Position numbers and translations under genes: made by a program
Virus record (IMG/VR): IMGVR_UViG_3300031720_000002
Span: 2,667 to 66,666 of that record
DNA: 64,000 bases
Reading direction: 5' to 3' (one strand)
From: a virus
Notes under the pieces: generated by a model
Told to the model about the DNA's origin: nothing
What the model saw: the letters and a program-made list of their open reading frames with translations, nothing else
Databases searched by the model: none
Shown here: one piece after another, positions 1-64,000 of the stretch
Layout: each line of letters starts with the position of its first letter
Numbering within the stretch: position 1 is the first letter of the stretch

Positions 1-5
1 AGCTG

Positions 6-467
6 ATGTTCACCATCAAGACGGAGATCCTCGAAGGCACGGACGCCAAGAGGAAGATGACCACGAACCTCACGGTCTCTCCGGAGAACGGCACGGCGCT
101 CGCGATCTTCTTCCAGAACATGGCGGCCATCGGCATCCCGGATTCGTTCTTCGCCCAGGAGCCGCAGCCCGACCAGATCGCGCAGGCCATGATCGGTCGC
201 GAGGTGACCGTCGTCGTCAAGCACGAGACCTGGCAGGGCGTGAAGCGCGGCAAGATCGATCGCTGGCTCAACACGGGTGCTGGCATTCCCGGCGTTCCCA
301 CCGGTCCACTGGCCCCGGGCGCGGTGGTCGGTGCGCCTGGACCTGTGCTGCCGACCTCCAGCTCGTCCGTCGCGGCCGTTCCGACTACGCCTGCGGTACC
401 GACCACTCCGCCCGCCGGCGCCGGTCCGGTGGCTCCGAGCGACGCTCCGCCGCCGCTGCCGATCTGA
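6..467 (+). CDS. ssDNA-binding protein-like (DUF669-like), probably 5'-truncated by the window edge
   Basis: OB-fold-like segment (MIGREVTVVVKHETWQG) followed by a Pro/Ala-rich tail ending PPPLPI; replication-arm context. Confidence 0.55.
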   Translation: MFTIKTEILEGTDAKRKMTTNLTVSPENGTALAIFFQNMAAIGIPDSFFAQEPQPDQIAQAMIGREVTVVVKHETWQGVKRGKIDRWLNTGAGIPGVPTGPLAPGAVVGAPGPVLPTSSSSVAAVPTTPAVPTTPPAGAGPVAPSDAPPPLPI

Positions 468-563
468 CGAACCGTAACTGACGAATTTGTGGTAGGGTAA
501 GTACGAGGGCGGTTGGATCCCCGCCAGCCGCCCTCACTTATGTCCTCATACAGATGGAGACAG

Positions 564-779
564 ATGATGAAACGACAGACACCACTTCACGAGATTCTAC
601 GTCAGCGGCGTGTTGACCTTGTCATCACGCAGCAAAAGCTCGCCGCTAAAATGGGCGTCGCGCAGAGCATGGTCTCTGATTGGGAATCCGGACGTGTTTC
701 CCCTTACTACGATAACATTGTGAAGTGGACGACAGCACTCGGCATCACACTCGTCCCTACCCTCACGGAGTGGCTGTGA
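564..779 (+). CDS. XRE-family HTH transcriptional regulator
   Basis: ITQQKLAAKMGVAQSMVSDWESG HTH signature; GGAG RBS at 556-559; TGGTAGGGT extended -10 at about 490. Confidence 0.85.
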   Translation: MMKRQTPLHEILRQRRVDLVITQQKLAAKMGVAQSMVSDWESGRVSPYYDNIVKWTTALGITLVPTLTEWL

Positions 780-1840
780 CACGTATCGCACTCATCACCA
801 CGACCATCAACGTCCCAACGGTGCTCACCCAGTGGGCCAAGTCAGGAATGATTAGCGATGACATCATCATCGTCGCAGGTGACCAAAAGTCTCCACACCG
901 TGAGATTGTTGACCTACTCGCCGCAATCGAGCGCGAGACTGGCGTCGTTGGGATATACAGCCCACCAAAGATGCAGGACCTCTGGGCTATCTCGGAGAAG
1001 ATCGGCTGGAACTGCATTCAGCGTCGTAACATCGCGCTACTCGAGGCGATGATGTATAACCCCCAGTACATCCTCACGATCGATGACGACAACGCGCCTA
1101 CATCAGGCTCCCAGGTCACACAGCTCGTTGACATCATGGAGCACCGTATCACGGGCTATGAGTCCGCGCACAGTCAGGCCATCAGCACGAACACAGGGTG
1201 GTACAACCCGGGACGACAGTGCCTCACTGATCATCTTCGTCCCGTCGTCCACCGCGGGTTCCCGTTGTCCCAACGGTTCGTCGCGCCGCTCATCACGCAC
1301 ACGAAGATGGCGCCCGTTGGTGTCGCTGCGATGTTGTGGACGGGTGAGCCCGACATCGACGCGGTGGAACGCATCGCGGTGCGACCCAATGTGACGCGCA
1401 TCGGTCGTCCGAACTTCGTTCTCACTCCCGGCACGTGGGCGCCATTCAACACGCAGGCGACGATGGTTCGCGGTGACCTCGCTCCCGCACTGTTCATGTG
1501 GCCCCACGTCGGTCGGTACGACGACATCTGGGCTAGCTATGTCTACCGCAAGGTCGCAGACAAGCGTGGCTACGGTGCGTATTACGGTCACCCCGCGGTG
1601 CACCAGGACCGCAACGAGCACGACCTCGTGAAGGATCTCGAGCAGGAGATCTTCGGAATGCGGTGGAACGAGTCGATCATCCGCCTCATCCAGGACGTGA
1701 ACCTCGATCCCGACGCCGACGTGATTAGCGACGTCACTCGAATCTTCGCCGATCTCGTCATGCTCGCGCATCCTCTTCCCGACGAGACGAAGTACGCGCT
1801 TGGCGCATGGATCGATGATGTGGAGGCCATTAATGGGTAA
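776..1840 (+). CDS. GT75/RGP-STELLO-like protein (NDP-sugar pyranose/furanose mutase-like)
   Basis: Motifs ITTTIN, AGDQKSP, RRNIA, TIDDDN, HRGFP, GEPDIDA, PFNTQ, GRYDDIW, HQDRNEHDLVKDL; GTG start overlaps the HTH stop (GTGA). Confidence 0.75.
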   Translation: MTRIALITTTINVPTVLTQWAKSGMISDDIIIVAGDQKSPHREIVDLLAAIERETGVVGIYSPPKMQDLWAISEKIGWNCIQRRNIALLEAMMYNPQYILTIDDDNAPTSGSQVTQLVDIMEHRITGYESAHSQAISTNTGWYNPGRQCLTDHLRPVVHRGFPLSQRFVAPLITHTKMAPVGVAAMLWTGEPDIDAVERIAVRPNVTRIGRPNFVLTPGTWAPFNTQATMVRGDLAPALFMWPHVGRYDDIWASYVYRKVADKRGYGAYYGHPAVHQDRNEHDLVKDLEQEIFGMRWNESIIRLIQDVNLDPDADVISDVTRIFADLVMLAHPLPDETKYALGAWIDDVEAING

Positions 1841-3152
1841 GATCGTCGGCTACGGTAAGCTCGGGCGCTCGATGCCCCTCACGCTGGAGAAGTGCGCGAA
1901 TCTTGGTGGCGACGTCGAGATGGTCGCAGTGGTGAAGGAGCTCGCACTTCGCCATCCCGACGACACGTTCCTCTTGCTCGGTCGCAACACTGGCGAGATT
2001 CCTACGAAGGTCGGAATGCCGGCGAACGTCGTCAATCCGTGGGCCGAGTGGGGTTGGTCAGAGCGTCTTCTCCGTGAGGGAACACCGATCAGGAAGAAGT
2101 ACGCGATCAACCCGAATGGCTCGAACCTCGCGGTGCAGGGCCACATCGAGATGCGTGAACTCTTCCGTGACATCACCGAAAAGACGTTCGTCAAGTGTGA
2201 TGGTCACGTCTTCTGGGTCGGTCAGCACGGCTCAACGAACACGCCAGTGCCAAAGATCGAGGACATGTCCATCCTCACGAAGCCGCACGACTGGTGCGCG
2301 TACTACGCGTCGCACATTCTCCTGGGCGTCAACGCTTGGCGTGATGCACACCCAGACAAGGACGTCGTCTGGCTCAACGCTGACGCCCGTAACAAGCACA
2401 AGATGCGGGATCTCAAGCACAAGCTCATCAATCCCATCCTCACCCAGTACACCTTCTCCCACAACCTCAAGCACGAGCAGTACGACGGCACGCCGCCCAT
2501 CACTGGCGCTGTGCACAACATCTACTCGCGCCTCGAGGTCAATGGCCTCGCACCCGGGACGCCGTTTGGTGACCTCATTACGTACAACCCATCGCCCAAC
2601 TTCCGCAAGTACCGCTTCGGCATGTTCATCAACGAGGCACGCGCCATTGGCGTGAAGGCGGGCATGGATCGTCTCTCTGTGATGAAACAGTGGGTGCTGC
2701 CGCTCATCGAGAACAACAGCGAGGAGAACCCCCACTGGATTCATGGCACGTGGAGTCCCCAGTCGCAGTCAGAGCTTGGCTTCGAGATCAATCCCGCGCC
2801 GTGGGATCAGTATTATCCGATGCTCAACGACACGTTGTGCACGTTCACGACGCCGTCCAGTGGCTCCCACTGGGCGACTGCAAAGCCGTGGGAAGCGTTC
2901 GCTGGTGGAACGATCTGCTTCTTCCACCCAGACTACGACAAGCAGGACAACATCCTGCATGACGCGCATCCCAACCTCCGTGAGTGGCTGCGCGTGAAGA
3001 CTCCCAAGGATCTCAAGACACGTGTCGCTGCCGTGACGGCCAACGCGTCCACTGCGAGCTGGCTCATTCAGCGACAGCGTGAGCACTTTGTGCGAGCCAT
3101 TGAGGATAAGCGGTATCTCAAGACCATCGAGGAGATGATCTGGAATGGGTAA
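1833..3152 (+). CDS. GT-B-like glycosyltransferase, putative DNA-modifying
   Basis: N-terminal GYGKLGRS...GGDVE; C-terminal YYPML...TTPSSGSHWATAKPWEAFAGGTICFFHPDYD donor-binding-like motif; GGAGG RBS; lies between sugar enzymes and a dNTPase. Confidence 0.6.
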   Translation: MGKIVGYGKLGRSMPLTLEKCANLGGDVEMVAVVKELALRHPDDTFLLLGRNTGEIPTKVGMPANVVNPWAEWGWSERLLREGTPIRKKYAINPNGSNLAVQGHIEMRELFRDITEKTFVKCDGHVFWVGQHGSTNTPVPKIEDMSILTKPHDWCAYYASHILLGVNAWRDAHPDKDVVWLNADARNKHKMRDLKHKLINPILTQYTFSHNLKHEQYDGTPPITGAVHNIYSRLEVNGLAPGTPFGDLITYNPSPNFRKYRFGMFINEARAIGVKAGMDRLSVMKQWVLPLIENNSEENPHWIHGTWSPQSQSELGFEINPAPWDQYYPMLNDTLCTFTTPSSGSHWATAKPWEAFAGGTICFFHPDYDKQDNILHDAHPNLREWLRVKTPKDLKTRVAAVTANASTASWLIQRQREHFVRAIEDKRYLKTIEEMIWNG

Positions 3153-4065
3153 GCGAGCACTCGTGACCGGCGCTGCCGGGTTCGTCGGACGACACATGAC
3201 GAACCACCTTCACAGTCAGGGATGGGACGTCGCACGGTGTGACATCGTTGGTCCAATGGCGTGGACCATGCACGACTTCAACGATGTGACGCGGTGGAAC
3301 GACATCCGCTACGACATCGTCGTCCACTGCGCGGCGGTGGGTGCACATCGCGCCGCCATCGATGGCCAGCCTCACACGTTCGCGAAGAACATGCGACTCG
3401 ACGCCGCGCTCTTCGACTGGGCGATCAAGACGAAGCAGCGTCGCGTCATCTACATCTCGTCCAGTGCGGCATACCCCATCGAGTATCAGAACATCCTCGG
3501 CGGCGATCACGAGATGCGCCTCGAGGAGGACATGATCGACCTCTGGCACCCACGTCTCGCTGATGGCACGTACGGCGTCACGAAGCTGACCGGAGAGCAC
3601 CTCGCTAGAGCCGCTCGAGCCGCCGGCGTACCAGTTACCGTCGTGCGACCGTTCAGTGGCTACGGTGAGGATCAGGGTCCCGATTGGCCGTTCGGAGCGT
3701 TCGTCCAGCGGATCGGCGCCGGCTTCGGTCAGTCGTCCACGAATCCGTTCGTGATCTGGGGCAGCATGAAGCAGCGACGTGACTGGATCCACATCGACGA
3801 CGTCATCCATGGCATGCTCGCCATCGCGGAGTCCAAGACGGAGGATCCCGTCAATCTGTGCACGGGCGTACCCACGTCCATGAAGGACCTCGTCATGATG
3901 ATGGCGAACGTGATGGGCTACGACGAGTTTCACCTCACCGAAGACCGCGACGCTCCGATGGGCGTGTTGAACCGTGTCGGAAGTCCTGACCGATTCTTCG
4001 AGTACTATGAACCAAAGATCACGCTCGAAGAGGGCGTGTACCGAGCGTTGTGGGGCCACAAGTGA
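3145..4065 (+). CDS. NAD-dependent NDP-sugar epimerase/dehydratase (extended SDR)
   Basis: TGAAGFVG Rossmann motif, ISSSAAY, catalytic YGVTK, RDWIHIDD. Confidence 0.92.
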   Translation: MGKRALVTGAAGFVGRHMTNHLHSQGWDVARCDIVGPMAWTMHDFNDVTRWNDIRYDIVVHCAAVGAHRAAIDGQPHTFAKNMRLDAALFDWAIKTKQRRVIYISSSAAYPIEYQNILGGDHEMRLEEDMIDLWHPRLADGTYGVTKLTGEHLARAARAAGVPVTVVRPFSGYGEDQGPDWPFGAFVQRIGAGFGQSSTNPFVIWGSMKQRRDWIHIDDVIHGMLAIAESKTEDPVNLCTGVPTSMKDLVMMMANVMGYDEFHLTEDRDAPMGVLNRVGSPDRFFEYYEPKITLEEGVYRALWGHK

Positions 4066-4067
4066 CG

Positions 4068-4433
4068 ATGGACCGTCTCGAAGAGATGCTCAAGCTGCAG
4101 GACGAACTGCAGGAGCGATACACGGGCACTTCGCCAATCGACCTCGTCGGCGAGGGTCGCAAGGACTACGTGAGGACGATGGTCCTCGCTTGCACGGATG
4201 AACTTCACGAGGCTCTCCGCGAGGTCCCGTGGAAGCCGTGGTCCGGCAACACGCTGTGGGACAAGGACAGCGAGATCAACTTCAAGCTCGAACTCGTCGA
4301 CGCGTTCCACTTCTTCATGAACCTCATGCTCGTCTCGGGCATGACGGCGGACGAGCTCTTCACTGAGTACCTTCGCAAGAACGGGATCAACCACAGTCGC
4401 ATCGATGGCGGCTACTCCAGCCCCACTGGGTGA
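4068..4433 (+). CDS. Dimeric all-alpha dUTPase/dCTPase (MazG superfamily)
   Basis: DELHEALREVPWKPW, ELVDAFHFFMNL, YLRKNGINHSR; alternative GTG start at 4062. Confidence 0.85.
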   Translation: MDRLEEMLKLQDELQERYTGTSPIDLVGEGRKDYVRTMVLACTDELHEALREVPWKPWSGNTLWDKDSEINFKLELVDAFHFFMNLMLVSGMTADELFTEYLRKNGINHSRIDGGYSSPTG

Positions 4434-4454
4434 CAACCCGATACTATCGATCCC

Positions 4455-6101
4455 ATGACTCATCGCTTTGTCGACGCGCTCGGATTCGCGGGCGGATTCA
4501 CCCTGGGTATGGTCCAAGCCGGATTCGAGCTCGTCGGCAAGCGTGAGATGAAGGGTGGTTTCGGTGTCGCCAACTGCGAGGCTAATCGCCATCTGCTGGG
4601 ACAGGGATGGAAGGCTGAGTCAGTTGATCCGACCCAGTGGAGCGTCGTGGACGCTGACGCCGTCACGGGCAACCCACCTTGCTCTGGTTTCTCAGGAATG
4701 TCAGCGAAGCACTTCCGAGGAGCCAACTCTCCCATCAATCACTGCATGTGGGCGTTCGTCGACTACGTCGCCCGCGTGAAGCCGCAGATCGCGGCGTTCG
4801 AGTCAGTGCAACTTGCCTTCACGCGTGAGGACGGCCTCGCCCTCATGCGAGCCCTCCGAACGAAACTGGAGGAAGCGACAGGTGACAGGTGGACGCTCTT
4901 TCACGTTCTACACAACGCATACAGCCTCGGCGGAGTCGCGCATCGCCGACGTTATTTTTGGGTCGCAACTCGCATCCCGTTCGGCATCGAGTGGCCTCAT
5001 CGAGACAAGCTGCCTGTGTTGGACGACGCTATCGGCGACTTGGAACATCAGCCCCAAGGCTGGGCTGCCGCACCTCTTGTGGGCAATCCTTCCTGGTGGG
5101 CCGCACCTCGCACGCGTGACGACCTTCACGTGGACGGGCACGTGTCAGTGCGTGCTCCGCTCGTTCAGCGAGTGGTTGACCTTCTGCAAGGCGTGGAGTG
5201 GAACGGCGGCGAGCACCTTGCTCGACTTGCGCGCCGCTACTATGACACGTACGGACAGTTGCCCGCTTCATGGGCAGCCACGCAGGACAAGGTCGTCGCA
5301 AACGACTTCAACCTCGGATACAACACACCCGTCAGATGGAAGGGCGACGAGCCAGCGCGTGTTATCACGGGAGCAGGTCCGATCGTGGCGTTCCATCCAC
5401 GCCTGCAGCGACCGCTGACGCACCGTGAGGTCGCTCGCGTGATGGGCTTCCCGGACACGTGGCTCATCGACCCGATCAAGAACACACCGGGTCTCGTGAT
5501 GACGTGGGGCAAGGGCATCACGGTCGACTGTGGTCGCTGGATCGGCTCGTGGATCTACGATGCACTGGATGGAGAACCGGGCAAGTACCACGGCGAACGC
5601 ATCGGTGATCGCGAGTTTCTCATCGATACCACATACGCATGGCACTTGAACCTGGTACAGTCGACATTGACGCTCAGAAGATTCCGTAAACTCATTGGAG
5701 GTAACATCATGACCGAGCCTGTTGCGGCTCCCGAGGTTCCCGTCACCGAGGGTGACGAGGCTCCCGTCGCCGAGGCCAGCACGTCGCGCGCCTCGAGTGG
5801 TCGTCCGCGTCCGCAGGCCACGCTCGAGCAGGACGCGAAGGTTCTCGAGTACCTGTCGGCGGAGGAGAACGCCGACGGCAAGACGAAGGCGGAGATCGGC
5901 ACCGCCCTCGAGCTGGCGACGAACAAGGTCTACCTCTCGCTGTGGCGCCTCGGCACGCGTGAGGGCAAGATCCACCGGACGGGCTCTGGCGCGTCCGCGA
6001 AGTGGGTGGCCGGCTCCGCTCCGGAGGTCGCTGATGACGCTGCCGCTCCTGCGGCCGACGTCGAGCAGCCCGCTCCCGCGGAGGAGCACGTCGCCATCTG
6101 A
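4455..6101 (+). CDS. Divergent C5-cytosine DNA methyltransferase homolog with in-frame C-terminal wHTH-like extension
   Basis: Motif IV GNPPCSGFS, VI FESV, VIII HRRRYF, IX LTHREVARVMGFPD, X WGKGI; leaderless start after TACTAT at 4442-4447. Confidence 0.8.
   Translation: MTHRFVDALGFAGGFTLGMVQAGFELVGKREMKGGFGVANCEANRHLLGQGWKAESVDPTQWSVVDADAVTGNPPCSGFSGMSAKHFRGANSPINHCMWAFVDYVARVKPQIAAFESVQLAFTREDGLALMRALRTKLEEATGDRWTLFHVLHNAYSLGGVAHRRRYFWVATRIPFGIEWPHRDKLPVLDDAIGDLEHQPQGWAAAPLVGNPSWWAAPRTRDDLHVDGHVSVRAPLVQRVVDLLQGVEWNGGEHLARLARRYYDTYGQLPASWAATQDKVVANDFNLGYNTPVRWKGDEPARVITGAGPIVAFHPRLQRPLTHREVARVMGFPDTWLIDPIKNTPGLVMTWGKGITVDCGRWIGSWIYDALDGEPGKYHGERIGDREFLIDTTYAWHLNLVQSTLTLRRFRKLIGGNIMTEPVAAPEVPVTEGDEAPVAEASTSRASSGRPRPQATLEQDAKVLEYLSAEENADGKTKAEIGTALELATNKVYLSLWRLGTREGKIHRTGSGASAKWVAGSAPEVADDAAAPAADVEQPAPAEEHVAI
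5709..6101 (+). CDS. Small acidic wHTH-like DNA-binding protein (internal in-frame start)
   Basis: GGAGG at 5697-5701 then ATG 5709; TGGTACAGT extended -10 at about 5653; GRPRP and KVLEYL...KTKAEIGTAL...KVYLSLWRL...GKI. Confidence 0.6.
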   Translation: MTEPVAAPEVPVTEGDEAPVAEASTSRASSGRPRPQATLEQDAKVLEYLSAEENADGKTKAEIGTALELATNKVYLSLWRLGTREGKIHRTGSGASAKWVAGSAPEVADDAAAPAADVEQPAPAEEHVAI

Positions 6102-6145
6102 CGGGTGACCCCCACCCTCGATGGGATCGCCGACGCGCGCCTCCC

Positions 6146-6182
6146 ACACTGCCCGAGTCTCGTTCAGAGACTCGGGCAGTGT
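6146..6182 (+). terminator. Hairpin terminator closing the modification operon
   Basis: Perfect 16-bp inverted repeat ACACTGCCCGAGTCTC / GAGACTCGGGCAGTGT. Confidence 0.75.
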
Positions 6183-6253
6183 CGTGTTTAGGATCGGTTA
6201 CCCATCAGTACACTACGTGATACAATCGCGCTAGTCACCCAGTGGGAGGCACC

Positions 6254-7198
6254 ATGCCGATCAACATGAATAGCCCGTACATCCGGGCAGAGGTGGTGCC
6301 CCAGTCGATCAACGACATGGGAACACGCCTCAAAGCCCACTATGGTGTGGGCGCCGATTCGTTCGGCAGCAAGGGCAACGAGTATCACGACTACGGGTAC
6401 CATCGTTCACGTAAGTGGATCCTCCTCGACCCGGACAGCCGCTACGGAACGAGCGACTACTCCGTCCAGACGTCACGCGACAACGGCGGCGACGAGGACT
6501 GGAACCGCGCGTTCGACTTCGTGCCGGGCGTGTGGGGCACGCAAGAAAACCGCCGACGCATGATCGAGATCACGACGCGCGTGTACAACGCAGCGAAGGC
6601 CCGTGATCCTCGCCTCAAGAACATGCGCGAGTTCGCCGGCACACTCGACGGCAAGAACGTCATCACCTTCAACTGCGCGGATGGCTCGCACAAGAGCCCA
6701 TTCGACATCACACACCTGGATCACTGTCACGGGTCCATGTACACAGACACCGCCGACGCTGACCACAACGGCATCGTCGACATCATGCTCGGAGAGGACG
6801 ACGACATGGGCGCTTCGCAGCTCGGCCCGTTCCAGCTGAACGCGGATCAGACGGCACTCACGCTTCCGCCCGTAGAGGCCGGTATCGCCGACCCTCGCCA
6901 GGTTTGGCTGAACGTGGGTGCGGATAGTTACGGACACCTGTACGCGCTCCGTATCTGGGCGTCGAACGGCGATGGCCACTGGTTCGCGGTGGACAGCAAG
7001 AACGCCGCGGACACGCAGCGTGCGGACGGTCTCTACAAGATCGACAATGGTGTCGCGCTGTCCATCCAGCTGACGAAGGGTGTGCGCATCCTCACCATCT
7101 CGCGCAAGGCGATCGATCCGGCTGGCCACGTCATCGACGCGTCGACCGATCACCCTGCCTTCGCCGGCTCGATCAGCGTCTGCTTCGAGCGCAAGTAA
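6254..7198 (+). CDS. Endolysin (Zn-peptidase-like N-terminal domain plus C-terminal putative binding domain)
   Basis: GYHRSR...DYSVQ...AFDF...HLDHCHGS putative Zn ligands; EDDDM linker; GGGAGG RBS; TGATACAAT -10 at about 6218; followed by membrane proteins. Confidence 0.7.
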   Translation: MPINMNSPYIRAEVVPQSINDMGTRLKAHYGVGADSFGSKGNEYHDYGYHRSRKWILLDPDSRYGTSDYSVQTSRDNGGDEDWNRAFDFVPGVWGTQENRRRMIEITTRVYNAAKARDPRLKNMREFAGTLDGKNVITFNCADGSHKSPFDITHLDHCHGSMYTDTADADHNGIVDIMLGEDDDMGASQLGPFQLNADQTALTLPPVEAGIADPRQVWLNVGADSYGHLYALRIWASNGDGHWFAVDSKNAADTQRADGLYKIDNGVALSIQLTKGVRILTISRKAIDPAGHVIDASTDHPAFAGSISVCFERK

Positions 7199-7201
7199 GC
7201 C

Positions 7202-7471
7202 GTGAACATCCCACTCGAGTTGTTCGTCAAAGAGTGGGGCCCTAGTGGGTTACTCGCGCTCTTCATCCTCCTTCTCATGTTTGGAAAGATCGTTCCCATC
7301 AGTGTGCACAAGGATGTGCGCCAGCAGCGGGATGAGTGGAAGAGGACCGCCGAGGAAGCCCTCAAGCAAAACACCGTGCTACTCGAGACGGCGCACACTG
7401 CGAACGCGACGTTTAAAGCCATCAAGGCTGTCGCCACACAGGAACCCGAGGCTCATGAGTCTGCTCACTAG
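7202..7471 (+). CDS. Lysis-cassette membrane protein (one TM plus coiled coil)
   Basis: GLLALFILLLMFGKIVP TM then a charged helix; directly after the endolysin. Confidence 0.7.
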   Translation: MNIPLELFVKEWGPSGLLALFILLLMFGKIVPISVHKDVRQQRDEWKRTAEEALKQNTVLLETAHTANATFKAIKAVATQEPEAHESAH

Positions 7472-7646
7472 GTGGTTGCGACGGCGGGGGCCATCACAGG
7501 AACTTGAGGCGGCGCAAGAAGCGCATCGAAACGTCGTCTCGCAGCGAGAAGAAGTCGCAGAAGTCACCACATCACTGCGAGAGAGTGTTCGTCGACCGAA
7601 CAACCTCGCGCCGCTCATCGAAAAGGCACTACGGAGCACGAGGTAA
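7455..7646 (+). CDS. Small lysis-cassette protein
   Basis: MSLLTRWLRRR...NNLAPLIEKAL; overlaps or abuts both neighbours. Confidence 0.55.
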   Translation: MSLLTRWLRRRGPSQELEAAQEAHRNVVSQREEVAEVTTSLRESVRRPNNLAPLIEKALRSTR

Positions 7647-7961
7647 ATGGAAGAAGTCTGGGTCGTATCGAGTAACGTCGCGCTGTTCTTCGCGGCAGTC
7701 GTCACCACCACACTCGTTGTGCTCTATGGCATTTTCACCCAGTGGGAACGCACCCAGGTCGGTCGACAGTTCATGCTGACGAAGACGTGCTTCGCCATCG
7801 TTCTCGATTTCTCCTCCATTGTCGTCGCTACGAATTCACGTGCATGGGAGTACACGCCCTACACGGCTGCGCGATTCATCATCTACGCCGTCGTGGGTAT
7901 CGTCATGCTGCGATGGCTCATCATCCTCATCCGCGCGCAACGCGCGCAGCAACGCTCGTAA
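7647..7961 (+). CDS. Putative holin (about 3 TM)
   Basis: Three hydrophobic segments, WERTQVGRQFM loop, basic C-terminus. Confidence 0.65.
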   Translation: MEEVWVVSSNVALFFAAVVTTTLVVLYGIFTQWERTQVGRQFMLTKTCFAIVLDFSSIVVATNSRAWEYTPYTAARFIIYAVVGIVMLRWLIILIRAQRAQQRS

Positions 7962-7971
7962 GAGGTGCATC

Positions 7972-8160
7972 ATGAACGATCTCAAGTTCCGCGCCGCACT
8001 CAAGTTCTACGTCGCTCTCGCCGCCGCCATCGCTGTGTCGATTCTCGCAGTGTATGGTCCAAACACGGCAGTGGGTCACGTTGCCACTGTCGTCATCGCT
8101 GTCGGTGGTGCGATCGGCGTGTTCCTCGCCAAGAATCAGGATCCGGACAAGACCTCGTAA
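7972..8160 (+). CDS. Holin-like membrane protein (2 TM)
   Basis: GAGGTG RBS; KFYVALAAAIAVSIL and VATVVIAVGGAIGVFLAKN. Confidence 0.65.
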   Translation: MNDLKFRAALKFYVALAAAIAVSILAVYGPNTAVGHVATVVIAVGGAIGVFLAKNQDPDKTS

Positions 8161-8197
8161 CCATCGTGCGGCGCGGGTGACGTCGCAGCCACCGATC

Positions 8198-8235
8198 GAG
8201 ACGGCCCAGTGGAAGAGGCGCCACTGGGCCGTTTC
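8198..8235 (+). terminator. Hairpin terminator after the lysis cassette
   Basis: GAGACGGCCCAGTGG / CCACTGGGCCGTTTC inverted repeat. Confidence 0.7.
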
Positions 8236-8361
8236 GTGCGTACAAAACTGGACAAACAGGTCGATATGTCAAATCCCCAGACCTCCCTGGGGCCACGTTC
8301 GGGCAACATCCGATAGTCCACCAACGGATAAAAATTTGACTGTACACGATATAATAATCTT

Positions 8362-8434
8362 GTTCCGGTAGCTCAAAGGCAGAGCATACGCTACGCGCGC
8401 CAGCATGATGTGGGTTCGAGTCCCACCCGGAGCA
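8362..8434 (+). ncRNA. tRNA-like RNA 1 (degenerate anticodon arm)
   Basis: Acceptor GTTCCGG/CCGGAGC, TA at 8-9, D arm GCTC-AAAGGCA-GAGC, T arm GTGGG-TTCGAGT-CCCAC; no canonical anticodon stem-loop; TATAAT at 8350-8355. Confidence 0.7.
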
Positions 8435-8459
8435 CCGATAAAAATCTTTGTGATTTTGT

Positions 8460-8488
8460 TGGCACTGGGTCATTGCTCCTGTTATTGT
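8460..8488 (+). promoter_or_regulatory. Early-type promoter (phage repeat family)
   Basis: TGGCAC-N17 (ending TCCTGT)-TATTGT. Confidence 0.55.
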
Positions 8489-8527
8489 TGTCATATCAGC
8501 ACGGAACGACAAATGACGGAGGATGCA

Positions 8528-8950
8528 GTGAGCCTTATTGGTAAGCGTGTCGAGTTCGATGTCGCAGCGTTTCCCAAGACCGCGAAGTACGCGGGCCAGG
8601 TCTGGCTCGTACAGCGGAAGTTGCAGGTGAACATCGAGATGCGTCGTGTTGACGCGAGTGGGAACACGTTCGGACCGCTAATGCGCACCCACCCGTCGAT
8701 GGTGCGTGAACTGACCGGCGACACTCCGGCCCCCGTCGTCACGACGACCACGTTCATCCCTCTCGAGTTCGGTTCCATCGTGCGAGTGAACGGCATCTCG
8801 AAGATCGACCCGAGCACGCTGTTCGTCGTCATCCAGGACAAGGGAGTCACCGCGAAGCTCGTCAAGCTCGGCGGCGACAGTGGTCGCTACTGGCCGAACA
8901 TCCCTCGCACCGCACTCACGCTCGTGGACGTGAAGGACATCCTCAAGTAA
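8528..8950 (+). CDS. Hypothetical protein (two small beta-barrel-like repeats)
   Basis: GGAGG RBS before GTG 8528; phage-like codon usage. Confidence 0.6.
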   Translation: MSLIGKRVEFDVAAFPKTAKYAGQVWLVQRKLQVNIEMRRVDASGNTFGPLMRTHPSMVRELTGDTPAPVVTTTTFIPLEFGSIVRVNGISKIDPSTLFVVIQDKGVTAKLVKLGGDSGRYWPNIPRTALTLVDVKDILK

Positions 8951-8979
8951 CACGCCCAGTGGGAGCGTATCCCACACAA

Positions 8980-9061
8980 TGCGAGATCGGCTACTTGGTG
9001 AAGCCGCCGGATGAGCCACCACAGCCATTCGGATACGATGGTTCGACTCCATCTCTCGCAG
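8980..9061 (+). ncRNA. tRNA-like RNA 2 (enlarged anticodon arm)
   Basis: Acceptor TGCGAGA/TCTCGCA, D arm GGCT-ACTTGGTGA-AGCC, stem CCGGA/TTCGG around a 16-nt loop, T arm GATGG-TTCGACT-CCATC. Confidence 0.75.
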
Positions 9062-9097
9062 CGCGCAACACAGCGCACGACGAAGGGACGAAAGATC

Positions 9098-10180
9098 ATG
9101 ACTCAGAGCGTCACGCTCGACGAGGGCGGGAAGAGCGTCCAGTTCACTGACCGTCAGGTTCCGTGGATGAAGCTGGGCAACATCACGGAGGGCGCGTTGA
9201 CCGCGCAGGAAGCGGCGCAGGCAGGTGGCCTGAACTTCACGGTCTCGCTGCACAACGTCCACTTCACCTGCACGGACGAGGACGAGCAGAAGCTAGACGC
9301 GGACTACGTGCGGACGGAGATCATCAAGATCATGGCGCAGCCCATCTTCGACGACGAGAAGACGAAGAAGCTGTGGGAACTGATGGCCTGCACGCGCAAG
9401 ATGACGAATCGCCGCATCGCCGTGCGGGACGACGACCTCACGCCTCTCTCCATCGTCTCCGACGGCTACCCGGTGTTGCAGTATCCGGAGGCGTTCGACT
9501 TCATGGACGGCGCGATCGCCAAGTTCACGAACGAGGGAGCGCGGTACGTCGCCGCGGGTGCCCTCAAGGGCGGCAAGCAGGGATTCATGGTCGTGCGACT
9601 CCCGGAGTCGCTGCAGATCAACGTGCTCGACGGCGGTGACCCGCACGAGATGTTCGCGGTCCTCCGCACGTCGATGGACCTCACTCGCGCGGTCGAGATC
9701 ATGATGATGCCGCTGCGCGGGCTGTGCATGAACCAGCTCACGCTGACGTCCTTCTCTGCCGGCGTGCCGAACCGCTGGGCGGTCCGTCACACCAGCACGA
9801 TGAAGGACAAGCTGATCGAGGCCCAGTCGTCGATGACCAAGATGGACGCGTACGTCAAGCGATACAACGAGATCGTCAAGCGACTGGCCGACATCAAGCT
9901 GAACGACGAGAAGGCCAAGCTGATCCTGGGCCGCGCGTTCGGTCGCATGCAGATGAAGGGCAAGGAGCAGCTGATCGACGCGCTGATCGAGAAGCGGAAG
10001 AACTCGCCTCTCGTCGGATTCGCCGGCACTGGGTGGGGTCTGGTCAACGCTGTGAGCGATCACTTCGACTGGCGGGCGGGCGGCACTCCCGAGTCGAAGT
10101 TCCTGAACGCGCTGCAGGGTCCCACGCACAAGTACATCAACCTGGTCACCACGCATATTCTCCGCACAATGGGCAACTGA
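9098..10180 (+). CDS. DUF932 family phage/plasmid protein
   Basis: PWMKLG...AAQAGGLNFTV, IVSDGYPVLQY, AGALKGGKQ, PLRGLCMNQL, VRHTS, GTGWGLVNAV. Confidence 0.85.
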   Translation: MTQSVTLDEGGKSVQFTDRQVPWMKLGNITEGALTAQEAAQAGGLNFTVSLHNVHFTCTDEDEQKLDADYVRTEIIKIMAQPIFDDEKTKKLWELMACTRKMTNRRIAVRDDDLTPLSIVSDGYPVLQYPEAFDFMDGAIAKFTNEGARYVAAGALKGGKQGFMVVRLPESLQINVLDGGDPHEMFAVLRTSMDLTRAVEIMMMPLRGLCMNQLTLTSFSAGVPNRWAVRHTSTMKDKLIEAQSSMTKMDAYVKRYNEIVKRLADIKLNDEKAKLILGRAFGRMQMKGKEQLIDALIEKRKNSPLVGFAGTGWGLVNAVSDHFDWRAGGTPESKFLNALQGPTHKYINLVTTHILRTMGN

Positions 10181-10190
10181 CATCAACGCA

Positions 10191-10220
10191 GTGGGAGGAC
10201 TTCTTCGGAGGTCCTCCCAT
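10191..10220 (+). terminator. Hairpin terminator
   Basis: GTGGGAGGACTTC-TTCG-GAGGTCCTCCCAT followed by TT. Confidence 0.7.
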
Positions 10221-10270
10221 TTCACTATATACACACCGCTTCCGATAGGATATATTGATCTCATCGATAA

Positions 10271-10471
10271 ATGACGGAGGATATGATGTACAGCTACGCT
10301 CTCGCGGTCGTCCTCGACACTTGCGACAACTGCCTCGCCACCACGCAGTTGATGGCGTCTCCCATCTGCATTAACACCCTGACCGGCGAGACTGAGTGCG
10401 AGGAGTGCGGAGAGTGTGGTCAGCTCGGACAGCATGAGCTGCTCGAGATCCTCATGAACTTGGAGGACTAG
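10271..10471 (+). CDS. Small Cys-rich (Zn-binding) protein
   Basis: CDNC and CEECGECG motifs; true start may be an internal Met after GGAGG. Confidence 0.5.
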   Translation: MTEDMMYSYALAVVLDTCDNCLATTQLMASPICINTLTGETECEECGECGQLGQHELLEILMNLED

Positions 10472-10761
10472 TGAAGATCGATGACCTCGGCGACATGCAG
10501 CGTCGGCTCGTACGCGAGCAACTCCTCGACGCCCAGTCGCGATGGCTCGACGAGGCAGCGAGCGAAGATTCTACCCCGACTCTTCGCGCCGTTGCGATGA
10601 TCATCGCCGATGCGTTCCGCACGGAAGCGGAACTGTACAAGAGCCGTGGCTTGGCGATGGGAGAGTTCAGCAGCTTCTTCAACGAGACGAGGGACCACAG
10701 TGACCACAGCGGATCAGCAGCCGCCGACGGCAGCGGAGCTGCAGAGATTCTACCGTCTTAA
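10471..10761 (+). CDS. Hypothetical protein
   Basis: GGAGG RBS; start overlaps the upstream stop. Confidence 0.5.
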   Translation: MKIDDLGDMQRRLVREQLLDAQSRWLDEAASEDSTPTLRAVAMIIADAFRTEAELYKSRGLAMGEFSSFFNETRDHSDHSGSAAADGSGAAEILPS

Positions 10762-11032
10762 GGCAGACGAGAGCGAGCGCCTTGCGACGCAGCGCAAGGA
10801 ACGCATCGCACTTGATGTTGAGCGTGATCTCAACATCAAGGCTCGCAGTAACCGTGCATTTTACGGCGAGCGTGACATCGACATCGAGCTCGACATCATG
10901 GTGGGAAAAGCCACCGCCAACGATCCCATCTGGAAGCGTCACGCTGCTGATCAGCAGTGGTTCATGACGAAGTCCATGATGTACGGGTCTGAGGCCCAGA
11001 CGCAATTGCTTGAGAAACTCCTCGAGCGGTAG
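10700..11032 (+). CDS. Hypothetical helical protein
   Basis: GAGGG before GTG 10700; fills the gap up to whiB. Confidence 0.5.
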   Translation: MTTADQQPPTAAELQRFYRLKADESERLATQRKERIALDVERDLNIKARSNRAFYGERDIDIELDIMVGKATANDPIWKRHAADQQWFMTKSMMYGSEAQTQLLEKLLER

Positions 11033-11396
11033 CGCAGTGGGCAAGCCGCCTTCCCCCGCGGCGCTGAAGATTCCCGCTCCTGACTGGTCACAGGCTGCAT
11101 GCTTCCGCGCGAAAGACCCCGACATTTTCTTTGACGATGACGCAGAGCAACGCGATCTCACCACACCGCAGGTTCACGCATACTGTAGCCGATGCCCAAT
11201 TCTCCAAGCGTGCCTCAACTGGGCTCTCGATTCGAATCAGAAGCACGGGATGTGGGGCGATACAACGCCACGCGCCCGGGACAAGCTCAAGCGTGTGGTG
11301 ACTCGCGTGAGCTGCCCGGGCTGCATGAGTCAGGACATCTTCGAGATGCCCGACGAGGAGATCTGCGTAAGCTGCGGACTCAGCTGGAAGATCTAG
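11010..11396 (+). CDS. whiB: WhiB-family transcription factor with C-terminal Zn ribbon
   Basis: WSQAAC...DPDIFF...YCSRCPILQAC...HGMWGDTT; extra CPGC and CVSC. Confidence 0.9.
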   Translation: MRNSSSGSAVGKPPSPAALKIPAPDWSQAACFRAKDPDIFFDDDAEQRDLTTPQVHAYCSRCPILQACLNWALDSNQKHGMWGDTTPRARDKLKRVVTRVSCPGCMSQDIFEMPDEEICVSCGLSWKI

Positions 11397-11402
11397 CCAC
11401 GC

Positions 11403-12473
11403 CTACTGGCGCTGGATGGCAAGGGCCTCTGACCAGGCCTCCATCCAGCGCCATGCGTGCTTTTCGATCGTCAGTTCACTTGCTGCGGCACGTCCAGCGG
11501 CCGAGCGTTCCAGTCGATAAGCCTCGTCCGTTACGAGTCTACGGACGAGTCTGTACCAGTCCTTGGGTCGCTCAGCGACGTCGCCGATTCCGTACTGCTT
11601 GTTGAGCTCGATGTACGCGGGACTTGGCGACACGACACTGGGCACACCGGCCGCCGCGTACTCCAGAGGCTTGAGCCACGACTTGGCTCGATTGAATGCG
11701 GATGAGGCGAGGGGCGCAAGTCCAACACCGAGCATTCCCAGTGCGGAGATCCAGTACTCGAGCTGGATTGGGCCAGTGGCCTCAAAATCCTCACGTCGCT
11801 GGAGGCGAAAAGCTTGACGTATTCCTGTGTCAGGTCCGATGACCCGGAACCGGTGACCCTCGCCCACCAGTCGGTTAACCGTGTTGCCCAGTGCCGGAAT
11901 GTCGTCAGCATGCGAGTGAATCCCTCCTCCCCATCCAAAGATGGGCGAGTCTTCGTGATCCACATCGAGCGCCTGTGAAGGCACGTAGTTGGGGATCTTC
12001 CGTGCGACATGTCCGTACTTCTTGGCGAGCGCATCCGTCGTAGTGACGACCATCGTTGCGCGACTGAACGCGTACTCTGCCCACTCCCACGAGTGATCAG
12101 CTGCCGGATGTCCTGGACGCTTCTTTGGGTGCAGCGCGAAGTACATGGGGTTCGTCATCGAGATGTTGTGGAGATCGTCGTCCACATCGATGACGACAGC
12201 AGTACCCTTCGCCGTGATGTACGGCACGATCTGCGCGACGTGTCTGTTCGTCACACGCTGCAGCACGATGACGTCGTACTGCTCGGGAAAGCGGATGTGT
12301 TCGCCCGTGAGGTTGCCCGTCGACTCATCCACCTCAGCGGAGAACATCGCGTGACGATCCATTGGGTTGATGATGTCGATGTCGTGGCCATCGAGTTGCA
12401 GCTGCATCGCCGGCCAGATGAGACGATAGTACCCACATCCGAAGATGTCAGCGGGAAAGACTCCGATCTTCAC
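11403..12473 (-). CDS. Glycosyltransferase (GT-B/GT4-like)
   Basis: GCGYYRL, DVDDDL, GLAPL...FNRAKSWLKPLEYAAAGVP. Confidence 0.88.
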   Translation of the reverse strand: MKIGVFPADIFGCGYYRLIWPAMQLQLDGHDIDIINPMDRHAMFSAEVDESTGNLTGEHIRFPEQYDVIVLQRVTNRHVAQIVPYITAKGTAVVIDVDDDLHNISMTNPMYFALHPKKRPGHPAADHSWEWAEYAFSRATMVVTTTDALAKKYGHVARKIPNYVPSQALDVDHEDSPIFGWGGGIHSHADDIPALGNTVNRLVGEGHRFRVIGPDTGIRQAFRLQRREDFEATGPIQLEYWISALGMLGVGLAPLASSAFNRAKSWLKPLEYAAAGVPSVVSPSPAYIELNKQYGIGDVAERPKDWYRLVRRLVTDEAYRLERSAAGRAAASELTIEKHAWRWMEAWSEALAIQRQ

Positions 12474-13063
12474 CAGCGATCCGGCCTTCCACTTGTGTTC
12501 CCACTGTCGTGATGCCAGTACCACGTCTTCGCGACCACGTGATGGATCTTTGCGCCTTTCTCGAGACACCCCAACGTAAAGGACCAATCTTCACCCCACC
12601 GCTGGCCGTCCACGAGCTCACCATTCTCCGTGAACGCCGCGAATCCCACTTCACGAGCGAGCTCTGTGCGAACCAGCGTTGTGACAGTCGTCTGGCGAGG
12701 GATCTCGTCACGCCAAGGTTCCAAGTAGTGACCGATGGGAAATGGGTCACAACCGGGAGGACTCGTCTCAAACCACGAGTACACGTAGTCCGCTTGATGC
12801 GCCACTGCCGCGTTATGTAGCGTATCCAAGTGAGTGGGCATGAACTCATCATCATCATCCAAGAACGCGACCCACTGGGTGTCGACCATCTCGAGTGCGC
12901 GCTGTCGTGTGGCTCCAGCACCCTGTTTAGCGGAGTCGATAGCGATTGCCAGACCTGCCGCCGGATGTGTCTGGAGGAGGACTGATGCCACCGCGCGCTG
13001 CAGTAGATGTGACCGGGGCGGGATGGTCGGGATCGCAACGGTGATCCCGGGCTTCAGAGCCAC
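12470..13063 (-). CDS. Glycosyltransferase (GT-A/GT2)
   Basis: TVAIPT, LQRAVASV, AFLDDDD, GEDW. Confidence 0.9.
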   Translation of the reverse strand: MALKPGITVAIPTIPPRSHLLQRAVASVLLQTHPAAGLAIAIDSAKQGAGATRQRALEMVDTQWVAFLDDDDEFMPTHLDTLHNAAVAHQADYVYSWFETSPPGCDPFPIGHYLEPWRDEIPRQTTVTTLVRTELAREVGFAAFTENGELVDGQRWGEDWSFTLGCLEKGAKIHHVVAKTWYWHHDSGNTSGRPDRW

Positions 13064-13623
13064 ATCGACCTCGCGATCCAGAACTGATACGTGTAGTAGG
13101 GCTGATTGAACGAATCCACCCAGGTGGGTCGCCAGTCTGTCTCGTGGAACATCTCAGAGATGCCCCACAGATCCCAGCCCCAGTAGTGTTCGTAGTTCTT
13201 CTCCGTGTCGAACTCGCCCAGTGGTGTGGTGACGCAGATCCACTTGAATCGCTCAGACGCAGCACGGAGGAAGTCCTCAGGATCGTCCAAGTGCTCGAGT
13301 GTCTCAGAGCAGATGAGGAGATCGCCACTCACCTTGCGCACGTTCTTCGCGATGTCACCAACGAAGTGAAGATGCTCAGCCGGGACGAGATCACCGAAGT
13401 GCCGTGTCTTCACGCCAGAGATCTCACGCAGGATTCGTCCATCACCACACGAAAGATCATACGCACGATCGATGTCACCGTGCAGTTTGAGGAACTCGTT
13501 GAGGCGAGTGATCGTCCAGTTCACACGGTTCGTATGCTCTTCCCATTGCGATGAATCATACGGCTTACTGTAGATCTCTCGCAGGGTTGCGGCGTCGTGC
13601 ACGTGACGCAGACGTTTGATCAC
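13054..13623 (-). CDS. Class I SAM-dependent methyltransferase
   Basis: YDLSCGDG, ICSETLEHLDDP. Confidence 0.85.
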   Translation of the reverse strand: MIKRLRHVHDAATLREIYSKPYDSSQWEEHTNRVNWTITRLNEFLKLHGDIDRAYDLSCGDGRILREISGVKTRHFGDLVPAEHLHFVGDIAKNVRKVSGDLLICSETLEHLDDPEDFLRAASERFKWICVTTPLGEFDTEKNYEHYWGWDLWGISEMFHETDWRPTWVDSFNQPYYTYQFWIARSMWL

Positions 13624-14243
13624 TTCGTGCCTGCCGGCACAGCGTGGATCACCTGGAACATGCCCGTCGTCTCGTGTCGCACGACGTTGAAACCCGCCTG
13701 CACCATGAGCGCGCGGTAGCCGTCCTGGTCCCACGCCCAGGCGTGACACTCGTCGTGCGATCCCGCGTGCTCAGTGAACGGCGATGAAGCGACGAGCTGC
13801 ACACCATCGCCACGATCACGGATCTTCTTGACGAAGCCATGAGGATCCGTGAGGTGTTCGAGGACCTCGGTCATCACGTACACGTCAGCATCACCAATGC
13901 CGTCAAACTCGTTGACGAAGTCGAGCCCGTATGCCTTGACGTTTCGCTCGTCCCAACCCTGCTTATTGCTCGGCTGGAAATCGAAGCCGTAAGCGTTCAC
14001 CCAGGGGAGACGACTGATGAGTGACAGGAGGCCACCATCGCCACAGCCCAGGTCGATGACAGTGCATGGCACAGTGACACGAGTCTCCACACGATCGACA
14101 GCCTCGCGCACGAAGTCCGCGGCGAGCTGGAGGCGACCCTGATGGATACCCTGCTCGAGGTGTGGTGCACGCTCACGGTGCTCATGGAACGCGTACGTCG
14201 AGACGTGCGCCACGTCGTCCACAAAGAGCTTGTACTCAGCCAC
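13620..14243 (-). CDS. Class I SAM-dependent methyltransferase
   Basis: VIDLGCGDGG, MTEVLEHLTDP. Confidence 0.88.
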   Translation of the reverse strand: MAEYKLFVDDVAHVSTYAFHEHRERAPHLEQGIHQGRLQLAADFVREAVDRVETRVTVPCTVIDLGCGDGGLLSLISRLPWVNAYGFDFQPSNKQGWDERNVKAYGLDFVNEFDGIGDADVYVMTEVLEHLTDPHGFVKKIRDRGDGVQLVASSPFTEHAGSHDECHAWAWDQDGYRALMVQAGFNVVRHETTGMFQVIHAVPAGTK

Positions 14244-14940
14244 AGATCAGTCCTCGCAACTTCTGCTTGTCGGCGGCCCACTGGTCGCCGTTCACGTAGG
14301 CATTGAACGCGGTCTCGTCAGCGACGTACTGCGACCCAGCGTTCACTTCGATGTAGCGATCATCCCACGCCGACTTGCCGGCGATGGGATGCATGTGCTC
14401 GATGATCGTACTCTGCAGGTAGTAGAGACGACCAAGTCCTTCGTGGCCCCACAACTTCCACGTGTTGTCGAGGTACATGTGCACGAGCCCAGGCGGCACC
14501 ATGTACCCAAGTGTCTTGATGATGTCCGCAGTCATGAAGACTGCCGTGGGAAGGTTTGGTCCCTGAATGAGATCGTTCCCGTAGACGATTGACGTGCCTT
14601 GTGACTTGACGACATCCTCGATCGTATGATCCCAGTGTGGCGTGCGTGGACGATGATCGTCGCCCATGAAACCGATGATGTCGTGTGACAACGTTCCTGC
14701 GCGCATGACGCGCGACATCGCCACCGCGTTCAGCGTGCCAGCGAGACGAAGACGTGGTCCGATGACCAACTGAAAGCGATCGTCATGCACGATGCTGAGG
14801 ATCGCTTTGTACTTCTGCAGCTCAGGGTCATCGTCATCCACAGCGACGAGAAGCGTCGCATTCGTGTCTGCGTCGTCCCACGCCTGCATGAGGTCGACGA
14901 TGTTATTGGGTCGACCTCGAGATGGCACAATAACCAGCAT
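14236..14940 (-). CDS. Glycosyltransferase (GT-A/GT2)
   Basis: VIVPSRGRP, VDDDDP, FMGDDH, HMYLDN, IEHMHP; leaderless after TATAAT (minus strand, 14948-14953). Confidence 0.88.
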   Translation of the reverse strand: MLVIVPSRGRPNNIVDLMQAWDDADTNATLLVAVDDDDPELQKYKAILSIVHDDRFQLVIGPRLRLAGTLNAVAMSRVMRAGTLSHDIIGFMGDDHRPRTPHWDHTIEDVVKSQGTSIVYGNDLIQGPNLPTAVFMTADIIKTLGYMVPPGLVHMYLDNTWKLWGHEGLGRLYYLQSTIIEHMHPIAGKSAWDDRYIEVNAGSQYVADETAFNAYVNGDQWAADKQKLRGLICG

Positions 14941-14961
14941 AGAGCTGATTATACCGGGAGA

Positions 14962-15492
14962 TCACGTAACACCGAAGGCGTAGGCCCACTGAGTCGCAGT
15001 GCCAACATCTGTGACGATGAGAGCGCGAGGACGCGTCGAAGCAGCGTCATGCGTCACGGTTCCGGCATTCGCAGTCAGCGTCAAGAGAAGGTCCATGACG
15101 ACGTCTGCGCCAGTCGCGTTCTTCACATAGAGGAAGCCGTTTGCCATCGTCTGCGAGCCATTCGCACCCGCATAGTATCGGTAGAGTGCACCGATCTGTG
15201 TGCCACCAGTGGTGTTCTTGAAGAGACCGAAGTCACCCAGTCGTCCAGTGGCATCGGCAAACATGCCGCCTACGATTTCAATGCGATACGCACGGCCAGT
15301 CTTGAACGTGCACGAAGGCAGCGTGAGGACCGCGGTGATCGTGCTGATCGCCGATGAACCCGCCAACTGCGACGCGACCTGTGGTCCTAGGATCACAGTA
15401 TCCCACAGTGTGTTCACCGCGTCAGTGATGGGCTTACCCCAGTTGTCCCAATCGAGCTTGGACCCCTTGGGTCCGATCTGCACAATGGGCAT
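14962..15492 (-). CDS. Minor tail protein
   Basis: Beta-rich Thr/Gly protein at the end of the tail operon. Confidence 0.6.
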   Translation of the reverse strand: MPIVQIGPKGSKLDWDNWGKPITDAVNTLWDTVILGPQVASQLAGSSAISTITAVLTLPSCTFKTGRAYRIEIVGGMFADATGRLGDFGLFKNTTGGTQIGALYRYYAGANGSQTMANGFLYVKNATGADVVMDLLLTLTANAGTVTHDAASTRPRALIVTDVGTATQWAYAFGVT

Positions 15493-18400
15493 TAGCCCCA
15501 CACCATCCCATCGTCCCAGAAATTCGTGTCCCAGACAGCGATGGCTGGCGCCTCGCGGACTGTGAGCGCCTGCGTGAACCCATCGTTCGTATTGAACAAA
15601 GGATTCTTCGTTGTGATGCGATACTGCCCATTGACACCCAGGCCATTCGGGTCGACGATCGTCGCCATGTCACCGAACTGCAACGTGGGATCACCCTTGA
15701 TCGTCAAGCCAGTGATCACTGGGTGAGGCTGGCAGAGATCACTCAAGAGCTTGAGCGCAACCGTCGCTGCAGAGTCTGATCGCTGAATCCACACAGATGC
15801 GGTGTCGCTCTGAAGTGGCTGCTCGCCAAACTCACGGATGGAGTCTGAGTCAGAGTACGCGACGGGTGCGAAGTTGCCCTGCAGTGGCGTGAAGTAAGAC
15901 CCCGTGATGTGAAGGTTCGGCTTGCCCGTGTTGTCTACGAGGTACGCAGCAGTGCCAGCGTTATTCGTCACAGTCACCGTGAAGTTGCCGGTGTTCGGTT
16001 CAGACACTGTGACGTTTATGAGAGACGTGAGGTTGTCGCCCGTTCCCGCGGGGTATTGATATGCAGTGTATGTCACGTTGGGACCCGAGTAGAGTGGTCC
16101 TTGAATCGTGAACGTGTACACAAGAGGCGAACCCGGTTTGACGAGTAGTGTGCCAGAAGCGGTGAAGAGATCCACGTTGATCGAGGCAGCGTATGGCGTG
16201 TACCCGACGTTCACAATGTTGCGCACTTGCAGGACGCCAGACTCGTACGAGATGTCACGTAGCGATCGCCTCGAGGTCAACTGTCGCTGCACAGTCTGCC
16301 CCGTCGCACTCACATCGGAACGACTCGTCCGATAGTGCGGGAAACCATCCTCGTCAAAGAAGAACGCTGCGAACTCTGCCGCTGCGATGTCACTCACGAT
16401 CTTGAACGAGTCATTGTTCGGATCGATGTATGGGATGACATCGAGAATGTTCTCGCTCTTATCGATGTACGCGCTTGGCGTGAAGTTCTCGTTCGCCCAT
16501 GCATCCGTGACTTGGATGCCGATTTGCGCGCCACTGAAGTCGTAACCACCGTCAAGCTGGAACTCAGCGCACTGCATGCCATCAACGAGCGTCAAGTTCG
16601 CAGACGGTAGGATGAACGAAATCGCTGCGTTCGACCACGTCGACATCGCCACAACAGTGTTCGTCGTATCGAGCCGGAACGTCACAGAGCCCGTGACAGA
16701 GTTGAAGTGTACACCCAAGAAGTGCCACGTCGCGTCTGCCGCGATCGTTGGTCCTGTGATCGTCCGCGACACGCCCGATGCCTCAACGCGGAAGCGAACG
16801 ACACCCGTCGCTAGGACTTCAACCCACGCTGTGTTGACATTGGGGAGGCCATTGTCCGGCAACTCCATCTTGAACGTGCTCGTTGCGTAGTTCCGCTTAA
16901 CCCAGCACTGCAAGCGACCCGCCAGTTGGCGGTTTGCCTGGTTCCACGCCTGATACGCCTGGAACGCCCACGAGATGTTCGTCTGCGACCCTGTGCCGTG
17001 GTTCTTCGTCGCGGCGACGAACGGTCCAACCTCAAACGCGCAGCGACGTCGCAGAGCTCGTCCTGAGAGGTCTGTGTATGCGTAGATGATGGAGCCTTGC
17101 AGAGCATGTGCAGAGCCGTGTAGAGGTGCCCAGACAGACACCGTACGATGCGCCAGCGGCGACGGGAAGAAGCCAAGGCCAGTCGTCGTCGGATACTGCG
17201 AATCGTACGTGAAGACGCCCGTGAAGTTCAGACGAGGACGATAGTACGCGAGGAAGAAGAGACGTGACACCATCCATGTTGACTCGAGACCAGGCATCGT
17301 CGGAAGACCCAGACCCGTGTACGAATCGAGACTCGTCGGATACTCTGCCGCGAGATCTGCGCCCCACCCAGTGTTTCGCATGATCTCGCGGTTATCCAAG
17401 GCTGTAATTACAGCCTGCCGATTACTCGAGGCAGACGGCGCAGTGGTAAGTCCAGTGAAGAGTGGAATGCTCTCGAAGCCATTGGCGGTGACGAATCGAA
17501 GCGCCCACTGTACACGTCGGCGGAGACGTGACTTTCCTGCATAGGGAGAGTTTGCGTTGAGTTCACTGAACGTCCACGCCGCGTGTTGCGTCTCGTCGCC
17601 TGCGAGCTTTGGCGCCAAGACGACAGCGAAGCCAATCGTCGCCACATCCTGGCCACCTGCGGATCCCGTGAAGGTGACACCCTTCTGATAGAGACCCTGT
17701 GATGCATTCGAATGCGTGAGAACAGCCATACGTGTCGCTGGCCGTGCGCTTGGCGTAATCGTCGTCTCGATCTGCTCAACGTCTCTCGAGTCCAGTGGCG
17801 AAAATGCGATACCCGAAACGGCGTATGACGCAGCACCAAAGAACGAGATGATCGTTGAGCCCGGCACGTCAACCTTCACCTGTGGGAGCACGATGCTCGT
17901 TGGCGACTGGGTGTTGTCCTCGCCCTTCTGCGTGAAGTCAGTGATGCCCATGAGGTTCTGCTCACCGACGTTTACTGCAGCAGAGATCCACGCGACTTGA
18001 CTGCCCAGTGGCAGCGTGATCGTGTAGTTGTCTGGCTCACTCACTGTGACGCGCCTCGAGAGGAGAAGTCCCTCGAGTCGAGTGGAGTTCGTCGTCCCAT
18101 CACCACGGATGGACATGTACGTCCATGAAACGTTCGCATCGAGAAGAGGCCGCCACGACGCCATCACACTGCCGATGCCTGGCGCTGGCGTGAAGATGGC
18201 GACGATGATAACGTCGCCCACTTTCGCGGTCGTTGGCTTCGCGATTGCCCACGTTGGAGTTGTGGTCGTCGCAAGCGCAGACGACGTCGTCAGTGACCGA
18301 TATGTCGCTGGCACTGTGTATCGCGCAGTGTTGCCGCGTCCAAGGTTCGCAGTGAGTTCAGCGACAGCGACACCGGGAACGGCGCGCACTTGGAGAGGGA

Positions 18401-18563
18401 GGCTACTCTCCAGTGACTGATTCACAGCGACTTGTGACGTCTTGTGCGATAGATCATCGATGTCCTGCACGCCATCGTTGTCCCAGTCCACGGTGAACGT
18501 CTGCGTGATGACACGCTCACCTGAGTCAATGGCCGCTCGTAGTGCGGCAGACACCTGTCTCAC
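15492..18563 (-). CDS. Minor tail protein (hub/tip with LamG-like domain)
   Basis: VDWDNDG N-terminus, DATWHFLGV LamG-like motif, GDPTLQFGD hub motif. Confidence 0.8.
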   Translation of the reverse strand: MRQVSAALRAAIDSGERVITQTFTVDWDNDGVQDIDDLSHKTSQVAVNQSLESSLPLQVRAVPGVAVAELTANLGRGNTARYTVPATYRSLTTSSALATTTTPTWAIAKPTTAKVGDVIIVAIFTPAPGIGSVMASWRPLLDANVSWTYMSIRGDGTTNSTRLEGLLLSRRVTVSEPDNYTITLPLGSQVAWISAAVNVGEQNLMGITDFTQKGEDNTQSPTSIVLPQVKVDVPGSTIISFFGAASYAVSGIAFSPLDSRDVEQIETTITPSARPATRMAVLTHSNASQGLYQKGVTFTGSAGGQDVATIGFAVVLAPKLAGDETQHAAWTFSELNANSPYAGKSRLRRRVQWALRFVTANGFESIPLFTGLTTAPSASSNRQAVITALDNREIMRNTGWGADLAAEYPTSLDSYTGLGLPTMPGLESTWMVSRLFFLAYYRPRLNFTGVFTYDSQYPTTTGLGFFPSPLAHRTVSVWAPLHGSAHALQGSIIYAYTDLSGRALRRRCAFEVGPFVAATKNHGTGSQTNISWAFQAYQAWNQANRQLAGRLQCWVKRNYATSTFKMELPDNGLPNVNTAWVEVLATGVVRFRVEASGVSRTITGPTIAADATWHFLGVHFNSVTGSVTFRLDTTNTVVAMSTWSNAAISFILPSANLTLVDGMQCAEFQLDGGYDFSGAQIGIQVTDAWANENFTPSAYIDKSENILDVIPYIDPNNDSFKIVSDIAAAEFAAFFFDEDGFPHYRTSRSDVSATGQTVQRQLTSRRSLRDISYESGVLQVRNIVNVGYTPYAASINVDLFTASGTLLVKPGSPLVYTFTIQGPLYSGPNVTYTAYQYPAGTGDNLTSLINVTVSEPNTGNFTVTVTNNAGTAAYLVDNTGKPNLHITGSYFTPLQGNFAPVAYSDSDSIREFGEQPLQSDTASVWIQRSDSAATVALKLLSDLCQPHPVITGLTIKGDPTLQFGDMATIVDPNGLGVNGQYRITTKNPLFNTNDGFTQALTVREAPAIAVWDTNFWDDGMVWG

Positions 18564-20191
18564 GTGACCTCCACCGCGACGTAATTCATGCTCGTTCGCA
18601 AGATGCGTGGAACGCTCTCACTGTCCGACCGTACTGACACTAGCGGTTGGCCCTGTCCATACTCCCACGTTGTGCACGTCGTGCCGTCGATGATCTCCAA
18701 CTGCAGCTTATCGAACAAGAACGTCGCCGGCACCATGATCGTAGAGTTGACGGCTGAAAACCGCGGCTCGAGGTAGACACCAGACTGCCCGCTGGGGACG
18801 CTACCGGTCACGCAGAACGCTTGCCAACCGCTTCCAGCAGTACCGGTTACGGCGGTAATCGTGACTCCGCTGAGCGTGCTCTGGACGCTTCCGACTCCGT
18901 TCATGAAGACCATCTGCGGAGTGATCTGCGCTGAGGCGTCAACTGACGTCGAGGCCAACTTCACGTAGCCACTGAAGGCCACCTTCTTCGCAGACTGCGC
19001 AGTGGGTGGAATGCAGAAGCCATACAGTCCCGTCTGCGCCGCAACGTGCATGACCGTCGCGGTGCCTGTCACAGGAGGAGACATCGTCCATGCGAGTGCA
19101 CGTTCACCCTGCACACTGTCGTCAGTGGACGATGAGAGCGCGTTCGTGTAATACGACGTGACCTGGATGTTGTCAAAGTCCACGTTGACGTTATCGGTGT
19201 TGCCCGTCTCTCGACGAAGCCCAGCACCCGCTTGCGTTCCCACAGTCAGCGACGAATCCGTCTGCACAAGCTGATACGAACCTGGATCCGTGTTGCCCGC
19301 CGTGATGTTCCACGCCTTCGCACGGAGTGTTGAGCTCTGCACATCGAGGACGATCTGCCATGTGTTGCCCGCAGCGTGAACACTGCCCATTGTCGTTGAG
19401 TTGCCGATGCTCGAACCAGAACCTAGGACGCGCTTCTGCAACTGTAGTGTGCCCACGCCCGTCGTTGCAGCGATGGAGAGCTGCACTTCGTAGTAGTTGT
19501 TCCCGTCAGCGTAGCGACCAACGACACGCAGCGTGATGGGACCACCAGTGGGAACAACGGGCAGCGTGATCTGCGCTGAGATCGTGTGGTCACTCGAGCC
19601 ATTCGGGTTGCCAGTCACGATCGTCTGGTAGTACAACGTCCCGACAGCACCCGCGTTGATGCGACCGACAGAACCTGTCGTACTCATCGCGCTCGGTGCC
19701 GTAGAAGCGTTCCAGGCGTTACCACTGACGGGTTCAGTGCCCCACGACCCGGACACCGTACGTGAGAACGTGTCGAGGATAACGATGGCGGTCGTGGCGT
19801 CGACAGTGAAGCCATCCGTTGCGTGAAGCGCATCCGTCGCTGACGCTTGGTTGGAAGTGAGAAGGTTCTTCATCTGCGGATCGATGAGGATGAAGGGACC
19901 GATGCCACGCTGCCGTGTGGCGTACTCCATGAAGACCGTCATCACGTCGGGCGTAAGCCACTCGTGCGTGAACTGCCACGATCGGCACTGATAGGGCGAA
20001 CGATCCACCGCTTGCCCATCGATGAGGTTCTGCACTGCGAAGTTGTCGTTCAGTCCTCGAGGCCAGCCAGCATCCGGCATGCGGATCTGCGTGAGGGCTC
20101 CCGGCTTACCCAGCCAGAACGACGGTGCATATGGATCGCTGCACACGTTTGGATTGCCCAGTGGCGCAGTCTGGAAGCCAAGACTCATCAT
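18560..20191 (-). CDS. Distal tail (Dit-like) protein with inserted carbohydrate-binding-like domains
   Basis: Immediately after the tape measure gene; DTFSRTVSGSWG beta-sandwich insert. Confidence 0.7.
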   Translation of the reverse strand: MMSLGFQTAPLGNPNVCSDPYAPSFWLGKPGALTQIRMPDAGWPRGLNDNFAVQNLIDGQAVDRSPYQCRSWQFTHEWLTPDVMTVFMEYATRQRGIGPFILIDPQMKNLLTSNQASATDALHATDGFTVDATTAIVILDTFSRTVSGSWGTEPVSGNAWNASTAPSAMSTTGSVGRINAGAVGTLYYQTIVTGNPNGSSDHTISAQITLPVVPTGGPITLRVVGRYADGNNYYEVQLSIAATTGVGTLQLQKRVLGSGSSIGNSTTMGSVHAAGNTWQIVLDVQSSTLRAKAWNITAGNTDPGSYQLVQTDSSLTVGTQAGAGLRRETGNTDNVNVDFDNIQVTSYYTNALSSSTDDSVQGERALAWTMSPPVTGTATVMHVAAQTGLYGFCIPPTAQSAKKVAFSGYVKLASTSVDASAQITPQMVFMNGVGSVQSTLSGVTITAVTGTAGSGWQAFCVTGSVPSGQSGVYLEPRFSAVNSTIMVPATFLFDKLQLEIIDGTTCTTWEYGQGQPLVSVRSDSESVPRILRTSMNYVAVEVT

Positions 20192-22836
20192 CGCCTCCGA
20201 GCGAGATCAGTGCCACCCTGCTCAGCAGCGAGAGCGACATCTTGCGCGTTGTCATACATGGCCTGCACCACTACTGGGTGGAACTGACCGCCATCCACCG
20301 CGAAGTACGCCGTGAGTTGCGCGCCACCCACGTTCACCTGTGGCTGATACTGCGCCAGCGAGTTCGAGCCGCCAGGACCAAGCGACGTCATTGGCACCTT
20401 CACTGTGCGTGCGAAGTCACCCGCAAGATCGTACTGGTCGAAGCCTTGCGCCATACCCTGCGCACTCCACTTACCCAGCTTCGCGAACTCCTTCGACGGC
20501 GAATTCGCGCCAATCGCGTCCTTCGCGCCTTGCCACGCATCGTGTGCAAGATTCGCTGCCGTGTCCTTGAGCCAACCAGCGAGTGACTTGATGCCGTTCA
20601 CCATACCACGTACGATATCTCGTCCGAGGTTATACGCTTTGTCGTAGAGGCTGCTAAGTGCGTCAGAGATCTGTCCGGGAATCTTGTGTGCTTCAGCGAC
20701 AATCTCGGTGACGAGGTTCCTGAAGTAGTTCACCGCGCTGTGCCACAAGTCAGAGAGCGTGTTCAGCGCGCGGGTCTTCGTATCCTGCACCCACGCGTTG
20801 ACGCGACCCGGAAGCTGACTAACCCAGTTGATCGCCTCAGTCACCCAGTTGGCCACCGCGTTCACGGCGCGGTTCTTCATGTCTACGAACCAGTCACCCA
20901 CACTCACTGCGAGTGCCGGGATCGTCTGTGTGAAGAAGTCGATGACCGCGTGAACACCCGTGCGGATCATGTCCATGAACGATTGCCACGCTGACGCGAT
21001 ATTCGAAGGCAAGTCCATGAAGAACTTGACGATCATACCGATGGCATAACCGAAGTTGTATGCAGCCTGGTGAATCGCGTCGATGAGGTACTGCTTCAGT
21101 GCGCCCGGGAAGGCCATGATGGCATTCGTCGTGTTCGTGATGAAGTTCCTCACGCTGTTGACGATGCCGTTCCACAAATTCACGAAGAACGAACCGATGC
21201 TCGTCCCTGTGTTCTTGAAGAAGTTAATGATCCCGTTCCACGCACCGACGACGAAGTCCTCGATACTGTGCCACGCGTTCACTGTCCAGTCGACAGCGCT
21301 GTTCCACGCGTCTTTGATCCAGTTACCCAGCTTGACGAAGAATGGCCCGATGCCGCGAACGAAGTCGAAGAACGCGTTCAGTGCCTTGTACGCCATCGTC
21401 GTACTCTGCACAAGGAACACGACTGCGTTCCCTGCCCAGTGGATCATAACGCCCAGGTTGTGGAGCGTCTCGACACCATCACTCGTCTTGAAGTACTCGT
21501 TTACCTTCTTAAGCGCGTCGCCCAGGCCATTGAGCGTATCGGTGCCCTCATCAGAGAACGAGCCGAGTAGTGTTGCTGCGAAGATGCCGAGTTGCTTGAT
21601 GACCTCGACGGCCTTCTTGCCGACGTCCCATGCCTTCTCAAGCCACCCGGTGATCTTGTCACCGTCAACAGCCTTCTCGAGCCATGAAGCGAAGGTGTCA
21701 ACGCCCTTCGCGATGACCCCAAAGAAGCGCTCGACGAATGGTAGACCCTGCACGAACAGAGTCATCACGACGTTCAGCAGGTGGTCGAGAACGGGCGTAA
21801 AGCCGTTGATGATTCGACCTGTCGCGGCAAAGAGCTTATCGAGGACACCCGTCGTTTCAAGAGTGCCGATCGACCTTGCGAACGTCGCGAACATATTGCC
21901 GAACGCGCCAGCGACGAGTGGAACACCACGCTGTAGTGCGGGCAACACTGCGTTGGCGAGAATCGTCAGTGAACCAACGAGCGGCTTAAAGAGCGCTTCT
22001 TGTGCGAGCTTTTGGATCTGACTGAACGGCTTGACGAGACCCTGGAACTCTTTCGCTACCTTCGCCGCACTGGGCGAGAGTTTCTTTAGTGCTTCGTTGA
22101 CCTTCTCTGGGTCACCGTCAAGGATCGCACCGATGGCATCAGAGAACCCATGAAACGCAAAGATAAGCGGCGCGATGGCTGTAGCCGCCACTCCCGCCGC
22201 AGCGGGAAGTGCAGCGAGAACTGCAACAAGCTGCGAAAGAGCGGATGCAAGGCCGATGGCTGCGGGAATAAGCGTGGCCATGAGTGCGAATTGGCCGATG
22301 CTTCCGATACTTCCAGTCACCGTGCCAAGACTGGAACCCACTTGTCCAATGGTGCTGCCAAGCGATGAACCGATCTTCGAGCCAATGTTCGACGCACTCT
22401 CGCCGATATTGCTAAAGACGTTCATAATGCTTGACCCCATCTTGGAAAAGATTCCCATGATGGAGAAGCCAGAGCCACGCGCGGATCGCTCGATGCGGTT
22501 GAAGTCGTGCTTTGCGTCGTCAGCGAGATCGTCGATCTCATGCTTCGCGATCTTCGTACCGACTTCGATGTCAGTGGCAATCGAGCGACCCGCGCTTCGA
22601 GCGAAATCCTGGATCTCGTCGAAAGTGTCTCTCGCAATGTACTGCAGTTCAGAGAAGTTTGCGTCTAGTGCAGCGACGAGTCGATCAAAGCTATTCTCAA
22701 TCGTATCGATGAGATCATCGAGCTTGTCCTCGATACGATTGAAAGACCCGTCAAGCTCACGCTTGACATCCTTGTCAAAATTCTTGAGATCAGGCTTAAT
22801 CTCGACATAGGCTTCATCGATCGGGTCAGTCGCCAC
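20188..22836 (-). CDS. Tape measure protein
   Basis: 882 aa; EAYVEIKPD start, W/F-spaced amphipathic repeats, ANSPSKEF motif. Confidence 0.92.
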   Translation of the reverse strand: MATDPIDEAYVEIKPDLKNFDKDVKRELDGSFNRIEDKLDDLIDTIENSFDRLVAALDANFSELQYIARDTFDEIQDFARSAGRSIATDIEVGTKIAKHEIDDLADDAKHDFNRIERSARGSGFSIMGIFSKMGSSIMNVFSNIGESASNIGSKIGSSLGSTIGQVGSSLGTVTGSIGSIGQFALMATLIPAAIGLASALSQLVAVLAALPAAAGVAATAIAPLIFAFHGFSDAIGAILDGDPEKVNEALKKLSPSAAKVAKEFQGLVKPFSQIQKLAQEALFKPLVGSLTILANAVLPALQRGVPLVAGAFGNMFATFARSIGTLETTGVLDKLFAATGRIINGFTPVLDHLLNVVMTLFVQGLPFVERFFGVIAKGVDTFASWLEKAVDGDKITGWLEKAWDVGKKAVEVIKQLGIFAATLLGSFSDEGTDTLNGLGDALKKVNEYFKTSDGVETLHNLGVMIHWAGNAVVFLVQSTTMAYKALNAFFDFVRGIGPFFVKLGNWIKDAWNSAVDWTVNAWHSIEDFVVGAWNGIINFFKNTGTSIGSFFVNLWNGIVNSVRNFITNTTNAIMAFPGALKQYLIDAIHQAAYNFGYAIGMIVKFFMDLPSNIASAWQSFMDMIRTGVHAVIDFFTQTIPALAVSVGDWFVDMKNRAVNAVANWVTEAINWVSQLPGRVNAWVQDTKTRALNTLSDLWHSAVNYFRNLVTEIVAEAHKIPGQISDALSSLYDKAYNLGRDIVRGMVNGIKSLAGWLKDTAANLAHDAWQGAKDAIGANSPSKEFAKLGKWSAQGMAQGFDQYDLAGDFARTVKVPMTSLGPGGSNSLAQYQPQVNVGGAQLTAYFAVDGGQFHPVVVQAMYDNAQDVALAAEQGGTDLARRR

Positions 22837-22847
22837 ACCACACCACC

Positions 22848-23180
22848 CTACGCCAGGCCGAGCTGTCGTGCGGCCATGATGGACGAGTCAGAGGCGTCGT
22901 CTTCGTCCCACCACGCCGGCATCGGTGGTTCGTCAGGCGCCTGCGCACGGAGAAGCGCGCGACGCTTCAGATCCGTGAGACGTGGCCCAGTGAGAGAGTT
23001 ATTCACTGCCTGACGATCCTTTTCATCAGTGTGCTCGATGATGAAGTAGTGGATGAGATCCAGGGCTATGCGGGCTGAGGCGCGCCCAACATCAACACCC
23101 CGGGAGTAGCACCATCCGGAGAAGTAGGACCAGTTTCTCCGTCGTTCGACCCACTGGATGAGGGCGACGACGGCTGGGTA
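22848..23180 (-). CDS. Tail assembly chaperone, frameshift extension (gpGT C-terminal part)
   Basis: Overlaps the upstream TAC in the -1 frame, has no clear RBS, ends just before the tape measure gene. Confidence 0.6.
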   Translation of the reverse strand, partial: YPAVVALIQWVERRRNWSYFSGWCYSRGVDVGRASARIALDLIHYFIIEHTDEKDRQAVNNSLTGPRLTDLKRRALLRAQAPDEPPMPAWWDEDDASDSSIMAARQLGLA

Positions 23181-23497
23181 GGGTGGCCAAGGCCATACTC
23201 CTCCATGATCCACGGAAGAATCTTCATGAGGCGCTTGACACCGATGACACGCTCACTGACGAGCTTGTGGAAGAGCTCCGCCGACGTTGGCGTGAGAAGC
23301 TGATCGAAGAGATCGAGGATTTGGGTGAGGTCACCCGTCTCCTGCAGCTGCTTCTGCAGATCACGGAACCGCGTGATCTGCTGCATGAGACCCAGTGGGA
23401 TATCGGGAACGCACACAAAGTGATTCTCCGGCCCCACGTAGAATTCCGGGACGGTGTCGTCCGCGGCGAAGTCCATAATGTTGATGATTTCTGCCAC
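23066..23497 (-). CDS. Tail assembly chaperone
   Basis: WIMEEYGLGHPTQPSSPSSSG pattern; position before tape measure; leaderless GTG after TACGAT. Confidence 0.75.
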   Translation of the reverse strand: MAEIINIMDFAADDTVPEFYVGPENHFVCVPDIPLGLMQQITRFRDLQKQLQETGDLTQILDLFDQLLTPTSAELFHKLVSERVIGVKRLMKILPWIMEEYGLGHPTQPSSPSSSGSNDGETGPTSPDGATPGVLMLGAPQPA

Positions 23498-23546
23498 GGA
23501 ACTATCGTAAACTGCCCGACTCCGTGTGCGTGCATCTAAGATCAAC

Positions 23547-23963
23547 TCACAGCTTCGCAGCAGGAAGAGCGTCCTTCATGAACGGGTTAGGCGGCATACC
23601 CTTCACGTGCTTTGCGAAGACGAACTCGCCCATGTTTCCCTGCCAACGCAACGCTTTCGCGTGCGTGGGTTCAATGAGGTGATGACGCGGCCCGTAGATG
23701 CCAGTGCCATCATGCACGTAGCGAGCGTACTTCAGTGGCGAACCAATGCGAAACGCGGGGTATCCCATGTAGAAGTATCCCTGAATCGTAATGGATGCGC
23801 GCAGTTCACCGGTCTTGATGCGCGTTGGGGGACGTGATAGATTCTGCTTCGCCTTTGCTTGAACCTTCGCTGCGCGCTTGAACATGTTCTTGGCGAGTCC
23901 GCCATTGGGACTCGCCAAGATCTCATGCATCGTCGCTGCCTTGTAGTGATGATGCACAGGCAT
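23547..23963 (-). CDS. HK97 gp10-like tail completion protein
   Basis: KTGELRASI, YARYVHDGT, VKGMPPNPFMKDAL. Confidence 0.85.
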   Translation of the reverse strand: MPVHHHYKAATMHEILASPNGGLAKNMFKRAAKVQAKAKQNLSRPPTRIKTGELRASITIQGYFYMGYPAFRIGSPLKYARYVHDGTGIYGPRHHLIEPTHAKALRWQGNMGEFVFAKHVKGMPPNPFMKDALPAAKL

Positions 23964-24478
23964 TAGCACGGCCCCCATCGGTTTGCAAAGCCGAGGTAGA
24001 TCTGCTGCGTGATGCCGACACAACCGCCCTCAGGACCGGCCGGGTTGGGCGCGTCCATTGCGAACTCGAGGATGACGTTGTTGTCAAGGAGTGCGCGACA
24101 CCCAATGCTCACGCCGCGCAACACTGCCTCGAGGTCATCCAGATTCGTCGCAGCAGCGGCGATCAACGCGTCACTCGAAGGCGCCTCACCGTGTGGTCCT
24201 GGATTTGGCGCGCAGCGAAGCACGGTCAACTTCGTCTGTAGGGCAAGCAGCGGCTTGCATCCGTCGGAGAGTGTCTGCCGTGGGTTCGGAAACACTCCCG
24301 TATACGGTGCGCTGAGCCACTCGATGGCCAGCAATCCACACTCGCACTCGTCCCACGCGAGCGCGCCGGGCACGACGTAATTCCGCGCGCCAGTGGGCCA
24401 CCCAGTAGGCGTCGCACTGAGCGTTGTGTTCACGGAATCCAGAATGACCTGTAGAGCCGCCTGAAACGTCCCATTCAC
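23963..24478 (-). CDS. Tail terminator-like protein
   Basis: AWDECECGLL, VLRCAP, GPEGGCVG; neck-gene position. Confidence 0.65.
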   Translation of the reverse strand: MNGTFQAALQVILDSVNTTLSATPTGWPTGARNYVVPGALAWDECECGLLAIEWLSAPYTGVFPNPRQTLSDGCKPLLALQTKLTVLRCAPNPGPHGEAPSSDALIAAAATNLDDLEAVLRGVSIGCRALLDNNVILEFAMDAPNPAGPEGGCVGITQQIYLGFANRWGPC

Positions 24479-25560
24479 TGCGAGCCTGCCCGACGTGGAT
24501 TCGGACCATCAACGGCGTACGCCTGGCTCCTCGCCTGGAGCTTTCCCGGGTTGTATGCGGAAAGAAACATGTCGGTGAACTGCAGACCCAGTCGCCCCGC
24601 ATCAAGCGAGGCCTCGGGATCACCGAAGCTGAGAGAAACACCCTGCCGAGAGAGATTCGTGACTGCCTGAGGAAGGTTGCAATCTTGCCCACTGAGAAAC
24701 TTTCCGAACTCGCATGCCAACTCGCCAACGGCCAACATACCAATGTACGGAAGTGGAGTGCCCCACTGGGCGGTGATGGACCACGTTCCCGTCTGATCGT
24801 CATCCTTGCTCAGGTCGTTGCAGAGCGGCCAAGTACCGCCGTCCGTTCGTACGACGAGGCGGTTATCATCAAGACGATACCCCGCAGGTGAAAGTTCCAC
24901 CCCGTCGATGAGCACCTGCAAGACTTGATAGACACCACCGGGTAGTGTGACCTCTTCAACCGTCGAGCACGAGCAGTCAGTTGAGCACGAGCCACACGTG
25001 AGGTTGAGCCACTGTCCATTCCACCACACAGGGAGAGGGTAGGTTTGTCCCGGATTTACGTATGGCCAGACGTTCTCAGCGAACGGCCAGGGCATCCCCT
25101 GGCACTCGCGCCGACACGGCCGAAGGACCTGAGTGCAGAAGCCAAACTGACGACCTGACTTCACCCAGATGAGCTCTGACGCTGCCGCGAGGGCGGCGCC
25201 TGAGACTGCGGGACTCAGTGTGCAGTCGCCTGGCAGTAGGTAGGGCAGCGTGTCACATGGTCCCGTCCCCATCGATGCTGAGGCCTCGACGACAGTGACC
25301 GTCTCGTTCGCAGTTCCCTCGTTCGCAGTCCACTGAACGAGGTAGTCGCCCAGGTTCGCGCCAACGGGAATAGCCCACACGTACGTGTACGTGCCAGTAC
25401 CGATGTGCGTGGGAGTGGCCGCGTTGACCATCACCGCGCCATCACTGATACGAGTGATCGTCACCTTGAGGTTCGTGACGTCTTGCGCAGGACCACCCTG
25501 AAAAGCAAAGAACTGCGCGGTGAGCGTCGCTGCTTGACCACGAAGCTTGATCATGCTCAC
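24475..25560 (-). CDS. Head-to-tail adaptor with N-terminal Ig-like domain
   Basis: SGRQFGFC...RPC, ELACEF, LSRQGVS; Cys-rich. Confidence 0.7.
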   Translation of the reverse strand: MSMIKLRGQAATLTAQFFAFQGGPAQDVTNLKVTITRISDGAVMVNAATPTHIGTGTYTYVWAIPVGANLGDYLVQWTANEGTANETVTVVEASASMGTGPCDTLPYLLPGDCTLSPAVSGAALAAASELIWVKSGRQFGFCTQVLRPCRRECQGMPWPFAENVWPYVNPGQTYPLPVWWNGQWLNLTCGSCSTDCSCSTVEEVTLPGGVYQVLQVLIDGVELSPAGYRLDDNRLVVRTDGGTWPLCNDLSKDDDQTGTWSITAQWGTPLPYIGMLAVGELACEFGKFLSGQDCNLPQAVTNLSRQGVSLSFGDPEASLDAGRLGLQFTDMFLSAYNPGKLQARSQAYAVDGPNPRRAGSQ

Positions 25561-25563
25561 CTC

Positions 25564-26289
25564 CTAAAGTGCCATCGTAAGACCAAGCTGCTGCCCCATT
25601 GCAGCGCTCAGTGCGAAGTTGAATCCAGTGGGATTGGCCCCCGCGTTGACGGTACCAGTCACACCACTGAACGTAGACGCTCCCACAATCGATGCTCCCG
25701 TCGTCCCGTTCCAGTTCTCGAACGAGAAGAGCTCTGCGGGCGAGAGGGCCGCCCACGCAGAGAGTTGATTCGACTTGAGCGTGTTGCGTTCTATGCCCGA
25801 AAGCTTGCGAGTCCAGATGCCAACGACCGCGATGAGACCATTTGCAGGGACGACATTCGCACCGATACGAATCGACTGAATCGTCAGACCGTTGCCCTGA
25901 TTCGCAGAGCCGACAGCGTTGCCTCGCCACATCGTCCCTGCGCCGGTCTGGTCATAGACCCAGTTGTCCCACTCGAAGAACTCACTCGCGCTCGTCTTAC
26001 TGAGACAGTCGACGTACCACACACCCTGCGTGAGGTTTGTGGAGCCTGTGTTGTCGCCTGTGCCATACCCATTTGAGAAGTCTGCTGTGCCACCGAAGCA
26101 GCGAAGCGAGTCCTCAAACATAGCACGCTGAACGTTCGTCGAGTTGTAAAGACCACAGATCGCGGAACCGTTATTGCCTGTCGTACCTTGCCACAACGCA
26201 GCGATGGTGAAGTCAGCAGTACCCGCGGCGCCAGAATTACCCGCGGTGAACCCGAGGTAGTTCGTGCCAACCGGATACGACGCGCTCAT
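25564..26289 (-). CDS. LamG-like virion protein
   Basis: FTIAALW, NGLIAVVGIWTRKLS concanavalin-like pattern. Confidence 0.55.
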   Translation of the reverse strand: MSASYPVGTNYLGFTAGNSGAAGTADFTIAALWQGTTGNNGSAICGLYNSTNVQRAMFEDSLRCFGGTADFSNGYGTGDNTGSTNLTQGVWYVDCLSKTSASEFFEWDNWVYDQTGAGTMWRGNAVGSANQGNGLTIQSIRIGANVVPANGLIAVVGIWTRKLSGIERNTLKSNQLSAWAALSPAELFSFENWNGTTGASIVGASTFSGVTGTVNAGANPTGFNFALSAAMGQQLGLTMAL

Positions 26290-27545
26290 CGATACACGAC
26301 TCCCACAGTCACGTTCGCACCGGCGATCGTTGAGCCGATGATGTCAAGATCCACGGTGATGTAGTCGCCATCAGTCACAGATGTGACATCAGGAGTCGCC
26401 AAGACACCGCCATTTGTCGACACTACGACTTTCGGCCGGTTACCCTGTGTCGTGAAGATGGTCGTCCCGTTCTTGTTCACATCACAAACGAGGTCAGCAC
26501 CCGTGGGTTGCGTGTTCGCGGCCGCCCAACATCCCACCACGGTGAGAGTGCGTCCCGTGCGGTTGTACCATCGCAGAACACCCGTCGTCACGACTGCAGT
26601 ACCGGTGAACGCAAACATCACAGTCTCAGCGGGCTGCGTGGGCGTGCCGTGCGTGTGATCCGAACGAGCGAGTGTCGCCGCTGCACCATTGCCACTCGAG
26701 GCGCCAAACGTCGTCTGTGCAGTGACTGCGCCAAATGCCTCACGCGCATGCTTGTGATCGTCACGCGCAGGCGCAGTGCCAGTGCCAACGACGGCAGAGT
26801 CGCCAACCGCGGAAGTCGTCGGTGCGTTGCTCGTCAGTGATGGCGAACCGTGAGTGTGATCGCCCTTCGAGTACGTCGCCGCGGCACCCGCGTTCGAAGA
26901 CGCCCCATACGACGTCTCTGCCGTGACGGTGCTCGATGCACTCGGCACTGTTGGCGCAGTGGGAGTGCCATGCGTGTGATCACCTCTCGAGTACGTCGTC
27001 GCCACGCCAGCCGCCGCTGAGATACCGAACGAAGTCTCAGCGGCTACGGAGGAGCTAGCGGAGGGTACTGTCGGCGCCGTTGGCGTTCCATGCGTATGGT
27101 CAGAATGTGCTACAGAGGAGGCTACACCGTCCGCAGCAGCTGCCCCGAAGCTGGTCTGCGCGACAACACTACCGAACGCCGGCATCGCGTGTCGATGATC
27201 GCCACGTGCGGGCGTAGTCGCCACGCCAACGGAACCTGTGTCACCAATCGCCTCTGCGGTCGGGACACTGCCACTCAGTGATGTCGTGCCGTGAGTGTGA
27301 TCACCACGAGAGTATGTGGTCGCAACGCCTGCAGTCGCGCTCTGTCCATAGCCCGTCTCACTGACGACTGTGGAACTTGGGACACCACTGCCTCCACCGC
27401 CACCACTGTGCGTGTCGACGTAGTCCTTCGTCGCCGCCTGCAGACCAGACGACGGGTCCCCCGGAAGAACCAGTGGACCCGTCATCGTGTCGCCAGCGAC
27501 GTCGACCTTGTTGGGATCGCCTCCCGTGTAGCCGACGGCGGTCAT
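26286..27545 (-). CDS. Fiber protein with seven DHxH repeats
   Basis: GDTMTGPL...AATKDYVD fiber motif; RGDHTHG-type repeats; GGAGG RBS. Confidence 0.75.
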   Translation of the reverse strand: MTAVGYTGGDPNKVDVAGDTMTGPLVLPGDPSSGLQAATKDYVDTHSGGGGGSGVPSSTVVSETGYGQSATAGVATTYSRGDHTHGTTSLSGSVPTAEAIGDTGSVGVATTPARGDHRHAMPAFGSVVAQTSFGAAAADGVASSVAHSDHTHGTPTAPTVPSASSSVAAETSFGISAAAGVATTYSRGDHTHGTPTAPTVPSASSTVTAETSYGASSNAGAAATYSKGDHTHGSPSLTSNAPTTSAVGDSAVVGTGTAPARDDHKHAREAFGAVTAQTTFGASSGNGAAATLARSDHTHGTPTQPAETVMFAFTGTAVVTTGVLRWYNRTGRTLTVVGCWAAANTQPTGADLVCDVNKNGTTIFTTQGNRPKVVVSTNGGVLATPDVTSVTDGDYITVDLDIIGSTIAGANVTVGVVYR

Positions 27546-27565
27546 CAGCCCTCCACACTCACTCC

Positions 27566-28240
27566 TTACGCGAGCGTCACCGCACCGGCCGTGATAGCCG
27601 GAGGTGCCGTCGTCGTGATGTTGAAGAGACCGTGTGTACCCTGTGGCACAGTGACGCCCGCAGGAAGCCACGTACTCGCGCCTGGGCCATCACCCCATAG
27701 GTAGCCAGCGCCGTCGGTCTCATTGCTGATGACCCAGTCGAAGACGTCGTTCTCGAAGGTCCAGTCGTTCAGCTTGCCGTTCGTGACGTTCGGGAACGCC
27801 CAGTACACGTAGTACTGATTCCCACTCGCGTCACATCCGCCAGCGCCGGCGACGGGCTGCCAGAGCTCGAGCGAGTAGCGAGCGTCGAGGTTGCGATTGT
27901 CGAACATCAGACCCGTGCCAGTGACGGGACCGGCGCCGGTGAAGATCTCCGTGTAGCCGGTCTGCATCTGAATGAGATCCGGCGAGATCGTGCAGAAGTG
28001 ACCTTCGATGCCGATCCGCTTGAGGAACGACGGGTCCTTCTGGTTCACACACGCTGAACCATCGGCGAGCTTGGCCAGGAACTCCTGACCCTCTTCGTAG
28101 TCGGGGGAGAGCTGAACCTGCGTGAAGCCCTTGCCCACCCACATGGCAGACGAGGCACCGGTGACCGGGTTGCCACACACGTCCAACTTGACTGCCCGGA
28201 TGACCCTCGCCTTGATTGGCGAGATCTGGCGATCAGCCAT
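27566..28240 (-). CDS. Major tail protein
   Basis: LDVCGNP, YEEGQEF...ADGSAC, YSLELW, YVYWAFP. Confidence 0.75.
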   Translation of the reverse strand: MADRQISPIKARVIRAVKLDVCGNPVTGASSAMWVGKGFTQVQLSPDYEEGQEFLAKLADGSACVNQKDPSFLKRIGIEGHFCTISPDLIQMQTGYTEIFTGAGPVTGTGLMFDNRNLDARYSLELWQPVAGAGGCDASGNQYYVYWAFPNVTNGKLNDWTFENDVFDWVISNETDGAGYLWGDGPGASTWLPAGVTVPQGTHGLFNITTTAPPAITAGAVTLA

Positions 28241-28252
28241 CGTTCCTCACTA

Positions 28253-29143
28253 TCACACGTTGATCTGGGCAGCGAAGTGGCAGCAGTCCCACCCGAGTAC
28301 GTACGTCCGGTAGGCCCTCGCCTTCATGGTATTCACACTACGATCGAGTGACTGAACCTCGTTCGCGACTTCCTTGACGGGACCTCGGTACATGAAGAGC
28401 TGGCCCGTGGCATACATCCACGTCGTACCGGCCGTCGGTGCGGCACCACTGGGCGACGAGCCCGTGTAGCCTGCGCCAGCGACGATCTGGTTCCCGTTCT
28501 GCGTGTACAGCTTACCGCCACGTTCACGCAGCATGTTGAGGTTAGCCAGTGCCGGGATCGCCGACTCCGGCACGTGAAGCGTACCCTGCCCGTCGTAGCA
28601 GGCGGAAAGCGCCCCCTCGAGCGCACCGATCGCTGCGACTGGACTGAGAGAGCCGCCAGACACCACAATGGCGCCAGTCTGCAGGGTAACCTGCAGACCA
28701 TTCGTCACCACGCTCTGGGTGACTGGGGTGGCCGCAGCGAGGTGCGGATACACCATGTTGTCCAGACCGGCCGCTTGACCCGTCCAGAACGCTCGCTCCA
28801 CCTGATACTGCTCAGTGGTCTGGAGCATGTTCCGGGCGTCTTCAAACGCCTGGTCCCAGTGTGTACCCACAGGCGCGCAGTCGATCTCGGAGAACACCGT
28901 GAACGGCAGGGCCGCACGGAACGATCGCGCTGCGGTGGGGTACATCTGGGGCGCGGGACCACCCGTCACGCAGTAGTCGAAGGTCGTACCAGCCCCTCCA
29001 CAGAGAGGCTGATACTCCACGCCACCGAGGATGTGCGGATCGTCGACAGGTCGTTCCTGAACCGCAGTGAAGATGCCGTATGGCATCGGCTGCCGGTTCG
29101 GTGGCTCGACGAGCATACGAAGTTGCCGAACAGAGACTGGCAT
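28253..29143 (-). CDS. Second capsid protein (pentamer-type by analogy with cluster B mycobacteriophages)
   Basis: GGVEYQPLC, PFTVF, VERAFW, ALEGAL, AGAGY, MYATG, NTMKARAYRTY; directly after the MCP. Confidence 0.65.
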   Translation of the reverse strand: MPVSVRQLRMLVEPPNRQPMPYGIFTAVQERPVDDPHILGGVEYQPLCGGAGTTFDYCVTGGPAPQMYPTAARSFRAALPFTVFSEIDCAPVGTHWDQAFEDARNMLQTTEQYQVERAFWTGQAAGLDNMVYPHLAAATPVTQSVVTNGLQVTLQTGAIVVSGGSLSPVAAIGALEGALSACYDGQGTLHVPESAIPALANLNMLRERGGKLYTQNGNQIVAGAGYTGSSPSGAAPTAGTTWMYATGQLFMYRGPVKEVANEVQSLDRSVNTMKARAYRTYVLGWDCCHFAAQINV

Positions 29144-29191
29144 CGCTTACCTCCTCGTATGCTCGTCAATCACCCAGTAGGAACATCAGGA

Positions 29192-30880
29192 TCAGACGTC
29201 GCAGGCGGTGAGGTCGCTCGCGCCGACCGTACCGTCCGGGCAGATGTTGATCGTACCCTTGCGCGACTCGTGACCGATCTGCGCGATCAGCCAGCACTCC
29301 TCCATCCACTCGGCCGTGTGGTCGTTGGTGGAGTTGAGGACAGAGTCACGGATGATGCCCAGATCCAGGCGCAGGCCGTTGCCCATCACCCAGGTGCCCG
29401 GCGCGTACATCATGAAGTCGACCGTGGACGGCCAGGCCTTCGCCCAGGCCGCGCCGCCGAGACCGAACGTACCGGTCTGCCGAGTCTGCCAGTCGCCGAC
29501 CCACTGGACACGGATGCCGATCGCGTCGAACAGGGCCATGAGGGCCGCGTCAGTCAGCGAGAGCATCGACGTGTTCTCACGGGTGCGCTTGCGCAAGTCA
29601 GACCGCATCACGGCGCGGAGCCAGCGAGGCAGAACGACCTCGAGGATGGCACCATCAGCCATCGCGTACTTCTCGCGGTAGTCGATCGCGGAGAGCTCGA
29701 GTGCGCCCAGGACCGGAGCCACCACGCCAGAGCCGGCGGAACCGAAGGTGCCGGTGACTGCGGTGGAGTTGGTCACGAGCTGCAGGATGCGCTTCGCGTT
29801 CATCTTGTGCGCGTGAGCGGCGAAGAGCAGGCGAGTGTGGTTCGCGATCAGTTCAGGGTAAGCATCCTCAGTGAGGTTACCCACAGTGAGACACAGACCG
29901 TCACAGCCGAGGCGAGCCTCATTGAACGACGGGCAGGGAACGCGAGCGCAGGTCTTCGTGCCGGACTGCGCGGTGCCGGTGACGGCCGCGATGTCCTGCG
30001 TCTCGGACCAGGACCACATCGCAGCGTTGCCGACGAGGTCACCGAACGATGGGGAGGTCGGCCAGCGCATACCGCCGCGGTTGATGCCGACGGTCGGGAT
30101 GTCGAGGATGCCGTCCACCGCGACGATGTTGTAGAAGTCGTAGGAGATCTCGCTGGGCGAGCACCAGCCGCCGGCGGCGACCAGAGAGTCGACGTCAGTC
30201 GCGGCCTTGAGGACCTCGTTGACCTGATCCGGCGACGCGTTCGGGTCCAGCGTGTACCGGAAGTCGCGCTTGAGTGACGCGATCGGGTACCGCGTGGTGT
30301 CGTCACCGCGGGCGAGGATCGGAAGAGCGCGAGAGCGCGACTGCATCGCCGCGACCAGCGACTCCATGCCATCGAGCTGCGAGCCGACGGCGAACTCGGG
30401 GATGTCCGCGGAAGCGACGAGAACGGACTCACGCCGCTGACCGACGACACGACCCGTCGCAGCCTCAGGCTGGCGAAGAGCGACCTCAGAGAGTGGCACG
30501 TTGAGACCGCGAGTGCCCTTCTCGCGCGGATTGGTCCGCGCACCGCCGACGCCTGCGCCAGCCGTGACGGCTTCCTTGTCAGCGTCGTCGGACTTCTCGT
30601 CCTTCTTCGCGAGCGTGGCAGTCGAGTCGATGAAGTCATCCATCGATGCGAGCTCCGCAGCCTGCTTGGCAGCCGCGGCAGCGCGAGTCTCGATGGTCTT
30701 CTTCACCGTCTTGATGCCGGCGGAGAGCGTACGAAGCGTCGACATGGACGCCTCGGTGATCTCGCCACCACGAACTTCGGTGTACTCCGCGAGCGCGTCA
30801 TCGTGTAGCTTCGAAAGCGCCGCGTCGTCCAGAGAGGTCACATCCTCCGGGAAGGACACTCCCTGCTGCTTATCGGGCAT
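29192..30880 (-). CDS. Major capsid (hexamer) protein with N-terminal coiled-coil extension
   Basis: LVAAGGWCSPSEISYD, LDIPTVGINRGG, AYPELI, LDLGIIRDSVLN. Confidence 0.88.
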   Translation of the reverse strand: MPDKQQGVSFPEDVTSLDDAALSKLHDDALAEYTEVRGGEITEASMSTLRTLSAGIKTVKKTIETRAAAAAKQAAELASMDDFIDSTATLAKKDEKSDDADKEAVTAGAGVGGARTNPREKGTRGLNVPLSEVALRQPEAATGRVVGQRRESVLVASADIPEFAVGSQLDGMESLVAAMQSRSRALPILARGDDTTRYPIASLKRDFRYTLDPNASPDQVNEVLKAATDVDSLVAAGGWCSPSEISYDFYNIVAVDGILDIPTVGINRGGMRWPTSPSFGDLVGNAAMWSWSETQDIAAVTGTAQSGTKTCARVPCPSFNEARLGCDGLCLTVGNLTEDAYPELIANHTRLLFAAHAHKMNAKRILQLVTNSTAVTGTFGSAGSGVVAPVLGALELSAIDYREKYAMADGAILEVVLPRWLRAVMRSDLRKRTRENTSMLSLTDAALMALFDAIGIRVQWVGDWQTRQTGTFGLGGAAWAKAWPSTVDFMMYAPGTWVMGNGLRLDLGIIRDSVLNSTNDHTAEWMEECWLIAQIGHESRKGTINICPDGTVGASDLTACDV

Positions 30881-30967
30881 TTAGACCTCACTGTGTACGA
30901 GCGGGATGCTACCCAGATAGTATTTCGATCTCCGCTAGATGAGCAAACTGTGTGAATCCGTCCAGTG

Positions 30968-31135
30968 TTATCGGAGAGCAGACGCACCCGAGTTTGCGTT
31001 CCCGATGGCCGACTGGGCCGACGCAACCATCGCCTCAGCCTCCGTCTGCACCTGCTGACGAGCCGCCTCGAGGAGAGCGTTCACCTCAGTCGTCGTCATC
31101 GTCTGGATGTTCGAGTTCTGACCACACGCGCACAT
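30968..31135 (-). CDS. Small head-module protein (MCACG...)
   Basis: AGGAGGT RBS; 55-aa ORF below the ORF-track cutoff, between protease and MCP. Confidence 0.6.
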   Translation of the reverse strand: MCACGQNSNIQTMTTTEVNALLEAARQQVQTEAEAMVASAQSAIGNANSGASALR

Positions 31136-31145
31136 TGCGCACCTC

Positions 31146-33554
31146 CTAGAACTTGTCGAGATCCGCGAGCTCTGACTCGAGCGTCGCGTACTTCAGCTTG
31201 GGCTTCTTCGTCGCTGCAGAGATGCCGCACGCCATGTCGAGCGCAGCGAGTTCATCGTCCAGACTCATCGTCGTCCGGTCCACGACACCAGCCGCGACGA
31301 GCGAGACCTGCTTACCCTGCGCCAGTGCCGTGCCCACGCGCGGGATCGGGAAGCCCGGAACATTCACGGCTAGAAGTGCAACCATCCGAAGATTGCCACT
31401 AATGCGACGCCAGTCACCAGACAAAGCAGAAGCACGGAGAGCATGCATGTGCTCACTGGAAGTGCCGGGCCGTACGGCGCCCGCAATCCAAATGCCATGC
31501 TCGTCAGTTCCAGCCGTGACATCCGCGACTGCCGTGCCAGTGTCGCCGTAGTGATCGATCGCCCGGGCGAGAGTGACGCCACGAGTTGGCGCGTGCGACG
31601 TGCCGAGCGTGATCTGACCGACCGCGACACTGTGACCCTCCGCAGTGAGCACCTCGCCAGTCGTGAAGTACGAGTAGTCCGGCTCAGCAGGCGGCGTCAC
31701 GCAAGTGTCAGCGAACCCAGTGTGGCATGTTCCCCAACATGCAGCGTGGCCGAACACGCGGCCGTCCTCGGTGACGGTGACCGGTGTCGGGCCATACAGC
31801 TCAGGCTTGCCAAACCACTCGAGCGGAGCGGTAGCAGGGATAGCTGCGGCAACCATCGACTCTGTCTGGAGCGTGAACGCTGGTGCGATCTGGCCGGCAT
31901 CGGTGAAGTGTTGCGCCATGTGGTCGTATGCGTACTTCAGCTGCGTCGTCGTCAGTCCGAACGCGCGTCCCGAGTTGATCGAGCCGATGTGCTTCGCGCA
32001 GGCGACGAGCGATGCGCGGCCAGGCTGACCGTCCTCGTCGATCTCGTGGTGCAGGAAGCGGCACTGCTGACGAGAGACGACATCGTCGATGCCATCCACG
32101 TACGCGAATGCAGCAGCAGCGACGAGACCGTCCAGTTCACCTTCACCCAGTCGCAGCTCGTGCTCGATCGATTTCCACGGCGCATCAGTGACGGAAGCGA
32201 CGACAGCGGAACTCTCGCCCTTCTTCGTCAGCTTGATGGCAGCCTCAACCAACGCAGGGAACGCAACCAGCGTCGCACCACGGAGACGGCCCTTGTGGAA
32301 GATCGTCTTGGTCGGCTTCGCAAAGGGGTCGTTGTCCTCGCCCAACGCGAACTCAAGCTCGACGTCAGCGTCGGTCACCTGATCCGGGTCGACAGAGACA
32401 CCGCCCGCGAAGCCATCGCGGACCTGACGAAACGCACGGAGACCGTCCGGATCGTTGATGTTGAATCGACCCTTGCCCATGATGACTCGCGGGTTCTCAG
32501 GCGAGCGCCACATCTTATCGATGCGACCAGCAGTCACGCTGCCCTTGTGCTCGCCGAGGTTCGACTGCGCCCACTGGAACGGGTGGATGATCGATTCCGT
32601 GTCCTCCCAGGTGAGTGACCCGCCCGAGAACATCCGCTGATCGCCAGTGTCCGTGTCCTCGACGACGAGTGGCCCTTCCCAGCCGCCATCGTACTCGCCG
32701 AGCTCGGCTTCGAGATCCACAGCCGCGTCAGCCGTCACGACATCCACCTCCAGATTCTTCTTGTCGCTGCTGCTTTCCTTGCCACCGGCGGCGACATACG
32801 CAACAGTGTCAGTACTCGCAGTGCCATCATACAACGGAAAGTCAGTCACCTCCCCGCCGAAGGCAACACGCACATGGTCGAAGCGGATGGGACCTTCACG
32901 GTCCTTCAGCTTCTTCACCGTGCCTGAGTCTGACGTGTAGGCGAGCGTAATGTGCGGAATCCACGGCTCGTACTGTGGCGGGTAGTAGTCGCCCAAGTAG
33001 TCACTCGCAATGTTGTCCGCCATCATGTGCGGCTTCTTGAGTTCGTCACCCGAAACGAGAAGGACGACGCACGGCTCCTTCTCTTGGTCTTGGTTGAATG
33101 CTGCCACGCCGAAGCCATCTGCATCAATGATGGGAACGTTCCTCGACATATGACGCACAGACTCGATGATGTCGTTCCGCATCATGGGCGTGATCTTCGC
33201 TGCCTCGCCCAAGTAGCAAAGCGTGAGGTGAAGATCCTCGTCGTCCTCACCACCATCGACGACAAGACGGTTCATGTCGTCCTCACTGGGCAGCAAGGCG
33301 ATCATCGCGCCCGTCTGCTCATCAGCTTCCTCAGCCGCTTCAGACGCAGCGTCCGCAGTGAGGCCGAGTGCAGTGTAATCCCCATTGAGAACACTCTCAA
33401 CCTCAGCGTCGGTAAGTTCACGAGAACCAGACGTGTCTGGTGCCTCGTAGTCACCCTGTTCGTACTGAGCGAATGTGACACCCTGATCCGCCAAGCCAAC
33501 GGGCACGAAAGCCATGTCTGAGCCATTCGCCCAGGGAGGAGTCCATTTTGCCAT
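31146..33554 (-). CDS. 2H phosphoesterase (Acb1/2'-5' RNA ligase-like) fused to capsid maturation protease
   Basis: HLTLCYLG and PHITLAY 2H motifs; GGVSVD...LRGATLVAFPA protease-like; GRVFGHAACW...SGDWR...VNVPGFP C-terminal domain. Confidence 0.8.
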   Translation of the reverse strand: MAKWTPPWANGSDMAFVPVGLADQGVTFAQYEQGDYEAPDTSGSRELTDAEVESVLNGDYTALGLTADAASEAAEEADEQTGAMIALLPSEDDMNRLVVDGGEDDEDLHLTLCYLGEAAKITPMMRNDIIESVRHMSRNVPIIDADGFGVAAFNQDQEKEPCVVLLVSGDELKKPHMMADNIASDYLGDYYPPQYEPWIPHITLAYTSDSGTVKKLKDREGPIRFDHVRVAFGGEVTDFPLYDGTASTDTVAYVAAGGKESSSDKKNLEVDVVTADAAVDLEAELGEYDGGWEGPLVVEDTDTGDQRMFSGGSLTWEDTESIIHPFQWAQSNLGEHKGSVTAGRIDKMWRSPENPRVIMGKGRFNINDPDGLRAFRQVRDGFAGGVSVDPDQVTDADVELEFALGEDNDPFAKPTKTIFHKGRLRGATLVAFPALVEAAIKLTKKGESSAVVASVTDAPWKSIEHELRLGEGELDGLVAAAAFAYVDGIDDVVSRQQCRFLHHEIDEDGQPGRASLVACAKHIGSINSGRAFGLTTTQLKYAYDHMAQHFTDAGQIAPAFTLQTESMVAAAIPATAPLEWFGKPELYGPTPVTVTEDGRVFGHAACWGTCHTGFADTCVTPPAEPDYSYFTTGEVLTAEGHSVAVGQITLGTSHAPTRGVTLARAIDHYGDTGTAVADVTAGTDEHGIWIAGAVRPGTSSEHMHALRASALSGDWRRISGNLRMVALLAVNVPGFPIPRVGTALAQGKQVSLVAAGVVDRTTMSLDDELAALDMACGISAATKKPKLKYATLESELADLDKF

Positions 33555-33571
33555 CTTAAGTTACCTCCTAC

Positions 33572-36500
33572 TCAGGCAGACGTGTCCACGTCAATGGCGT
33601 TATCACTGGGTGGAATCACACGGAGTCGCACAGTGACCTTCGTATTGAAGTGTTGACTGTTATCGGGAGCCTTGTTTCCCTCGATGATCTCAACGACACG
33701 ATAGTTGAGGTTAGCACCGAGGAGCATCTCCTCCTCAGAGGGATGCTGTGAGAACGTATCGACGAACGCCATTGGCGTGCCCGGTGGACACTCGATGACA
33801 AAGTTAATTTGACCACTAAACGCACTCTTACCACCGATGCTGGCAGAGAAGAACGCAGCCTGGTGGAAGTCTTCACCGAGGTGACTTTTGACTTCCTCCA
33901 CACTGCTCCATCCCGGGAACCACCCATTACCACGGTGAAGGACGATTGGCTCGAGGCTAAGCTTCATACCCTTCTGCGCGTTCATGACGTCCTTGTGGAT
34001 CTGCGCACTCGCACCACTGTAGCCACGCAAGTAGTCGTTCATCGGGTCATAACTACTACCCGTATACTTACGCAACGCAGTTTTCTGCGTCTCGTTCATC
34101 GGACCCTGTTGCGCGTTCCAATTCGCCGTCATCTGCTTGGCCTTAGCCTCAGTGATGACGGGGAAGTCCTTGCTATTCGACTTCGTCCAGTCGTAGCCCT
34201 TACTCGGGTCGAAGTCCTCAACCTGCTGAAGTGGCGGGCCGACCTTCTCGTCGATCGGCGTATTCGAAGGATGCGCGTACGACGTCCCATACCCACTAGA
34301 GCCGTACGACGAAGACGAGGACGTTGACGCTGGTGACCACGTACCGGCCTTGATCTCCGCAGCCTTCTTCTTGCCGCTTGGAGTGTTGAGCCAGTCAGTG
34401 ACTTTCTGCATGAACTTATGCTCGTCAGCGACGCCGAACTTCTTCGCGCCTTCAGCATCCACATTCGTCAGGATCGCGCCTGGCGTCATGTGAGCGTTAG
34501 CTTTTGACTGCTGCACTGCGTTCCAGTAAATGTCCTCAGGCTTATCCGTGAGGTACTTACCGTACGACGCACCCTTGAACGAGTTGTACAGCGACGTGTG
34601 ATTCGCTAGCGCATCAACCGATGGATCGCCCAGTGCTTCCTCGGGAGTGATGCTTGGACCAGCCGTCGTCGACGAAACCTTCTTCGCGGCCTTCTTCGCG
34701 GCCTTCTTCGTCACTGAGTATGCAGAGAACGGCGGTGCGACCTTCTTCGCGCCGGTCTTCTTCGCCAAACTCGGCGTGAGTGTGGGAATCGCCGGGTTGA
34801 GCTCCTTGAACGCCTTCTGCCCGTTGGGAGTCTTCAGCCACTCCTTGACCTTGTCAGAGTAGGCATTCACCTTGCCGGTCTTGGCCTGCTCCACCATGTC
34901 GAGCGCCTTGAGCAGCTCAGCATCAGACATGCCAGCGATCTTAGGATCGCCGCCCATCTTTGCCTTCGCTGCGTGCATGCTGTGATAGATCTTACTCGCA
35001 GACCAGGCGGGCGAGACTTTCTCTGCCTTGAAGTGGTGGTAGAACTGCGACTTCTGAAGATACGACAGATCCATCGCAGTGGGAGGCGGAGCAACTGACG
35101 CAGGGTACAGCTCCTTCATCGTCTCGAGCAGGTCGTCAACCTGCGCCTTCGAGATGATGCCAGCGTTGTACTTCTCGATCATCTGCTTATACTGCGCGTT
35201 CCCGACGTCGTTGAGCTCGGGATGCGCATCGGGCAGAGGTGCAGGCGACTTCACGACCTTCATGAAGTGCGCGTGCGCATTGTCACTGAGGTCAGACAGG
35301 TACATGTCAAGAACGTCTTGCTCATCAACACTCAGTGAGTGCCACTTCTCGGGAGTGAGGTTCATGATGGCGTCCGCGATCGCTGCGGGCGTGAAGCCAT
35401 CACCCTCACTATCAGCGAAGATGAGATCGTCGACAGTCACCTTCGTGTTGATGACCGGCCCAAGGTCAGGCGTGACGTCAGTCATCTCGTGCACGACGAG
35501 AGGCTTATTCGCGCTGATGACCATCTTCGGGACAAGAAGATCGCCGTTGTTTGTGGACTTAACCAACGAAGTGTGCTCGGCGTCGGAGATCACACCGGCG
35601 TTCAGCAACATCTTAAGACTCTGAAGGATCTTCGTGGGAGTCTCAGTCGACAACTTCGAGGGATCGAGGACAGAGGGTGAGGCGAGATCAGCGGTGTCTG
35701 GTCCGTTCTTCACAAGCTGAAGTTGCTGATACGCTTCCTTTTGCGTCATCATACCCTTGGTGTACTGCTCCCACAGGGTGTTGACCTCACCCATCTTGCC
35801 TGGACCATACTGGCCAATGTCCCACATACTGTCATACTGAGACTGTGTCGGTTCGTTGATCGGCCCGGCGAGGGACGGACCAGGCTCCTTCTTCCACGAC
35901 GCAGACGCTGGGACGTTCTGGCCAACGGCTGCTTTGCCCTCATCCCACGTACCATCGGGGTTCTTCTTGTGAAGCTGAACGACACCTACACCAGCGAAGT
36001 CCTTCTTAGAGAGCTTGTACTTCCCATTGGGCGAGTAGAGATCCTCACCCGTCTTAAGCACGTGCTGAAGAGCATCCTCGGTCTGCAGTGGAAAGTTACT
36101 GTCACCACTCGTGTCCGGGAGATCAGGCAGCGATGGCACATCGATGGGCTCGTTCTTCTTCCACTTCAAGCCCTTCGGCATGTCCTCGTCGGTGAAGAGT
36201 GTCTCTGGCTTATACCATCCACCGTGAGGGGCCTTCGACCACACCGTGACGTTGCCACTCGACTTGCCCTTGGTCAGAAGGTACTTCCCGTTTGTGGAGT
36301 ACATCTTCTCGCCATTGGCCTTGACGAGGTTGTACGCGCCCTTACTGCCCTGTGTGTCAAGCAACCCCACGGGCGCACTTGGCGCATTCGTCGTAGGAAC
36401 ACTCGGTGCGACAGCGCTCCACGTAATACCAACGCCTTCTTGCGTCTTAATTGACGCCTTAAGATCGTCAGCATTAAAGTGCTTATTAGTTTCGTCCCAA

Positions 36501-38560
36501 TTCTTACCGATCTTGTCCCACGTCTGCTCTGACAAGTATCGCTGCCCAGTACCATGCTCAGCCACCACAAGCCGGTACTTATCGTTGCTAGCTGGCCGTA
36601 CACCCTGCGCGACCACAGTGCCAATGGAAGCAGTCTTCGCTGTGTCAAGCAGACTCTTTGCGTCAAATGACGCAACGGGATGTGGAATCGGCTCAGGCGC
36701 AGGCGCGGCATCGAGTGGCGCAGCGTGCGTCGTCGGCGCTTCTTGCTTACCCTTCGGCTCGTGCCACTGCGCGTTCTTGTGGTTCGTTCCCAAGTACGCG
36801 TAGAGCTTACTCTTCTTGAGCTTCTCGTCAGTCGTCCACTTGCCCTCGGCATCAGTCGACTGCACGCGGTATTCAGCGCCGTCCCAAACGATGCGCGTGT
36901 TGCCCTGCTTATTGATCGCGATGACGTCGCCGGGCTCATGCTTTGCGTGAATGAGGCCATGCGTGATCTTCATTGGCGCACCGATGGAAGGTCCCATCGG
37001 TGCGTCGATGGTTGGCGCAGGCGTAGCGATCTGGATCGTCTGCATCATTGCAAGCGCTGTGGTCGCTTCTTTATGCCCTTGGTTATCAAGGATGTCAAGA
37101 AGCACCTGCTGCTCATTATCATTGATCTTGCCCGCGTCATACGCGTTGTAGATCGCATTCTCAGCGAGCTTCTCAGGCGACTTGTTCTTCTCAGCGAACA
37201 ACTCGTTGTCGTAAATGAGTGCGTCAAGATCACTCTTAACGACAGACTCTTCCTCACCATCAATTGCGAGCAAATCGTGTAGGTTACTCGCCTGCGTGGC
37301 AGTAATCTTCCCCGACTTCTCAGCATCGTCGATCTCCTTGTGCACGCCAGTGAGTGGCGCACTGCCCGGGAGAGGCGTGTTCGGATCGAAGATGTTAGTG
37401 TCGTCTTCGCTGAACGACACCATGTTCAAGTCGTCGATGATCTGTTGCGACTTCGCAGCGCCAGGCACGCCCTCCTCGATCGCGTCATCGATGGCCTTCT
37501 CGATCGCGTGCTTCTGCTCGCTCTTGAGGTTGTCCCACTTATTCGCGTCGAGTCCCTTGACCTGCGAGATGAACGACTTCTTATCGTTCTCCGTCAAGTT
37601 CTTGAACTTACTCGCAGTGGAAAGGATGTCCTTGAGAACGTGACCGTACGAGCCCGCCTCGATGAACTTCCCGTCCTTGCCACGCGGATGCTGGACAGGA
37701 TCCCACGCTGCCGTCAGAGCCGAAATCTGGCCGTTGGTATCTACCGCGGAGTCGGTAGAAAGTGTCTCCGGGGAGGTCTGGGAGGCCGTGATTTGGTCTT
37801 CCACATCCAGATCATACAAGGTCGTGCACCGACAAGAGATGATCTCTTCCGGAGCACCCTCGGGATCACCTGGGAACATGAGGAACGACCCACCGACGAC
37901 GAAGTGTGCGTCGATCGGGACTCGCTGACCGTCTGCCGCGTGATGCGTGGGTCGAGTGTGCGAGTCCTCGGTAGCCTCCCACTCCTTCATACCCTGGATG
38001 TCAAAGGCGGAGGCTGCCTCCATCATCTGCTTCCACTCGCCGCCGTTGATCGCAGCGATGACGGTGGTCTGCGCGATGACGTGTGCCTTCTTCGTCTTGA
38101 CCTGCGCCACTTCCTCCACTCGAGTGGCGAGCTCCGCGATCGATTCGCCATCCTGCGCGCCAGTGATGAGTGACGTCTTCGCCGCCTGCCACACGTCGTC
38201 GCCAAACACCGTGACCTTGTTCGCCATCTCACTGATGAATGCCTCAGTCTTGACGACGGGCATGCCACCCAGTGGCGCAACGACGGCCTTCGCGGACTTC
38301 TGCGCGATGACGTTGAGCTCCGGCATGAGACTGCCTGCAACGTACTCGCCCCACTGGGTGGTGATCACACTCAGCGCATCGATGGCGGTGGAGAGCTCAC
38401 CACCGGTCGCAGGTGGAACGTCTCCCGCTGCGACGAGGTGTCCACTGAATGCGTACGACGCAGCAGACGCGCACGCGGCGCGCATGCCCTTCATCATGAG
38501 GGCATGGAACGCGTCGATCTGCTCGTTCACCTGCTCAGCGTTCAAGCCGTGAATCTTCAT
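33572..38560 (-). CDS. MuF minor head protein with C-terminal ADP-ribosyltransferase (polymorphic-toxin architecture)
   Basis: KEWEATEDSHTRPTH...PGDP...ISCRCT MuF domain; HPRGKDGKF; ALRKYT...MNDYLRG, LHRG, FFSAS, EEEMLL R-S-E ART. Confidence 0.88.
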   Translation of the reverse strand: MKIHGLNAEQVNEQIDAFHALMMKGMRAACASAASYAFSGHLVAAGDVPPATGGELSTAIDALSVITTQWGEYVAGSLMPELNVIAQKSAKAVVAPLGGMPVVKTEAFISEMANKVTVFGDDVWQAAKTSLITGAQDGESIAELATRVEEVAQVKTKKAHVIAQTTVIAAINGGEWKQMMEAASAFDIQGMKEWEATEDSHTRPTHHAADGQRVPIDAHFVVGGSFLMFPGDPEGAPEEIISCRCTTLYDLDVEDQITASQTSPETLSTDSAVDTNGQISALTAAWDPVQHPRGKDGKFIEAGSYGHVLKDILSTASKFKNLTENDKKSFISQVKGLDANKWDNLKSEQKHAIEKAIDDAIEEGVPGAAKSQQIIDDLNMVSFSEDDTNIFDPNTPLPGSAPLTGVHKEIDDAEKSGKITATQASNLHDLLAIDGEEESVVKSDLDALIYDNELFAEKNKSPEKLAENAIYNAYDAGKINDNEQQVLLDILDNQGHKEATTALAMMQTIQIATPAPTIDAPMGPSIGAPMKITHGLIHAKHEPGDVIAINKQGNTRIVWDGAEYRVQSTDAEGKWTTDEKLKKSKLYAYLGTNHKNAQWHEPKGKQEAPTTHAAPLDAAPAPEPIPHPVASFDAKSLLDTAKTASIGTVVAQGVRPASNDKYRLVVAEHGTGQRYLSEQTWDKIGKNWDETNKHFNADDLKASIKTQEGVGITWSAVAPSVPTTNAPSAPVGLLDTQGSKGAYNLVKANGEKMYSTNGKYLLTKGKSSGNVTVWSKAPHGGWYKPETLFTDEDMPKGLKWKKNEPIDVPSLPDLPDTSGDSNFPLQTEDALQHVLKTGEDLYSPNGKYKLSKKDFAGVGVVQLHKKNPDGTWDEGKAAVGQNVPASASWKKEPGPSLAGPINEPTQSQYDSMWDIGQYGPGKMGEVNTLWEQYTKGMMTQKEAYQQLQLVKNGPDTADLASPSVLDPSKLSTETPTKILQSLKMLLNAGVISDAEHTSLVKSTNNGDLLVPKMVISANKPLVVHEMTDVTPDLGPVINTKVTVDDLIFADSEGDGFTPAAIADAIMNLTPEKWHSLSVDEQDVLDMYLSDLSDNAHAHFMKVVKSPAPLPDAHPELNDVGNAQYKQMIEKYNAGIISKAQVDDLLETMKELYPASVAPPPTAMDLSYLQKSQFYHHFKAEKVSPAWSASKIYHSMHAAKAKMGGDPKIAGMSDAELLKALDMVEQAKTGKVNAYSDKVKEWLKTPNGQKAFKELNPAIPTLTPSLAKKTGAKKVAPPFSAYSVTKKAAKKAAKKVSSTTAGPSITPEEALGDPSVDALANHTSLYNSFKGASYGKYLTDKPEDIYWNAVQQSKANAHMTPGAILTNVDAEGAKKFGVADEHKFMQKVTDWLNTPSGKKKAAEIKAGTWSPASTSSSSSYGSSGYGTSYAHPSNTPIDEKVGPPLQQVEDFDPSKGYDWTKSNSKDFPVITEAKAKQMTANWNAQQGPMNETQKTALRKYTGSSYDPMNDYLRGYSGASAQIHKDVMNAQKGMKLSLEPIVLHRGNGWFPGWSSVEEVKSHLGEDFHQAAFFSASIGGKSAFSGQINFVIECPPGTPMAFVDTFSQHPSEEEMLLGANLNYRVVEIIEGNKAPDNSQHFNTKVTVRLRVIPPSDNAIDVDTSA

Positions 38561-40284
38561 CGGCCGATCCTCGTCAGCTCAGTTCCGGCGTATGGCGTCG
38601 GTCGTGGCGGTCCACTGGTAGTGGACGGCTTCTTCGGTGTCTGCGGTTCTGCCCGCTGAGACGCACCAGAGTCGCTCGGCGCCGTCTCCTGGGTAGTCTC
38701 TGTCACCGTCGTCGGCTCGGGTGCTAGCGGACGACCGTCGGGTCCATATCCTGGTGTCTGCGGCGTCATCGACTCAGCGAGATCCGGGAAGAGCTGACCG
38801 ATCGCCTGCGTGTTGCCCTGGAACGCCAGGAAGCGAAGAAGCTGCTTCTTGAGCTGCTCGTCGTCGGGAGCGTCAGCCTCGGTGAAGCCCTTCTCACGGC
38901 GGTACGCCTCGTCGGAGATGGAACCGTCCGCGTGCGCCTCCTGCGCGGCCTCGCCCAGGTCCGGCTTCGCGGTGAGTTCGCTGACGTCGTACCACACCAC
39001 GTAGCGAGAGCCATCCGCAGCTGTCGTCTGCGCTCCCATCGCTTCAAGCATCGGCTCGAGGTATCCGATGGTGAGCGCGTGCGCGATGATCTCCGCCATT
39101 GGCGCGATGTGAATCTTGATGCCGGACTCGTCGATCTGCCACGCTGTCCAGTGGTTCACGTTCTGCACGCCAAGGAGGACTTCCTCCGGCATTGCGAGAG
39201 TCGTAGCGAGACGCTTGATCGCCCTATCGCGCGCGTCGAGGATACCTGGCTCGAAGGGTGCGCCGAACGTCAGGTGAATGAACTTCTCGACGAGCTCTGC
39301 GGGAACACGCAGTGGAATGGGCAGCGCGGCGGAGGCAGAGCCAGGGTTCTTGATCGCTCGAGAGGCGATGTCGATGAGCTCAGCGACGAATGGGTCAGCA
39401 GCGTCCTTGAACTCCGGGCGCGTGGGGAACGTCGCCTCGGATGGAATGATGAGGACGCCATTACTGGCGAGACGAGAGACGAGATCCGCGATGATGCGAC
39501 GATTGTAGAGATCAATCTCGCGGAGGATGGGCAGCGCAGGGAGAGACGCGCTCGTCGCACGCCAGTGGAACTGGTCGTCGGGCTGCCATACACGGCAGAC
39601 GATCGACTCACCACTGAGTGGAACCCATCGGTTCTCTTCGACCTGCACCTCGTACATCGACTCTGCGCGAGCGACACCGGGACCGATGCGACTGAGCAGC
39701 CCAGTGGGTCGCTGCTTCGTATTGCCGCGCTCCTTGCGACGAATCTCATCCGTGCTCTTCACGGACCACGCTGCGTTCGAGAGCGCGCCGGTGTTCTCGT
39801 CGATCACCTTCTGCTCGCCCACGACGAAGCCTTCTCCCGGCACAGACAACTGCACCGTGAGCGACTTCATGATCGCGGACTGACCACCCATGCCACCGCC
39901 GAACTGCTCGACGATCTGCACCACCGTGCGATCCTGGTCAGTGAGAGTGGATTTAGGACGAGAAGTCTCACCAGTGCCGTTCGCCGACGACTCCTCGCCG
40001 GGATCGTCGACTTGATCGTCGCGCAGGATCTCCGGCTCGTCGCCGCCTGGCTGCAGCTTCGCCGCCACTAGACGCACGCGAGACATCGCGTTCGACAGCC
40101 AGGTGACGCCGTACCAGAACTCGCCCATGGCCCGCCAGAAGTCCCACGCCTCAGACTGCCACGCCTTCTTCTGGATGATCGGATCGCCCTGCCCTGTGTA
40201 CAGGCGAGCGGACGCGACGAGCGAGTTGAACGCAGGATTCTGCTGTCCCCCATAAGGGTTCGCACTGCGACGATAGTCAGGCAT
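38557..40284 (-). CDS. Portal protein
   Basis: WQSEAW, SRVRL, LSVPGEG, SRLASNGVLIIP, PEEVLLG...NHWTAW; first gene of the head operon. Confidence 0.85.
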   Translation of the reverse strand: MPDYRRSANPYGGQQNPAFNSLVASARLYTGQGDPIIQKKAWQSEAWDFWRAMGEFWYGVTWLSNAMSRVRLVAAKLQPGGDEPEILRDDQVDDPGEESSANGTGETSRPKSTLTDQDRTVVQIVEQFGGGMGGQSAIMKSLTVQLSVPGEGFVVGEQKVIDENTGALSNAAWSVKSTDEIRRKERGNTKQRPTGLLSRIGPGVARAESMYEVQVEENRWVPLSGESIVCRVWQPDDQFHWRATSASLPALPILREIDLYNRRIIADLVSRLASNGVLIIPSEATFPTRPEFKDAADPFVAELIDIASRAIKNPGSASAALPIPLRVPAELVEKFIHLTFGAPFEPGILDARDRAIKRLATTLAMPEEVLLGVQNVNHWTAWQIDESGIKIHIAPMAEIIAHALTIGYLEPMLEAMGAQTTAADGSRYVVWYDVSELTAKPDLGEAAQEAHADGSISDEAYRREKGFTEADAPDDEQLKKQLLRFLAFQGNTQAIGQLFPDLAESMTPQTPGYGPDGRPLAPEPTTVTETTQETAPSDSGASQRAEPQTPKKPSTTSGPPRPTPYAGTELTRIGR

Positions 40285-40289
40285 GTGAC

Positions 40290-40745
40290 CTACTCAGGCT
40301 CGCGCTGGGAGATGAGGCCGGCGACGCTCGAGGCGGCCAGCCAGAGAAGAAAGAACCATGGCCACGTGAGGCCAATGAAGATCATGACGAAGCCAGTCAC
40401 GCCGGCACCAACCCAAATGGACGTGCACCAGGCGCAGCCGATGAGGTAGGCGATCGAGCGCTTCCACCCAGTGGGTCGGGACGTGATCCCGTACTGCTCA
40501 CTGATGGTCTTCCACGCGATGTCTTGTACGGCCTTCGGAGCGGCGCGATACGCATCCCAGGCGTTGTCGTCTGGGAAGGGATTCCAGTGCTTGTCGATCC
40601 ATCTCCGTGGCCTGGACACCAGCGGCAGAGCGTCGCGGGTGACGAACCTGGTGAGACGGTACGTCGCCAGGCAGGACAGCAGTACGAGCATCCAGTGCGG
40701 AGCCACGCTCTCTCCGTTCGGTGTGTTGATCGAACCGTACAACAC
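40290..40745 (-). CDS. DUF1360-like membrane protein (start uncertain)
   Basis: LATYRLTRFVTRD and LIGCAWCTSIW. Confidence 0.75.
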   Translation of the reverse strand: MLYGSINTPNGESVAPHWMLVLLSCLATYRLTRFVTRDALPLVSRPRRWIDKHWNPFPDDNAWDAYRAAPKAVQDIAWKTISEQYGITSRPTGWKRSIAYLIGCAWCTSIWVGAGVTGFVMIFIGLTWPWFFLLWLAASSVAGLISQREPE

Positions 40746-40826
40746 AGCGGAGAGAAGACACGAAAAACCGCTCTCGCCGTGTGAACGGTGGAGCGGTTTG
40801 TCGGTTTTGTCTAGACTCTCTCAACG

Positions 40827-41030
40827 CTATCGTCTGATCGCTTCCGACGCAGCGATGATCTCTTCCGCGAACGACGCACGAGCCGCGGCGCGTTCCTCGA
40901 TGATGAGTTCACCGATCGCGCCATCGAGATACTCTATCATTCCATCGATGTCACCGTACTCCCGCGAGCACTCTTCGATGGGCTTACTGTAGATCTCGAA
41001 TGCCGTCTTGAGGATCTGCTCGTGTGTCAT
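40827..41030 (-). CDS. Hypothetical protein
   Basis: ATGA overlap with the upstream gene; GGAG RBS. Confidence 0.5.
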   Translation of the reverse strand: MTHEQILKTAFEIYSKPIEECSREYGDIDGMIEYLDGAIGELIIEERAAARASFAEEIIAASEAIRR

Positions 41031-41215
41031 CCCATTGACTCCTGTCCGACATGCACACCACTCTGATACGCCTCGTCGCGGTTGTCCTGCACGTCCTCTT
41101 CCCACTTCTCGACGATCGCTGCGACAGTACCCTCCCACACGCTGTACTCATCCGCCCAGGTGGGGTCAGCGTTGATCGTCTTCTCAACGAACTCGCGGAT
41201 CTCATCCTTCGTCAT
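41027..41215 (-). CDS. Small acidic protein
   Basis: Coupled overlaps; AYQSGVHVG C-terminal motif. Confidence 0.5.
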   Translation of the reverse strand: MTKDEIREFVEKTINADPTWADEYSVWEGTVAAIVEKWEEDVQDNRDEAYQSGVHVGQESMG

Positions 41216-41475
41216 TTCGTCTCCGTTTCACAGGGCGGGTACTGCGTGTACTGTCCCACGCTCGCCGCCAGCTTCGCTATGGCATCTTGCGCTGATGTCT
41301 TCCCGACCTGCCGTGCCTTGATGACTACGTGGCGCATCGCATCTGTGGCGAGCGTCACCTGCGTGGCGTTCGTACTGATCTTGACCTCGTAGCCCATCTC
41401 CTCGAGGATGGCCGCCGCCTTGCGGACGGCGGCCTCCTCGGCGATGTGGCGAGTGATGACGAAGTTCGTCTTCAT
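41212..41475 (-). CDS. Small protein with terminase-like KARQVGKT motif
   Basis: VVIKARQVGKTSA. Confidence 0.5.
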   Translation of the reverse strand: MKTNFVITRHIAEEAAVRKAAAILEEMGYEVKISTNATQVTLATDAMRHVVIKARQVGKTSAQDAIAKLAASVGQYTQYPPCETETK

Positions 41476-41614
41476 CGCTTCGCATCCACGCTGATGGAGA
41501 GGCGACCGATCGAGATGTGGAACGCGTAAAACTTCGTGCCGAGGCTGAGGAAGAACCAGCCCTTGTCGCTGCTGACCTTCCAGCCACTCGCGTCAGGCAC
41601 TCGGTGTAGCTTCT

Positions 41615-41851
41615 TCACTGCGTCTCCTTCACGTCATCTGCGTGACGCTCGTCAACATACTCGATTGCGAAGCTCCACATGTTCTGTGCGTTCCACGCGA
41701 TCATTCGCTGCACTGCAAGTGTCGGGTGATCTGGGCAGATGATGGTGAGCATGTGCTCGTCATCGCCGTCCAGTGGTGCAAGTGGAATATGGAGCTCGGC
41801 AGTCGGCGAGATGAACGCCGACCACCGGCCCTGTGTGTAAGTGGCGATCAT
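41615..41851 (-). CDS. Hypothetical protein
   Basis: Start overlaps the upstream stop in a run of minus-strand genes. Confidence 0.45.
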   Translation of the reverse strand: MIATYTQGRWSAFISPTAELHIPLAPLDGDDEHMLTIICPDHPTLAVQRMIAWNAQNMWSFAIEYVDERHADDVKETQ

Positions 41852-42026
41852 CAGTCACACTCCGCGTTCCCGAACATGATCTCATTCGAGTACTCGTCGT
41901 CGGTGTCGTCCTCAGCGTTGGTCTCGCACTCGACGTTCGTGCACTGCCCGAAGCGGTCGAGGTCTGAACCGCAGGCGTCACAACTGCCAGCCGAGTCGTG
42001 ACGCCCATTCAACTTCCGCTGCTTCA

Positions 42027-42386
42027 TCACCACTTCACTCCCCACTGAGGCGCGCACTTCGGACCCATCCCGCACTTGCGGCTACGCTCGTGCGTCAGAG
42101 GCGAGTCACAGGCACCACAGAAGTGCGCGTGCTTTCCGTACAGCGTGATCGCCTGCTTGGGGTTCTGCGAGATGACGTACAGAACGTAAGACTGCCACTT
42201 AACGTTCAGCGTGTGGCGAGCGTAGTCGCCCGGGTGGCCGATGAGGCGGTAGATCCGGTTCCCGCCCTTGACTTTCTTGATCTCGAAGAAGTACGGCGTA
42301 ACGCCGTCCTTCGCCATGACCACGTACTTGCCCTCCGCGAGCGTCGCGGCGAGGGCGTTCAGCTGGGGGTAGGTCATGCTAGCCAT
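42027..42386 (-). CDS. DUF6011-like Zn-finger protein
   Basis: CGACDSPLTHERSRKCGMGPKC; GGAG RBS; own promoter. Confidence 0.75.
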   Translation of the reverse strand: MASMTYPQLNALAATLAEGKYVVMAKDGVTPYFFEIKKVKGGNRIYRLIGHPGDYARHTLNVKWQSYVLYVISQNPKQAITLYGKHAHFCGACDSPLTHERSRKCGMGPKCAPQWGVKW

Positions 42387-42435
42387 CGTTCCTACTCCTT
42401 CGTCTTTCGTCGAGTTTCCTTGCCCTTATGAGATA

Positions 42436-42464
42436 ATCTTAACAGGACCTTGAGTGAATGTCAA
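42436..42464 (-). promoter_or_regulatory. Repeated early promoter P1
   Basis: TTGACA-N17 (ending CCTGT)-TAAGAT-TATCTC. Confidence 0.85.
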
Positions 42465-42501
42465 CGGATTCACTCAAGGTCCGATCAGACGACCTCATCG
42501 T

Positions 42502-42846
42502 TCACTTGACGACGTAGTGCTTGTACGTGTTCGGGAAGAGCTGCTTGACACCCTTCGCCCAGTAGGTGACGCCCGTCGTCAGGTCCATGATGGCGTACAC
42601 GACGTGCGTGCCCAGGTCGCGGCCGGACTGATCGCCGTACAGACCGACCGAGTCGCCCACGCTCATCGGCTCGAGGTGGCCGTGCGAGGTGACCATCTTC
42701 GTCTGGCCGCGCCGCTTGCCATTCGACTGCTTGACGGGAACGCAGAGGTACGCGAACATCCCGGGCTCCGCGTACGGGTTCGTCTTGGGGATGTAAGCGT
42801 TCATCCGCGTGCCGGAGTTCAGGACGGCCAGGGTGCCAGCGTACAT
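42502..42846 (-). CDS. Hypothetical protein
   Basis: AGGAG RBS; downstream of P2. Confidence 0.6.
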   Translation of the reverse strand: MYAGTLAVLNSGTRMNAYIPKTNPYAEPGMFAYLCVPVKQSNGKRRGQTKMVTSHGHLEPMSVGDSVGLYGDQSGRDLGTHVVYAIMDLTTGVTYWAKGVKQLFPNTYKHYVVK

Positions 42847-42886
42847 GATCGTCTCCTAAGTCATCTGTCGTGTTTCCGTTGAGATA

Positions 42887-42915
42887 ATTCTAACAGGATC
42901 CTGTGCGCTGTGCAA
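42887..42915 (-). promoter_or_regulatory. Repeated early promoter P2
   Basis: TTGCAC-N17 (ending CCTGT)-TAGAAT-TATCTC. Confidence 0.85.
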
Positions 42916-43085
42916 TACAACGACGCACAGAATCCCGTTAGAACGACCTAGCTCTTCCTCATCACTTCCGTCGCCCGAAGACGAGTGGGAGGATGAAGAG
43001 AATTGCCATGACGATGATGAGACCGAGTGCCACGTTGTGGTTGGGGTGATGCAACTCGGGCGTGGGGGTGAGAGTGGGAGTCACG

Positions 43086-43502
43086 TCAGCCCTTCGTCGT
43101 GTACACGCAGGCGGCCTTGCCGTACTGGTTCAAGTTGTCCTGCGCGTCACCGAATCGGCCATCGTCGATCTTGCACCAGCCCTCCGCGCAGCCATCCTTC
43201 GCGGTGACCTTGATGGTGAACTGGATGCGCTTGCCCGCACTGTACGTGAGGGCGTGCTCCCACCCACCGCCGGCGATGTGGATGTCAGACTCCGGGATGA
43301 GGCCCTTCCCGGACGAGGTCAGGTGAATCGAGTAGGGCGAGCAACGCTCACTCACCCACGTCTGCAGCAGGAGGTCACGGACGCCTTCAGGGTCACCGTC
43401 CATCGGATCCTGCTTCGGCTTGGCCGCGTCCTTCGGACAGGCCATCAGAAACGGGACGATGATGGCCGTGAGGCCAGCGATGACGATCTTGCTCTTGTTC
43501 AC
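43086..43502 (-). CDS. Putative lipoprotein
   Basis: Basic N-terminus, hydrophobic core, lipobox LMAC. Confidence 0.7.
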   Translation of the reverse strand: MNKSKIVIAGLTAIIVPFLMACPKDAAKPKQDPMDGDPEGVRDLLLQTWVSERCSPYSIHLTSSGKGLIPESDIHIAGGGWEHALTYSAGKRIQFTIKVTAKDGCAEGWCKIDDGRFGDAQDNLNQYGKAACVYTTKG

Positions 43503-43513
43503 TTCGTCTCCTG

Positions 43514-43747
43514 TCAATCGATGATCTCGTAGGTGACGGTGACACGTACGATGCGGAACTCGAAGCGCCATCCATACTTTGCGCTTCGCTTGATGAACGC
43601 AGCGCGTGCCTTCTTCGCCTCCTCCACAGTCGGAAAGATTTGCTTCTTACTGAGGTCACCTAGCTTCGCGTACTCCATCACGCCCCAGTCACTCCAGTGG
43701 CCTGCCACAACTTCCGAGCGTCGCTGCAGCTCAAAGGTGACCTTCAT
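43514..43747 (-). CDS. Hypothetical protein
   Basis: GGAGG RBS; downstream of P3. Confidence 0.55.
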   Translation of the reverse strand: MKVTFELQRRSEVVAGHWSDWGVMEYAKLGDLSKKQIFPTVEEAKKARAAFIKRSAKYGWRFEFRIVRVTVTYEIID

Positions 43748-43778
43748 CGTACGTCCTCCATCAATCCGTCCTGAGATT

Positions 43779-43807
43779 ATCATATCAGGATTCGTGATTA
43801 CGTGCAA
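43779..43807 (-). promoter_or_regulatory. Repeated early promoter P3
   Basis: TTGCAC-N17 (ending CCTGA)-TATGAT-AATCTC. Confidence 0.88.
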
Positions 43808-43808
43808 C

Positions 43809-43830
43809 AAAAAAGCGGCCCGAAGGCCGC
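43809..43830 (-). terminator. Intrinsic terminator abutting P3
   Basis: Minus strand GCGGCC-TTCG-GGCCGC-TTTTTT. Confidence 0.8.
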
Positions 43831-43886
43831 CCCTTTGCTCTTACGCTAGTCCCACATGTAGTCCTTCATGTCCCCTCCTCTCACAC

Positions 43887-44327
43887 TTAGACGCCGTAGA
43901 ACTCCGCGATCCAGCGGTGCACGCGGGGCAGGACGTAGGCGCGAACGGTGTTGCCGTCGATGTGGACGCCGGAGCCGTCGTCGTGCAGGTACTTGGCGGC
44001 GAAACCCTTCGTCTCGATGCTCGCCGTGCGGTACGCGTTCCAGGCGACGATGCGGTGCGCGGTGACGCCCATCGGCAGGTGGCCGCCGATCTGCTCCGCG
44101 CCCAGCTCCACCTCGTTGTTCACCGTGAACCACAGGATCGTCTTGCCGTTCGAGTTGAGCGCGTACACACTGTGACCGACCTGGTCGTCGTGCACGTACC
44201 AGAGGCCGTCCTTCTTCGCGGACTCGGCCACCGCCGCCTGCACCTCGGCGTACACGGCCTGGAGCTCCGCGAGCTCGTCCGCGTTGAAGAGGTTCTCGAA
44301 GCTCTTCTCGTTCTCGTTCTCGCCCAT
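43887..44327 (-). CDS. Hypothetical protein
   Basis: GAGG RBS; strong GC3 bias; downstream of P4. Confidence 0.65.
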   Translation of the reverse strand: MGENENEKSFENLFNADELAELQAVYAEVQAAVAESAKKDGLWYVHDDQVGHSVYALNSNGKTILWFTVNNEVELGAEQIGGHLPMGVTAHRIVAWNAYRTASIETKGFAAKYLHDDGSGVHIDGNTVRAYVLPRVHRWIAEFYGV

Positions 44328-44366
44328 CGTCCTCTGTCCCTTCGTCTGATTCCCCGTGCTGAGATA

Positions 44367-44395
44367 ATCATATCAGGAGGATCGTCGCAGTGCAA
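44367..44395 (-). promoter_or_regulatory. Repeated early promoter P4
   Basis: TTGCAC-N17 (ending CCTGA)-TATGAT-TATCTC. Confidence 0.88.
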
Positions 44396-44410
44396 CAACT
44401 TCCTGTGCGA

Positions 44411-44602
44411 TTACCCAGTGGTCTCGCCTCGCGCCTCCGCGATGCCGTCACGGCGACCCTCGCGGTAGCCCTCCGCCGACGCCTCACGCCGCGCGTCTGC
44501 GGTGATCTCGTTCACCGCGGTGTCGACGAGGTCCATCACGTTCGTGGTGTCGCCGCTCTCAAGCATCTGCTCGAGCAGCGCCATCAACTCTGACTTGTTC
44601 AC
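44411..44602 (-). CDS. Small protein with GxxxG (GYREGRRDG) helix
   Basis: AGGAGG RBS; downstream of P5. Confidence 0.6.
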   Translation of the reverse strand: MNKSELMALLEQMLESGDTTNVMDLVDTAVNEITADARREASAEGYREGRRDGIAEARGETTG

Positions 44603-44636
44603 TGTGTCCTCCTAAGTATAACTTCCCGATGATACT

Positions 44637-44665
44637 AATATATCAGGAACTTAAGAACGATGCAA
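44637..44665 (-). promoter_or_regulatory. Repeated early promoter P5
   Basis: TTGCAT-N17 (ending CCTGA)-TATATT. Confidence 0.8.
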
Positions 44666-44724
44666 CAACTGTCGCACACAAAAGAGGCGCACCCAGTTGG
44701 GTACGCCTCGAGTTGCGTGAGGTG

Positions 44725-45006
44725 CTACGCCTGGCCCGTCTCCCGCAGCCACGCGCAGCGAATGCGGTCGTTGAGGACCCGCTGGGTGGGACGACGACGG
44801 TCGCCCGGGAGGTAGCCCGGCTGGTCGACGATGCCGAACGACCCGCCGAAGCCACGCGGCTTCCACACGCAGACCTCATTGTACTTCGCCAGCAAGTTCG
44901 CCGGCGAGTACCAACCCGCCCACGTCACCTTCGACGCGACGAGCATCTCGATCATGACCTTCGGGGCGACTCGGCGGTGCTCCACGTTACCCATGATGTC
45001 CTCCAT
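44725..45006 (-). CDS. Hypothetical protein
   Basis: Between P6 and a hairpin/T-tract at about 44679-44709. Confidence 0.55.
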   Translation of the reverse strand: MEDIMGNVEHRRVAPKVMIEMLVASKVTWAGWYSPANLLAKYNEVCVWKPRGFGGSFGIVDQPGYLPGDRRRPTQRVLNDRIRCAWLRETGQA

Positions 45007-45033
45007 CGTCTGTCGCTATCGCCTTACCTGTTT

Positions 45034-45062
45034 ATCATATCAGGATTAATCACATCATGCAA
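45034..45062 (-). promoter_or_regulatory. Repeated early promoter P6
   Basis: TTGCAT-N17 (ending CCTGA)-TATGAT. Confidence 0.85.
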
Positions 45063-45348
45063 CAAATCCTCCCAGGGTCATCAGCGAACGGGAGGTGACA
45101 CTGTAGCCGGGGTGTGGGTGAACGCGGTAACCCGCCTCATCCCAGACCTCCTGGGTCCAGCGCTGAACGAGCTTGTCTACGAAGTGCTGACGAGTGGTGC
45201 AACCACGCGTGACAATGCGCTCTTGCTTGCAGAGTGCCTTGAGTTCCGCCACCCTCATCGTGTCGAGCTTATCGAGGAAGGCGGGGGCGAGTTGATCGGC
45301 GAGCTTCATCGCGTCCGTGATGGCCTTGCCGCTATTGTACTCCGTCAT
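45055..45348 (-). CDS. SAP/HeH-like small protein, leaderless
   Basis: LDTMRVAELKALCKQERI...TTRQHFVDKL; ATG 6 nt after the P7 -10. Confidence 0.55.
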   Translation of the reverse strand: MTEYNSGKAITDAMKLADQLAPAFLDKLDTMRVAELKALCKQERIVTRGCTTRQHFVDKLVQRWTQEVWDEAGYRVHPHPGYSVTSRSLMTLGGFVA

Positions 45349-45354
45349 GCGTTA

Positions 45355-45383
45355 ATCATAACAAGATTAATCCCATCGTGCAA
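45355..45383 (-). promoter_or_regulatory. Repeated early promoter P7
   Basis: TTGCAC-N17 (ending CTTGT)-TATGAT. Confidence 0.85.
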
Positions 45384-45397
45384 CAACTCTCGCACAC

Positions 45398-45434
45398 AAA
45401 GATGGGACCCATCGGGAGGGTGATGGGTCCCACC
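45398..45434 (-). terminator. Intrinsic terminator after tRNA/ncRNA
   Basis: Minus strand GGTGGGACCCATC-8nt-GATGGGTCCCATC-TTT. Confidence 0.8.
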
Positions 45435-45436
45435 TT

Positions 45437-45660
45437 GTCACCAGCTTCACAGGCTCCCTCATCAGTCCCTCGCAGCGATCACGACGGAAAGAGGTCCAAG
45501 CGCCTCCGCCTAGCTTTGCATCCCACTAGCCTGTCGTTCTCAGGTCTGCCGGACTGTGGAGGCCCTAGGCCTGTTGATCCACTTTTGCCGGGTAGTAAGA
45601 TGACACATGGCCCGAGTTCAATGAAGTGTAGCTGTGATCTCATTGAAAGTGAAGTAAGCC
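45437..45660 (-). ncRNA. Candidate structured ncRNA (about 220 nt), family unknown
   Basis: No credible ORF; nested stems CTTCAC/GTGAAG, TTCAATGA/TCATTGAA, CGGG/CCCG, GATCA/TGATC, GCCTCC/GGAGGC, CCTG/CAGG, CTAG/CTAG; between tRNA-Met and a terminator. Confidence 0.55.
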
Positions 45661-45683
45661 ACACAAACGCACCGAGCCATGCG

Positions 45684-45759
45684 TAGCGGCGGGCGGATTT
45701 GAACCACCGATCTCAGACTTATGAGGCCTGCGAGGACGACCGAGCTCCTCTACACCGCT
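45684..45759 (-). tRNA. tRNA-Met(CAT), initiator-like, no encoded CCA
   Basis: AGCGGTG/CGCCGCT acceptor, GAGG/CCTC D stem (A11-U24), CAGGC-CTCATAA-GTCTG, GGTGG-TTCAAAT-CCGCC. Confidence 0.92.
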
Positions 45760-45851
45760 ATGGCACGCAACGCGCGGAGAGCGAGAACGCTACATCTCAG
45801 CCAGAAAGGATTAGAAGGAAGCGTCCTCATGGCCGCGCGTTGCTTGCAAGT

Positions 45852-46094
45852 CTACTGTACCAGGTCTGCGTCACACGTGGTAGGCGACTCTGCCACACGG
45901 CGATGCATGAATGCGTGCATGTCGTGTCCCATCCACATCATGATCTCAGTGACTGCGCCGATGGTCGCACGATCTAGCTTATCAGCTCGCTCTGCTGGCT
46001 CGTCGCCATTCTCGTACGAACACTCCCAGTGGTGTGTCTCGTCGTTGAAGACCCAGAACCACGCTTCGTCATCAATGATCAGCACGAATTTCAC
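45852..46094 (-). CDS. Hypothetical protein
   Basis: AAGGAG RBS. Confidence 0.5.
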   Translation of the reverse strand: MKFVLIIDDEAWFWVFNDETHHWECSYENGDEPAERADKLDRATIGAVTEIMMWMGHDMHAFMHRRVAESPTTCDADLVQ

Positions 46095-46103
46095 GTACGC
46101 TCC

Positions 46104-46340
46104 TTATCGACCGTTGCGCGTGATGATCTGATGCTTGATGTCGTCGTAGTAGTCCTTCGTGATGAGAATGCGGAAGCGCGTGCTGCCCGTGTGACCGATG
46201 CTGATGAACGCGACGACACCCGTGCCGTACTGCTGCACTTCTTCGTCGGTAGGCCGATCAGCCTCGAAGGAGAAGACCTGATCGAGGTTGACGAGCATCT
46301 CGTAGGCGTTGATGTCCTTGATGAGGATGAAGTTACTCAC
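46104..46340 (-). CDS. Hypothetical protein
   Basis: GTG start overlapping the upstream gene; MLVNLDQVFSF. Confidence 0.5.
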   Translation of the reverse strand: MSNFILIKDINAYEMLVNLDQVFSFEADRPTDEEVQQYGTGVVAFISIGHTGSTRFRILITKDYYDDIKHQIITRNGR

Positions 46341-46611
46341 TGATCTCACCCTGCCCATTGCAGCGAGAGCAGACGACGTAGCCCTTGCCCGCATCGCCGC
46401 AGTCACTAGCCTCGCAGTCGTACGAGCCCTCACCCTCACACTCGACGCAGGTGTCATCGTCGACGACGCCCTCACTGTCGCAAGCGTCGCAGGGCTCGCC
46501 ATCGCCCGTACCGCCGCACTCGTCGCAGGCGACCTCACCATCGCCACCACAGTCGGGACACGTCTTGATGTTCTCGTCCTCGTCGACGTCGTTCGGGTCG
46601 ATGTCAGCCAC
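46333..46611 (-). CDS. DnaJ-like Cys-rich Zn-finger protein
   Basis: Repeated CxxCxGxG (CPDCGGDG, CDECGGTG, CVECEGEG, CSRCNGQG); GGAGG RBS. Confidence 0.8.
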   Translation of the reverse strand: MADIDPNDVDEDENIKTCPDCGGDGEVACDECGGTGDGEPCDACDSEGVVDDDTCVECEGEGSYDCEASDCGDAGKGYVVCSRCNGQGEISE

Positions 46612-46939
46612 TGGTTGCCTCCGTGTTCTTGCGGGACGGACAGTACACACGTCCCATGAGTGTAGTGATGCGCGGCTTGACGTACGCCGCGATGGAGCCG
46701 AGGCAGACGTACGAGGTGTCGATGCCGTTCTTCTCGAACCACTCGTCGACGTGACGGTGCGCTCGTCCGAGCGTCTCTTGCGGAACTGCGACGCCAAAGC
46801 CGCGCACGCCCGCGATCCAGATCTTCATGTCTGGGCAGACCGCGATCTCGAGGACCGACTCGCCCTCGCCATCGAGGTAGTGGAAGAGCTCGAAGTAGTC
46901 GCCGTCGCTCTTCCCGACGTAAGTGACGTCCATCATCAC
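46604..46939 (-). CDS. Hypothetical protein
   Basis: GAGGAGG RBS; coupled to neighbours. Confidence 0.55.
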   Translation of the reverse strand: MMMDVTYVGKSDGDYFELFHYLDGEGESVLEIAVCPDMKIWIAGVRGFGVAVPQETLGRAHRHVDEWFEKNGIDTSYVCLGSIAAYVKPRITTLMGRVYCPSRKNTEATSG

Positions 46940-47048
46940 TCATCCTCCTCGTCACTGTCGATGAGGTTATACCGCTTCTCGATCCACAAGATCCATCGCT
47001 GCATGTTGGGCAGCAGGAGTGCCAGAATCATGCTGAGGATGATGCCGA

Positions 47049-47261
47049 TCACTTCGCTGCCTCTTTCGTGTGACGCATGTCAGTGCGCGTGGTGATGACC
47101 TGGATCTTGCGAAGCAGCGCCTCGAGAGCGTCCCAGTCGAGCTCGTCAACCATCTGAAGGGCACGCTCGTAGTACGAGCTCGACCGCAGCCACTCGATCT
47201 TCAGCTGAGGGAGCTGGAAGCGCTCGCGGATGATGTTCTCGTACAGGTTGTTGAGTCGCAT
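47049..47261 (-). CDS. Hypothetical protein
   Basis: TGATG overlap start (MRLNNLY...). Confidence 0.45.
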   Translation of the reverse strand: MRLNNLYENIIRERFQLPQLKIEWLRSSSYYERALQMVDELDWDALEALLRKIQVITTRTDMRHTKEAAK

Positions 47262-47415
47262 CAGAGGTCCTTGCCCTTCGTCTCGAGGCACGCAGTGCAG
47301 GTGACCTGCCACCACTTGCCGGGATACTTCTCCACGTTGACGCGCTCGTCGCCGGAGGTGGTGCTGCCGCACCGCTTGATGCCACGGCTGCTGGCCGCGT
47401 GTACGATGTTCATCA

Positions 47416-47634
47416 TCACTCCTCAACGCCGATCGCGATCATCAGGTTCTGGTCAGTGACGTGCTGGACCCAGATGTGATCGATCTGCAGGAAGCAAGCG
47501 ACCCACGCGATCGCGTCGTCCATGTCGCCAGTGGGAACCATGAAGCTGAACAGCTCGCCATCGTGCGTCAGCTGGAAGCCCGTCTCGCCCGTGCGCTCGA
47601 GCTTCGTAACGTTCGTCTTCTGTCCGTTCGTCAT
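47416..47634 (-). CDS. Hypothetical protein, leaderless
   Basis: ATG 6 nt after the P8 -10. Confidence 0.6.
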   Translation of the reverse strand: MTNGQKTNVTKLERTGETGFQLTHDGELFSFMVPTGDMDDAIAWVACFLQIDHIWVQHVTDQNLMIAIGVEE

Positions 47635-47640
47635 GCGTTT

Positions 47641-47669
47641 ATCATATCAGGACTAATGAGGATGTGCAA
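47641..47669 (-). promoter_or_regulatory. Repeated early promoter P8
   Basis: TTGCAC-N17 (ending CCTGA)-TATGAT. Confidence 0.88.
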
Positions 47670-47851
47670 CCCGATGTGACCACTTCCAGAAATACCACGG
47701 CCAAGTGAGTGAGGCGTAGATGATCCACGCGATGGCAAGGCCACCTAGGACCGCCGCACCCATCAGGCCGACGAAGAACCACGTGATGACCTCTTGAAGG
47801 CTAAGGCTGCCTCCCTGCTCCATTTGCTCCATACGACCATCATACCAAGAA

Positions 47852-48190
47852 CTACCAACCGCGGTCCCACGCGGAACAGTATGCGCGTATGGACGACACG
47901 AGCTGGAGTTCAATGAGCCACTCTCGCGCGAAGAGTTCGCCACGCTCCTTACGACGAGCGTCGACCTGGCGCCAGATGAAGCGGTTGCGCTTGTCACTGC
48001 GATGGATCTCGAGCACCTGCATGATCCACGTTGCGTGCCGCTTCGTGCAACCCAGGTTCTCGGCGACTTCCTTGTGAGTGAGGTCATCGTCGTAGATCCA
48101 CGTCGTGAGACGCGGGCGAAGGTGCTCGTACGTACCCGCCTCTCGAGCGCGGAATACGCGCACTGCGAGACTGAGGTTGTTTGCGCCCAT
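47852..48190 (-). CDS. HTH DNA-binding protein
   Basis: LTHKEVAENLGCTKRHA. Confidence 0.6.
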   Translation of the reverse strand: MGANNLSLAVRVFRAREAGTYEHLRPRLTTWIYDDDLTHKEVAENLGCTKRHATWIMQVLEIHRSDKRNRFIWRQVDARRKERGELFAREWLIELQLVSSIRAYCSAWDRGW

Positions 48191-48390
48191 CAGTGGCCTT
48201 CTTCGTTCTTCATCTGCTCAGTGAGGTCGTATCCGAGCTCCGCGAGTAGATCAGGTCGCAACTGCTCGTTAATCTCCCGAGTAATGGTCTTACGACCACG
48301 CATCCGGCCAGACTTGCGCATGAGGCGACTCGTCTCGCCACACGGGTACCCGTAGTACCACGCGCCATCACGGCCAAGCATGTTGCTCAA
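48190..48390 (-). CDS. Hypothetical protein
   Basis: Coupled between terL and the HTH gene. Confidence 0.4.
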   Translation of the reverse strand: MSNMLGRDGAWYYGYPCGETSRLMRKSGRMRGRKTITREINEQLRPDLLAELGYDLTEQMKNEEGH

Positions 48391-50076
48391 TCACAGCCTC
48401 CCGCCTTGCATGGGACCTCCGCCATAGAGGTCGACATCGACCATCATACCAGCGCGCACCCTCTGCAGGGTCGCGCCGTCCAGACGACCGGGTCCCGCCA
48501 CTCCACCCAGTGGTGTGAGGTTCCGCGTCAGGTCCACATCCATGTTGGCGTCTGGGAGCTTGACCTCGGAGAACGGGTCGTAGAACGCTAGGAGGAGTGC
48601 CTCCGCGCGGTCGGGAGAGGCACCCAACCGCTCGATGATCTTGTCCTTGGGCTCGATCTTGATCTTACCGAAGGAGTCTAGGACCTCGTACGTCGAGACT
48701 GTAAGTTCTGCAATGACATCGTCATCGACCTCTCCAAGGTCCCAACGTCGGAGGCGAGAGTATTCACGACCAACAGTCCAGTAGACCTCTGCTCGCTTGT
48801 TAAGATACTGCTTCTCTCGACCCTCAGTCGGACGCTCTCCAAAGTTGACAGCCACCACCTCAGCAGAATGAGTTGTAGTGCCATCCAGAGTTCCCGCATG
48901 ATTGTGAACTGAGCTAAGCTCTCTAAGTCTCCCTGTGAGAGCCCAACCGATGCCGATCGAGTCGATCTTGACACGCGTCAGTCCCCATTCGTTGATGCAC
49001 TGGACGAGGTGTCCGATGGATCGCATGGGATCGGCGTCAACGAACACCTCTTCCCGTCCAGCTCGAAAACCCCGTCGCTCCCGAAGAACGGTCCTATCCC
49101 CACCCGCACCCACGTCGATCCCACCTTCAGCGACGTCATGCGGATTTTCCGGGAATTCCAAATCCCGACAAGCGACTGCCCATGCGTAAGGAATTGTTCC
49201 CGATGTCCCCTCGAGGGGGAACTGCCCCTCGCACTTGCTGGTGAAGATGGCACTGCCCTGTCCCCACTTCTTACGACGTTCGTCTACCCAGCGTGGGGAG
49301 ATCAGTGAGTCGCGGACGATCTCCTCGACAGGCTCGCCCGTGAAGTTTGGCGTGTGCTTGTACCCGACGTGGATGACGTTCCACCCCGAACCTTTATGAC
49401 AGTTCGCGGCGAACTCCCCGAAGGGATCATCGGGGTTACCGATCGCCAGTGTGCGACTATGCTCATTCGAAACGATTGAGGAGCCTGCGTCCCAGAGATC
49501 CTTCGGAATGCCACACGCCTCATCGAGTACCAGCAGTACATAGCGAGCGTGGATTCCCTGGAAGGCGGTAGGATCCTGGTCCGCAGGTTTACGACCGAAG
49601 GCGACGAGTTCCTTGCCGATGTACCACTCACTCAGGTTCGTCCTGCCCGCGAGACCAGCTCGAGTGTGCAGGCGGTTAATCTCTCGCCACAACACGGCCT
49701 TGACCTGCTTATCAGTCGGAGCCGTTGTGACGACGAAAGCCTCACCCACCGGGTGAACATCCAGCCACCAGGCAACCGTCGTAGCCGCAACGAAGGACTT
49801 ACCGATGGCGTGGCAGGAGTGGACGGCCGTCTGAGCATGATCGCGAACGCTCTCGATGATCTCACGTTGCTTACTCCAAAGGTGGACGTCGGCGCGTTCC
49901 CTCGCCCAGCGTGCGGGGTCCTTCTTGTAGTTCAGGCCACCGCGGTCGAAGATGTCTAGTGCGCGATTGATCGCGACTTTCTTGCCCGCACTACGCACTC
50001 CTCGAGGGTCCAGGAGCAGCTCCTCGAGCTGCGCCATGGAGAGACCCTCAACGCCGTGGATCTTTCGCCCTGCCAT
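48391..50076 (-). CDS. terL: Terminase large subunit
   Basis: SCHAIGKS Walker A, TAPT, VLDEAC Walker B, IGNP, GIDVG, SPDRAEAL; leaderless after TGGTAAGAT. Confidence 0.95.
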   Translation of the reverse strand: MAGRKIHGVEGLSMAQLEELLLDPRGVRSAGKKVAINRALDIFDRGGLNYKKDPARWARERADVHLWSKQREIIESVRDHAQTAVHSCHAIGKSFVAATTVAWWLDVHPVGEAFVVTTAPTDKQVKAVLWREINRLHTRAGLAGRTNLSEWYIGKELVAFGRKPADQDPTAFQGIHARYVLLVLDEACGIPKDLWDAGSSIVSNEHSRTLAIGNPDDPFGEFAANCHKGSGWNVIHVGYKHTPNFTGEPVEEIVRDSLISPRWVDERRKKWGQGSAIFTSKCEGQFPLEGTSGTIPYAWAVACRDLEFPENPHDVAEGGIDVGAGGDRTVLRERRGFRAGREEVFVDADPMRSIGHLVQCINEWGLTRVKIDSIGIGWALTGRLRELSSVHNHAGTLDGTTTHSAEVVAVNFGERPTEGREKQYLNKRAEVYWTVGREYSRLRRWDLGEVDDDVIAELTVSTYEVLDSFGKIKIEPKDKIIERLGASPDRAEALLLAFYDPFSEVKLPDANMDVDLTRNLTPLGGVAGPGRLDGATLQRVRAGMMVDVDLYGGGPMQGGRL

Positions 50077-50267
50077 GAGCAGATCTTACCAGGAGTACTG
50101 CGTTGCCCAGTGTGATGGGCATCGCGAACATCGCCACGAGCATCAAGAGTTCACGCACAGTCGTCTCCTACACAGTCGACTGTGACATTCGGGACCATAC
50201 CCAATCCAGCACATGGCGCAACACGTCTTACCACGCTTATCCGTGAGACGTCCGCAACGGCATCTCA

Positions 50268-50513
50268 TTACCACGTCCTCATCAGTTCTCTCGCAGTGTT
50301 CCACATCGCCTCGAGCAGCTGGCCCAGTGGCGATGCGATCATCAGCAGGCCACCCCACAGGACAGCCGTGACGAGCCACTCGAGGAGTCGCGTGCGCCAT
50401 GCCTTCCATGGCACTTGCCACCAGTGCCACCACCGGTGTCTCATCTCCACGCGCTCGAGGCGTGTCTCGTGAGCTGCGGCCAGTCGTACATCTTCTGTCG
50501 TGATCGTCGTCAT
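50268..50513 (-). CDS. Small membrane protein
   Basis: Trp-rich segment plus TM; leaderless after TGTACAGT. Confidence 0.45.
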   Translation of the reverse strand: MTTITTEDVRLAAAHETRLERVEMRHRWWHWWQVPWKAWRTRLLEWLVTAVLWGGLLMIASPLGQLLEAMWNTARELMRTW

Positions 50514-50657
50514 AACAACGACTGTACAACATCTCGTCCAGGTGCGTCCCAAACTGTCACCGAGTCGACAACTACGGACGCGGCCAGAACTCTCCGCTAC
50601 CGCTCCCTGGCGTACGCAGACGCGTGTCTACGGACGTACGTCTGCGTACGCTAGAAG

Positions 50658-50888
50658 CTAGCTTGCAGCCGGACCGAGGTCCTTCACGGTGACGCGGCAG
50701 GTCCGCCCACCAACCTCGAAGTCGTACACTGCCTCCTCGGCCCCCGTCTCACTTGCCCAGTGGCCAACTCGTCCCGCCAGTCGTTCCTCGTTGTTCGCGA
50801 TGTCCGTCAGGAATCGGTCCTGCAACGACCCATCACGCCACAGAGAGACATCCATGCGCGTGCTTCCTTTCCCTTGCATATCGCTCAT
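50658..50888 (-). CDS. Hypothetical protein
   Basis: Minus-strand run; internal Met after GGAAG may be the start. Confidence 0.45.
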   Translation of the reverse strand: MSDMQGKGSTRMDVSLWRDGSLQDRFLTDIANNEERLAGRVGHWASETGAEEAVYDFEVGGRTCRVTVKDLGPAAS

Positions 50889-51222
50889 CCAGTACGCGCT
50901 TCACGTACTCTTCCCGCATCACCGTGATGTACTTCGGCGGACGTCCCTGTCCCCACCGCAATCGTATACCAGCTCGACGCAGTGCGCATGTCACCGCGAC
51001 CGCAGTGGAGGGCGGATCCAGCAGCATGGCGATCTCTGTCGCTCCCATGCCGTCCTTGATGTACTGCTCCACCTCGTCGTACTCATCCGCAGTCCACACC
51101 CAGCGGCTGCCGTCACGGCGGAACATGCGACCACGCTCATCGGGCTGCATGACGCGAGTCCGACGCCACTTCTTCCGTCCCGAGGGGTAGCGCTCCACAC
51201 GCGCCTCCACGTCATCTGTCAT
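50833..51222 (-). CDS. HTH-like protein
   Basis: WTADE...GMGATEIAMLL...AVAVTCALRRAG; leaderless after CCTGA-TACGAT. Confidence 0.6.
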   Translation of the reverse strand: MTDDVEARVERYPSGRKKWRRTRVMQPDERGRMFRRDGSRWVWTADEYDEVEQYIKDGMGATEIAMLLDPPSTAVAVTCALRRAGIRLRWGQGRPPKYITVMREEYVKRVLDERYARERKHAHGCLSVA

Positions 51223-51234
51223 GCAGATATCGTA

Positions 51235-51969
51235 TCAGGAAGCGCTGCTCTCGAGGGCGAACTGGAGCTCATTACGCAGTACAGCGCGTGCCGCATCGAG
51301 CATCGCATCGCTCATGCCCGCCTTCTCCAGTTCAGCGAGAACGCGTGTGAACGTCGATGCCAGGGCCTCGCCCTGTCGCAGCTCCTTCTCGATCAGCAGC
51401 TGAGCCACGCCAGCGTCGATCGCCGCCTTCGAGAACTTCGCGAGGTTCGTTCGCTCCAGTTCTGACTTCTCCACCCACCACGTCATGTTCCGCCCAGTGG
51501 TGAGTTGCCCATCCTCACTCACTCCCGTTGGCTCGTCCTCATCGACTCGACCCTCGAGCTCCTTGTCGTCCACCGCGCTCGCCAAGACCGACTCGATGTA
51601 CCGCAGTCGTCCCGCCGTGATGCGGATCACCATGAGCAGTGCCTCCCACGGAGACACGTCCAGCTCTTCCGCGAACTTATGTGCCATGAACCAAGCTCCC
51701 CTCGCTCGTCCTTCCTTCTTCGCCCCACCGTGCGCGACACACTTGCCACCAAGACCTGCGTACTGCGTCCCTTGCCCAGGAATGCGCCAACACGCTCGTC
51801 CCGCGTACACACCCCTCTGAATGATCGTCCCACAGATCTCGTTGGGACCGTGATGCTCCGCCCAATACCCCGTGACGTATTCGTACGCTTCCTGTTGCCA
51901 TCGGCTCAGGAGTGATACGCGCGAGTCATCGGTGATCATGGGCGCACCATCTTCCACGTAAGTCTCCAC
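51235..51969 (-). CDS. Terminase small subunit-like protein
   Basis: CG...C...KCVAHGG motif, AIDAGV helix; upstream of terL. Confidence 0.6.
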   Translation of the reverse strand: METYVEDGAPMITDDSRVSLLSRWQQEAYEYVTGYWAEHHGPNEICGTIIQRGVYAGRACWRIPGQGTQYAGLGGKCVAHGGAKKEGRARGAWFMAHKFAEELDVSPWEALLMVIRITAGRLRYIESVLASAVDDKELEGRVDEDEPTGVSEDGQLTTGRNMTWWVEKSELERTNLAKFSKAAIDAGVAQLLIEKELRQGEALASTFTRVLAELEKAGMSDAMLDAARAVLRNELQFALESSAS

Positions 51970-52376
51970 ATTAAAGGATCAGTCGACAAGACTTCACGAT
52001 GAGGCTCCATCTCAACGATCTCGCCGCCCAAGATTCGTGCTTCTCGTTGCGCCATTGCCAGAACCGCATCACGCGCATGCTGTACGTATTGCGGCGCCCA
52101 CCAATCATGATCTGAAATACACGTGATGGTCGTGACGTTGCGTCCTCGTTTGTCGACCCAGTTAAGAACAACAGCGCTGAAAAGATCTTCGAGTGGTCGT
52201 TCAAGATACTTTGGGAGTTCACGACGCACATCATCATTTGGGCAAATGTTTCCATCAAGACATGACTGCAGATGCGCTTGCTTCACGTGAATGTCTAACG
52301 CCGCTTGCGCAATCGACACGCCACGCGCACGCAGCATTTTCTTCGCAGGTTGCTCACCAAACTTAGTAGGTCTCAT
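51936..52376 (-). CDS. XRE-like HTH protein
   Basis: GVSIAQAALDIHVKQAHLQSCLDG...PLEDLF; noticeably lower GC. Confidence 0.6.
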   Translation of the reverse strand: MRPTKFGEQPAKKMLRARGVSIAQAALDIHVKQAHLQSCLDGNICPNDDVRRELPKYLERPLEDLFSAVVLNWVDKRGRNVTTITCISDHDWWAPQYVQHARDAVLAMAQREARILGGEIVEMEPHREVLSTDPLMWRLTWKMVRP

Positions 52377-52379
52377 ATT

Positions 52380-52730
52380 GCTAACCTTAAACTATTTTAC
52401 GAAAAGTGTAAAATTGAGTGATCTCGCTGCATCTCTTGATCAACGACGATTGTAACCTTGAAAGCAACCACGTCCGATTTCTACCCCTTGCGTACCCGCG
52501 CGTCGCATACGGGGTAGTACATGGTACTACCCCATTCTCTCTTACAAGCTTACAGAGAGGAGAAGACAAAATAATCTATCTGGTACTACGCAAGATCAAT
52601 CACTATAAGTGGGTCTTTCATCTCCGTTACAAAACCGCTTATAACGGGACAAGGTGAGGATGCCCAAATGGCGTAAGTCCTGCGCATCCTCACCTTGAAA
52701 CGCATTTGTATCCTAGGCTAATCCGCGCGG
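52380..52730. other. AT-rich non-coding region with palindromes (candidate origin or packaging site)
   Basis: GGGGTAGTAC-ATG-GTACTACCCC (52511-52533); CAAGGTGAGGATGC/GCATCCTCACCTTG (52650-52697); AT tract at 52387-52418. Confidence 0.5.
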
Positions 52731-54230
52731 TTACAGGTTCATGTTAGGCCACATCGGGATTTGAATCAACTTACGACCCATCCAGCGAATCCCCGCGGAG
52801 GGTTTCGTCTGCCATCCACGCTCCCGCAACTGCCGTCCGAACTCCGGCATGTCCATGACATCCTTCTTCGCCTGGGCATCGCCGTGGTTCTTAACGTAGT
52901 TCACATACTGCGTGTGGAGGTCCGATGCCTTGACGAAGTGACTCGCGGGCGTGGTCGAGATCGGTGCGTCCTCGAGGTACCCGTCCTCATACATGAACTG
53001 CAAGAACTCCTCGAGGTTCGTCAACGACCCAGTGGCGTTCATCGTTGCGAGGATGTACTTCTGCGGGATGTGATCCACGTTTGCCATCATCGTGTCCTGC
53101 GCACCCTCGACGAGTCGCGCCAGGATCGCTCGCAGACACTCCTCATCGTTCAAGAATCGCTGCTTGATGCGCGGGTCTTCTTGTCCCGGTGCAAGCGACC
53201 GATCAAAGGTCACCACCACGATGCGTCGCCGGATCGCGGGATCCGCGCCATTGATCTTTGGCATCTCGTTCGTAATGAGCATCGGCGTGAACCTCGGTTG
53301 CGCGTTCACCACTCCCGCGTAGTGATCACGGTATGGCAGTGGGTCACCACCCGTGAGCCGCTTGATCTGGTCCGCGTGAAGATGCCAGCCCTTGCTTGCC
53401 TCACTCGCCCAGGCCAGTCGCGTGTACATCGCCTTGACGAGGTCGGGCCGTGGCTTGTCATCCATGTTGCCGCGGAAGACCGACGAGCCAATGGCGCAGG
53501 CGTACGACCCCAGGATCTTATGCACCGCGGCCATGAGTTGGGACTTACCTGACGTTGTGCCGCCCAGGATAATGGGAAACGTCCGCGTGTGATTGCCCGC
53601 CATGAGACATCGCCCCAAGAGAGCGAAGACGAACCGCTGATCCAGCTCATCCGGGAGGAACGTCTTGAGGAAGAGGTCCAGCTCCTTACTCTTCGCCTTG
53701 GGATCATACGCCACGGTGCACATCCGTGTGTTGCGATCCGCGGGTGTCGCCTTCCTGATCTCACCTCCCAGGAGATCCACCACACCATTCTCCACCACGA
53801 GATCCGTGCCAACGGCATCCAATTCTTCCTCGCGTACGTGGATCGAGGGGTGTTCCTTCGCGGCCTCCAAGATCTTCTTTCTCGCCGCGACGGACTCCAT
53901 GCCTTGGATGAAGCGAAGCTGCCGACCACGCGGGGTGTCCGGGTCGTTCGCCTCCCCATCCATCTCGAGTGCCTCTTCACGCATGTCATCCAGGACGCGC
54001 ATCGTCAACGCGTACGCCTTGAGGTTCTCACTAGTGTCCGGCTCCAGGATCTTCCCGTTCCACAAGAGCCACTGTTGTCGCTCCACGTCGTACCGCAGCA
54101 GCGGTCCATACGTCTGCACGTAGCGACGTCCCACACCAGTGTCGGTGTTGCGTAGCTCTACGACGTCCGTCCCAGCGATGAGTTGATCCACCGTGGGAAG
54201 GACGGCTGTGCTCGCTTCGTTATCGGTCAC
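52731..54230 (-). CDS. D5/P4-type SF3 helicase
   Basis: NTDTGVGRRY D5_N, ENGVVDL, GGTTSGKS Walker A, IKRLTGGD, ITNEMP, AIRRRI. Confidence 0.92.
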   Translation of the reverse strand: MTDNEASTAVLPTVDQLIAGTDVVELRNTDTGVGRRYVQTYGPLLRYDVERQQWLLWNGKILEPDTSENLKAYALTMRVLDDMREEALEMDGEANDPDTPRGRQLRFIQGMESVAARKKILEAAKEHPSIHVREEELDAVGTDLVVENGVVDLLGGEIRKATPADRNTRMCTVAYDPKAKSKELDLFLKTFLPDELDQRFVFALLGRCLMAGNHTRTFPIILGGTTSGKSQLMAAVHKILGSYACAIGSSVFRGNMDDKPRPDLVKAMYTRLAWASEASKGWHLHADQIKRLTGGDPLPYRDHYAGVVNAQPRFTPMLITNEMPKINGADPAIRRRIVVVTFDRSLAPGQEDPRIKQRFLNDEECLRAILARLVEGAQDTMMANVDHIPQKYILATMNATGSLTNLEEFLQFMYEDGYLEDAPISTTPASHFVKASDLHTQYVNYVKNHGDAQAKKDVMDMPEFGRQLRERGWQTKPSAGIRWMGRKLIQIPMWPNMNL

Positions 54231-55266
54231 GTGGTTCTCGCTTTGCAATGGTCACACGACCGACCTTCCTGTATGGTTTCGCCTCATCCACCACAACGAA
54301 CGCCGACGACTGACCTGCGTTGCTGCCGATCGTCTTGGCCCACCGCAACTGGGCGGAAGTGACGTCTGGACGGATGTGGCGATCGCGAATCATCTTGTAC
54401 TCGACGTATTGCCAGTGAAAGTAGTCGCCGGGCGGCTGCTCACAACGCTCCCAGTGCGCACGAAGTGTCTGCTCCACCACTGAATCCGACATACCACTCT
54501 TCCGGCACTCGAACGACAGACGCGCGAAGAACGGCTCACGTGCGCCAGCCTTGGCCCCATCCTTGAGGGCGACGCGGTACTCTTCGTCGCTCAAGAGCCC
54601 GCCCCCACCTTTTCCCGCGCGGTGACCCAGCTTCGTGCGTCGCTCCTGCAGCCACCCGAGCAGCTCCGGCGTGGCGAGTGCCACAGACGCGTTCCAGTCC
54701 AGCCACTGTCGCTCCGCGTCTGTGCCGTCTGCGACGACGATGTAGCCGTACTCGCTCTTCACATCGACCTGCGGAAGTACTCGAGGCGCGGTGCGAACGA
54801 CCTCCTCGGGATGCAGGCGATACAGGAGGTGTAAGCCACCACTGGGCGTTCGCTGCCGAAGTGTTGGCGACAACTCGAAGTTCGTCCATCCCGCCCAGTC
54901 GTCCAGGACATCCAGACCGGTCACGCCGTCTTCTGCGTTCGGATCTGCATGGCCCTCTGCGTCGACGACCAGCAAGCGACTCAGACCGCCGGTGCGTACT
55001 GCCAGGTGACCGTGCGGCCGGTGACGTAGCATCTCTCGAACGTACCGTGGCTCGAGCGTCGCAGCGTAAAAGCCGTGGCACATGAGGCAGCCACATGACT
55101 CCTCGTCGTGCAGGACGTACGTGCTCGACTGCCGATCGCAGCGCGGACAGTTCTTGACGGGTGTCTTGCCCTCGCCCAGGACGAACACGGGCCATCCTCG
55201 CCCAATGTAAGCAAGTGCGAATGACAATTTGGTTTCCAGCGCGTCAGATTGTGGTACAGTAGACAT
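54220..55266 (-). CDS. Bifunctional DNA primase/polymerase
   Basis: GWPVFVL, CHGFYAAT, LVVDAE, TPSGGLHL, DVKSEYGYIV. Confidence 0.9.
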   Translation of the reverse strand: MSTVPQSDALETKLSFALAYIGRGWPVFVLGEGKTPVKNCPRCDRQSSTYVLHDEESCGCLMCHGFYAATLEPRYVREMLRHRPHGHLAVRTGGLSRLLVVDAEGHADPNAEDGVTGLDVLDDWAGWTNFELSPTLRQRTPSGGLHLLYRLHPEEVVRTAPRVLPQVDVKSEYGYIVVADGTDAERQWLDWNASVALATPELLGWLQERRTKLGHRAGKGGGGLLSDEEYRVALKDGAKAGAREPFFARLSFECRKSGMSDSVVEQTLRAHWERCEQPPGDYFHWQYVEYKMIRDRHIRPDVTSAQLRWAKTIGSNAGQSSAFVVVDEAKPYRKVGRVTIAKREPRDR

Positions 55267-55300
55267 CGAACAACTCCTCGTGCGGCTCACGCGGACAATG

Positions 55301-55330
55301 AAGCCCAGGTCTCGCCAAGGACCTGGGCTT
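55301..55330. terminator. Hairpin terminator after the RHH gene
   Basis: AAGCCCAGGTC / GACCTGGGCTT. Confidence 0.65.
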
Positions 55331-55515
55331 TATCGCGTGTATGGGGACTGGTCTGCTGCGCGTGCTGCGATGGCATTGTTGATGATGCGTGTCATTGAGA
55401 GGCCGGTGCGCTTCGCCTCTGCCTCGATCCAGATGCGCAACTCGCGATCGAGGCGAAGCAGGAAGTTCTGATAGGGCCGATCTGTCTCGGCCACAGGCAT
55501 GGGGGTGGGGGCCAT
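55330..55515 (-). CDS. Arc/ribbon-helix-helix DNA-binding protein
   Basis: NFLLRLDRELRIWIEAEAKRTGLSMTRII. Confidence 0.75.
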   Translation of the reverse strand: MAPTPMPVAETDRPYQNFLLRLDRELRIWIEAEAKRTGLSMTRIINNAIAARAADQSPYTR

Positions 55516-55662
55516 GCGATCATTGTATACCACCACCGTAATTCACTTCCGGCACTGTGCAAGCGTGATCAACAACCAACCGCCACGCTGTTTGGCGACC
55601 GTCGCACATCCCGCCTGTTACTATCGACCTAGCACAGCCACTCTAACGATAGAGGACGGAAG

Positions 55663-56163
55663 ATGAAGGAGATCAAGGCAGGTCCTAACAACCACGCCGC
55701 GCTGATGACCCTGGACGATGGTCTGTTCGACATCGACGACTGGGCGATCGAGGACCGCACGGGCATGCGGCGACTGCGCGGGCGACTCGTTGGACTCGGT
55801 ACGTCACAGCGAGTCGAGCACAGCCACGGCGATATCTACTCGAACGGAACGCAGGACAGCGCGCTCACTCGTCGCTGCACTGCGTGCCGGTGGTCGGAGA
55901 TCTACATCTTCGAAACCACTGGCGAGCCAGACATGCGTAAGTTTTGCGTGTACACGCTCGGTCCATCGACGATTCTTGGCGAAGTCACGCGGTCGAACAT
56001 CCGCTGGGCATCGAGCGGTTTCGAGGTCATCGAGCTCGCTACCGTGCGACGTGGTGAGCGTGGCGCCGCGTTCCTTCCCGCCGCGCATGCCCGAGCACTC
56101 GCGATGGCAGCGGAGGTCGACGAATCCATCGCCGAGGCGTACGTGAACCGCGCGGTTGCGTAA
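55663..56163 (+). CDS. Hypothetical protein
   Basis: AGAGGA RBS; CCTGT-TACTAT -10 at 55614-55624; HSH...CTACRW. Confidence 0.65.
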   Translation: MKEIKAGPNNHAALMTLDDGLFDIDDWAIEDRTGMRRLRGRLVGLGTSQRVEHSHGDIYSNGTQDSALTRRCTACRWSEIYIFETTGEPDMRKFCVYTLGPSTILGEVTRSNIRWASSGFEVIELATVRRGERGAAFLPAAHARALAMAAEVDESIAEAYVNRAVA

Positions 56164-56438
56164 TGGCATCAAAGCGCTCACGACAGCAGCGTGAACGTGA
56201 AGCTGCGCAGCTTGCGCACGAACAGTGGAAGAGAGGCACCGAGGCCTACAACGACCTCGGTGTCCTCACCACGAAAGAGATCTACGCTCTCGATCAACAG
56301 TCCATCCTCAACGTACGTCGCTACCTCGCCAATATCTACGGCCACCTCGGCCAGCGTGTTGCGTGGAACGAGTACTGCCGCCTGACGTATCGCGCAGATC
56401 GCCGTCGTCGGACGTTTGCACCACTGCCTACATCCTGA
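56163..56438 (+). CDS. Hypothetical protein
   Basis: TAATG overlap with the upstream gene. Confidence 0.5.
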   Translation: MASKRSRQQREREAAQLAHEQWKRGTEAYNDLGVLTTKEIYALDQQSILNVRRYLANIYGHLGQRVAWNEYCRLTYRADRRRRTFAPLPTS

Positions 56439-56444
56439 TATGGT
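56416..56444 (+). promoter_or_regulatory. Repeated early promoter (plus-strand copy)
   Basis: TTGCAC-N17 (ending CCTGA)-TATGGT-CATCTC. Confidence 0.8.
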
Positions 56445-56486
56445 CATCTCAAGCACAGCATGACCCCCAAGACAAAGGACGAACAG

Positions 56487-57125
56487 ATGAGCGACAGCGT
56501 GACCATCAACGACGAGACGTTCGAGATCGTCGGCCGCGAGAAAGCCGTCACCGACGAGACGATGACACCCATCGCATCGATGCAGGGCAAGGAGTTGCGG
56601 TCGGTCGACCGTATCCTTCTCGCCGACGAGCGAGAACTCTTCCAGTGCGTGCACGCGGCCAACCCGAACTGTGGCTACACCGCGAACACGATTCGCAGCG
56701 TCACCGCGCACCAGCGCACGCACAGTGGGGCAGCCGTCGCCAAGCAAAAGCAGGCCGAAGTCGACGCGGCGAACGAGCGTGCCGCAGCTGCGGAGCAGGC
56801 ACTCAACGAGCGGAAGCAGGCAGCGAGCGACCGTGCCAAGAAGGCGGCCGCGACGCGTGAGAGCCGCAAGTACGATAAGAACGATGAGGTCGCGGCTCCG
56901 ACGACGACGACGACCAACGTCAACGCCGCGAGCAAGGAAGTCACGCTCCTCATTCAGCGAGTGCAGCTCACCGCGAACGCGGTGGACGACGCCACCGAGG
57001 CACATCGCAAGGCGGTCCTCAACCTCGTCAAGTTCATCAACGACCACCCCGCGGTGGACCCGCAGATCATCGCCAAGGCCAAGCAGTACGACGTGCTCAA
57101 GGCCGCGCTCAACGGCGCCGTCTGA
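56487..57125 (+). CDS. C2H2-like Zn finger plus coiled-coil protein
   Basis: FQC...NCGY...HQRTH; AAGGA RBS. Confidence 0.7.
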   Translation: MSDSVTINDETFEIVGREKAVTDETMTPIASMQGKELRSVDRILLADERELFQCVHAANPNCGYTANTIRSVTAHQRTHSGAAVAKQKQAEVDAANERAAAAEQALNERKQAASDRAKKAAATRESRKYDKNDEVAAPTTTTTNVNAASKEVTLLIQRVQLTANAVDDATEAHRKAVLNLVKFINDHPAVDPQIIAKAKQYDVLKAALNGAV

Positions 57126-57210
57126 GCTACAGTTACCACAGCGTAATTCGCACAGAGGCCGGCGGCGATTCAACTCGCCGCCGGTCGTGGGGCAGAACGG
57201 AGGTGAGCCT

Positions 57211-57240
57211 ATGCGTACGCGTGAGTGGATCTGGTTGTGA
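57211..57240 (+). CDS. Putative 9-aa micropeptide MRTREWIWL
   Basis: GGAGGTGA Shine-Dalgarno at 57199-57206, ATG...TGA. Confidence 0.35.
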   Translation: MRTREWIWL

Positions 57241-57278
57241 TTTAGCTTACTTAGGCCGGCGATCCCATTCCCACAACT

Positions 57279-57349
57279 GAGACGAAGTCCTCCTGGTGGA
57301 GGAAGGGCAACTCGAGCCCGGGTGGTAGGTTCAATTCCTGCTCGTCTCG
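57279..57349 (+). ncRNA. tRNA-like RNA 3 (6-bp D stem, non-canonical anticodon loop)
   Basis: GAGACGA/TCGTCTC acceptor, TCCTCC-TGGT-GGAGGA, GGGC-AACTCGA-GCCC, GTAGG-TTCAATT-CCTGC. Confidence 0.7.
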
Positions 57350-57369
57350 CTCCCCCAAGCTAAGGATAG

Positions 57370-57771
57370 ATGATGAATGACCTCGAGATTGCTGCCTTCA
57401 TCGTATCACCCAGTGTGATCATCCTGTTCGGGCTGATCCTCATCCTCATCTCGTTCATCACAGCGCCGGATCCATACGAGCCGCCACAGCCCAAGCACGC
57501 CACACCTGAGGAAGCGACGACTCACTACGAGGTCGTTGAAGGTGTCATCGACGAGCTTGAGAGCTACTCACAAGTGGGTCGGCGTGGTCTCTATTCGGCA
57601 GTGCGCGCGATGCGTGTAGCGGAGGACTGGCAGCCTTACGTTGGCGATCGGCTCGTCACCATCCTAACGCAGTCAACAACTGAGTGGCTCTTCGTGCGCA
57701 AGCCAGCGCAACAGCTCACGGACCCATACGAGCGCGCTCAGTGGGCAACGCAACTCGCCACTTGCGGCTAG
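57370..57771 (+). CDS. Membrane-anchored protein
   Basis: N-terminal TM; AAGGA RBS. Confidence 0.6.
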   Translation: MMNDLEIAAFIVSPSVIILFGLILILISFITAPDPYEPPQPKHATPEEATTHYEVVEGVIDELESYSQVGRRGLYSAVRAMRVAEDWQPYVGDRLVTILTQSTTEWLFVRKPAQQLTDPYERAQWATQLATCG

Positions 57772-57780
57772 GATCAATCC

Positions 57781-58683
57781 ATGACCATCTTCGTCCTTGA
57801 GGGACCTGATGGCGCAGGGAAGTCGTACCTTGCGCAGCAGATTCAGCAAGAGCTGCCCGACACCCTCATCCTTCGGCAGGGACCACCCACGCCGGGCGAG
57901 GATCTGCTCGAGAAGTACCTCCGACCCATCGAGAACATCTTCGTCAATGGGACGCGACAAACATCTCACGTCGTGATGGACCGTTGGCACGTGGGTGAGC
58001 TGGTGTATGGTCCACTGCTGCGCGGCAAGTCGATGCTGACACGCGCACAGATGAACTACATCGACATGGTCCTCGGCACGTTCGATGCGCGATTCTACTT
58101 CATGTCTGCGTCGCTGGACACACTCCTCAAGCGGTACGACAAGCGCGGTGATGAGCTCATCAGTCGTGACCAGATCGAGCACATCAAGGACGAATACACA
58201 GATCTTCTCGTGCCGCTTTACCACTGGGAAGTCGTGTCGTTCATGCGTCTTCCATTCGTGATGCCACCCGTGCGTCACGTACAGGCGCCCAACGCGGGTC
58301 GCTACATCGGTCCACCCGGACCTAAGGTCCTCCTACTGGGCGACGTTCGCGGCAACGAGAAGTTCACGTTCCCGTTCGTGCCATACCAGGCGACATCTGG
58401 TCACTGGCTCATGACCGCGATGGCGGACGCGCACGTGGATCACATGCTCGTCGGCGTCATGAACGCCTGTGAGATGACACCCGACGAACTCAGCACCCAG
58501 TGGGACGCGCTTGGGCAGCCACCCGTCATCACGCTCGGTCGCAACGCACAACGAGCATGGAAGACCGTGGGTGACTGGAACCCAAACAAGGATCACTACC
58601 TCCATCACCCCCAATATGCGAGGAGGTTCAATCACAGGAGCACGTTCGAGTACGGACAGACGATCAAGGATGTGATGAAGTAA
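57781..58683 (+). CDS. dNMP kinase fused to a UDG-superfamily domain
   Basis: EGPDGAGKS P-loop, DRWHVGELVYG; C-terminal KVLLLGD...PFVP...SGHWL...VITLGRNA...HHPQY. Confidence 0.8.
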   Translation: MTIFVLEGPDGAGKSYLAQQIQQELPDTLILRQGPPTPGEDLLEKYLRPIENIFVNGTRQTSHVVMDRWHVGELVYGPLLRGKSMLTRAQMNYIDMVLGTFDARFYFMSASLDTLLKRYDKRGDELISRDQIEHIKDEYTDLLVPLYHWEVVSFMRLPFVMPPVRHVQAPNAGRYIGPPGPKVLLLGDVRGNEKFTFPFVPYQATSGHWLMTAMADAHVDHMLVGVMNACEMTPDELSTQWDALGQPPVITLGRNAQRAWKTVGDWNPNKDHYLHHPQYARRFNHRSTFEYGQTIKDVMK

Positions 58684-59216
58684 TGGGTGACGGCTATTAC
58701 GACGATATGGGATCGGGCTTTTATGACGATCTCGACTATTATGCCACGTACGACGATTCCGTGTACGACGATTCCGCGTACATTGAGTACCCGCAGTACA
58801 GCGTCCCTCGTGGTGGCATTCAGTTCCCGACGCAGGACACCCTCGAAGCAAGTGCGGACACAGGAGAGAAGATGAAGACGAACACCCAGCTCGCCACCGA
58901 GGCAGAGCAGCTGCGCGCCGAGGCCGAGCGCCTCGAGCAGATCCTCGCGGCGCGTGAGAAGTACGGCGATGACCCGTTCAAGAACGGCGCCGTGCTGAAG
59001 GTCGACATGAAGTACCGCGGGACCGCGCGGTCGTACGCGTACGCCGCCATCAAGACGGCCGGCAAGTTCTGGCTCAGTGGGAAGCTTTCCCGGACGGGAG
59101 CGTCCACCACCGAGGACGCGCAGCCCACCGGCATGACGTGGGAGCAGTTCGTCGGCTGGCTCAGCCAGGGGGACGCAACTGTGTGGCAGGCGGTCGGTCT
59201 ACGTCAGGTATTGTAA
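58683..59216 (+). CDS. Hypothetical protein with Asp/Tyr-rich N-terminus (alternative start 58872)
   Basis: TAATG coupling at 58683; second RBS AGGAG before ATG 58872. Confidence 0.6.
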   Translation: MGDGYYDDMGSGFYDDLDYYATYDDSVYDDSAYIEYPQYSVPRGGIQFPTQDTLEASADTGEKMKTNTQLATEAEQLRAEAERLEQILAAREKYGDDPFKNGAVLKVDMKYRGTARSYAYAAIKTAGKFWLSGKLSRTGASTTEDAQPTGMTWEQFVGWLSQGDATVWQAVGLRQVL

Positions 59217-59220
59217 TCGT

Positions 59221-60108
59221 ATGACTGAAATCGTACTGCTCGACATGAGCGAGTACCCCGTGGTGCTCCGTCGTCTCCTCCAGTTCGGGGAGCGGCGGAG
59301 CCCTCGTGGTTTGGCGACGCTGGATCTCAACTTCACCTCGATCAATCTCGTGCAGCCTCAGAAGGCCCTACCCCTGGGCATCGGGCGCAAGCTCAACCCG
59401 GCCATCGCGGCAGTCGAGGCCATCCAGCTAATCGCCGGCGTTAGTGACCCTGAGCTCGTCCTCAGACTTGCTCCGCAGTTCGAGCGGTATACCGACTGGA
59501 ACGAGGACGGCACAACCGAGCGGACGTTCTGGGGCGCGTATGGCGACCGCATCAAGATGCAGGTCCACTGCGCGGTCCAGAAGCTGACGGCCGATCCATC
59601 GACACGTCAGGCCATCGTCACCTTGTGGGACCCGTGGATGGACAACGTCCAAGGCAAGCACGACTACCCCTGCACCATCGCACTGCAGTTCTGGCTGGAC
59701 ACTGATGGCCTCCTCAGCATGAACACCATCATGCGGTCGAACGACGCGTGGCTCGGTCTCCCGTACGACGTGTTCCAGTTCACCCAGTTGCAGGCGAGTG
59801 TAGCACACGCGCTTCACACACAGCCTGGCGTGTATCGTCACACCACACTGTCGCTTCACCTCTATGAGACGAACTTTGACGAGGCGCGCGCACTCGTCAA
59901 GGATTACGTACCGCAGGCCAATCGTGAGGTGTTCCGGAACCTCTGGCTTCCCACTGAGTCGATCGGCCACCCTGGCCAGTCATTCAACGACATCATGCGA
60001 CGCGCGCAAGCGATCATGCGCAACGAGGAACTGTACGGCGAGACCCCGAGTGAAAGCTGGTACCGTGACCTCCTCCACCCCAAGGCCTCCACGTCTAACG
60101 TGGGATGA
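59221..60108 (+). CDS. Thymidylate-synthase homolog, dCMP-type (hydroxymethylase-like)
   Basis: GAYGDR, TRQA, YPCT (Cys151), MRSND, GLPYD (Asp183), SLHLYE. Confidence 0.85.
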   Translation: MTEIVLLDMSEYPVVLRRLLQFGERRSPRGLATLDLNFTSINLVQPQKALPLGIGRKLNPAIAAVEAIQLIAGVSDPELVLRLAPQFERYTDWNEDGTTERTFWGAYGDRIKMQVHCAVQKLTADPSTRQAIVTLWDPWMDNVQGKHDYPCTIALQFWLDTDGLLSMNTIMRSNDAWLGLPYDVFQFTQLQASVAHALHTQPGVYRHTTLSLHLYETNFDEARALVKDYVPQANREVFRNLWLPTESIGHPGQSFNDIMRRAQAIMRNEELYGETPSESWYRDLLHPKASTSNVG

Positions 60109-60559
60109 AGTCCGCGCGCTACAGGCGCGGCAGATCGCAAGTCGTTCACTCTGTGAACGTGACCAAGTCGGCGCCATCATCGTCAACCGCCAGCAGCGGA
60201 TCGTCGCCGAGGGATACAACGGACCACCCGCCGGCTTCGTACACGGCAACGCAGGTTGCTCGTCGTGGTGCTCACGCGCCATGTTTGCAGCGTCGACCGG
60301 TATCTTGCAGTCGGACTACCAAGACTGTCCCGCACTCCACGCTGAGGCTAACGCGCTAATGGTGTGTGACCGCAAGGACCGTGAGGGCGGTACGATCTAC
60401 GTCACGAGCGGCGTGTGTTGGGGCTGCGCCAAGTTGATCGCGAACTCTGGCCTCTCAACGGTCGTCGTCGACGCGACGACGTACGAGAAGAATCATCGCA
60501 ACACAGAGAAGTCGTACAGCTTCCTCGAGCAGTGTGGGATCACCGTTGTCACCGGATGA
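60065..60559 (+). CDS. dCMP deaminase
   Basis: RSLC...VGAII, GYNG, HAEANA, CWGC. Confidence 0.92.
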   Translation: MTSSTPRPPRLTWDEVRALQARQIASRSLCERDQVGAIIVNRQQRIVAEGYNGPPAGFVHGNAGCSSWCSRAMFAASTGILQSDYQDCPALHAEANALMVCDRKDREGGTIYVTSGVCWGCAKLIANSGLSTVVVDATTYEKNHRNTEKSYSFLEQCGITVVTG

Positions 60560-60560
60560 A

Positions 60561-62405
60561 ATGACACCTGAGCAGCAGCAACGGTCGAAAGATTTACACG
60601 CGTCTGTCACCGCGAGAAAACGGGGACTTGACGACGTCAAGCTCCATCTCATCGATAGCGTCGACGAAGCGTTCAAGTTGATGGAGTGGCTCTCACGCAG
60701 TCGACGTGACGACGTCATCGGCATCGACATTGAGACGACGGGTTTGGACAAGGTGAACGATCGTGTTCGCCTCGTCCAGATCGGTGATGAGGACGAGGGT
60801 TGGGCCATCCCGTGGGAAGACTGGGGTGGTGTGGTTCGCGAGGTCGTTCGCAAGTATAAGGGCTACTACACGGGGCACAACTTTGTCAGCTTTGACTGGA
60901 CATTCCTTGACCGTGTTGGGGTACGCGTACCTCGCGATCGGCTTCACGACACTCGTCCTATGGCGCATATTCTCGAACCCAACATGTCCACCGCGCTCAA
61001 AGTTCTCGCGTCGCGGTACATCGACTCACGTGCCGCTGCGATGCAAGAGGATCTCGACCAAGCGATTGGTTCACGCGGTGGGTGGACGTGGGCGACAGTG
61101 CCCATCGAGTTCCAGCAGTACTGGACATATGGTGCGCTCGATCCGGTCATCAGCGTTCGTCTGTTCCACCACCACAGGGAAGCCATCGAGCGAGACGGAT
61201 CCTGGGCAGCGTACGAGCTGGAGCTCGCAGTCGCATGGGTGATCCGTCAGATGGAGATCAATGGCGCACACGTGGATCGCGCGTACGCGTCGTCGTTCTA
61301 TGACAAGTACCTCGCGTACTGCAAGACCGCGGCTGAGTGGGTGACTGCCCAGTACGGCATCTCGCCGGGTAGTGACCTCGCTGTCATCGACGTCCTCAAG
61401 ACGCAAGGCTTCGAGTTCTCAAAGCGCACGAAGGGTGGGCGTGAGTCACTGGACAAGGAAGTCCTCGCCAACATCGATCATCCACTCGCACAGACGATCC
61501 TCCAGCGTCGTCAGCTCCAGAAGATCTGCTCCACGTACCTCAAGCACATCATCGAGGAAGCTGACGCGGACGATCTTCTCCATCCATCGATCAACCCGCT
61601 CGGTGCTCGGACCAGTCGGATGTCGATGTCACAACCGAACCTCCAGAACCTCCCTCGGGCATCCGAAAACAACCCTGCGGCAACAACTGTGCGGAACTGC
61701 TACACCACTCGCTACGGAGGCGACGGTCGCATGCTCTTCTGCGACTTCGACCAGATCGAGATGCGTGGTCTGGCTCACATGTCGCAAGATCCTGGCCTTC
61801 GCGCTGCGTTCCTTGCGCCGGGTGACTTCTTCGTCAACCTAGCTCGTCAGGTATTCCGTGACGACACCATCCACAAGAAGCACCCGCTTCGTCAGCGAGT
61901 GAAGAACGTCGGCTACGCCAAGATCTACGGCGCAGGCACCGCGAAGATGGCTCTCACAGCAGGCATCCCATTCGAAGAGATGGACGTCTCAGTGAAGGCG
62001 TTCGATGCCGAGTACCGCTACGTGAAGATGTTCCAGCAGCGTGTGTATCGCACCGCGATGGAGCGGAAGCAAGAGTCTGGTGTAGGCTACGTTCGCTCAC
62101 CACTTACTGGGCGTCGCCACCCATCGGACGACGGCAAGGAATACGCACTCGTCAACTACCTTGTGCAGGGACTCGCCGCTGAGATGTTCAAGATGAAACT
62201 CGTTGAGCTGGAGAACGCCGGTCTTCTCCCGTACATGATCCTCCCGGTGCATGACGAGATCATCCTCGATGTGCCGAACGATCGCTACGACGACGCGGTC
62301 ACCACTCTCAAGGACATTATGAACGATCAGAAGCTACTGTCGATTCCGGTCACCGCGGGACTGGCCTATGGTGAGAGGTGGGGAGCGAAAGTTGACATCG
62401 ACTGA
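60561..62405 (+). CDS. polA: DNA polymerase family A (3'-5' exonuclease plus polymerase)
   Basis: DIETTG, HNFVSFD, PNLQNLP, DFDQIEMR, KNVGYAKIYG, VHDE. Confidence 0.96.
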   Translation: MTPEQQQRSKDLHASVTARKRGLDDVKLHLIDSVDEAFKLMEWLSRSRRDDVIGIDIETTGLDKVNDRVRLVQIGDEDEGWAIPWEDWGGVVREVVRKYKGYYTGHNFVSFDWTFLDRVGVRVPRDRLHDTRPMAHILEPNMSTALKVLASRYIDSRAAAMQEDLDQAIGSRGGWTWATVPIEFQQYWTYGALDPVISVRLFHHHREAIERDGSWAAYELELAVAWVIRQMEINGAHVDRAYASSFYDKYLAYCKTAAEWVTAQYGISPGSDLAVIDVLKTQGFEFSKRTKGGRESLDKEVLANIDHPLAQTILQRRQLQKICSTYLKHIIEEADADDLLHPSINPLGARTSRMSMSQPNLQNLPRASENNPAATTVRNCYTTRYGGDGRMLFCDFDQIEMRGLAHMSQDPGLRAAFLAPGDFFVNLARQVFRDDTIHKKHPLRQRVKNVGYAKIYGAGTAKMALTAGIPFEEMDVSVKAFDAEYRYVKMFQQRVYRTAMERKQESGVGYVRSPLTGRRHPSDDGKEYALVNYLVQGLAAEMFKMKLVELENAGLLPYMILPVHDEIILDVPNDRYDDAVTTLKDIMNDQKLLSIPVTAGLAYGERWGAKVDID

Positions 62406-62901
62406 GACTGAACCCGGCAATGCATTTCACGTGATCGCACTTGACACTGGTCTTGTGTCTGGCGTCTGCGCCATCACGGTTGCGACTGCGCCGTACATCA
62501 CAACGACCAGTGGCATCGCTGTGAGTCACTCATCCAGTGAACGTTCATGGATTCACGCGGTGGCATACGCAGAGCGTTGGGCGCGTTCTGCCGATCAGTA
62601 CAGTAATGTATCGATGTGTTGGGAGCGCTATGATCAGACTCCCGGGCGTCGCGTTCTCACTCCCCAGCCCGAAGCCATAAAGGCGAATGGGGCGCTCGAG
62701 TACATCTCCACACAATGCGGGGTAACCTTTCGGCAACAGTCTCGTGCCGATGCGAAGAAGGTTGTCACAGATAAGGTGCTCCGTCAGCTTGGTTGGTACA
62801 AGTCTACGAAGGACGGTCACGCGAACGACGCGTCACGTCAGGCTGGTTTTTTCCTGCATCAGAACCATCCTGAACTGTGGATGAAGTTACTCGGGAAATA
62901 G
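62392..62901 (+). CDS. RuvC-like resolvase/nuclease
   Basis: IALDTGLVSG, WERY, HANDASR. Confidence 0.7.
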   Translation: MTSTETEPGNAFHVIALDTGLVSGVCAITVATAPYITTTSGIAVSHSSSERSWIHAVAYAERWARSADQYSNVSMCWERYDQTPGRRVLTPQPEAIKANGALEYISTQCGVTFRQQSRADAKKVVTDKVLRQLGWYKSTKDGHANDASRQAGFFLHQNHPELWMKLLGK

Positions 62902-62944
62902 CGGTAGAATCAAGTTACGAACGACGAACGATAGAGGACGTAGG

Positions 62945-64000
62945 ATGCCACTAGCTGAGATTTCCACCGAGGGGCCATGGATCACCGTGGCCACCCAGTG
63001 GAACGAGAAAGAGCAGATCAAAGCGATCCCGGGTTCGACGTGGGCTGCGACTGCGAAGGAATGGCGCTTGCCGCTCACCTTCGTCGCATGCTCACAGCTC
63101 AAGGGACGCTTTCCCGATACACTCCGTGTGGGGCCTCAGCTCACGGCGTGGATTTGGGCAGAGTATGAACGAAGAGTGAAGCCAGCACTTGAGTGGCGTA
63201 CGCGCTTCGAGGGCAACATCGGCGACATCATCGATCCTCGTCTGTATGGCTTCCAGCGCGATGGTGTGAAGTGGCTCATTGCGACGGAGTCTGGACTTCT
63301 CGGTGACGAGATGGGTACGGGTAAGACAATCCAGATTCTCGCGGCAATGTCACGCCTCGAGAATGCGCTGCCAGCGCTGGTCATTGCGCCAAATTCCGTG
63401 AAGGCGAACTGGGCAAAGGAGGCAGCCACATGGTTGCCACAGGCCACTCCGTACGTGCTCACTGGGACAGCTACCGTCAAGGCCAAGTTGATCGCCGCCG
63501 CTGCGAAGGACCCAACTGCGCTTGTCATTACGAACTTCGAGTCGACCCATCGGCTCTCAAGACTCGCGGGATTTGGCTCAATCCGCCTACTCCGTTGCCG
63601 GGAGTGTGACCCGCAACATGGCGCGGAAGGGCTTCGTGCGTCGTCGTGCGAGGTGCATCCACGACCACTCAACGAGATTCCATTCAAGACAGTCATCGTG
63701 GATGAAGCACACCGGATCAAGGATCCGAAGGCAAAACAGACGAGAGCCACATGGGCGCTTTCGACAGGTCATTCTGTGGTACGCCGCTGGGCACTTACCG
63801 GCACGCCTCTGGCTAACGATCCGAGTGACCTATGGGCCATTGCGCACTTCTACGCGCCACAAGAGTTCCCGACGAAGTCTAAGTTCGTCGACCTCTATTG
63901 CCTCCTAGCGTGGAACGTGCACGGTGGACTCGACATCGTAGGTATCAACCCGGAAAATAAGGACGAGTTCTACAAGATCTTCGATCCGCGCTTCCGTCGC
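62945..64000 (+). CDS. SNF2-family helicase (3'-truncated; absent from the ORF track)
   Basis: Hand translation from ATG 62945: YGFQRDG, GDEMGTGKT, VIVDEAHRIK, ALTGTP. Confidence 0.92.
   Translation, partial: MPLAEISTEGPWITVATQWNEKEQIKAIPGSTWAATAKEWRLPLTFVACSQLKGRFPDTLRVGPQLTAWIWAEYERRVKPALEWRTRFEGNIGDIIDPRLYGFQRDGVKWLIATESGLLGDEMGTGKTIQILAAMSRLENALPALVIAPNSVKANWAKEAATWLPQATPYVLTGTATVKAKLIAAAAKDPTALVITNFESTHRLSRLAGFGSIRLLRCRECDPQHGAEGLRASSCEVHPRPLNEIPFKTVIVDEAHRIKDPKAKQTRATWALSTGHSVVRRWALTGTPLANDPSDLWAIAHFYAPQEFPTKSKFVDLYCLLAWNVHGGLDIVGINPENKDEFYKIFDPRFRR

Follow-up and report, generated by a model that had tools for sequence, protein, structure and literature searches.

Evidence for a conserved structured RNA domain beside a tRNA gene in an uncultivated phage

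The interval between a tRNA gene and an intrinsic terminator of an uncultivated phage contains an 84-nt three-way junction, termed domain A (positions 45602–45519, minus strand), which on the strength of sequence comparison is very probably a conserved structured RNA domain. The reading that we consider best overall, with a probability of about one half, takes the domain for a new structured RNA module that would be part of a tRNA transcript and would act in trans as a binding RNA. Phage non-coding RNAs located by tRNA genes, among them GOLLD, ROOL and the theta ribozymes, belong to the least understood parts of phage biology; GOLLD and ROOL are structured non-coding RNAs of phages and prophages that often lie beside tRNA genes. 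To these, domain A adds a compact motif with clear covariation and a 26-nt invariant centre common to unrelated soil phages, small enough for direct probing, cleavage, pull-down and structure work.

Genomic setting of the tRNA locus

The window, by which we mean the whole 64,000-nt stretch of DNA analysed, covers most of a 66.7-kb uncultivated virus record with a G+C content of ~59% and carries a terminase, a C5 methylase, a family-A DNA polymerase, a primase-polymerase and other phage genes; the best cultured relatives of the terminase belong to Streptomyces and Arthrobacter phages, at 32–37% identity. A run of minus-strand genes extends from 50.1 kb downward, and between the terminase and the structural genes lie ~5 kb of small genes with a repeated promoter-like motif ahead of each. 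Inside this small-gene stretch sits a tRNA with the anticodon CAU (45759–45683, on the minus strand as are all features described below; called as Met by ARAGORN; Rfam RF00005, 52 bits), which is ~90% identical to the tRNAs of two related viral contigs, L002 and L003 (89.9% for L003). A second tRNA was sought near 45683–45759 with ARAGORN and with the Rfam tRNA model at E≤10, and none was detected.

Just upstream of the tRNA leader lies a conserved word, GACCTGGTACAGT (45866–45854), with counterparts (GACCTGGTACGAT and GACCTGATAGAAT) at the same position in L003 and L002, whether that position is coding there or not; its TACAGT is possibly the −10 region of the tRNA unit, at a site that was not called by the consensus promoter scan. 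The long leader hairpin (45843–45767; MFE −42.1) ends 7 nt ahead of the tRNA and has a z-score of −4.99, with none of 200 shuffled sequences folding as well. Equivalent hairpins, unrelated in sequence, precede the first tRNA of L003, L002, L004 and L178 (z=−3.8 to −4.7; 0 of 200 shuffles in each case). Downstream, the terminator scan identified an intrinsic terminator (45434–45393), composed of a 13-bp stem followed by the T-run UUUGUGUG, and one copy of the repeated promoter-like motif is found directly past it (45386–45341); the interval between tRNA and terminator, scanned for promoters, revealed no promoter-like site. Taken from the sequence, the best reading of these features is a small transcription unit of the phage, comprising a possible promoter, the leader hairpin, tRNA(CAU), a trailer and the terminator; the stretch would be this trailer, untranslated and itself a mosaic of RNA modules. 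A preliminary description of the locus had reported no open reading frame led by a ribosome-binding site in this stretch of an otherwise dense region, and no convincing frame covers it: a 61-aa frame (minus strand) and a 102-aa frame (plus strand) are without a PHROG match, and the homologous RNAs preserve neither of them together with a start codon.

Folding of the interval as a single unit

The preliminary description had placed one 224-nt multi-branched RNA between the tRNA-Met(CAU) and a terminator-like hairpin with its T-run, both of which lie where it claimed. It had drawn this RNA with a closing helix (CTTCAC, 45653–45648, with GTGAAG, 45450–45445), an 8-bp hairpin (TTCAATGA, 45647–45640, with TCATTGAA, 45624–45617), a CGGG/CCCG hairpin, a long arm (GATCA...TGATC, with GGCCTAGGGCCTCC / GGAGGCGCTTGGACC) and the pairings GTC/GAC, CCTG/CAGG and CTAG/CTAG. 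All of these complementary strings are present on the minus strand, and the MFE structure of the 224 nt does use the closing helix and the 8-bp hairpin, but folding of the unit as a whole is at chance level (MFE −74.9 versus −73.1 ± 4.4 for shuffles; z=−0.40, 67 of 200 shuffles as good); a fold that included the terminator hairpin gave a z-score of −2.64. The closing helix is without comparative support: the virus record L200, which also carries domain A, keeps GUGAAG with no CUUCAC within 1.2 kb upstream, and in L003 the 3′ arm is altered and the matching 5′ arm absent. Two of the arms, namely the CGGG/CCCG hairpin and the long arm, clash with the covarying helices described below, and CCTG/CAGG alone among the proposed helices belongs to the conserved structure, where it forms P4.

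The 5′ third of the proposed unit is kept nowhere among the relatives compared. Its first 60 nt, which include the 8-bp hairpin, match no other phage record compared and recur only in the near-identical strain X2; the hairpin itself, a perfect inverted repeat (TTCAATGA-N15-TCATTGAA, 45647–45617) unique to this phage, has no counterpart in any other phage locus compared and is a candidate element only. We therefore consider a single 224-nt RNA closed by CTTCAC/GTGAAG and bearing these arms to be extremely improbable. An unrecognised structured RNA on the minus strand beside a phage tRNA was retained from the earlier account, whereas its shape and extent were abandoned; the covariation belongs to the 84-nt domain A, and what is conserved is this domain and a separate 3′ block (45513–45444).

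Architecture of domain A

Four full copies of domain A were available, in the window and in the virus records L178, L179/L180 and L200, together with two partial contigs from the runs X3 and X5. The domain is closed by helix P1 (45602–45593 with 45528–45519), followed by P2 (CCGG, 45591–45588 with 45552–45549), the bipartite hairpin P3 (45582–45556) and P4 (CCUG-AGAACGA-CAGG, 45544–45530), which has a 7-nt loop. An invariant 26-nt core, GUCCGGCAGACCUGAGAACGACAGGC (45554–45529), supplies J3/2, the 3′ strand of P2, J2/4, P4 with its loop, and J4/1.

Folding of the surroundings of the core gave one and the same architecture in all four members, built from helices of unrelated sequence. P1 measures 6–14 bp across the members; a single base separates the end of its 5′ strand from a CCNG word, and the 3′ strand begins immediately past the core. 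Pairing of the CCNG word with core positions 3–6 forms P2, from which a 5-nt, mostly A-rich strand of an internal loop leads into P3; this hairpin carries a 5–6-nt bulge on its 5′ side only and is separated by one base from the core, the second half of which is P4. The window shows all of these parts, that is, the core, P1, the upstream CCNG, the bipartite hairpin and the P4 loop AGAACGA. P1 and P3 vary in sequence while their pairing is kept, and the invariant parts are the junction strands, the internal loop and the loop of P4; as judged from the alignment, this conservation pattern is the one that a centre of specific recognition or of catalysis would show.

Comparative and folding support

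A MAFFT alignment of the four members, built without structural information, is in register for P1, P2, the outer part of P3 and P4, with the outer half of P1 out of register in L178. Over its 27 pairs, 90.3% of the cells are paired, versus 73.3 ± 3.2 in shuffles (none of 500 as high), and 28–47% of the cells are paired when the 3′ partners are slid by 1–3 columns, a control that is generous because the structure was derived from the same four sequences. Changes on both sides occur in 13 of the 27 pairs, a number reached by none of the 500 shuffles, and the covariation score was 0.556 versus 0.208. De novo prediction with RNAalifold returned the same four helices, with 25 pairs of which 13 are compensatory, and for an 88-nt segment of the window both the MFE and the centroid structures coincide with the consensus fold. 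For the domain alone, folding z-scores were modest in the window (−1.47; 17 of 200 shuffles as good) and in L178 (−1.82; 11 of 200) and strong in L180 (−4.03) and L200 (−4.54).

In every row of the alignment the best partner for the 5′ strand of P1 is the 3′ strand of the same row, the cognate duplexes reaching −12.9, −12.9, −24.0 and −29.9 kcal/mol versus a non-cognate mean of −9.2, and all P1 duplexes abut P2 and the core. Seven G·U cells are found among the pairs of domain A, so that the fold is specific to the minus, gene-sense strand. The near-identical strain X2 has zero changes over 45428–45596; its sole difference within domain A, at 45597, converts a U·G into a C–G pair in P1, and a change at 45603 affects an unpaired base, one base outside P1. 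With the covariance model R1 the window scores 82 bits, a value that is not independent because the model was built from the four members.

The core is identical in the window, L178 and L179/L180 and agrees at 24 of 26 positions in L200. One of the two changes in L200, G5 to A, is offset within P2, where the pairing base changes from C to U (pair 25–75, CG to UA), and the other, A10 to U, is without a compensating partner. Protein coding by the core-containing frame was rejected, since that frame has an in-frame TAA with no start codon after it in L180 and both core changes of L200 would be non-synonymous.

Distribution of domain A

The contigs of four public runs were compared with the region; run X2 yielded the near-identical strain, and the contigs of runs X3 and X5 carry ~35 nt of its middle part, including the core, between unlike flanks. 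An exact scan with a 22-nt part of the core retrieved two further viral records, L178 (corresponding to whole record G002) and L179/L180 (G001), and a half-pattern scan added L200 (G004) with its two changes. Four stretches matched the 5′ half of the core, two of them sharing the 16-mer alone; among the 43 stretches matching the 3′ half, only L178, L179 and L200 are genuine, and the other 40 were dismissed as chance 16-mers, most of them from one phage family. BLAST produced no alignment among the four members outside the sharply bounded 26-mer.

The covariance model found a single copy in each of four of the five whole records and none in G003, the complete genome of the close relative L003. 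The four members score 75–106 bits and the next hit 19.8 bits; across 69 sources totalling 881 kb the model gave no convincing further member. Two hits in L134 (19.8 and 17.1 bits) were not accepted, as they are GC-rich stretches on the strand opposite to the terminase gene of that locus. A terminase-profile scan of metagenomes, in which 80 loci of 425 relatives were kept, gave none with domain A or module B (a second element, described below). Nor was the core found in cultured phages at E≤10, apart from a 21-nt near-match in Streptomyces phage Wentworth that we attribute to chance, given that it is intergenic, is oriented against the genes that flank it and lacks the half of the core that forms the hairpin. 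Neither half of the core is printed in the searchable literature.

The phages concerned have little else in common. No relative of the window terminase is present in G001, G002 or G004, with which the window shares few or no proteins (a few replication or tail proteins), and a search for a protein common to all four domain A phages found none. Of these records, G002 and G004 are relatives of one another; in both, the domain follows the same gene, which has no Pfam match. Domain A is thus present in three phage lineages, patchily and in single copy. It is absent from the closest relatives of the window phage (L002, L003 and L004, as well as the whole G003), from which it follows that it is dispensable.

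Orientation of the domain always equals that of the flanking genes, and its neighbourhood differs from phage to phage. In L178 it starts no more than ~10 nt past the 3′ end of a tRNA-Met, as against a gap of 80 nt in the window. Downstream of it comes a tRNA-like element that has large insertions besides its D and T arms; this T arm equals that of the tRNA(CUA) of L003 over 21 nt. There is no tRNA near domain A in L180 and L200: in L180 the domain lies mid-way in ~560 nt following a promoter-like site (TTGACA-17-TAGTGT), and in L200 it lies within ~1.3 kb without a convincing gene, a stretch in which candidate ORFs of up to 123 aa exist. The non-coding stretches of L200 and L180 have no counterpart in cultured phages. 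Downstream of domain A stand, in the window, L178, L180 and L200, respectively, a terminator, the tRNA-like element, ~300 nt of further non-coding sequence and ~670 nt, all different.

Invariance of the 26-mer with sharp edges and unalignable flanks would also be expected of a DNA recognition site and to this extent counts against the RNA reading. The element might then be the core of an attachment site, a target of a nuclease or recombinase, a CRISPR protospacer or mimic of a CRISPR repeat, or a linker at which phage modules recombine, its fold being incidental; perfect 26-bp identity in unrelated phages and patchy presence among close relatives both agree with this. Such a site, however, leaves unexplained the covarying helices at fixed distances on both sides of the 26-mer, as well as the G·U pairs, which are A·C on the other strand. 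No integrase or nuclease gene adjoins it, and the 22-nt part of the core has 0 copies on either strand of 185,579 prokaryote species genomes (one genome each), so that it is not attB or a CRISPR repeat or spacer of a represented host. We regard a DNA-level function as very improbable.

Module B and the terminase relatives

Between domain A and the terminator lies a second element, module B (45513–45444), consisting of two hairpins (GGAGG/CCUCU, 45507–45490, and UCCGUCGUG/UGCGAGGGA, 45488–45466) followed by CUGAUGAGGGAGCCUGUGAAGC (45465–45444). It is common to two other phages, L003 and L200. Three viral contigs have close terminases (L002 84%, L003 83% and L004 74%) and each has a tRNA(CAU) at the same place, yet L003 is the sole terminase relative to share part of the 224 nt. 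After the tRNA(CAU), L004 has the terminator only, L002 has ~150 nt of unrelated sequence, and L003 has a 141-nt spacer, a tRNA(CUA) and then ~200 nt, with module B following the tRNA(CUA). Identity between L003 and the window is 86.7% over the 60 nt of 45513–45454, compared with 77.7% for the terminase gene, and the second hairpin of module B shows one U–A to C–G exchange. Pattern scans for module B gave a true match only in L003's own contig; the other 8 and 33 stretches fit the pattern alone and were set aside.

In L200, ~670 nt past domain A, module B recurs in split form: its beginning (AAGACAAGUCCUG...GGUGGAGGCGC) and its end (CUGAGUGGAAGCCUGUGAAGC) keep their order and stand on either side of a large insertion, which a 12-bp helix closes. 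An unrelated phage thus has both domain A and module B, arranged in the same order. This raises the alternative that the 224 nt of the window are the smallest representative of a modular and sometimes very large RNA family of soil actinophage-like viruses, resembling GOLLD and ROOL and made up of domain A, module B and tRNA or tRNA-like inserts. The arrangement in ~1.3 kb of L200, the placement of the domain in L180 behind its promoter-like site, the order tRNA-Met, domain A and tRNA-like element in L178, and the tRNA(CUA) just ahead of module B in L003 are all in line with it. GOLLD RNAs are described with a conserved 3′ part, a variable 5′ part and tRNAs sometimes in the linker, one GOLLD having been first discovered downstream of tRNA-Met (PMC12286853), which is an organisation comparable to that seen here. 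Module B was, however, not found in L178 or L180, the long stretches are only presumed to be single transcripts, those of L200 include the ORFs mentioned above, and no match to GOLLD or ROOL was obtained at permissive thresholds (see below); we judge this alternative unlikely.

A bolder proposal, which we hold to be rather unlikely, is a new class of modular phage RNAs with domain A and module B as its conserved ends, ranging from ~0.2 kb in the window to >1 kb in L200 and taking up tRNAs or tRNA-like elements between them. This class would be the actinophage-type counterpart of GOLLD and ROOL, with the 26-nt junction as its active centre, either catalytic or forming a pocket for a conserved component of the host, for instance a tRNA or the ribosome. 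Should the larger relatives prove to be single RNAs, domain A would open the way to a new family of large phage RNAs of modular build. The tRNA locus of these phages is, moreover, a swap-shop for RNA modules flanked by strong hairpins. That the window holds the smallest version of a larger modular RNA, with a context like that of GOLLD, is compatible with a binding or a ribozyme role alike.

Comparison with known RNA families

At the gathering score, Rfam recognised the tRNA only, in agreement with the preliminary remark that the RNA matched no recognised family. Relaxing the threshold to E≤10 for 45300–45900 and 45430–45615 added sub-threshold noise beyond the tRNA, and at E≤1 the loci L180, L181 and L200 gave only the tRNA of L181 and two sub-threshold hits of microRNA models in L200. 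GOLLD (RF01998) and ROOL (RF03087) had no match in the window at E≤10 or in L180, L181 and L200 at E≤1. The likeness of the window RNA to GOLLD and ROOL is one of context only: both are phage-borne and beside a tRNA, and the parallel extends to the tRNA-Met neighbour, two conserved modules at variable spacing, and tRNA or tRNA-like inserts in relatives. In contrast, GOLLD and ROOL exceed 500 nt, the window RNA measures ~224 nt and is unrelated to them in sequence, and domain A is a simple 84-nt three-way junction without predicted pseudoknots, unlike either.

Covariation-supported motifs of this kind have been catalogued by mining of IMG/VR, where 8,495 csRNA motifs of 29–151 nt, tRNA-like ones included, are listed (PMC10690425). 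They come from the same source of uncultivated viral contigs and are the same kind of object as domain A. Judged by the available libraries, domain A is new, though it may already be among these csRNAs.

The main rival to the favoured reading is a small ribozyme, self-cleaving or otherwise active in processing, which domain A or module B would form and which would cut the transcript that contains the tRNA. Invariant junction strands, an internal loop (N-GU opposite an A-rich strand) and a hairpin loop form a pattern typical of small ribozymes, and a tRNA adjoins in two of the four phages, the domain abutting the tRNA 3′ end in L178. There is also a precedent, since phages use ribozymes for tRNA 3′ ends: HDV-like theta ribozymes are described immediately past the 3′ ends of phage tRNAs, suppressor tRNAs among them (PMC10879173). 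With respect to these, the placement is similar, domain A of L178 abutting tRNA-Met and module B of L003 following tRNA(CUA). Theta ribozymes, however, fold as a nested double pseudoknot, and domain A is a nested junction, located 80 nt from the tRNA in the window and in L180 and L200 without a nearby tRNA. An HDV-like fold was rejected on this topology (P1 joins the first strand with the last, P2 the second with the middle one), and no HDV-family model produced a hit at E≤10.

Module B has in turn a partial likeness to hammerhead II ribozymes. Its UU step, hairpin (as stem I) and CUGAUGA (45465–45459), which lies directly 3′ of hairpin 45488–45466 in the manner of a CUGANGA box and is kept in L003, follow the layout of cleavage site and first core box. 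The weak alignment of Hammerhead_II (RF02276) to 45521–45448 scored 12.4 bits against a cut-off of 37 (E=5.6), and the 601-nt Rfam search gave no such hit. The GAAA box is missing, the aligned box of the window being CAAAG with A in place of G12; G·U replaces A15.1–U16.1; the trinucleotide before the stem III-like hairpin is GGC in the window and GGU in L003; stem II is without a partner, there being no complement to GGGAGCC upstream; and L200 has CUGAGUG in place of CUGAUGA. With no ribozyme family reaching significance for either element and covarying pairs that are simply nested, we consider a ribozyme quite unlikely.

A probable trailer RNA on the tRNA transcript

We prefer to view domain A as a new structured RNA module on the tRNA transcript. 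Co-transcription with the tRNA and release by tRNA processing, as the preliminary description proposed, are plausible from the arrangement of the locus, given that the promoter scan called nothing between tRNA and terminator and that the fold of L178 starts within ~10 nt of the tRNA 3′ end: a single precursor containing tRNA and trailer would be transcribed, RNase P and 3′-end enzymes would excise the tRNA, and the trailer RNA freed in this way would be protected by P1 and by the terminator hairpin. The invariant junction and loops may then serve as a docking surface for a conserved host or phage partner, either protein or RNA, making domain A a trans-acting binding or decoy RNA rather than a regulator of a neighbouring gene. 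For domain A itself we put forward such a trans-acting binding role tentatively; it is favoured by the fact that the downstream content differs in every member and that, in the window, the terminator directly follows.

The remaining alternative places the function in cis, as a riboswitch or attenuator that tunes read-through of the terminator at 45434–45393 into the downstream small genes. A junction-type, aptamer-like fold upstream of an intrinsic terminator is what such a switch would look like, but P1 is kept apart from the terminator by the 70 nt of module B, which are conserved in their own right, so that no expression platform overlaps P1. The terminator position and the promoter-like motif that the next gene has of its own argue against cis control as well, and with downstream content different in all four phages there is no controlled gene kept across the members. 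A riboswitch or cis-acting leader was rejected on these grounds and is, in our estimate, scarcely probable.

Two minor likenesses were considered. A kink-turn reading of the CUGAUGA segment was discarded, because the opposite strand has UU where GA would be needed. The segment GGGAGCCUGUGAA may resemble the L1 stalk of 23S rRNA.

Hairpins and tRNA-like elements at the tRNA locus

The first tRNA is preceded by a long and very stable hairpin in all five phages compared, the unrelated G002 among them, with the 3′ end of the hairpin falling 3–8 nt short of the tRNA (window 45767–45843, minus strand; 14705–14754, 5649–5700 and 14455–14533 in L003, L002 and L004, the contigs of close relatives; and 1159–1204, minus strand, in L178, the locus of G002). 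In each phage none of 200 shuffled sequences folded as well (z-scores from −3.8 to −5.0), and the sequences of the five hairpins are unrelated to one another. As part of the tRNA leader, the hairpin may function in processing or protection; alternatively, it may act as a terminator, devoid of a U-tract, for the genes upstream.

The content of the locus also varies 3′ of the tRNA. L003 carries a further tRNA with the anticodon CUA (14976–15048) between tRNA-Met and module B, the second conserved RNA block; by its anticodon it is of the amber-suppressor type, it was labelled Pyl by ARAGORN, and reading of the sequence by eye, rather than computation, places two U·U mismatches in its acceptor stem. 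Its T arm shares a 21-nt identity with that of a tRNA-like element in G002 (L178 795–965, minus strand), located directly 3′ of domain A, the three-way-junction RNA. This element, which was not called by ARAGORN, has normal D and T arms; its anticodon loop is enlarged by an insertion of approximately 60 nt and its variable region by one of approximately 40 nt. In G004, another phage lacking a relative of the window's terminase, a further T-arm-like element, likewise not called by ARAGORN, lies 3′ of the long non-coding stretch (L200 ~11265–11330, minus strand; GAGGUUCGACUCCUC within a GUCGC...GCGAC helix). Furthermore, a third short block, centred around ...TGCGTCA..GGGTC.CT...GGGAC/GGCGAC, is common to the tRNA trailer of L002 (5931–6050) and the inter-tRNA spacer of L003 (14835–14975) and is absent from the window; this distribution of sequence suggests that several small non-coding modules are exchanged at the tRNA locus.

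A repeated promoter-like motif

A minus-strand motif composed of TTGTTGCAC, a spacer of ~17 nt and TATGAT(A/T)A recurs in the window (42429–42464, 42880–42915, 43765–43810, 44353–44398, 44630–44665, 45020–45065, 45341–45386 and 47627–47672), frequently directly 3′ of a terminator, and at least eight small minus-strand genes directly follow it. It has the appearance of a promoter family specific to the phage and serving many tiny genes whose leaders are very short or absent. The motif was not found 5′ of the window's tRNA.

Other genes of the window

An 802-amino-acid ORF (31146–33554, minus strand) showed a borderline match to the anti-CBASS Acb1/2H phosphoesterase fold (PF23474, 27.1 bits with the cut-off at 27; PF13563, 25.8 bits), and may contain a cyclic-nucleotide or RNA-end phosphodiesterase domain within a large structural protein. 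The plus-strand cluster at 725–6101, encoding a glycosyltransferase-like protein (RGP family), an NAD-dependent sugar epimerase/dehydratase and a C5 cytosine DNA methylase, may have a role in DNA or surface-sugar modification.

Follow-up and report, generated by a model that had tools for sequence, protein, structure and literature searches.

The thymidylate synthase (TS) homolog encoded in the window, by which we mean the whole stretch of 64,000 nucleotides of viral DNA analysed here, most likely makes 5-hydroxymethyl-dCMP, and the modified cytosine would be glycosylated later, on the DNA. Judged from the sequence and the predicted structure, the probability of this reading can be put at about 65%. 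T4-style cytosine replacement with sugar-tagging of the DNA is already known, and such modules are described in published metavirome work. Among the papers listed by a literature search, none chemically showed C5-cytosine replacement in an actinobacterial phage. If the reading is true, widespread uncultured actinobacterial phages of roughly 60-66 kb would replace cytosine by (glycosyl-)hydroxymethylcytosine. Their DNA would then be resistant to many restriction enzymes, and the sequencing and cloning of these phages would be affected. The actinobacterial nature of the host is judged from a WhiB-like gene in the genome.

Table 1. Coordinates of the features discussed, in positions of the window
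Feature	Position	Strand	Basis or remark
RGP / GT75 / STELLO-like glycosyltransferase or sugar mutase	776..1840	+	PF03214 E 1.6e-11
GT-B glycosyltransferase, candidate DNA hmC glycosyltransferase	1833..3152	+	model best matches T4 beta-glucosyltransferase
NAD-dependent NDP-sugar epimerase/reductase	3145..4065	+	PF01370 E 1.9e-36
All-alpha MazG / dimeric-dUTPase-like NTP pyrophosphohydrolase, candidate dCTPase/dUTPase	4050..4433	+	PF08761
C5-cytosine DNA methyltransferase homolog, 548 aa	4455..6101	+	PF00145 E 5.5e-17; PC, ESV, RRR motifs
P-loop nucleotide kinase (YorR / thymidylate-kinase-like) with weak UDG-superfamily-like C-terminal domain	57781..58683	+	phrog_761, 2axp
177-aa protein, function unassigned, between kinase and TS gene	58683..59216	+	phrog_1342
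Predicted dCMP hydroxymethylase, TS superfamily	59221..60108	+	295 aa; PF00303, AF2 model, MilA match, active-site signature
DYPC: Asp148 (T4 Asp145 / ThyA Leu143 position) and catalytic Cys151	59662..59673	+	homolog column table
Motif RSNDAWLGLPYD, residues 172-183	59734..59769	+	aligned with T4 gp42 ...RSND...D179 and ThyA RSCD...N177
Asp183 codon, base selector	59767-59769	+	last residue of RSNDAWLGLPYD
dCMP deaminase	60065..60559	+	alternative start GTG 60050; PF00383, zinc motifs, T4 cd match
Family A DNA polymerase (PolA) with 3'-5' exonuclease	60534..62405	+	PF00476 E 1.2e-60, PF01612 E 6.3e-10

Fold and family of the TS homolog

The open reading frame of the TS homolog is taken as coding, since its GC content differs in the expected way between third (0.79) and second (0.42) codon positions. 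Its product is a member of the TS superfamily (PF00303 fold), as reflected by a match to the Pfam family Thymidylat_synt (E 6.8e-19; score 68.5 bits, gathering cut-off 24.3) and by matches to PHROG thymidylate-synthase families reaching E 2.8e-39. In the same line, the structures closest to its AF2 model (pLDDT 90.4, pTM 0.90) are four entries of the CMP hydroxymethylase MilA, with Z 27.5-28.0 and rmsd 2.6-2.9 over alignments of 262-270 residues, followed by the HY126 dCMP hydroxylase (Z 22.3-23.5) and, below it, by canonical TSs at a Z of about 21. At least 524 relatives of the protein are present in IMG/VR. A search for near-identical DNA in a phage collection, with positions 57000-62500 as the query, gave no match, so that there is no annotated close relative in that collection.

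Relatives of the protein are publicly annotated as 'thymidylate synthase', and the position of a dCMP deaminase next to a TS would be metabolically sensible, the former supplying dUMP that an ordinary TS would turn into dTMP. Such a function is nevertheless barely credible here: the protein scores at most 64.2 bits with the seven NCBIfam TS equivalog models, far under all of their cut-offs (108-427; 174.6 for the model giving that highest score), its structural model is nearer to hydroxymethylases than to any TS, and the canonical ThyA states Asn177, Leu143 and His147 are replaced by Asp, Asp and Thr, respectively, in 120/120 homologs. In a tree of 21 rows, the family of the protein (13 rows, support 93/95) is separate from a clade uniting ThyA with the enzymes of phages Xp12 and PaMx74 (95/87), a point in favour of the hydroxymethyl reading. 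The tree was used solely for this separation, the branches of T4 gp42 and RB69 gp48 being too long to place (5-7 changes per column).

Active-site residues and the predicted product

The initial annotation had placed an Asp at residue 183, where ThyA has PFN, and had deduced from it a specificity for cytosine. Both points stand: Asp183 pairs with Asp179 of T4 gp42 by BLASTP and with Asn177 of E. coli ThyA (...GLPFN...), and its presence at this selector position supports a preference of the TS homolog for dCMP. [quoted passage not shown] Asp occupies the selector column in 120/120 best homologs and is invariant in a 17-row alignment, so that Asp183 is not a chance change. In E. coli numbering, the TS homolog displays R21, E58, Y94, R126, D143, C146, T147, R166, S167, D169, D177, H207 and Y209, among which D143, C146, T147, S167, D169 and D177 are each conserved in 120/120 nearest homologs. 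The catalytic Cys151 and the general acid Glu66 (T4 Cys148 and Glu60) are likewise each found in 120/120 homologs, as is Asp148, three residues N-terminal of Cys151.

A reference panel was built from the residues at ThyA positions 143/147/169/177. They read L/H/D/N in ThyA, N/P/D/D in the 5mC phages Xp12 and PaMx74, D/N/D/N in SPO1-like gp29 and PaMx11 gp51 from hmU phages, E/T/N/D in RB69 gp48, which makes 5-hydroxy-C, and D/T/D/D in T4 gp42, the latter being identical to the TS homolog studied here. Among the hydroxymethyl-, methyl- and hydroxy-dCMP that had been listed as possible products, the first is favoured, since Asp148 stands at the position of T4 Asp145, which is reported to activate water and whose change to Asn abolishes the production of 5hm-dCMP (PMC6400193). 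The methyl option is weakened by the absence of Asn143/Pro147, and the hydroxy option is disfavoured because Asp175, at the ThyA-169 position, is kept (Asp in 120/120 homologs) whereas the 5-hydroxy-dCMP synthases carry Asn there.

This last residue also bears on the possibility of another C5 product, either 5-hydroxy-dCMP made in a flavin-dependent manner, as by RB69 gp48 and HY126 AfhB, or a product made from CMP, as by MilA. The structural ranking, with MilA first (Z 28.0) and the HY126 dCMP hydroxylase second (Z 23.5), is in line with this possibility, and so are the sugar-nucleotide genes and glycosyltransferases, which are also found in arabinosyl-5hoC phages. It appears highly unlikely, however, given the lack of the diagnostic D169N, the location of the gene within a DNA replication operon and the presence of Ser173 and Arg129 (positions 167 and 126), which form a pair of the deoxyribose type: Ser167 and Arg126 are reported to mark deoxyribose users, while MilA has Ala176 and Lys133 instead (PMC5175136).

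That the product is deduced from few residues counts against the hydroxymethyl reading. So does the incomplete match to the hydroxymethylase signature put forward for T4 (PMC6400193): its second half requires Ser or Thr at -2 from the catalytic Tyr, where the TS homolog reads Gly105-Ala-Tyr107, with Gly at that column in 120/120 homologs. This feature is also missing in the enzymes of hmU phages (Ala in SPO1-like gp29, Gly in PaMx11 gp51), and the corresponding residue of Xp12 is literally Ser, so that it may not discriminate hydroxymethylases. Having the Asp-before-Cys half of the signature and lacking the Ser/Thr-x-Tyr half, the TS homolog constitutes a natural test of the residues that decide between methyl and hydroxymethyl transfer. 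Trp80/Trp83 were also considered as markers of hydride transfer and dropped, because a Trp of T4 gp42 aligns at 80 and the residues in this column differ even between members of one class.

Neighbouring genes and the proposed pathway

The overlap between the TS and deaminase genes that had been noticed initially is real, but its size is 44 or 59 nt and not 245 nt. Indeed, position 59864 is merely the first ATG of the open deaminase frame; the conserved deaminase core (TWDE...) starts 11 nt upstream of the TS stop codon, and the in-frame starts upstream of this core are GTG 60065, the nearest, and then GTG 60050, which give the two values. The ATG at 60105 was discarded as a start, lying in a different frame. 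An overlap is forced in 29/37 adjacent cases. The deaminase matches PF00383 (E 1.7e-14) with its HAE and CxxC zinc motifs, has T4 dCMP deaminase (1vq2, E 8.9e-13) as best PDB sequence match, shares 29% identity with the Xp12 deaminase (E 3e-7) and scores under the ComEB equivalog cut-off of NCBIfam. It looks like an ordinary dCMP deaminase of the T4-cd or human type.

The forced overlap has also been weighed as a sign that the coupled deaminase takes 5-hydroxymethyl-dC nucleotides in addition, the DNA then containing both 5-hydroxymethyluracil and hmC, each derived from cytosine. In an in-vivo screen reported in a preprint, 7/90 in-cis deaminases did give 5hmdU from a 5hmdC pool, but the TS homologs paired with all seven had 5m-dCMP as their predicted product, which was confirmed for five of them (10.1101/2024.12.05.627091). 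Together with the ordinary appearance of the present deaminase and the lack of an hmU hypermodification gene set in PHROG and Pfam scans (58 and 18 ORFs), this makes such a mixed composition very unlikely. A broader version, in which the deaminase would act on C5-substituted dC nucleotides in general, the modified cytosine and the base at thymine positions (T or hydroxymethyl-U) would both stem from dCMP, and an unusual sugar would be added, is speculative and quite improbable. It would take the forced overlap as a sign of a functional pair, with a single TS-like enzyme and a sugar provided by the phage's own epimerase and RGP-like enzymes.

Around these two genes, the order is conserved: among related IMG/VR loci, the kinase lies upstream in 80/80, the deaminase downstream in 77/80 and PolA downstream in 79/80, and the annotation of Actinomycetia phage DSL-LC01 shows the identical order of kinase, TS, deaminase and PolA. 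The start of the PolA gene overlaps the 3' end of the deaminase gene. The kinase matches phrog_761 (E 2.4e-16) and PDB YorR 2axp (E 3.8e-8), its UDG-like domain matching PF03167 with an E of 0.013, under the family cut-off; in a published table, DLP3, RB69 and RL38J1 each have a YorR-like kinase next to their C-modifying TS homolog. The protein encoded between the kinase and TS genes has phrog_1342, of unknown function, as its sole match (E 5.4e-6) and occurs in 5/80 related loci. At the other end of the window, the MazG-like product matches PF08761 (E 2.3e-14), phrog_173 (E 2.8e-22) and PDB 1w2y (E 2e-5).

Of the nearby sugar-related genes, the one coding for the GT-B glycosyltransferase is present in 21/37 large related records and in 13/15 complete related genomes. 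Foldseek retrieved T4 BGT (1j39) as the top match of its AF2 model (pLDDT 82) with an E of 1.6e-7, and its VIA Z is 21.6 for T4 BGT against 19.6 for BshA, at 8-10% identity, the runner-up GT-B family being a mere 2 Z units lower. No match to PF09198, the T4 beta-glucosyltransferase family, was found in the genome at E<=1. The modelled protein would accordingly be BGT-like by its fold and not a PF09198 member, and this purely structural nature of the resemblance weighs against the main reading. The product of the first gene in Table 1 matches PDB 7xpr (deposited under the name 'Transglycosylse'; E 1.4e-31) and falls into RGP/STELLO Atlas clusters, a literature search on 7xpr returning unrelated papers only, and the epimerase has GDP-L-fucose synthase as top NCBIfam match (E 8.8e-20), under its cut-off. 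Near the tail genes there is a second glycosyltransferase and methyltransferase cluster, whose products may act on virion proteins and not on DNA, which also weighs against the main reading. The ORF at 6242-7198 (318 aa) had no Pfam match at E<=5.

The C5-cytosine DNA methyltransferase homolog, which is found in 1/80 related loci, is apparently intact and would be left without a substrate if all cytosines bore a C5 substituent, a further point against the main reading. It suggested a post-replicative methyltransferase-TET-glycosyltransferase route, which was rejected as no Tet_JBP match was obtained at E<=0.1.

From the observed fold, residues and gene order, and from their conservation, we infer a substrate, a product, a coupling of the two overlapping genes and the steps that would follow. 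The TS-fold enzyme would take dCMP over dUMP and, with methylene-tetrahydrofolate as donor, would form 5-hydroxymethyl-dCMP, Cys151 attacking C6, Asp183 reading the N3/N4 face of cytosine, and Asp148 activating a water molecule that would trap the exocyclic methylene intermediate, in replacement of hydride transfer. This would be the committed step in a pre-replicative pathway resembling that of T4, in which the MazG-like pyrophosphatase would convert dCTP (and dUTP) back into monophosphates, the adjoining YorR-like kinase would begin the phosphorylation of hm-dCMP, the phage PolA would incorporate the hydroxymethylated nucleotide into DNA, and the T4-BGT-like glycosyltransferase would then probably attach sugar to the hydroxymethyl groups. 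The T4-cd-like deaminase, which is probably translationally coupled to the TS homolog, would turn residual dCMP into dUMP, presumably passed to the host thymidylate synthase as the phage is devoid of its own: the genome contains a single PF00303 match and no ThyX. The pre-replicative modification of cytosine put forward in the initial annotation is consistent with a neighbourhood comprising kinase, deaminase, PolA, pyrophosphatase and glycosyltransferase. The genome has no DHFR match either, and this was counted in favour of a hydroxymethylase, an enzyme reported to regenerate THF and thereby to make DHFR unnecessary (PMC6400193); in Xp12 and PaMx74, a DHFR gene adjoins those for the TS and the deaminase.

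Comparison with known systems

Xanthomonas phage Xp12 and Pseudomonas phage PaMx74 resemble the present phage by Asp177, by a deaminase encoded directly downstream and by the lack of a separate TS. The deamination of 5m-dCMP to dTMP, which had been raised as an alternative reading, is a published route in Xp12-like phages: a dCMP methyltransferase forms 5-methyl-dCMP, and a deaminase preferring 5-methyl-dC nucleotides converts part of it into thymidine nucleotides, so that one enzyme supplies both 5mC and T. Such 5mC phages also combine a single Asp177 TS homolog with a deaminase in cis and have no second TS. That the present genome, which lacks ThyX as well, has this layout counts against the hydroxymethyl reading, as Asp177 by itself does not tell methyl from hydroxymethyl, and the missing T4-style Ser/Thr-x-Tyr feature points the same way. 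According to the same preprint, 104/149 deaminases encoded on contigs with modified cytosine have a TS homolog no more than 3 kb away, 34/194 soluble deaminase candidates were 5mC-selective, and 5/7 tested partner TSs made 5m-dCMP (10.1101/2024.12.05.627091).

This route is nonetheless unlikely to operate here, although it deserves to be taken seriously. Xp12, a proven methylase according to the literature, and PaMx74 have Asn143/Pro147, whereas 120/120 relatives of the TS homolog have Asp143/Thr147, like gp42 and MilA, and the two states look functionally distinct as the change of the T4 Asp to Asn is reported to stop hydroxymethylation (PMC6400193). Besides, a methylase yields dihydrofolate, yet the genome lacks the DHFR that Xp12 and PaMx74 encode alongside; both of their enzymes cluster with ThyA, apart from the family described here; the deaminase resembles T4 cd more closely than it does the Xp12 enzyme; and 5mC would offer no acceptor to the conserved BGT-like glycosyltransferase. 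The distinguishing traits used here (Asn143/Pro147, kinship and a DHFR partner) are those observed in two members and not a published definition. A homolog from the Pseudoxanthomonas phage PW916, labelled 'deoxyuridylate hydroxymethyltransferase', was also considered as counter-evidence and given no weight, since the abstract of the PW916 paper mentions no nucleoside analysis; the protein has Asp177.

The 5-hydroxy-dCMP synthases (RB69 gp48, DLP3 gp80 and HY126 AfhB) share with the TS homolog the TS fold, Asp177 and an acidic residue at 143, together with a YorR / thymidylate-kinase-like kinase and glycosyltransferases encoded nearby, but their diagnostic Asn169 is Asp here. The passages of the MetaGPA papers considered here describe neither the present clade of actinophages nor the BGT-like protein that accompanies it, but the cytosine-modified viral contigs of these metaviromes typically combine, as here, an Asp177 TS homolog, a dCMP deaminase, a PRA-PH/MazG protein and PolA (10.1101/2024.12.05.627091; eLife paper).

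MilA, the CMP 5-hydroxymethylase of Streptomyces rimofaciens (PDB 5b6d, 5jnh), is the best PDB sequence match of the TS homolog (E 9.1e-19) as well as its top structural match, aligned over residues 3-294 at 27-29% identity, and shares with it the two Asp residues, at 143 and at 177, as well as the C-terminal extension. It differs in its ribose-selecting Ala176/Lys133, replaced by Ser173/Arg129 here, a Ser/Arg state reported to reverse the preference of MilA towards dCMP (PMC5175136), and in its role in nucleoside antibiotic synthesis, in contrast to the setting of phage DNA replication considered here.

Phage T4 follows the same pathway logic, its gp56 dCTPase, cd, gp1 and beta-glucosyltransferase having as counterparts the pyrophosphatase, deaminase, kinase and BGT-like glycosyltransferase of the present genome, although the kinase is YorR-like with a UDG-like domain and not gp1-like, and the phage infects a presumed actinobacterium and lacks both a second, true TS and DHFR. 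At the enzyme level, gp42 and the TS homolog share an Asp three residues ahead of the catalytic Cys, a Thr following this Cys, the RSND stretch and the Asp at the 177/179 selector position. They differ by the Gly found in place of T4 Ser94, by a C-terminal extension in the TS homolog, which is about 70 residues long and resembles that of MilA, and by a BLASTP similarity limited to 83 residues at 28% identity, with no grouping in the tree; given also the very long gp42 branch, the kinship to gp42 is not specific, which again counts against the main reading. Because position -2 from its catalytic Tyr holds neither Ser nor Thr, the TS homolog is not filed in the gp42 family proper, but it most likely works like gp42.

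Residue signature and fold of the thymidylate synthase homolog

The thymidylate synthase (TS) homolog is also matched by four PHROG thymidylate-synthase families, and its scores against the seven NCBIfam TS equivalog models all fall far below the cut-offs. Searching some 5.8 billion proteins gave 6167 candidates, 2873 of them relatives at E<=1e-3; the best 120 were aligned with reference enzymes. The motif quoted in the initial annotation corresponds to residues 172-183, and its Asp183 indeed aligns with Asn177 of E. coli ThyA and Asp179 of T4 gp42. Asp occupies this column in 120/120 of the best relatives, and Cys146, Asp143, Thr147, Ser167, Arg126 and Asp169 (ThyA numbering, used hereafter for columns) are likewise found in 120/120. 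According to the papers cited in this section, Asn at position 177 selects dUMP and Asp selects dCMP (PMC13326640, PMC6400193, PMC5175136), so that the cytosine specificity initially claimed is supported. True TSs have Leu three residues before the catalytic Cys, where hydroxymethylases have Asp or Glu (PMC13326640, PMC6400193); in T4, the Asp145 carboxylate is the proposed activator of the water added to the exocyclic methylene intermediate, and the D145N mutant makes zero 5hm-dCMP (PMC6400193). Deoxyribose users are marked by Ser167 and Arg126, replaced by Ala and Lys in MilA, whose A176S/K133R double mutant switches from CMP to dCMP (PMC5175136). Since the window protein combines Ser173 and Arg129 at these two positions with D/T/D/D at 143/147/169/177, it reads as a dCMP hydroxymethylase.

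Residues of TS-superfamily enzymes in phages whose DNA chemistry is known, in E. coli (ThyA) and in the window protein
Enzyme	143	147	169	177	DNA chemistry
E. coli ThyA	L	H	D	N	canonical T
Xp12 and PaMx74	N	P	D	D	5-methyl-C
T4 gp42	D	T	D	D	hydroxymethyl-C
SPO1-like gp29 and PaMx11 gp51	D	N	D	N	hydroxymethyl-U lineages
RB69 gp48	E	T	N	D	5-hydroxy-C
Window protein	D	T	D	D	predicted

The product, first given as hm-, methyl- or hydroxy-dCMP, can thereby be narrowed to 5-hydroxymethyl-dCMP, with a probability of roughly 0.65. The 5-hydroxy product is disfavoured by Asp at 169, where all tested 5-hydroxy-dCMP synthases have Asn (PMC13326640), while the methyl product is kept at lower odds. The AlphaFold2 model (pLDDT 90.4) agrees with a dCMP hydroxymethylase: it aligns best to four MilA entries (Z 27.5-28.0, rmsd 2.6-2.9 Å, 262-270 residues aligned, the C-terminal extension being included), with lower scores for the HY126 dCMP hydroxylase (Z 22.3-23.5) and for ordinary TSs (Z ~21). 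Against the hydroxymethyl reading, T4 gp42 is not close kin, with 28% identity over 83 residues. The phylogeny with gp42-like enzymes initially proposed, run as a 21-row tree, sets the family apart from ThyA and Xp12/PaMx74, the gp42 branch being too long to place. In addition, a second signature element proposed in the T4 structural paper, Ser or Thr two residues before the catalytic Tyr (PMC6400193), is replaced by Gly105 in the window protein and by Gly in 120/120 relatives, and the homolog is therefore kept out of the gp42 family proper. As this element is also lacking in both hydroxymethyl-U-lineage enzymes of the panel whereas Xp12 has Ser there, it is regarded as non-discriminating.

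Besides, gene 3280-4098 of Pseudoxanthomonas phage PW916 is annotated as 'deoxyuridylate hydroxymethyltransferase', but its protein has Asp at both 177 and 143, a signature that predicts activity on dCMP; the public label is thus probably wrong.

Overlap with the deaminase and gene neighbourhood

The overlap of the TS homolog with a dCMP deaminase stands, although it is shorter than the open frame implies. The first ATG, at 59864, is an unlikely start. The conserved core begins 11 nt before the TS stop codon, and ATG 60105 lies in another frame. The nearest in-frame start upstream of the core is GTG 60065 and the next one GTG 60050, which gives an overlap of 44 or 59 nt. Among 78 sequences with both genes (77 related loci and the window), the core begins <=150 nt from the TS stop in 37, and in 29 of these 37 close pairs every candidate start is inside the TS gene. 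The overlap is therefore a conserved feature of nearer relatives, which suggests translational coupling. The PolA gene likewise overlaps the deaminase gene, its start lying 26 nt ahead of the deaminase stop.

Features of the window, with occurrence in related loci (tblastn, flanks <=10 kb)
Feature	Coordinates (strand)	Matches	Related loci
RGP/GT75/STELLO-like protein	776-1840	PDB 7xpr (depositors' name 'Transglycosylse'), E 1.4e-31	14/80
450-aa protein	1833-3152	see text	26/80
SDR (NDP-sugar) epimerase/reductase	3145-4065	best NCBIfam match GDP-L-fucose synthase, below cut-off	3/80
MazG/dimeric-dUTPase-like pyrophosphatase	within 776-6101		15/80 (MazG-like)
C5-cytosine DNA methyltransferase homolog	4455-6101	548 aa; PF00145 E 5.5e-17	1/80
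Glycosyltransferase-like ORFs	11403-12587, 12470-13063, 14236-14940 (-)		
Class-I methyltransferases	13054-13749, 13620-14243 (-)		
802-aa ORF	31146-33554 (-)	RNA-ligase-like N-terminal part (phrog_2659, E 1.1e-33); other region phrog_859 E 3.5e-91, phrog_18402 E 1.2e-89 (labels portal, head maturation protease, virion structural protein)	
1662-aa ORF	33572-38560 (-)	head-morphogenesis (SPP1 gp7-like) region; C-terminal match to PHROG labelled ADP-ribosyltransferase, E 8.1e-11	
Kinase with UDG-like domain	57781-58683	YorR of SPbeta, E 3.8e-8 (kinase); PF03167 E 0.013, below cut-off	80/80 (kinase, upstream)
TS homolog	59221-60108 (+)	295 aa; Pfam Thymidylat_synt E 6.8e-19, 68.5 bits vs cut-off 24.3	
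Deaminase (open frame)	59864-60559	dCMP/cytidine deaminase domain E 1.7e-14; HAE and CxxC zinc motifs	77/80 (downstream)
PolA	60534-62405		79/80 (downstream)
Helicase	62945-64000, continued at contig bases 1-708		
RuvC-like			26/80
177-aa ORF			5/80

In IMG/VR the TS homolog has at least 524 relatives, of which 80 loci were kept. Actinomycetia phage DSL-LC01 shows the same annotated order of kinase, TS, deaminase, PolA, RuvC, helicase, nuclease and RecA-like genes. The kinase domain, most like that of YorR, shares its fold class with the kinases found beside the cytosine-modifying TS homologs of DLP3, RB69 and RL38J1. Its C-terminal fusion partner, a domain of ~150 aa weakly similar to the uracil-DNA glycosylase (UDG) superfamily, carries GDVRG where family-4 UDGs have GE(A/G)PG. 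The fusion is kept in most related loci (~295-365 aa), a few having the kinase alone (172-183 aa).

The alternative initially raised was that 5-methyl-dCMP is the product and that the deaminase converts it to dTMP. Formation of thymidine nucleotides by such a route is published for Xp12-like phages, which likewise have a single Asp177 TS homolog with a deaminase in cis and lack any further TS; the shared layout counts against the hydroxymethyl reading. The mechanism is documented elsewhere: according to a preprint (10.1101/2024.12.05.627091), 104/149 deaminases on modified contigs adjoin a TS homolog, 5/7 tested partner TS homologs made 5m-dCMP and many such deaminases prefer 5mC, thymidine nucleotide formation from deaminated 5-methyl-dC nucleotides being the authors' proposal. 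For the window phage, however, this route appears unlikely. Xp12 and PaMx74 have Asn143 and Pro147 whereas the window family has Asp and Thr, and in the same tree they fall into a clade with ThyA (support 95/87) that is separate from the window family (93/95). They also carry a DHFR gene beside TS and deaminase, whereas the window genome has no DHFR match; a hydroxymethylase gives back THF, so that DHFR is not needed (PMC6400193). Moreover, T4 cd is a closer match to the window deaminase (E 8.9e-13) than is the Xp12 enzyme (E 3e-7, 29% identity), and the candidate glucosyltransferase-like enzyme kept in the genome would need a hydroxyl acceptor on DNA.

Candidate glycosyltransferase and sugar genes in a permuted genome

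The record, of 66,666 bases with 64,000 of them in the window, is rated 100% complete (CheckV) and has ~60% GC, and its tailed-phage structural genes together with a WhiB-like regulator point to an actinobacterial host. Although IMG/VR classes it as linear, the gene order of relatives shows that it is circularly permuted and lacks little, if anything: the contig breaks inside the helicase gene, and its bases 1-2666 hold the rest of that gene, then a PD-(D/E)XK nuclease and a RecA-like ATPase. The genes at 776-6101 consequently follow the replication genes immediately and share their strand.

Among them, the 450-aa protein has no match in Pfam and PDB sequence searches, but its AlphaFold2 model (pLDDT 82) has the fold of a GT-B glycosyltransferase. 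The best Foldseek match is T4 beta-glucosyltransferase (BGT; E 1.6e-7), and T4 BGT entries also fill the first four places in VIA-align (Z 20.9-21.6 over 311-319 residues), ahead of BshA (Z 19.6) and T4 alpha-glucosyltransferase (Z 17.4). Among the clusters listed by a language-model search, one has the T4-Gluco-transf domain in all members (score 0.95). Since PF09198 finds no match at E<=1 in the window genome, the modelled BGT likeness is structural only. The profile of this protein is found in 21/37 large related records and in 13/15 of those rated >=90% complete, the two complete records lacking it belonging to phages of 129-131 kb whose TS homologs are more distant. The RGP-like protein and the epimerase, whose gene adjoins the BGT-like one, together hint at an unusual sugar donor provided by the phage itself. 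A second cluster beside the tail genes (11403-14940) may serve virion-protein glycosylation rather than DNA, an idea taken from mycobacteriophage work.

The C5-methyltransferase homolog has a long C-terminal tail and intact-looking PC, ESV and RRR motifs. Its presence fits poorly with full replacement of cytosine and counts against hydroxymethylation. It looks like an accessory gene, given its single occurrence among the related loci, and no TET/JBP partner was found in the window genome.

Proposed pathway and comparison with known systems

Beyond what fold, residues and gene order show, we infer the following pathway. The pyrophosphatase would take dCTP and dUTP back to monophosphates, the TS homolog would convert dCMP to 5hm-dCMP, and the kinase with host enzymes would raise it to the triphosphate for incorporation by PolA. 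The BGT-like enzyme would then glycosylate the DNA, perhaps with the RGP-like enzyme and a sugar made by the epimerase, while the deaminase would turn the dCMP left over into dUMP, to be used by the thymidylate synthase of the host; no ThyA-type TS, ThyX or DHFR was found in the phage genome.

A limited literature search found, among the papers listed, no chemically shown C5-cytosine replacement in an actinobacterial phage. The system is predicted to work like the T4 pathway and like the metavirome modules of Asp177-TS and deaminase already described (10.1101/2024.12.05.627091 and an eLife metavirome paper). What is new here is a MilA-like, deoxyribose-type TS-superfamily clade in phages of actinobacteria, the conserved overlap of its TS homolog with a deaminase, and its BGT-like partner.
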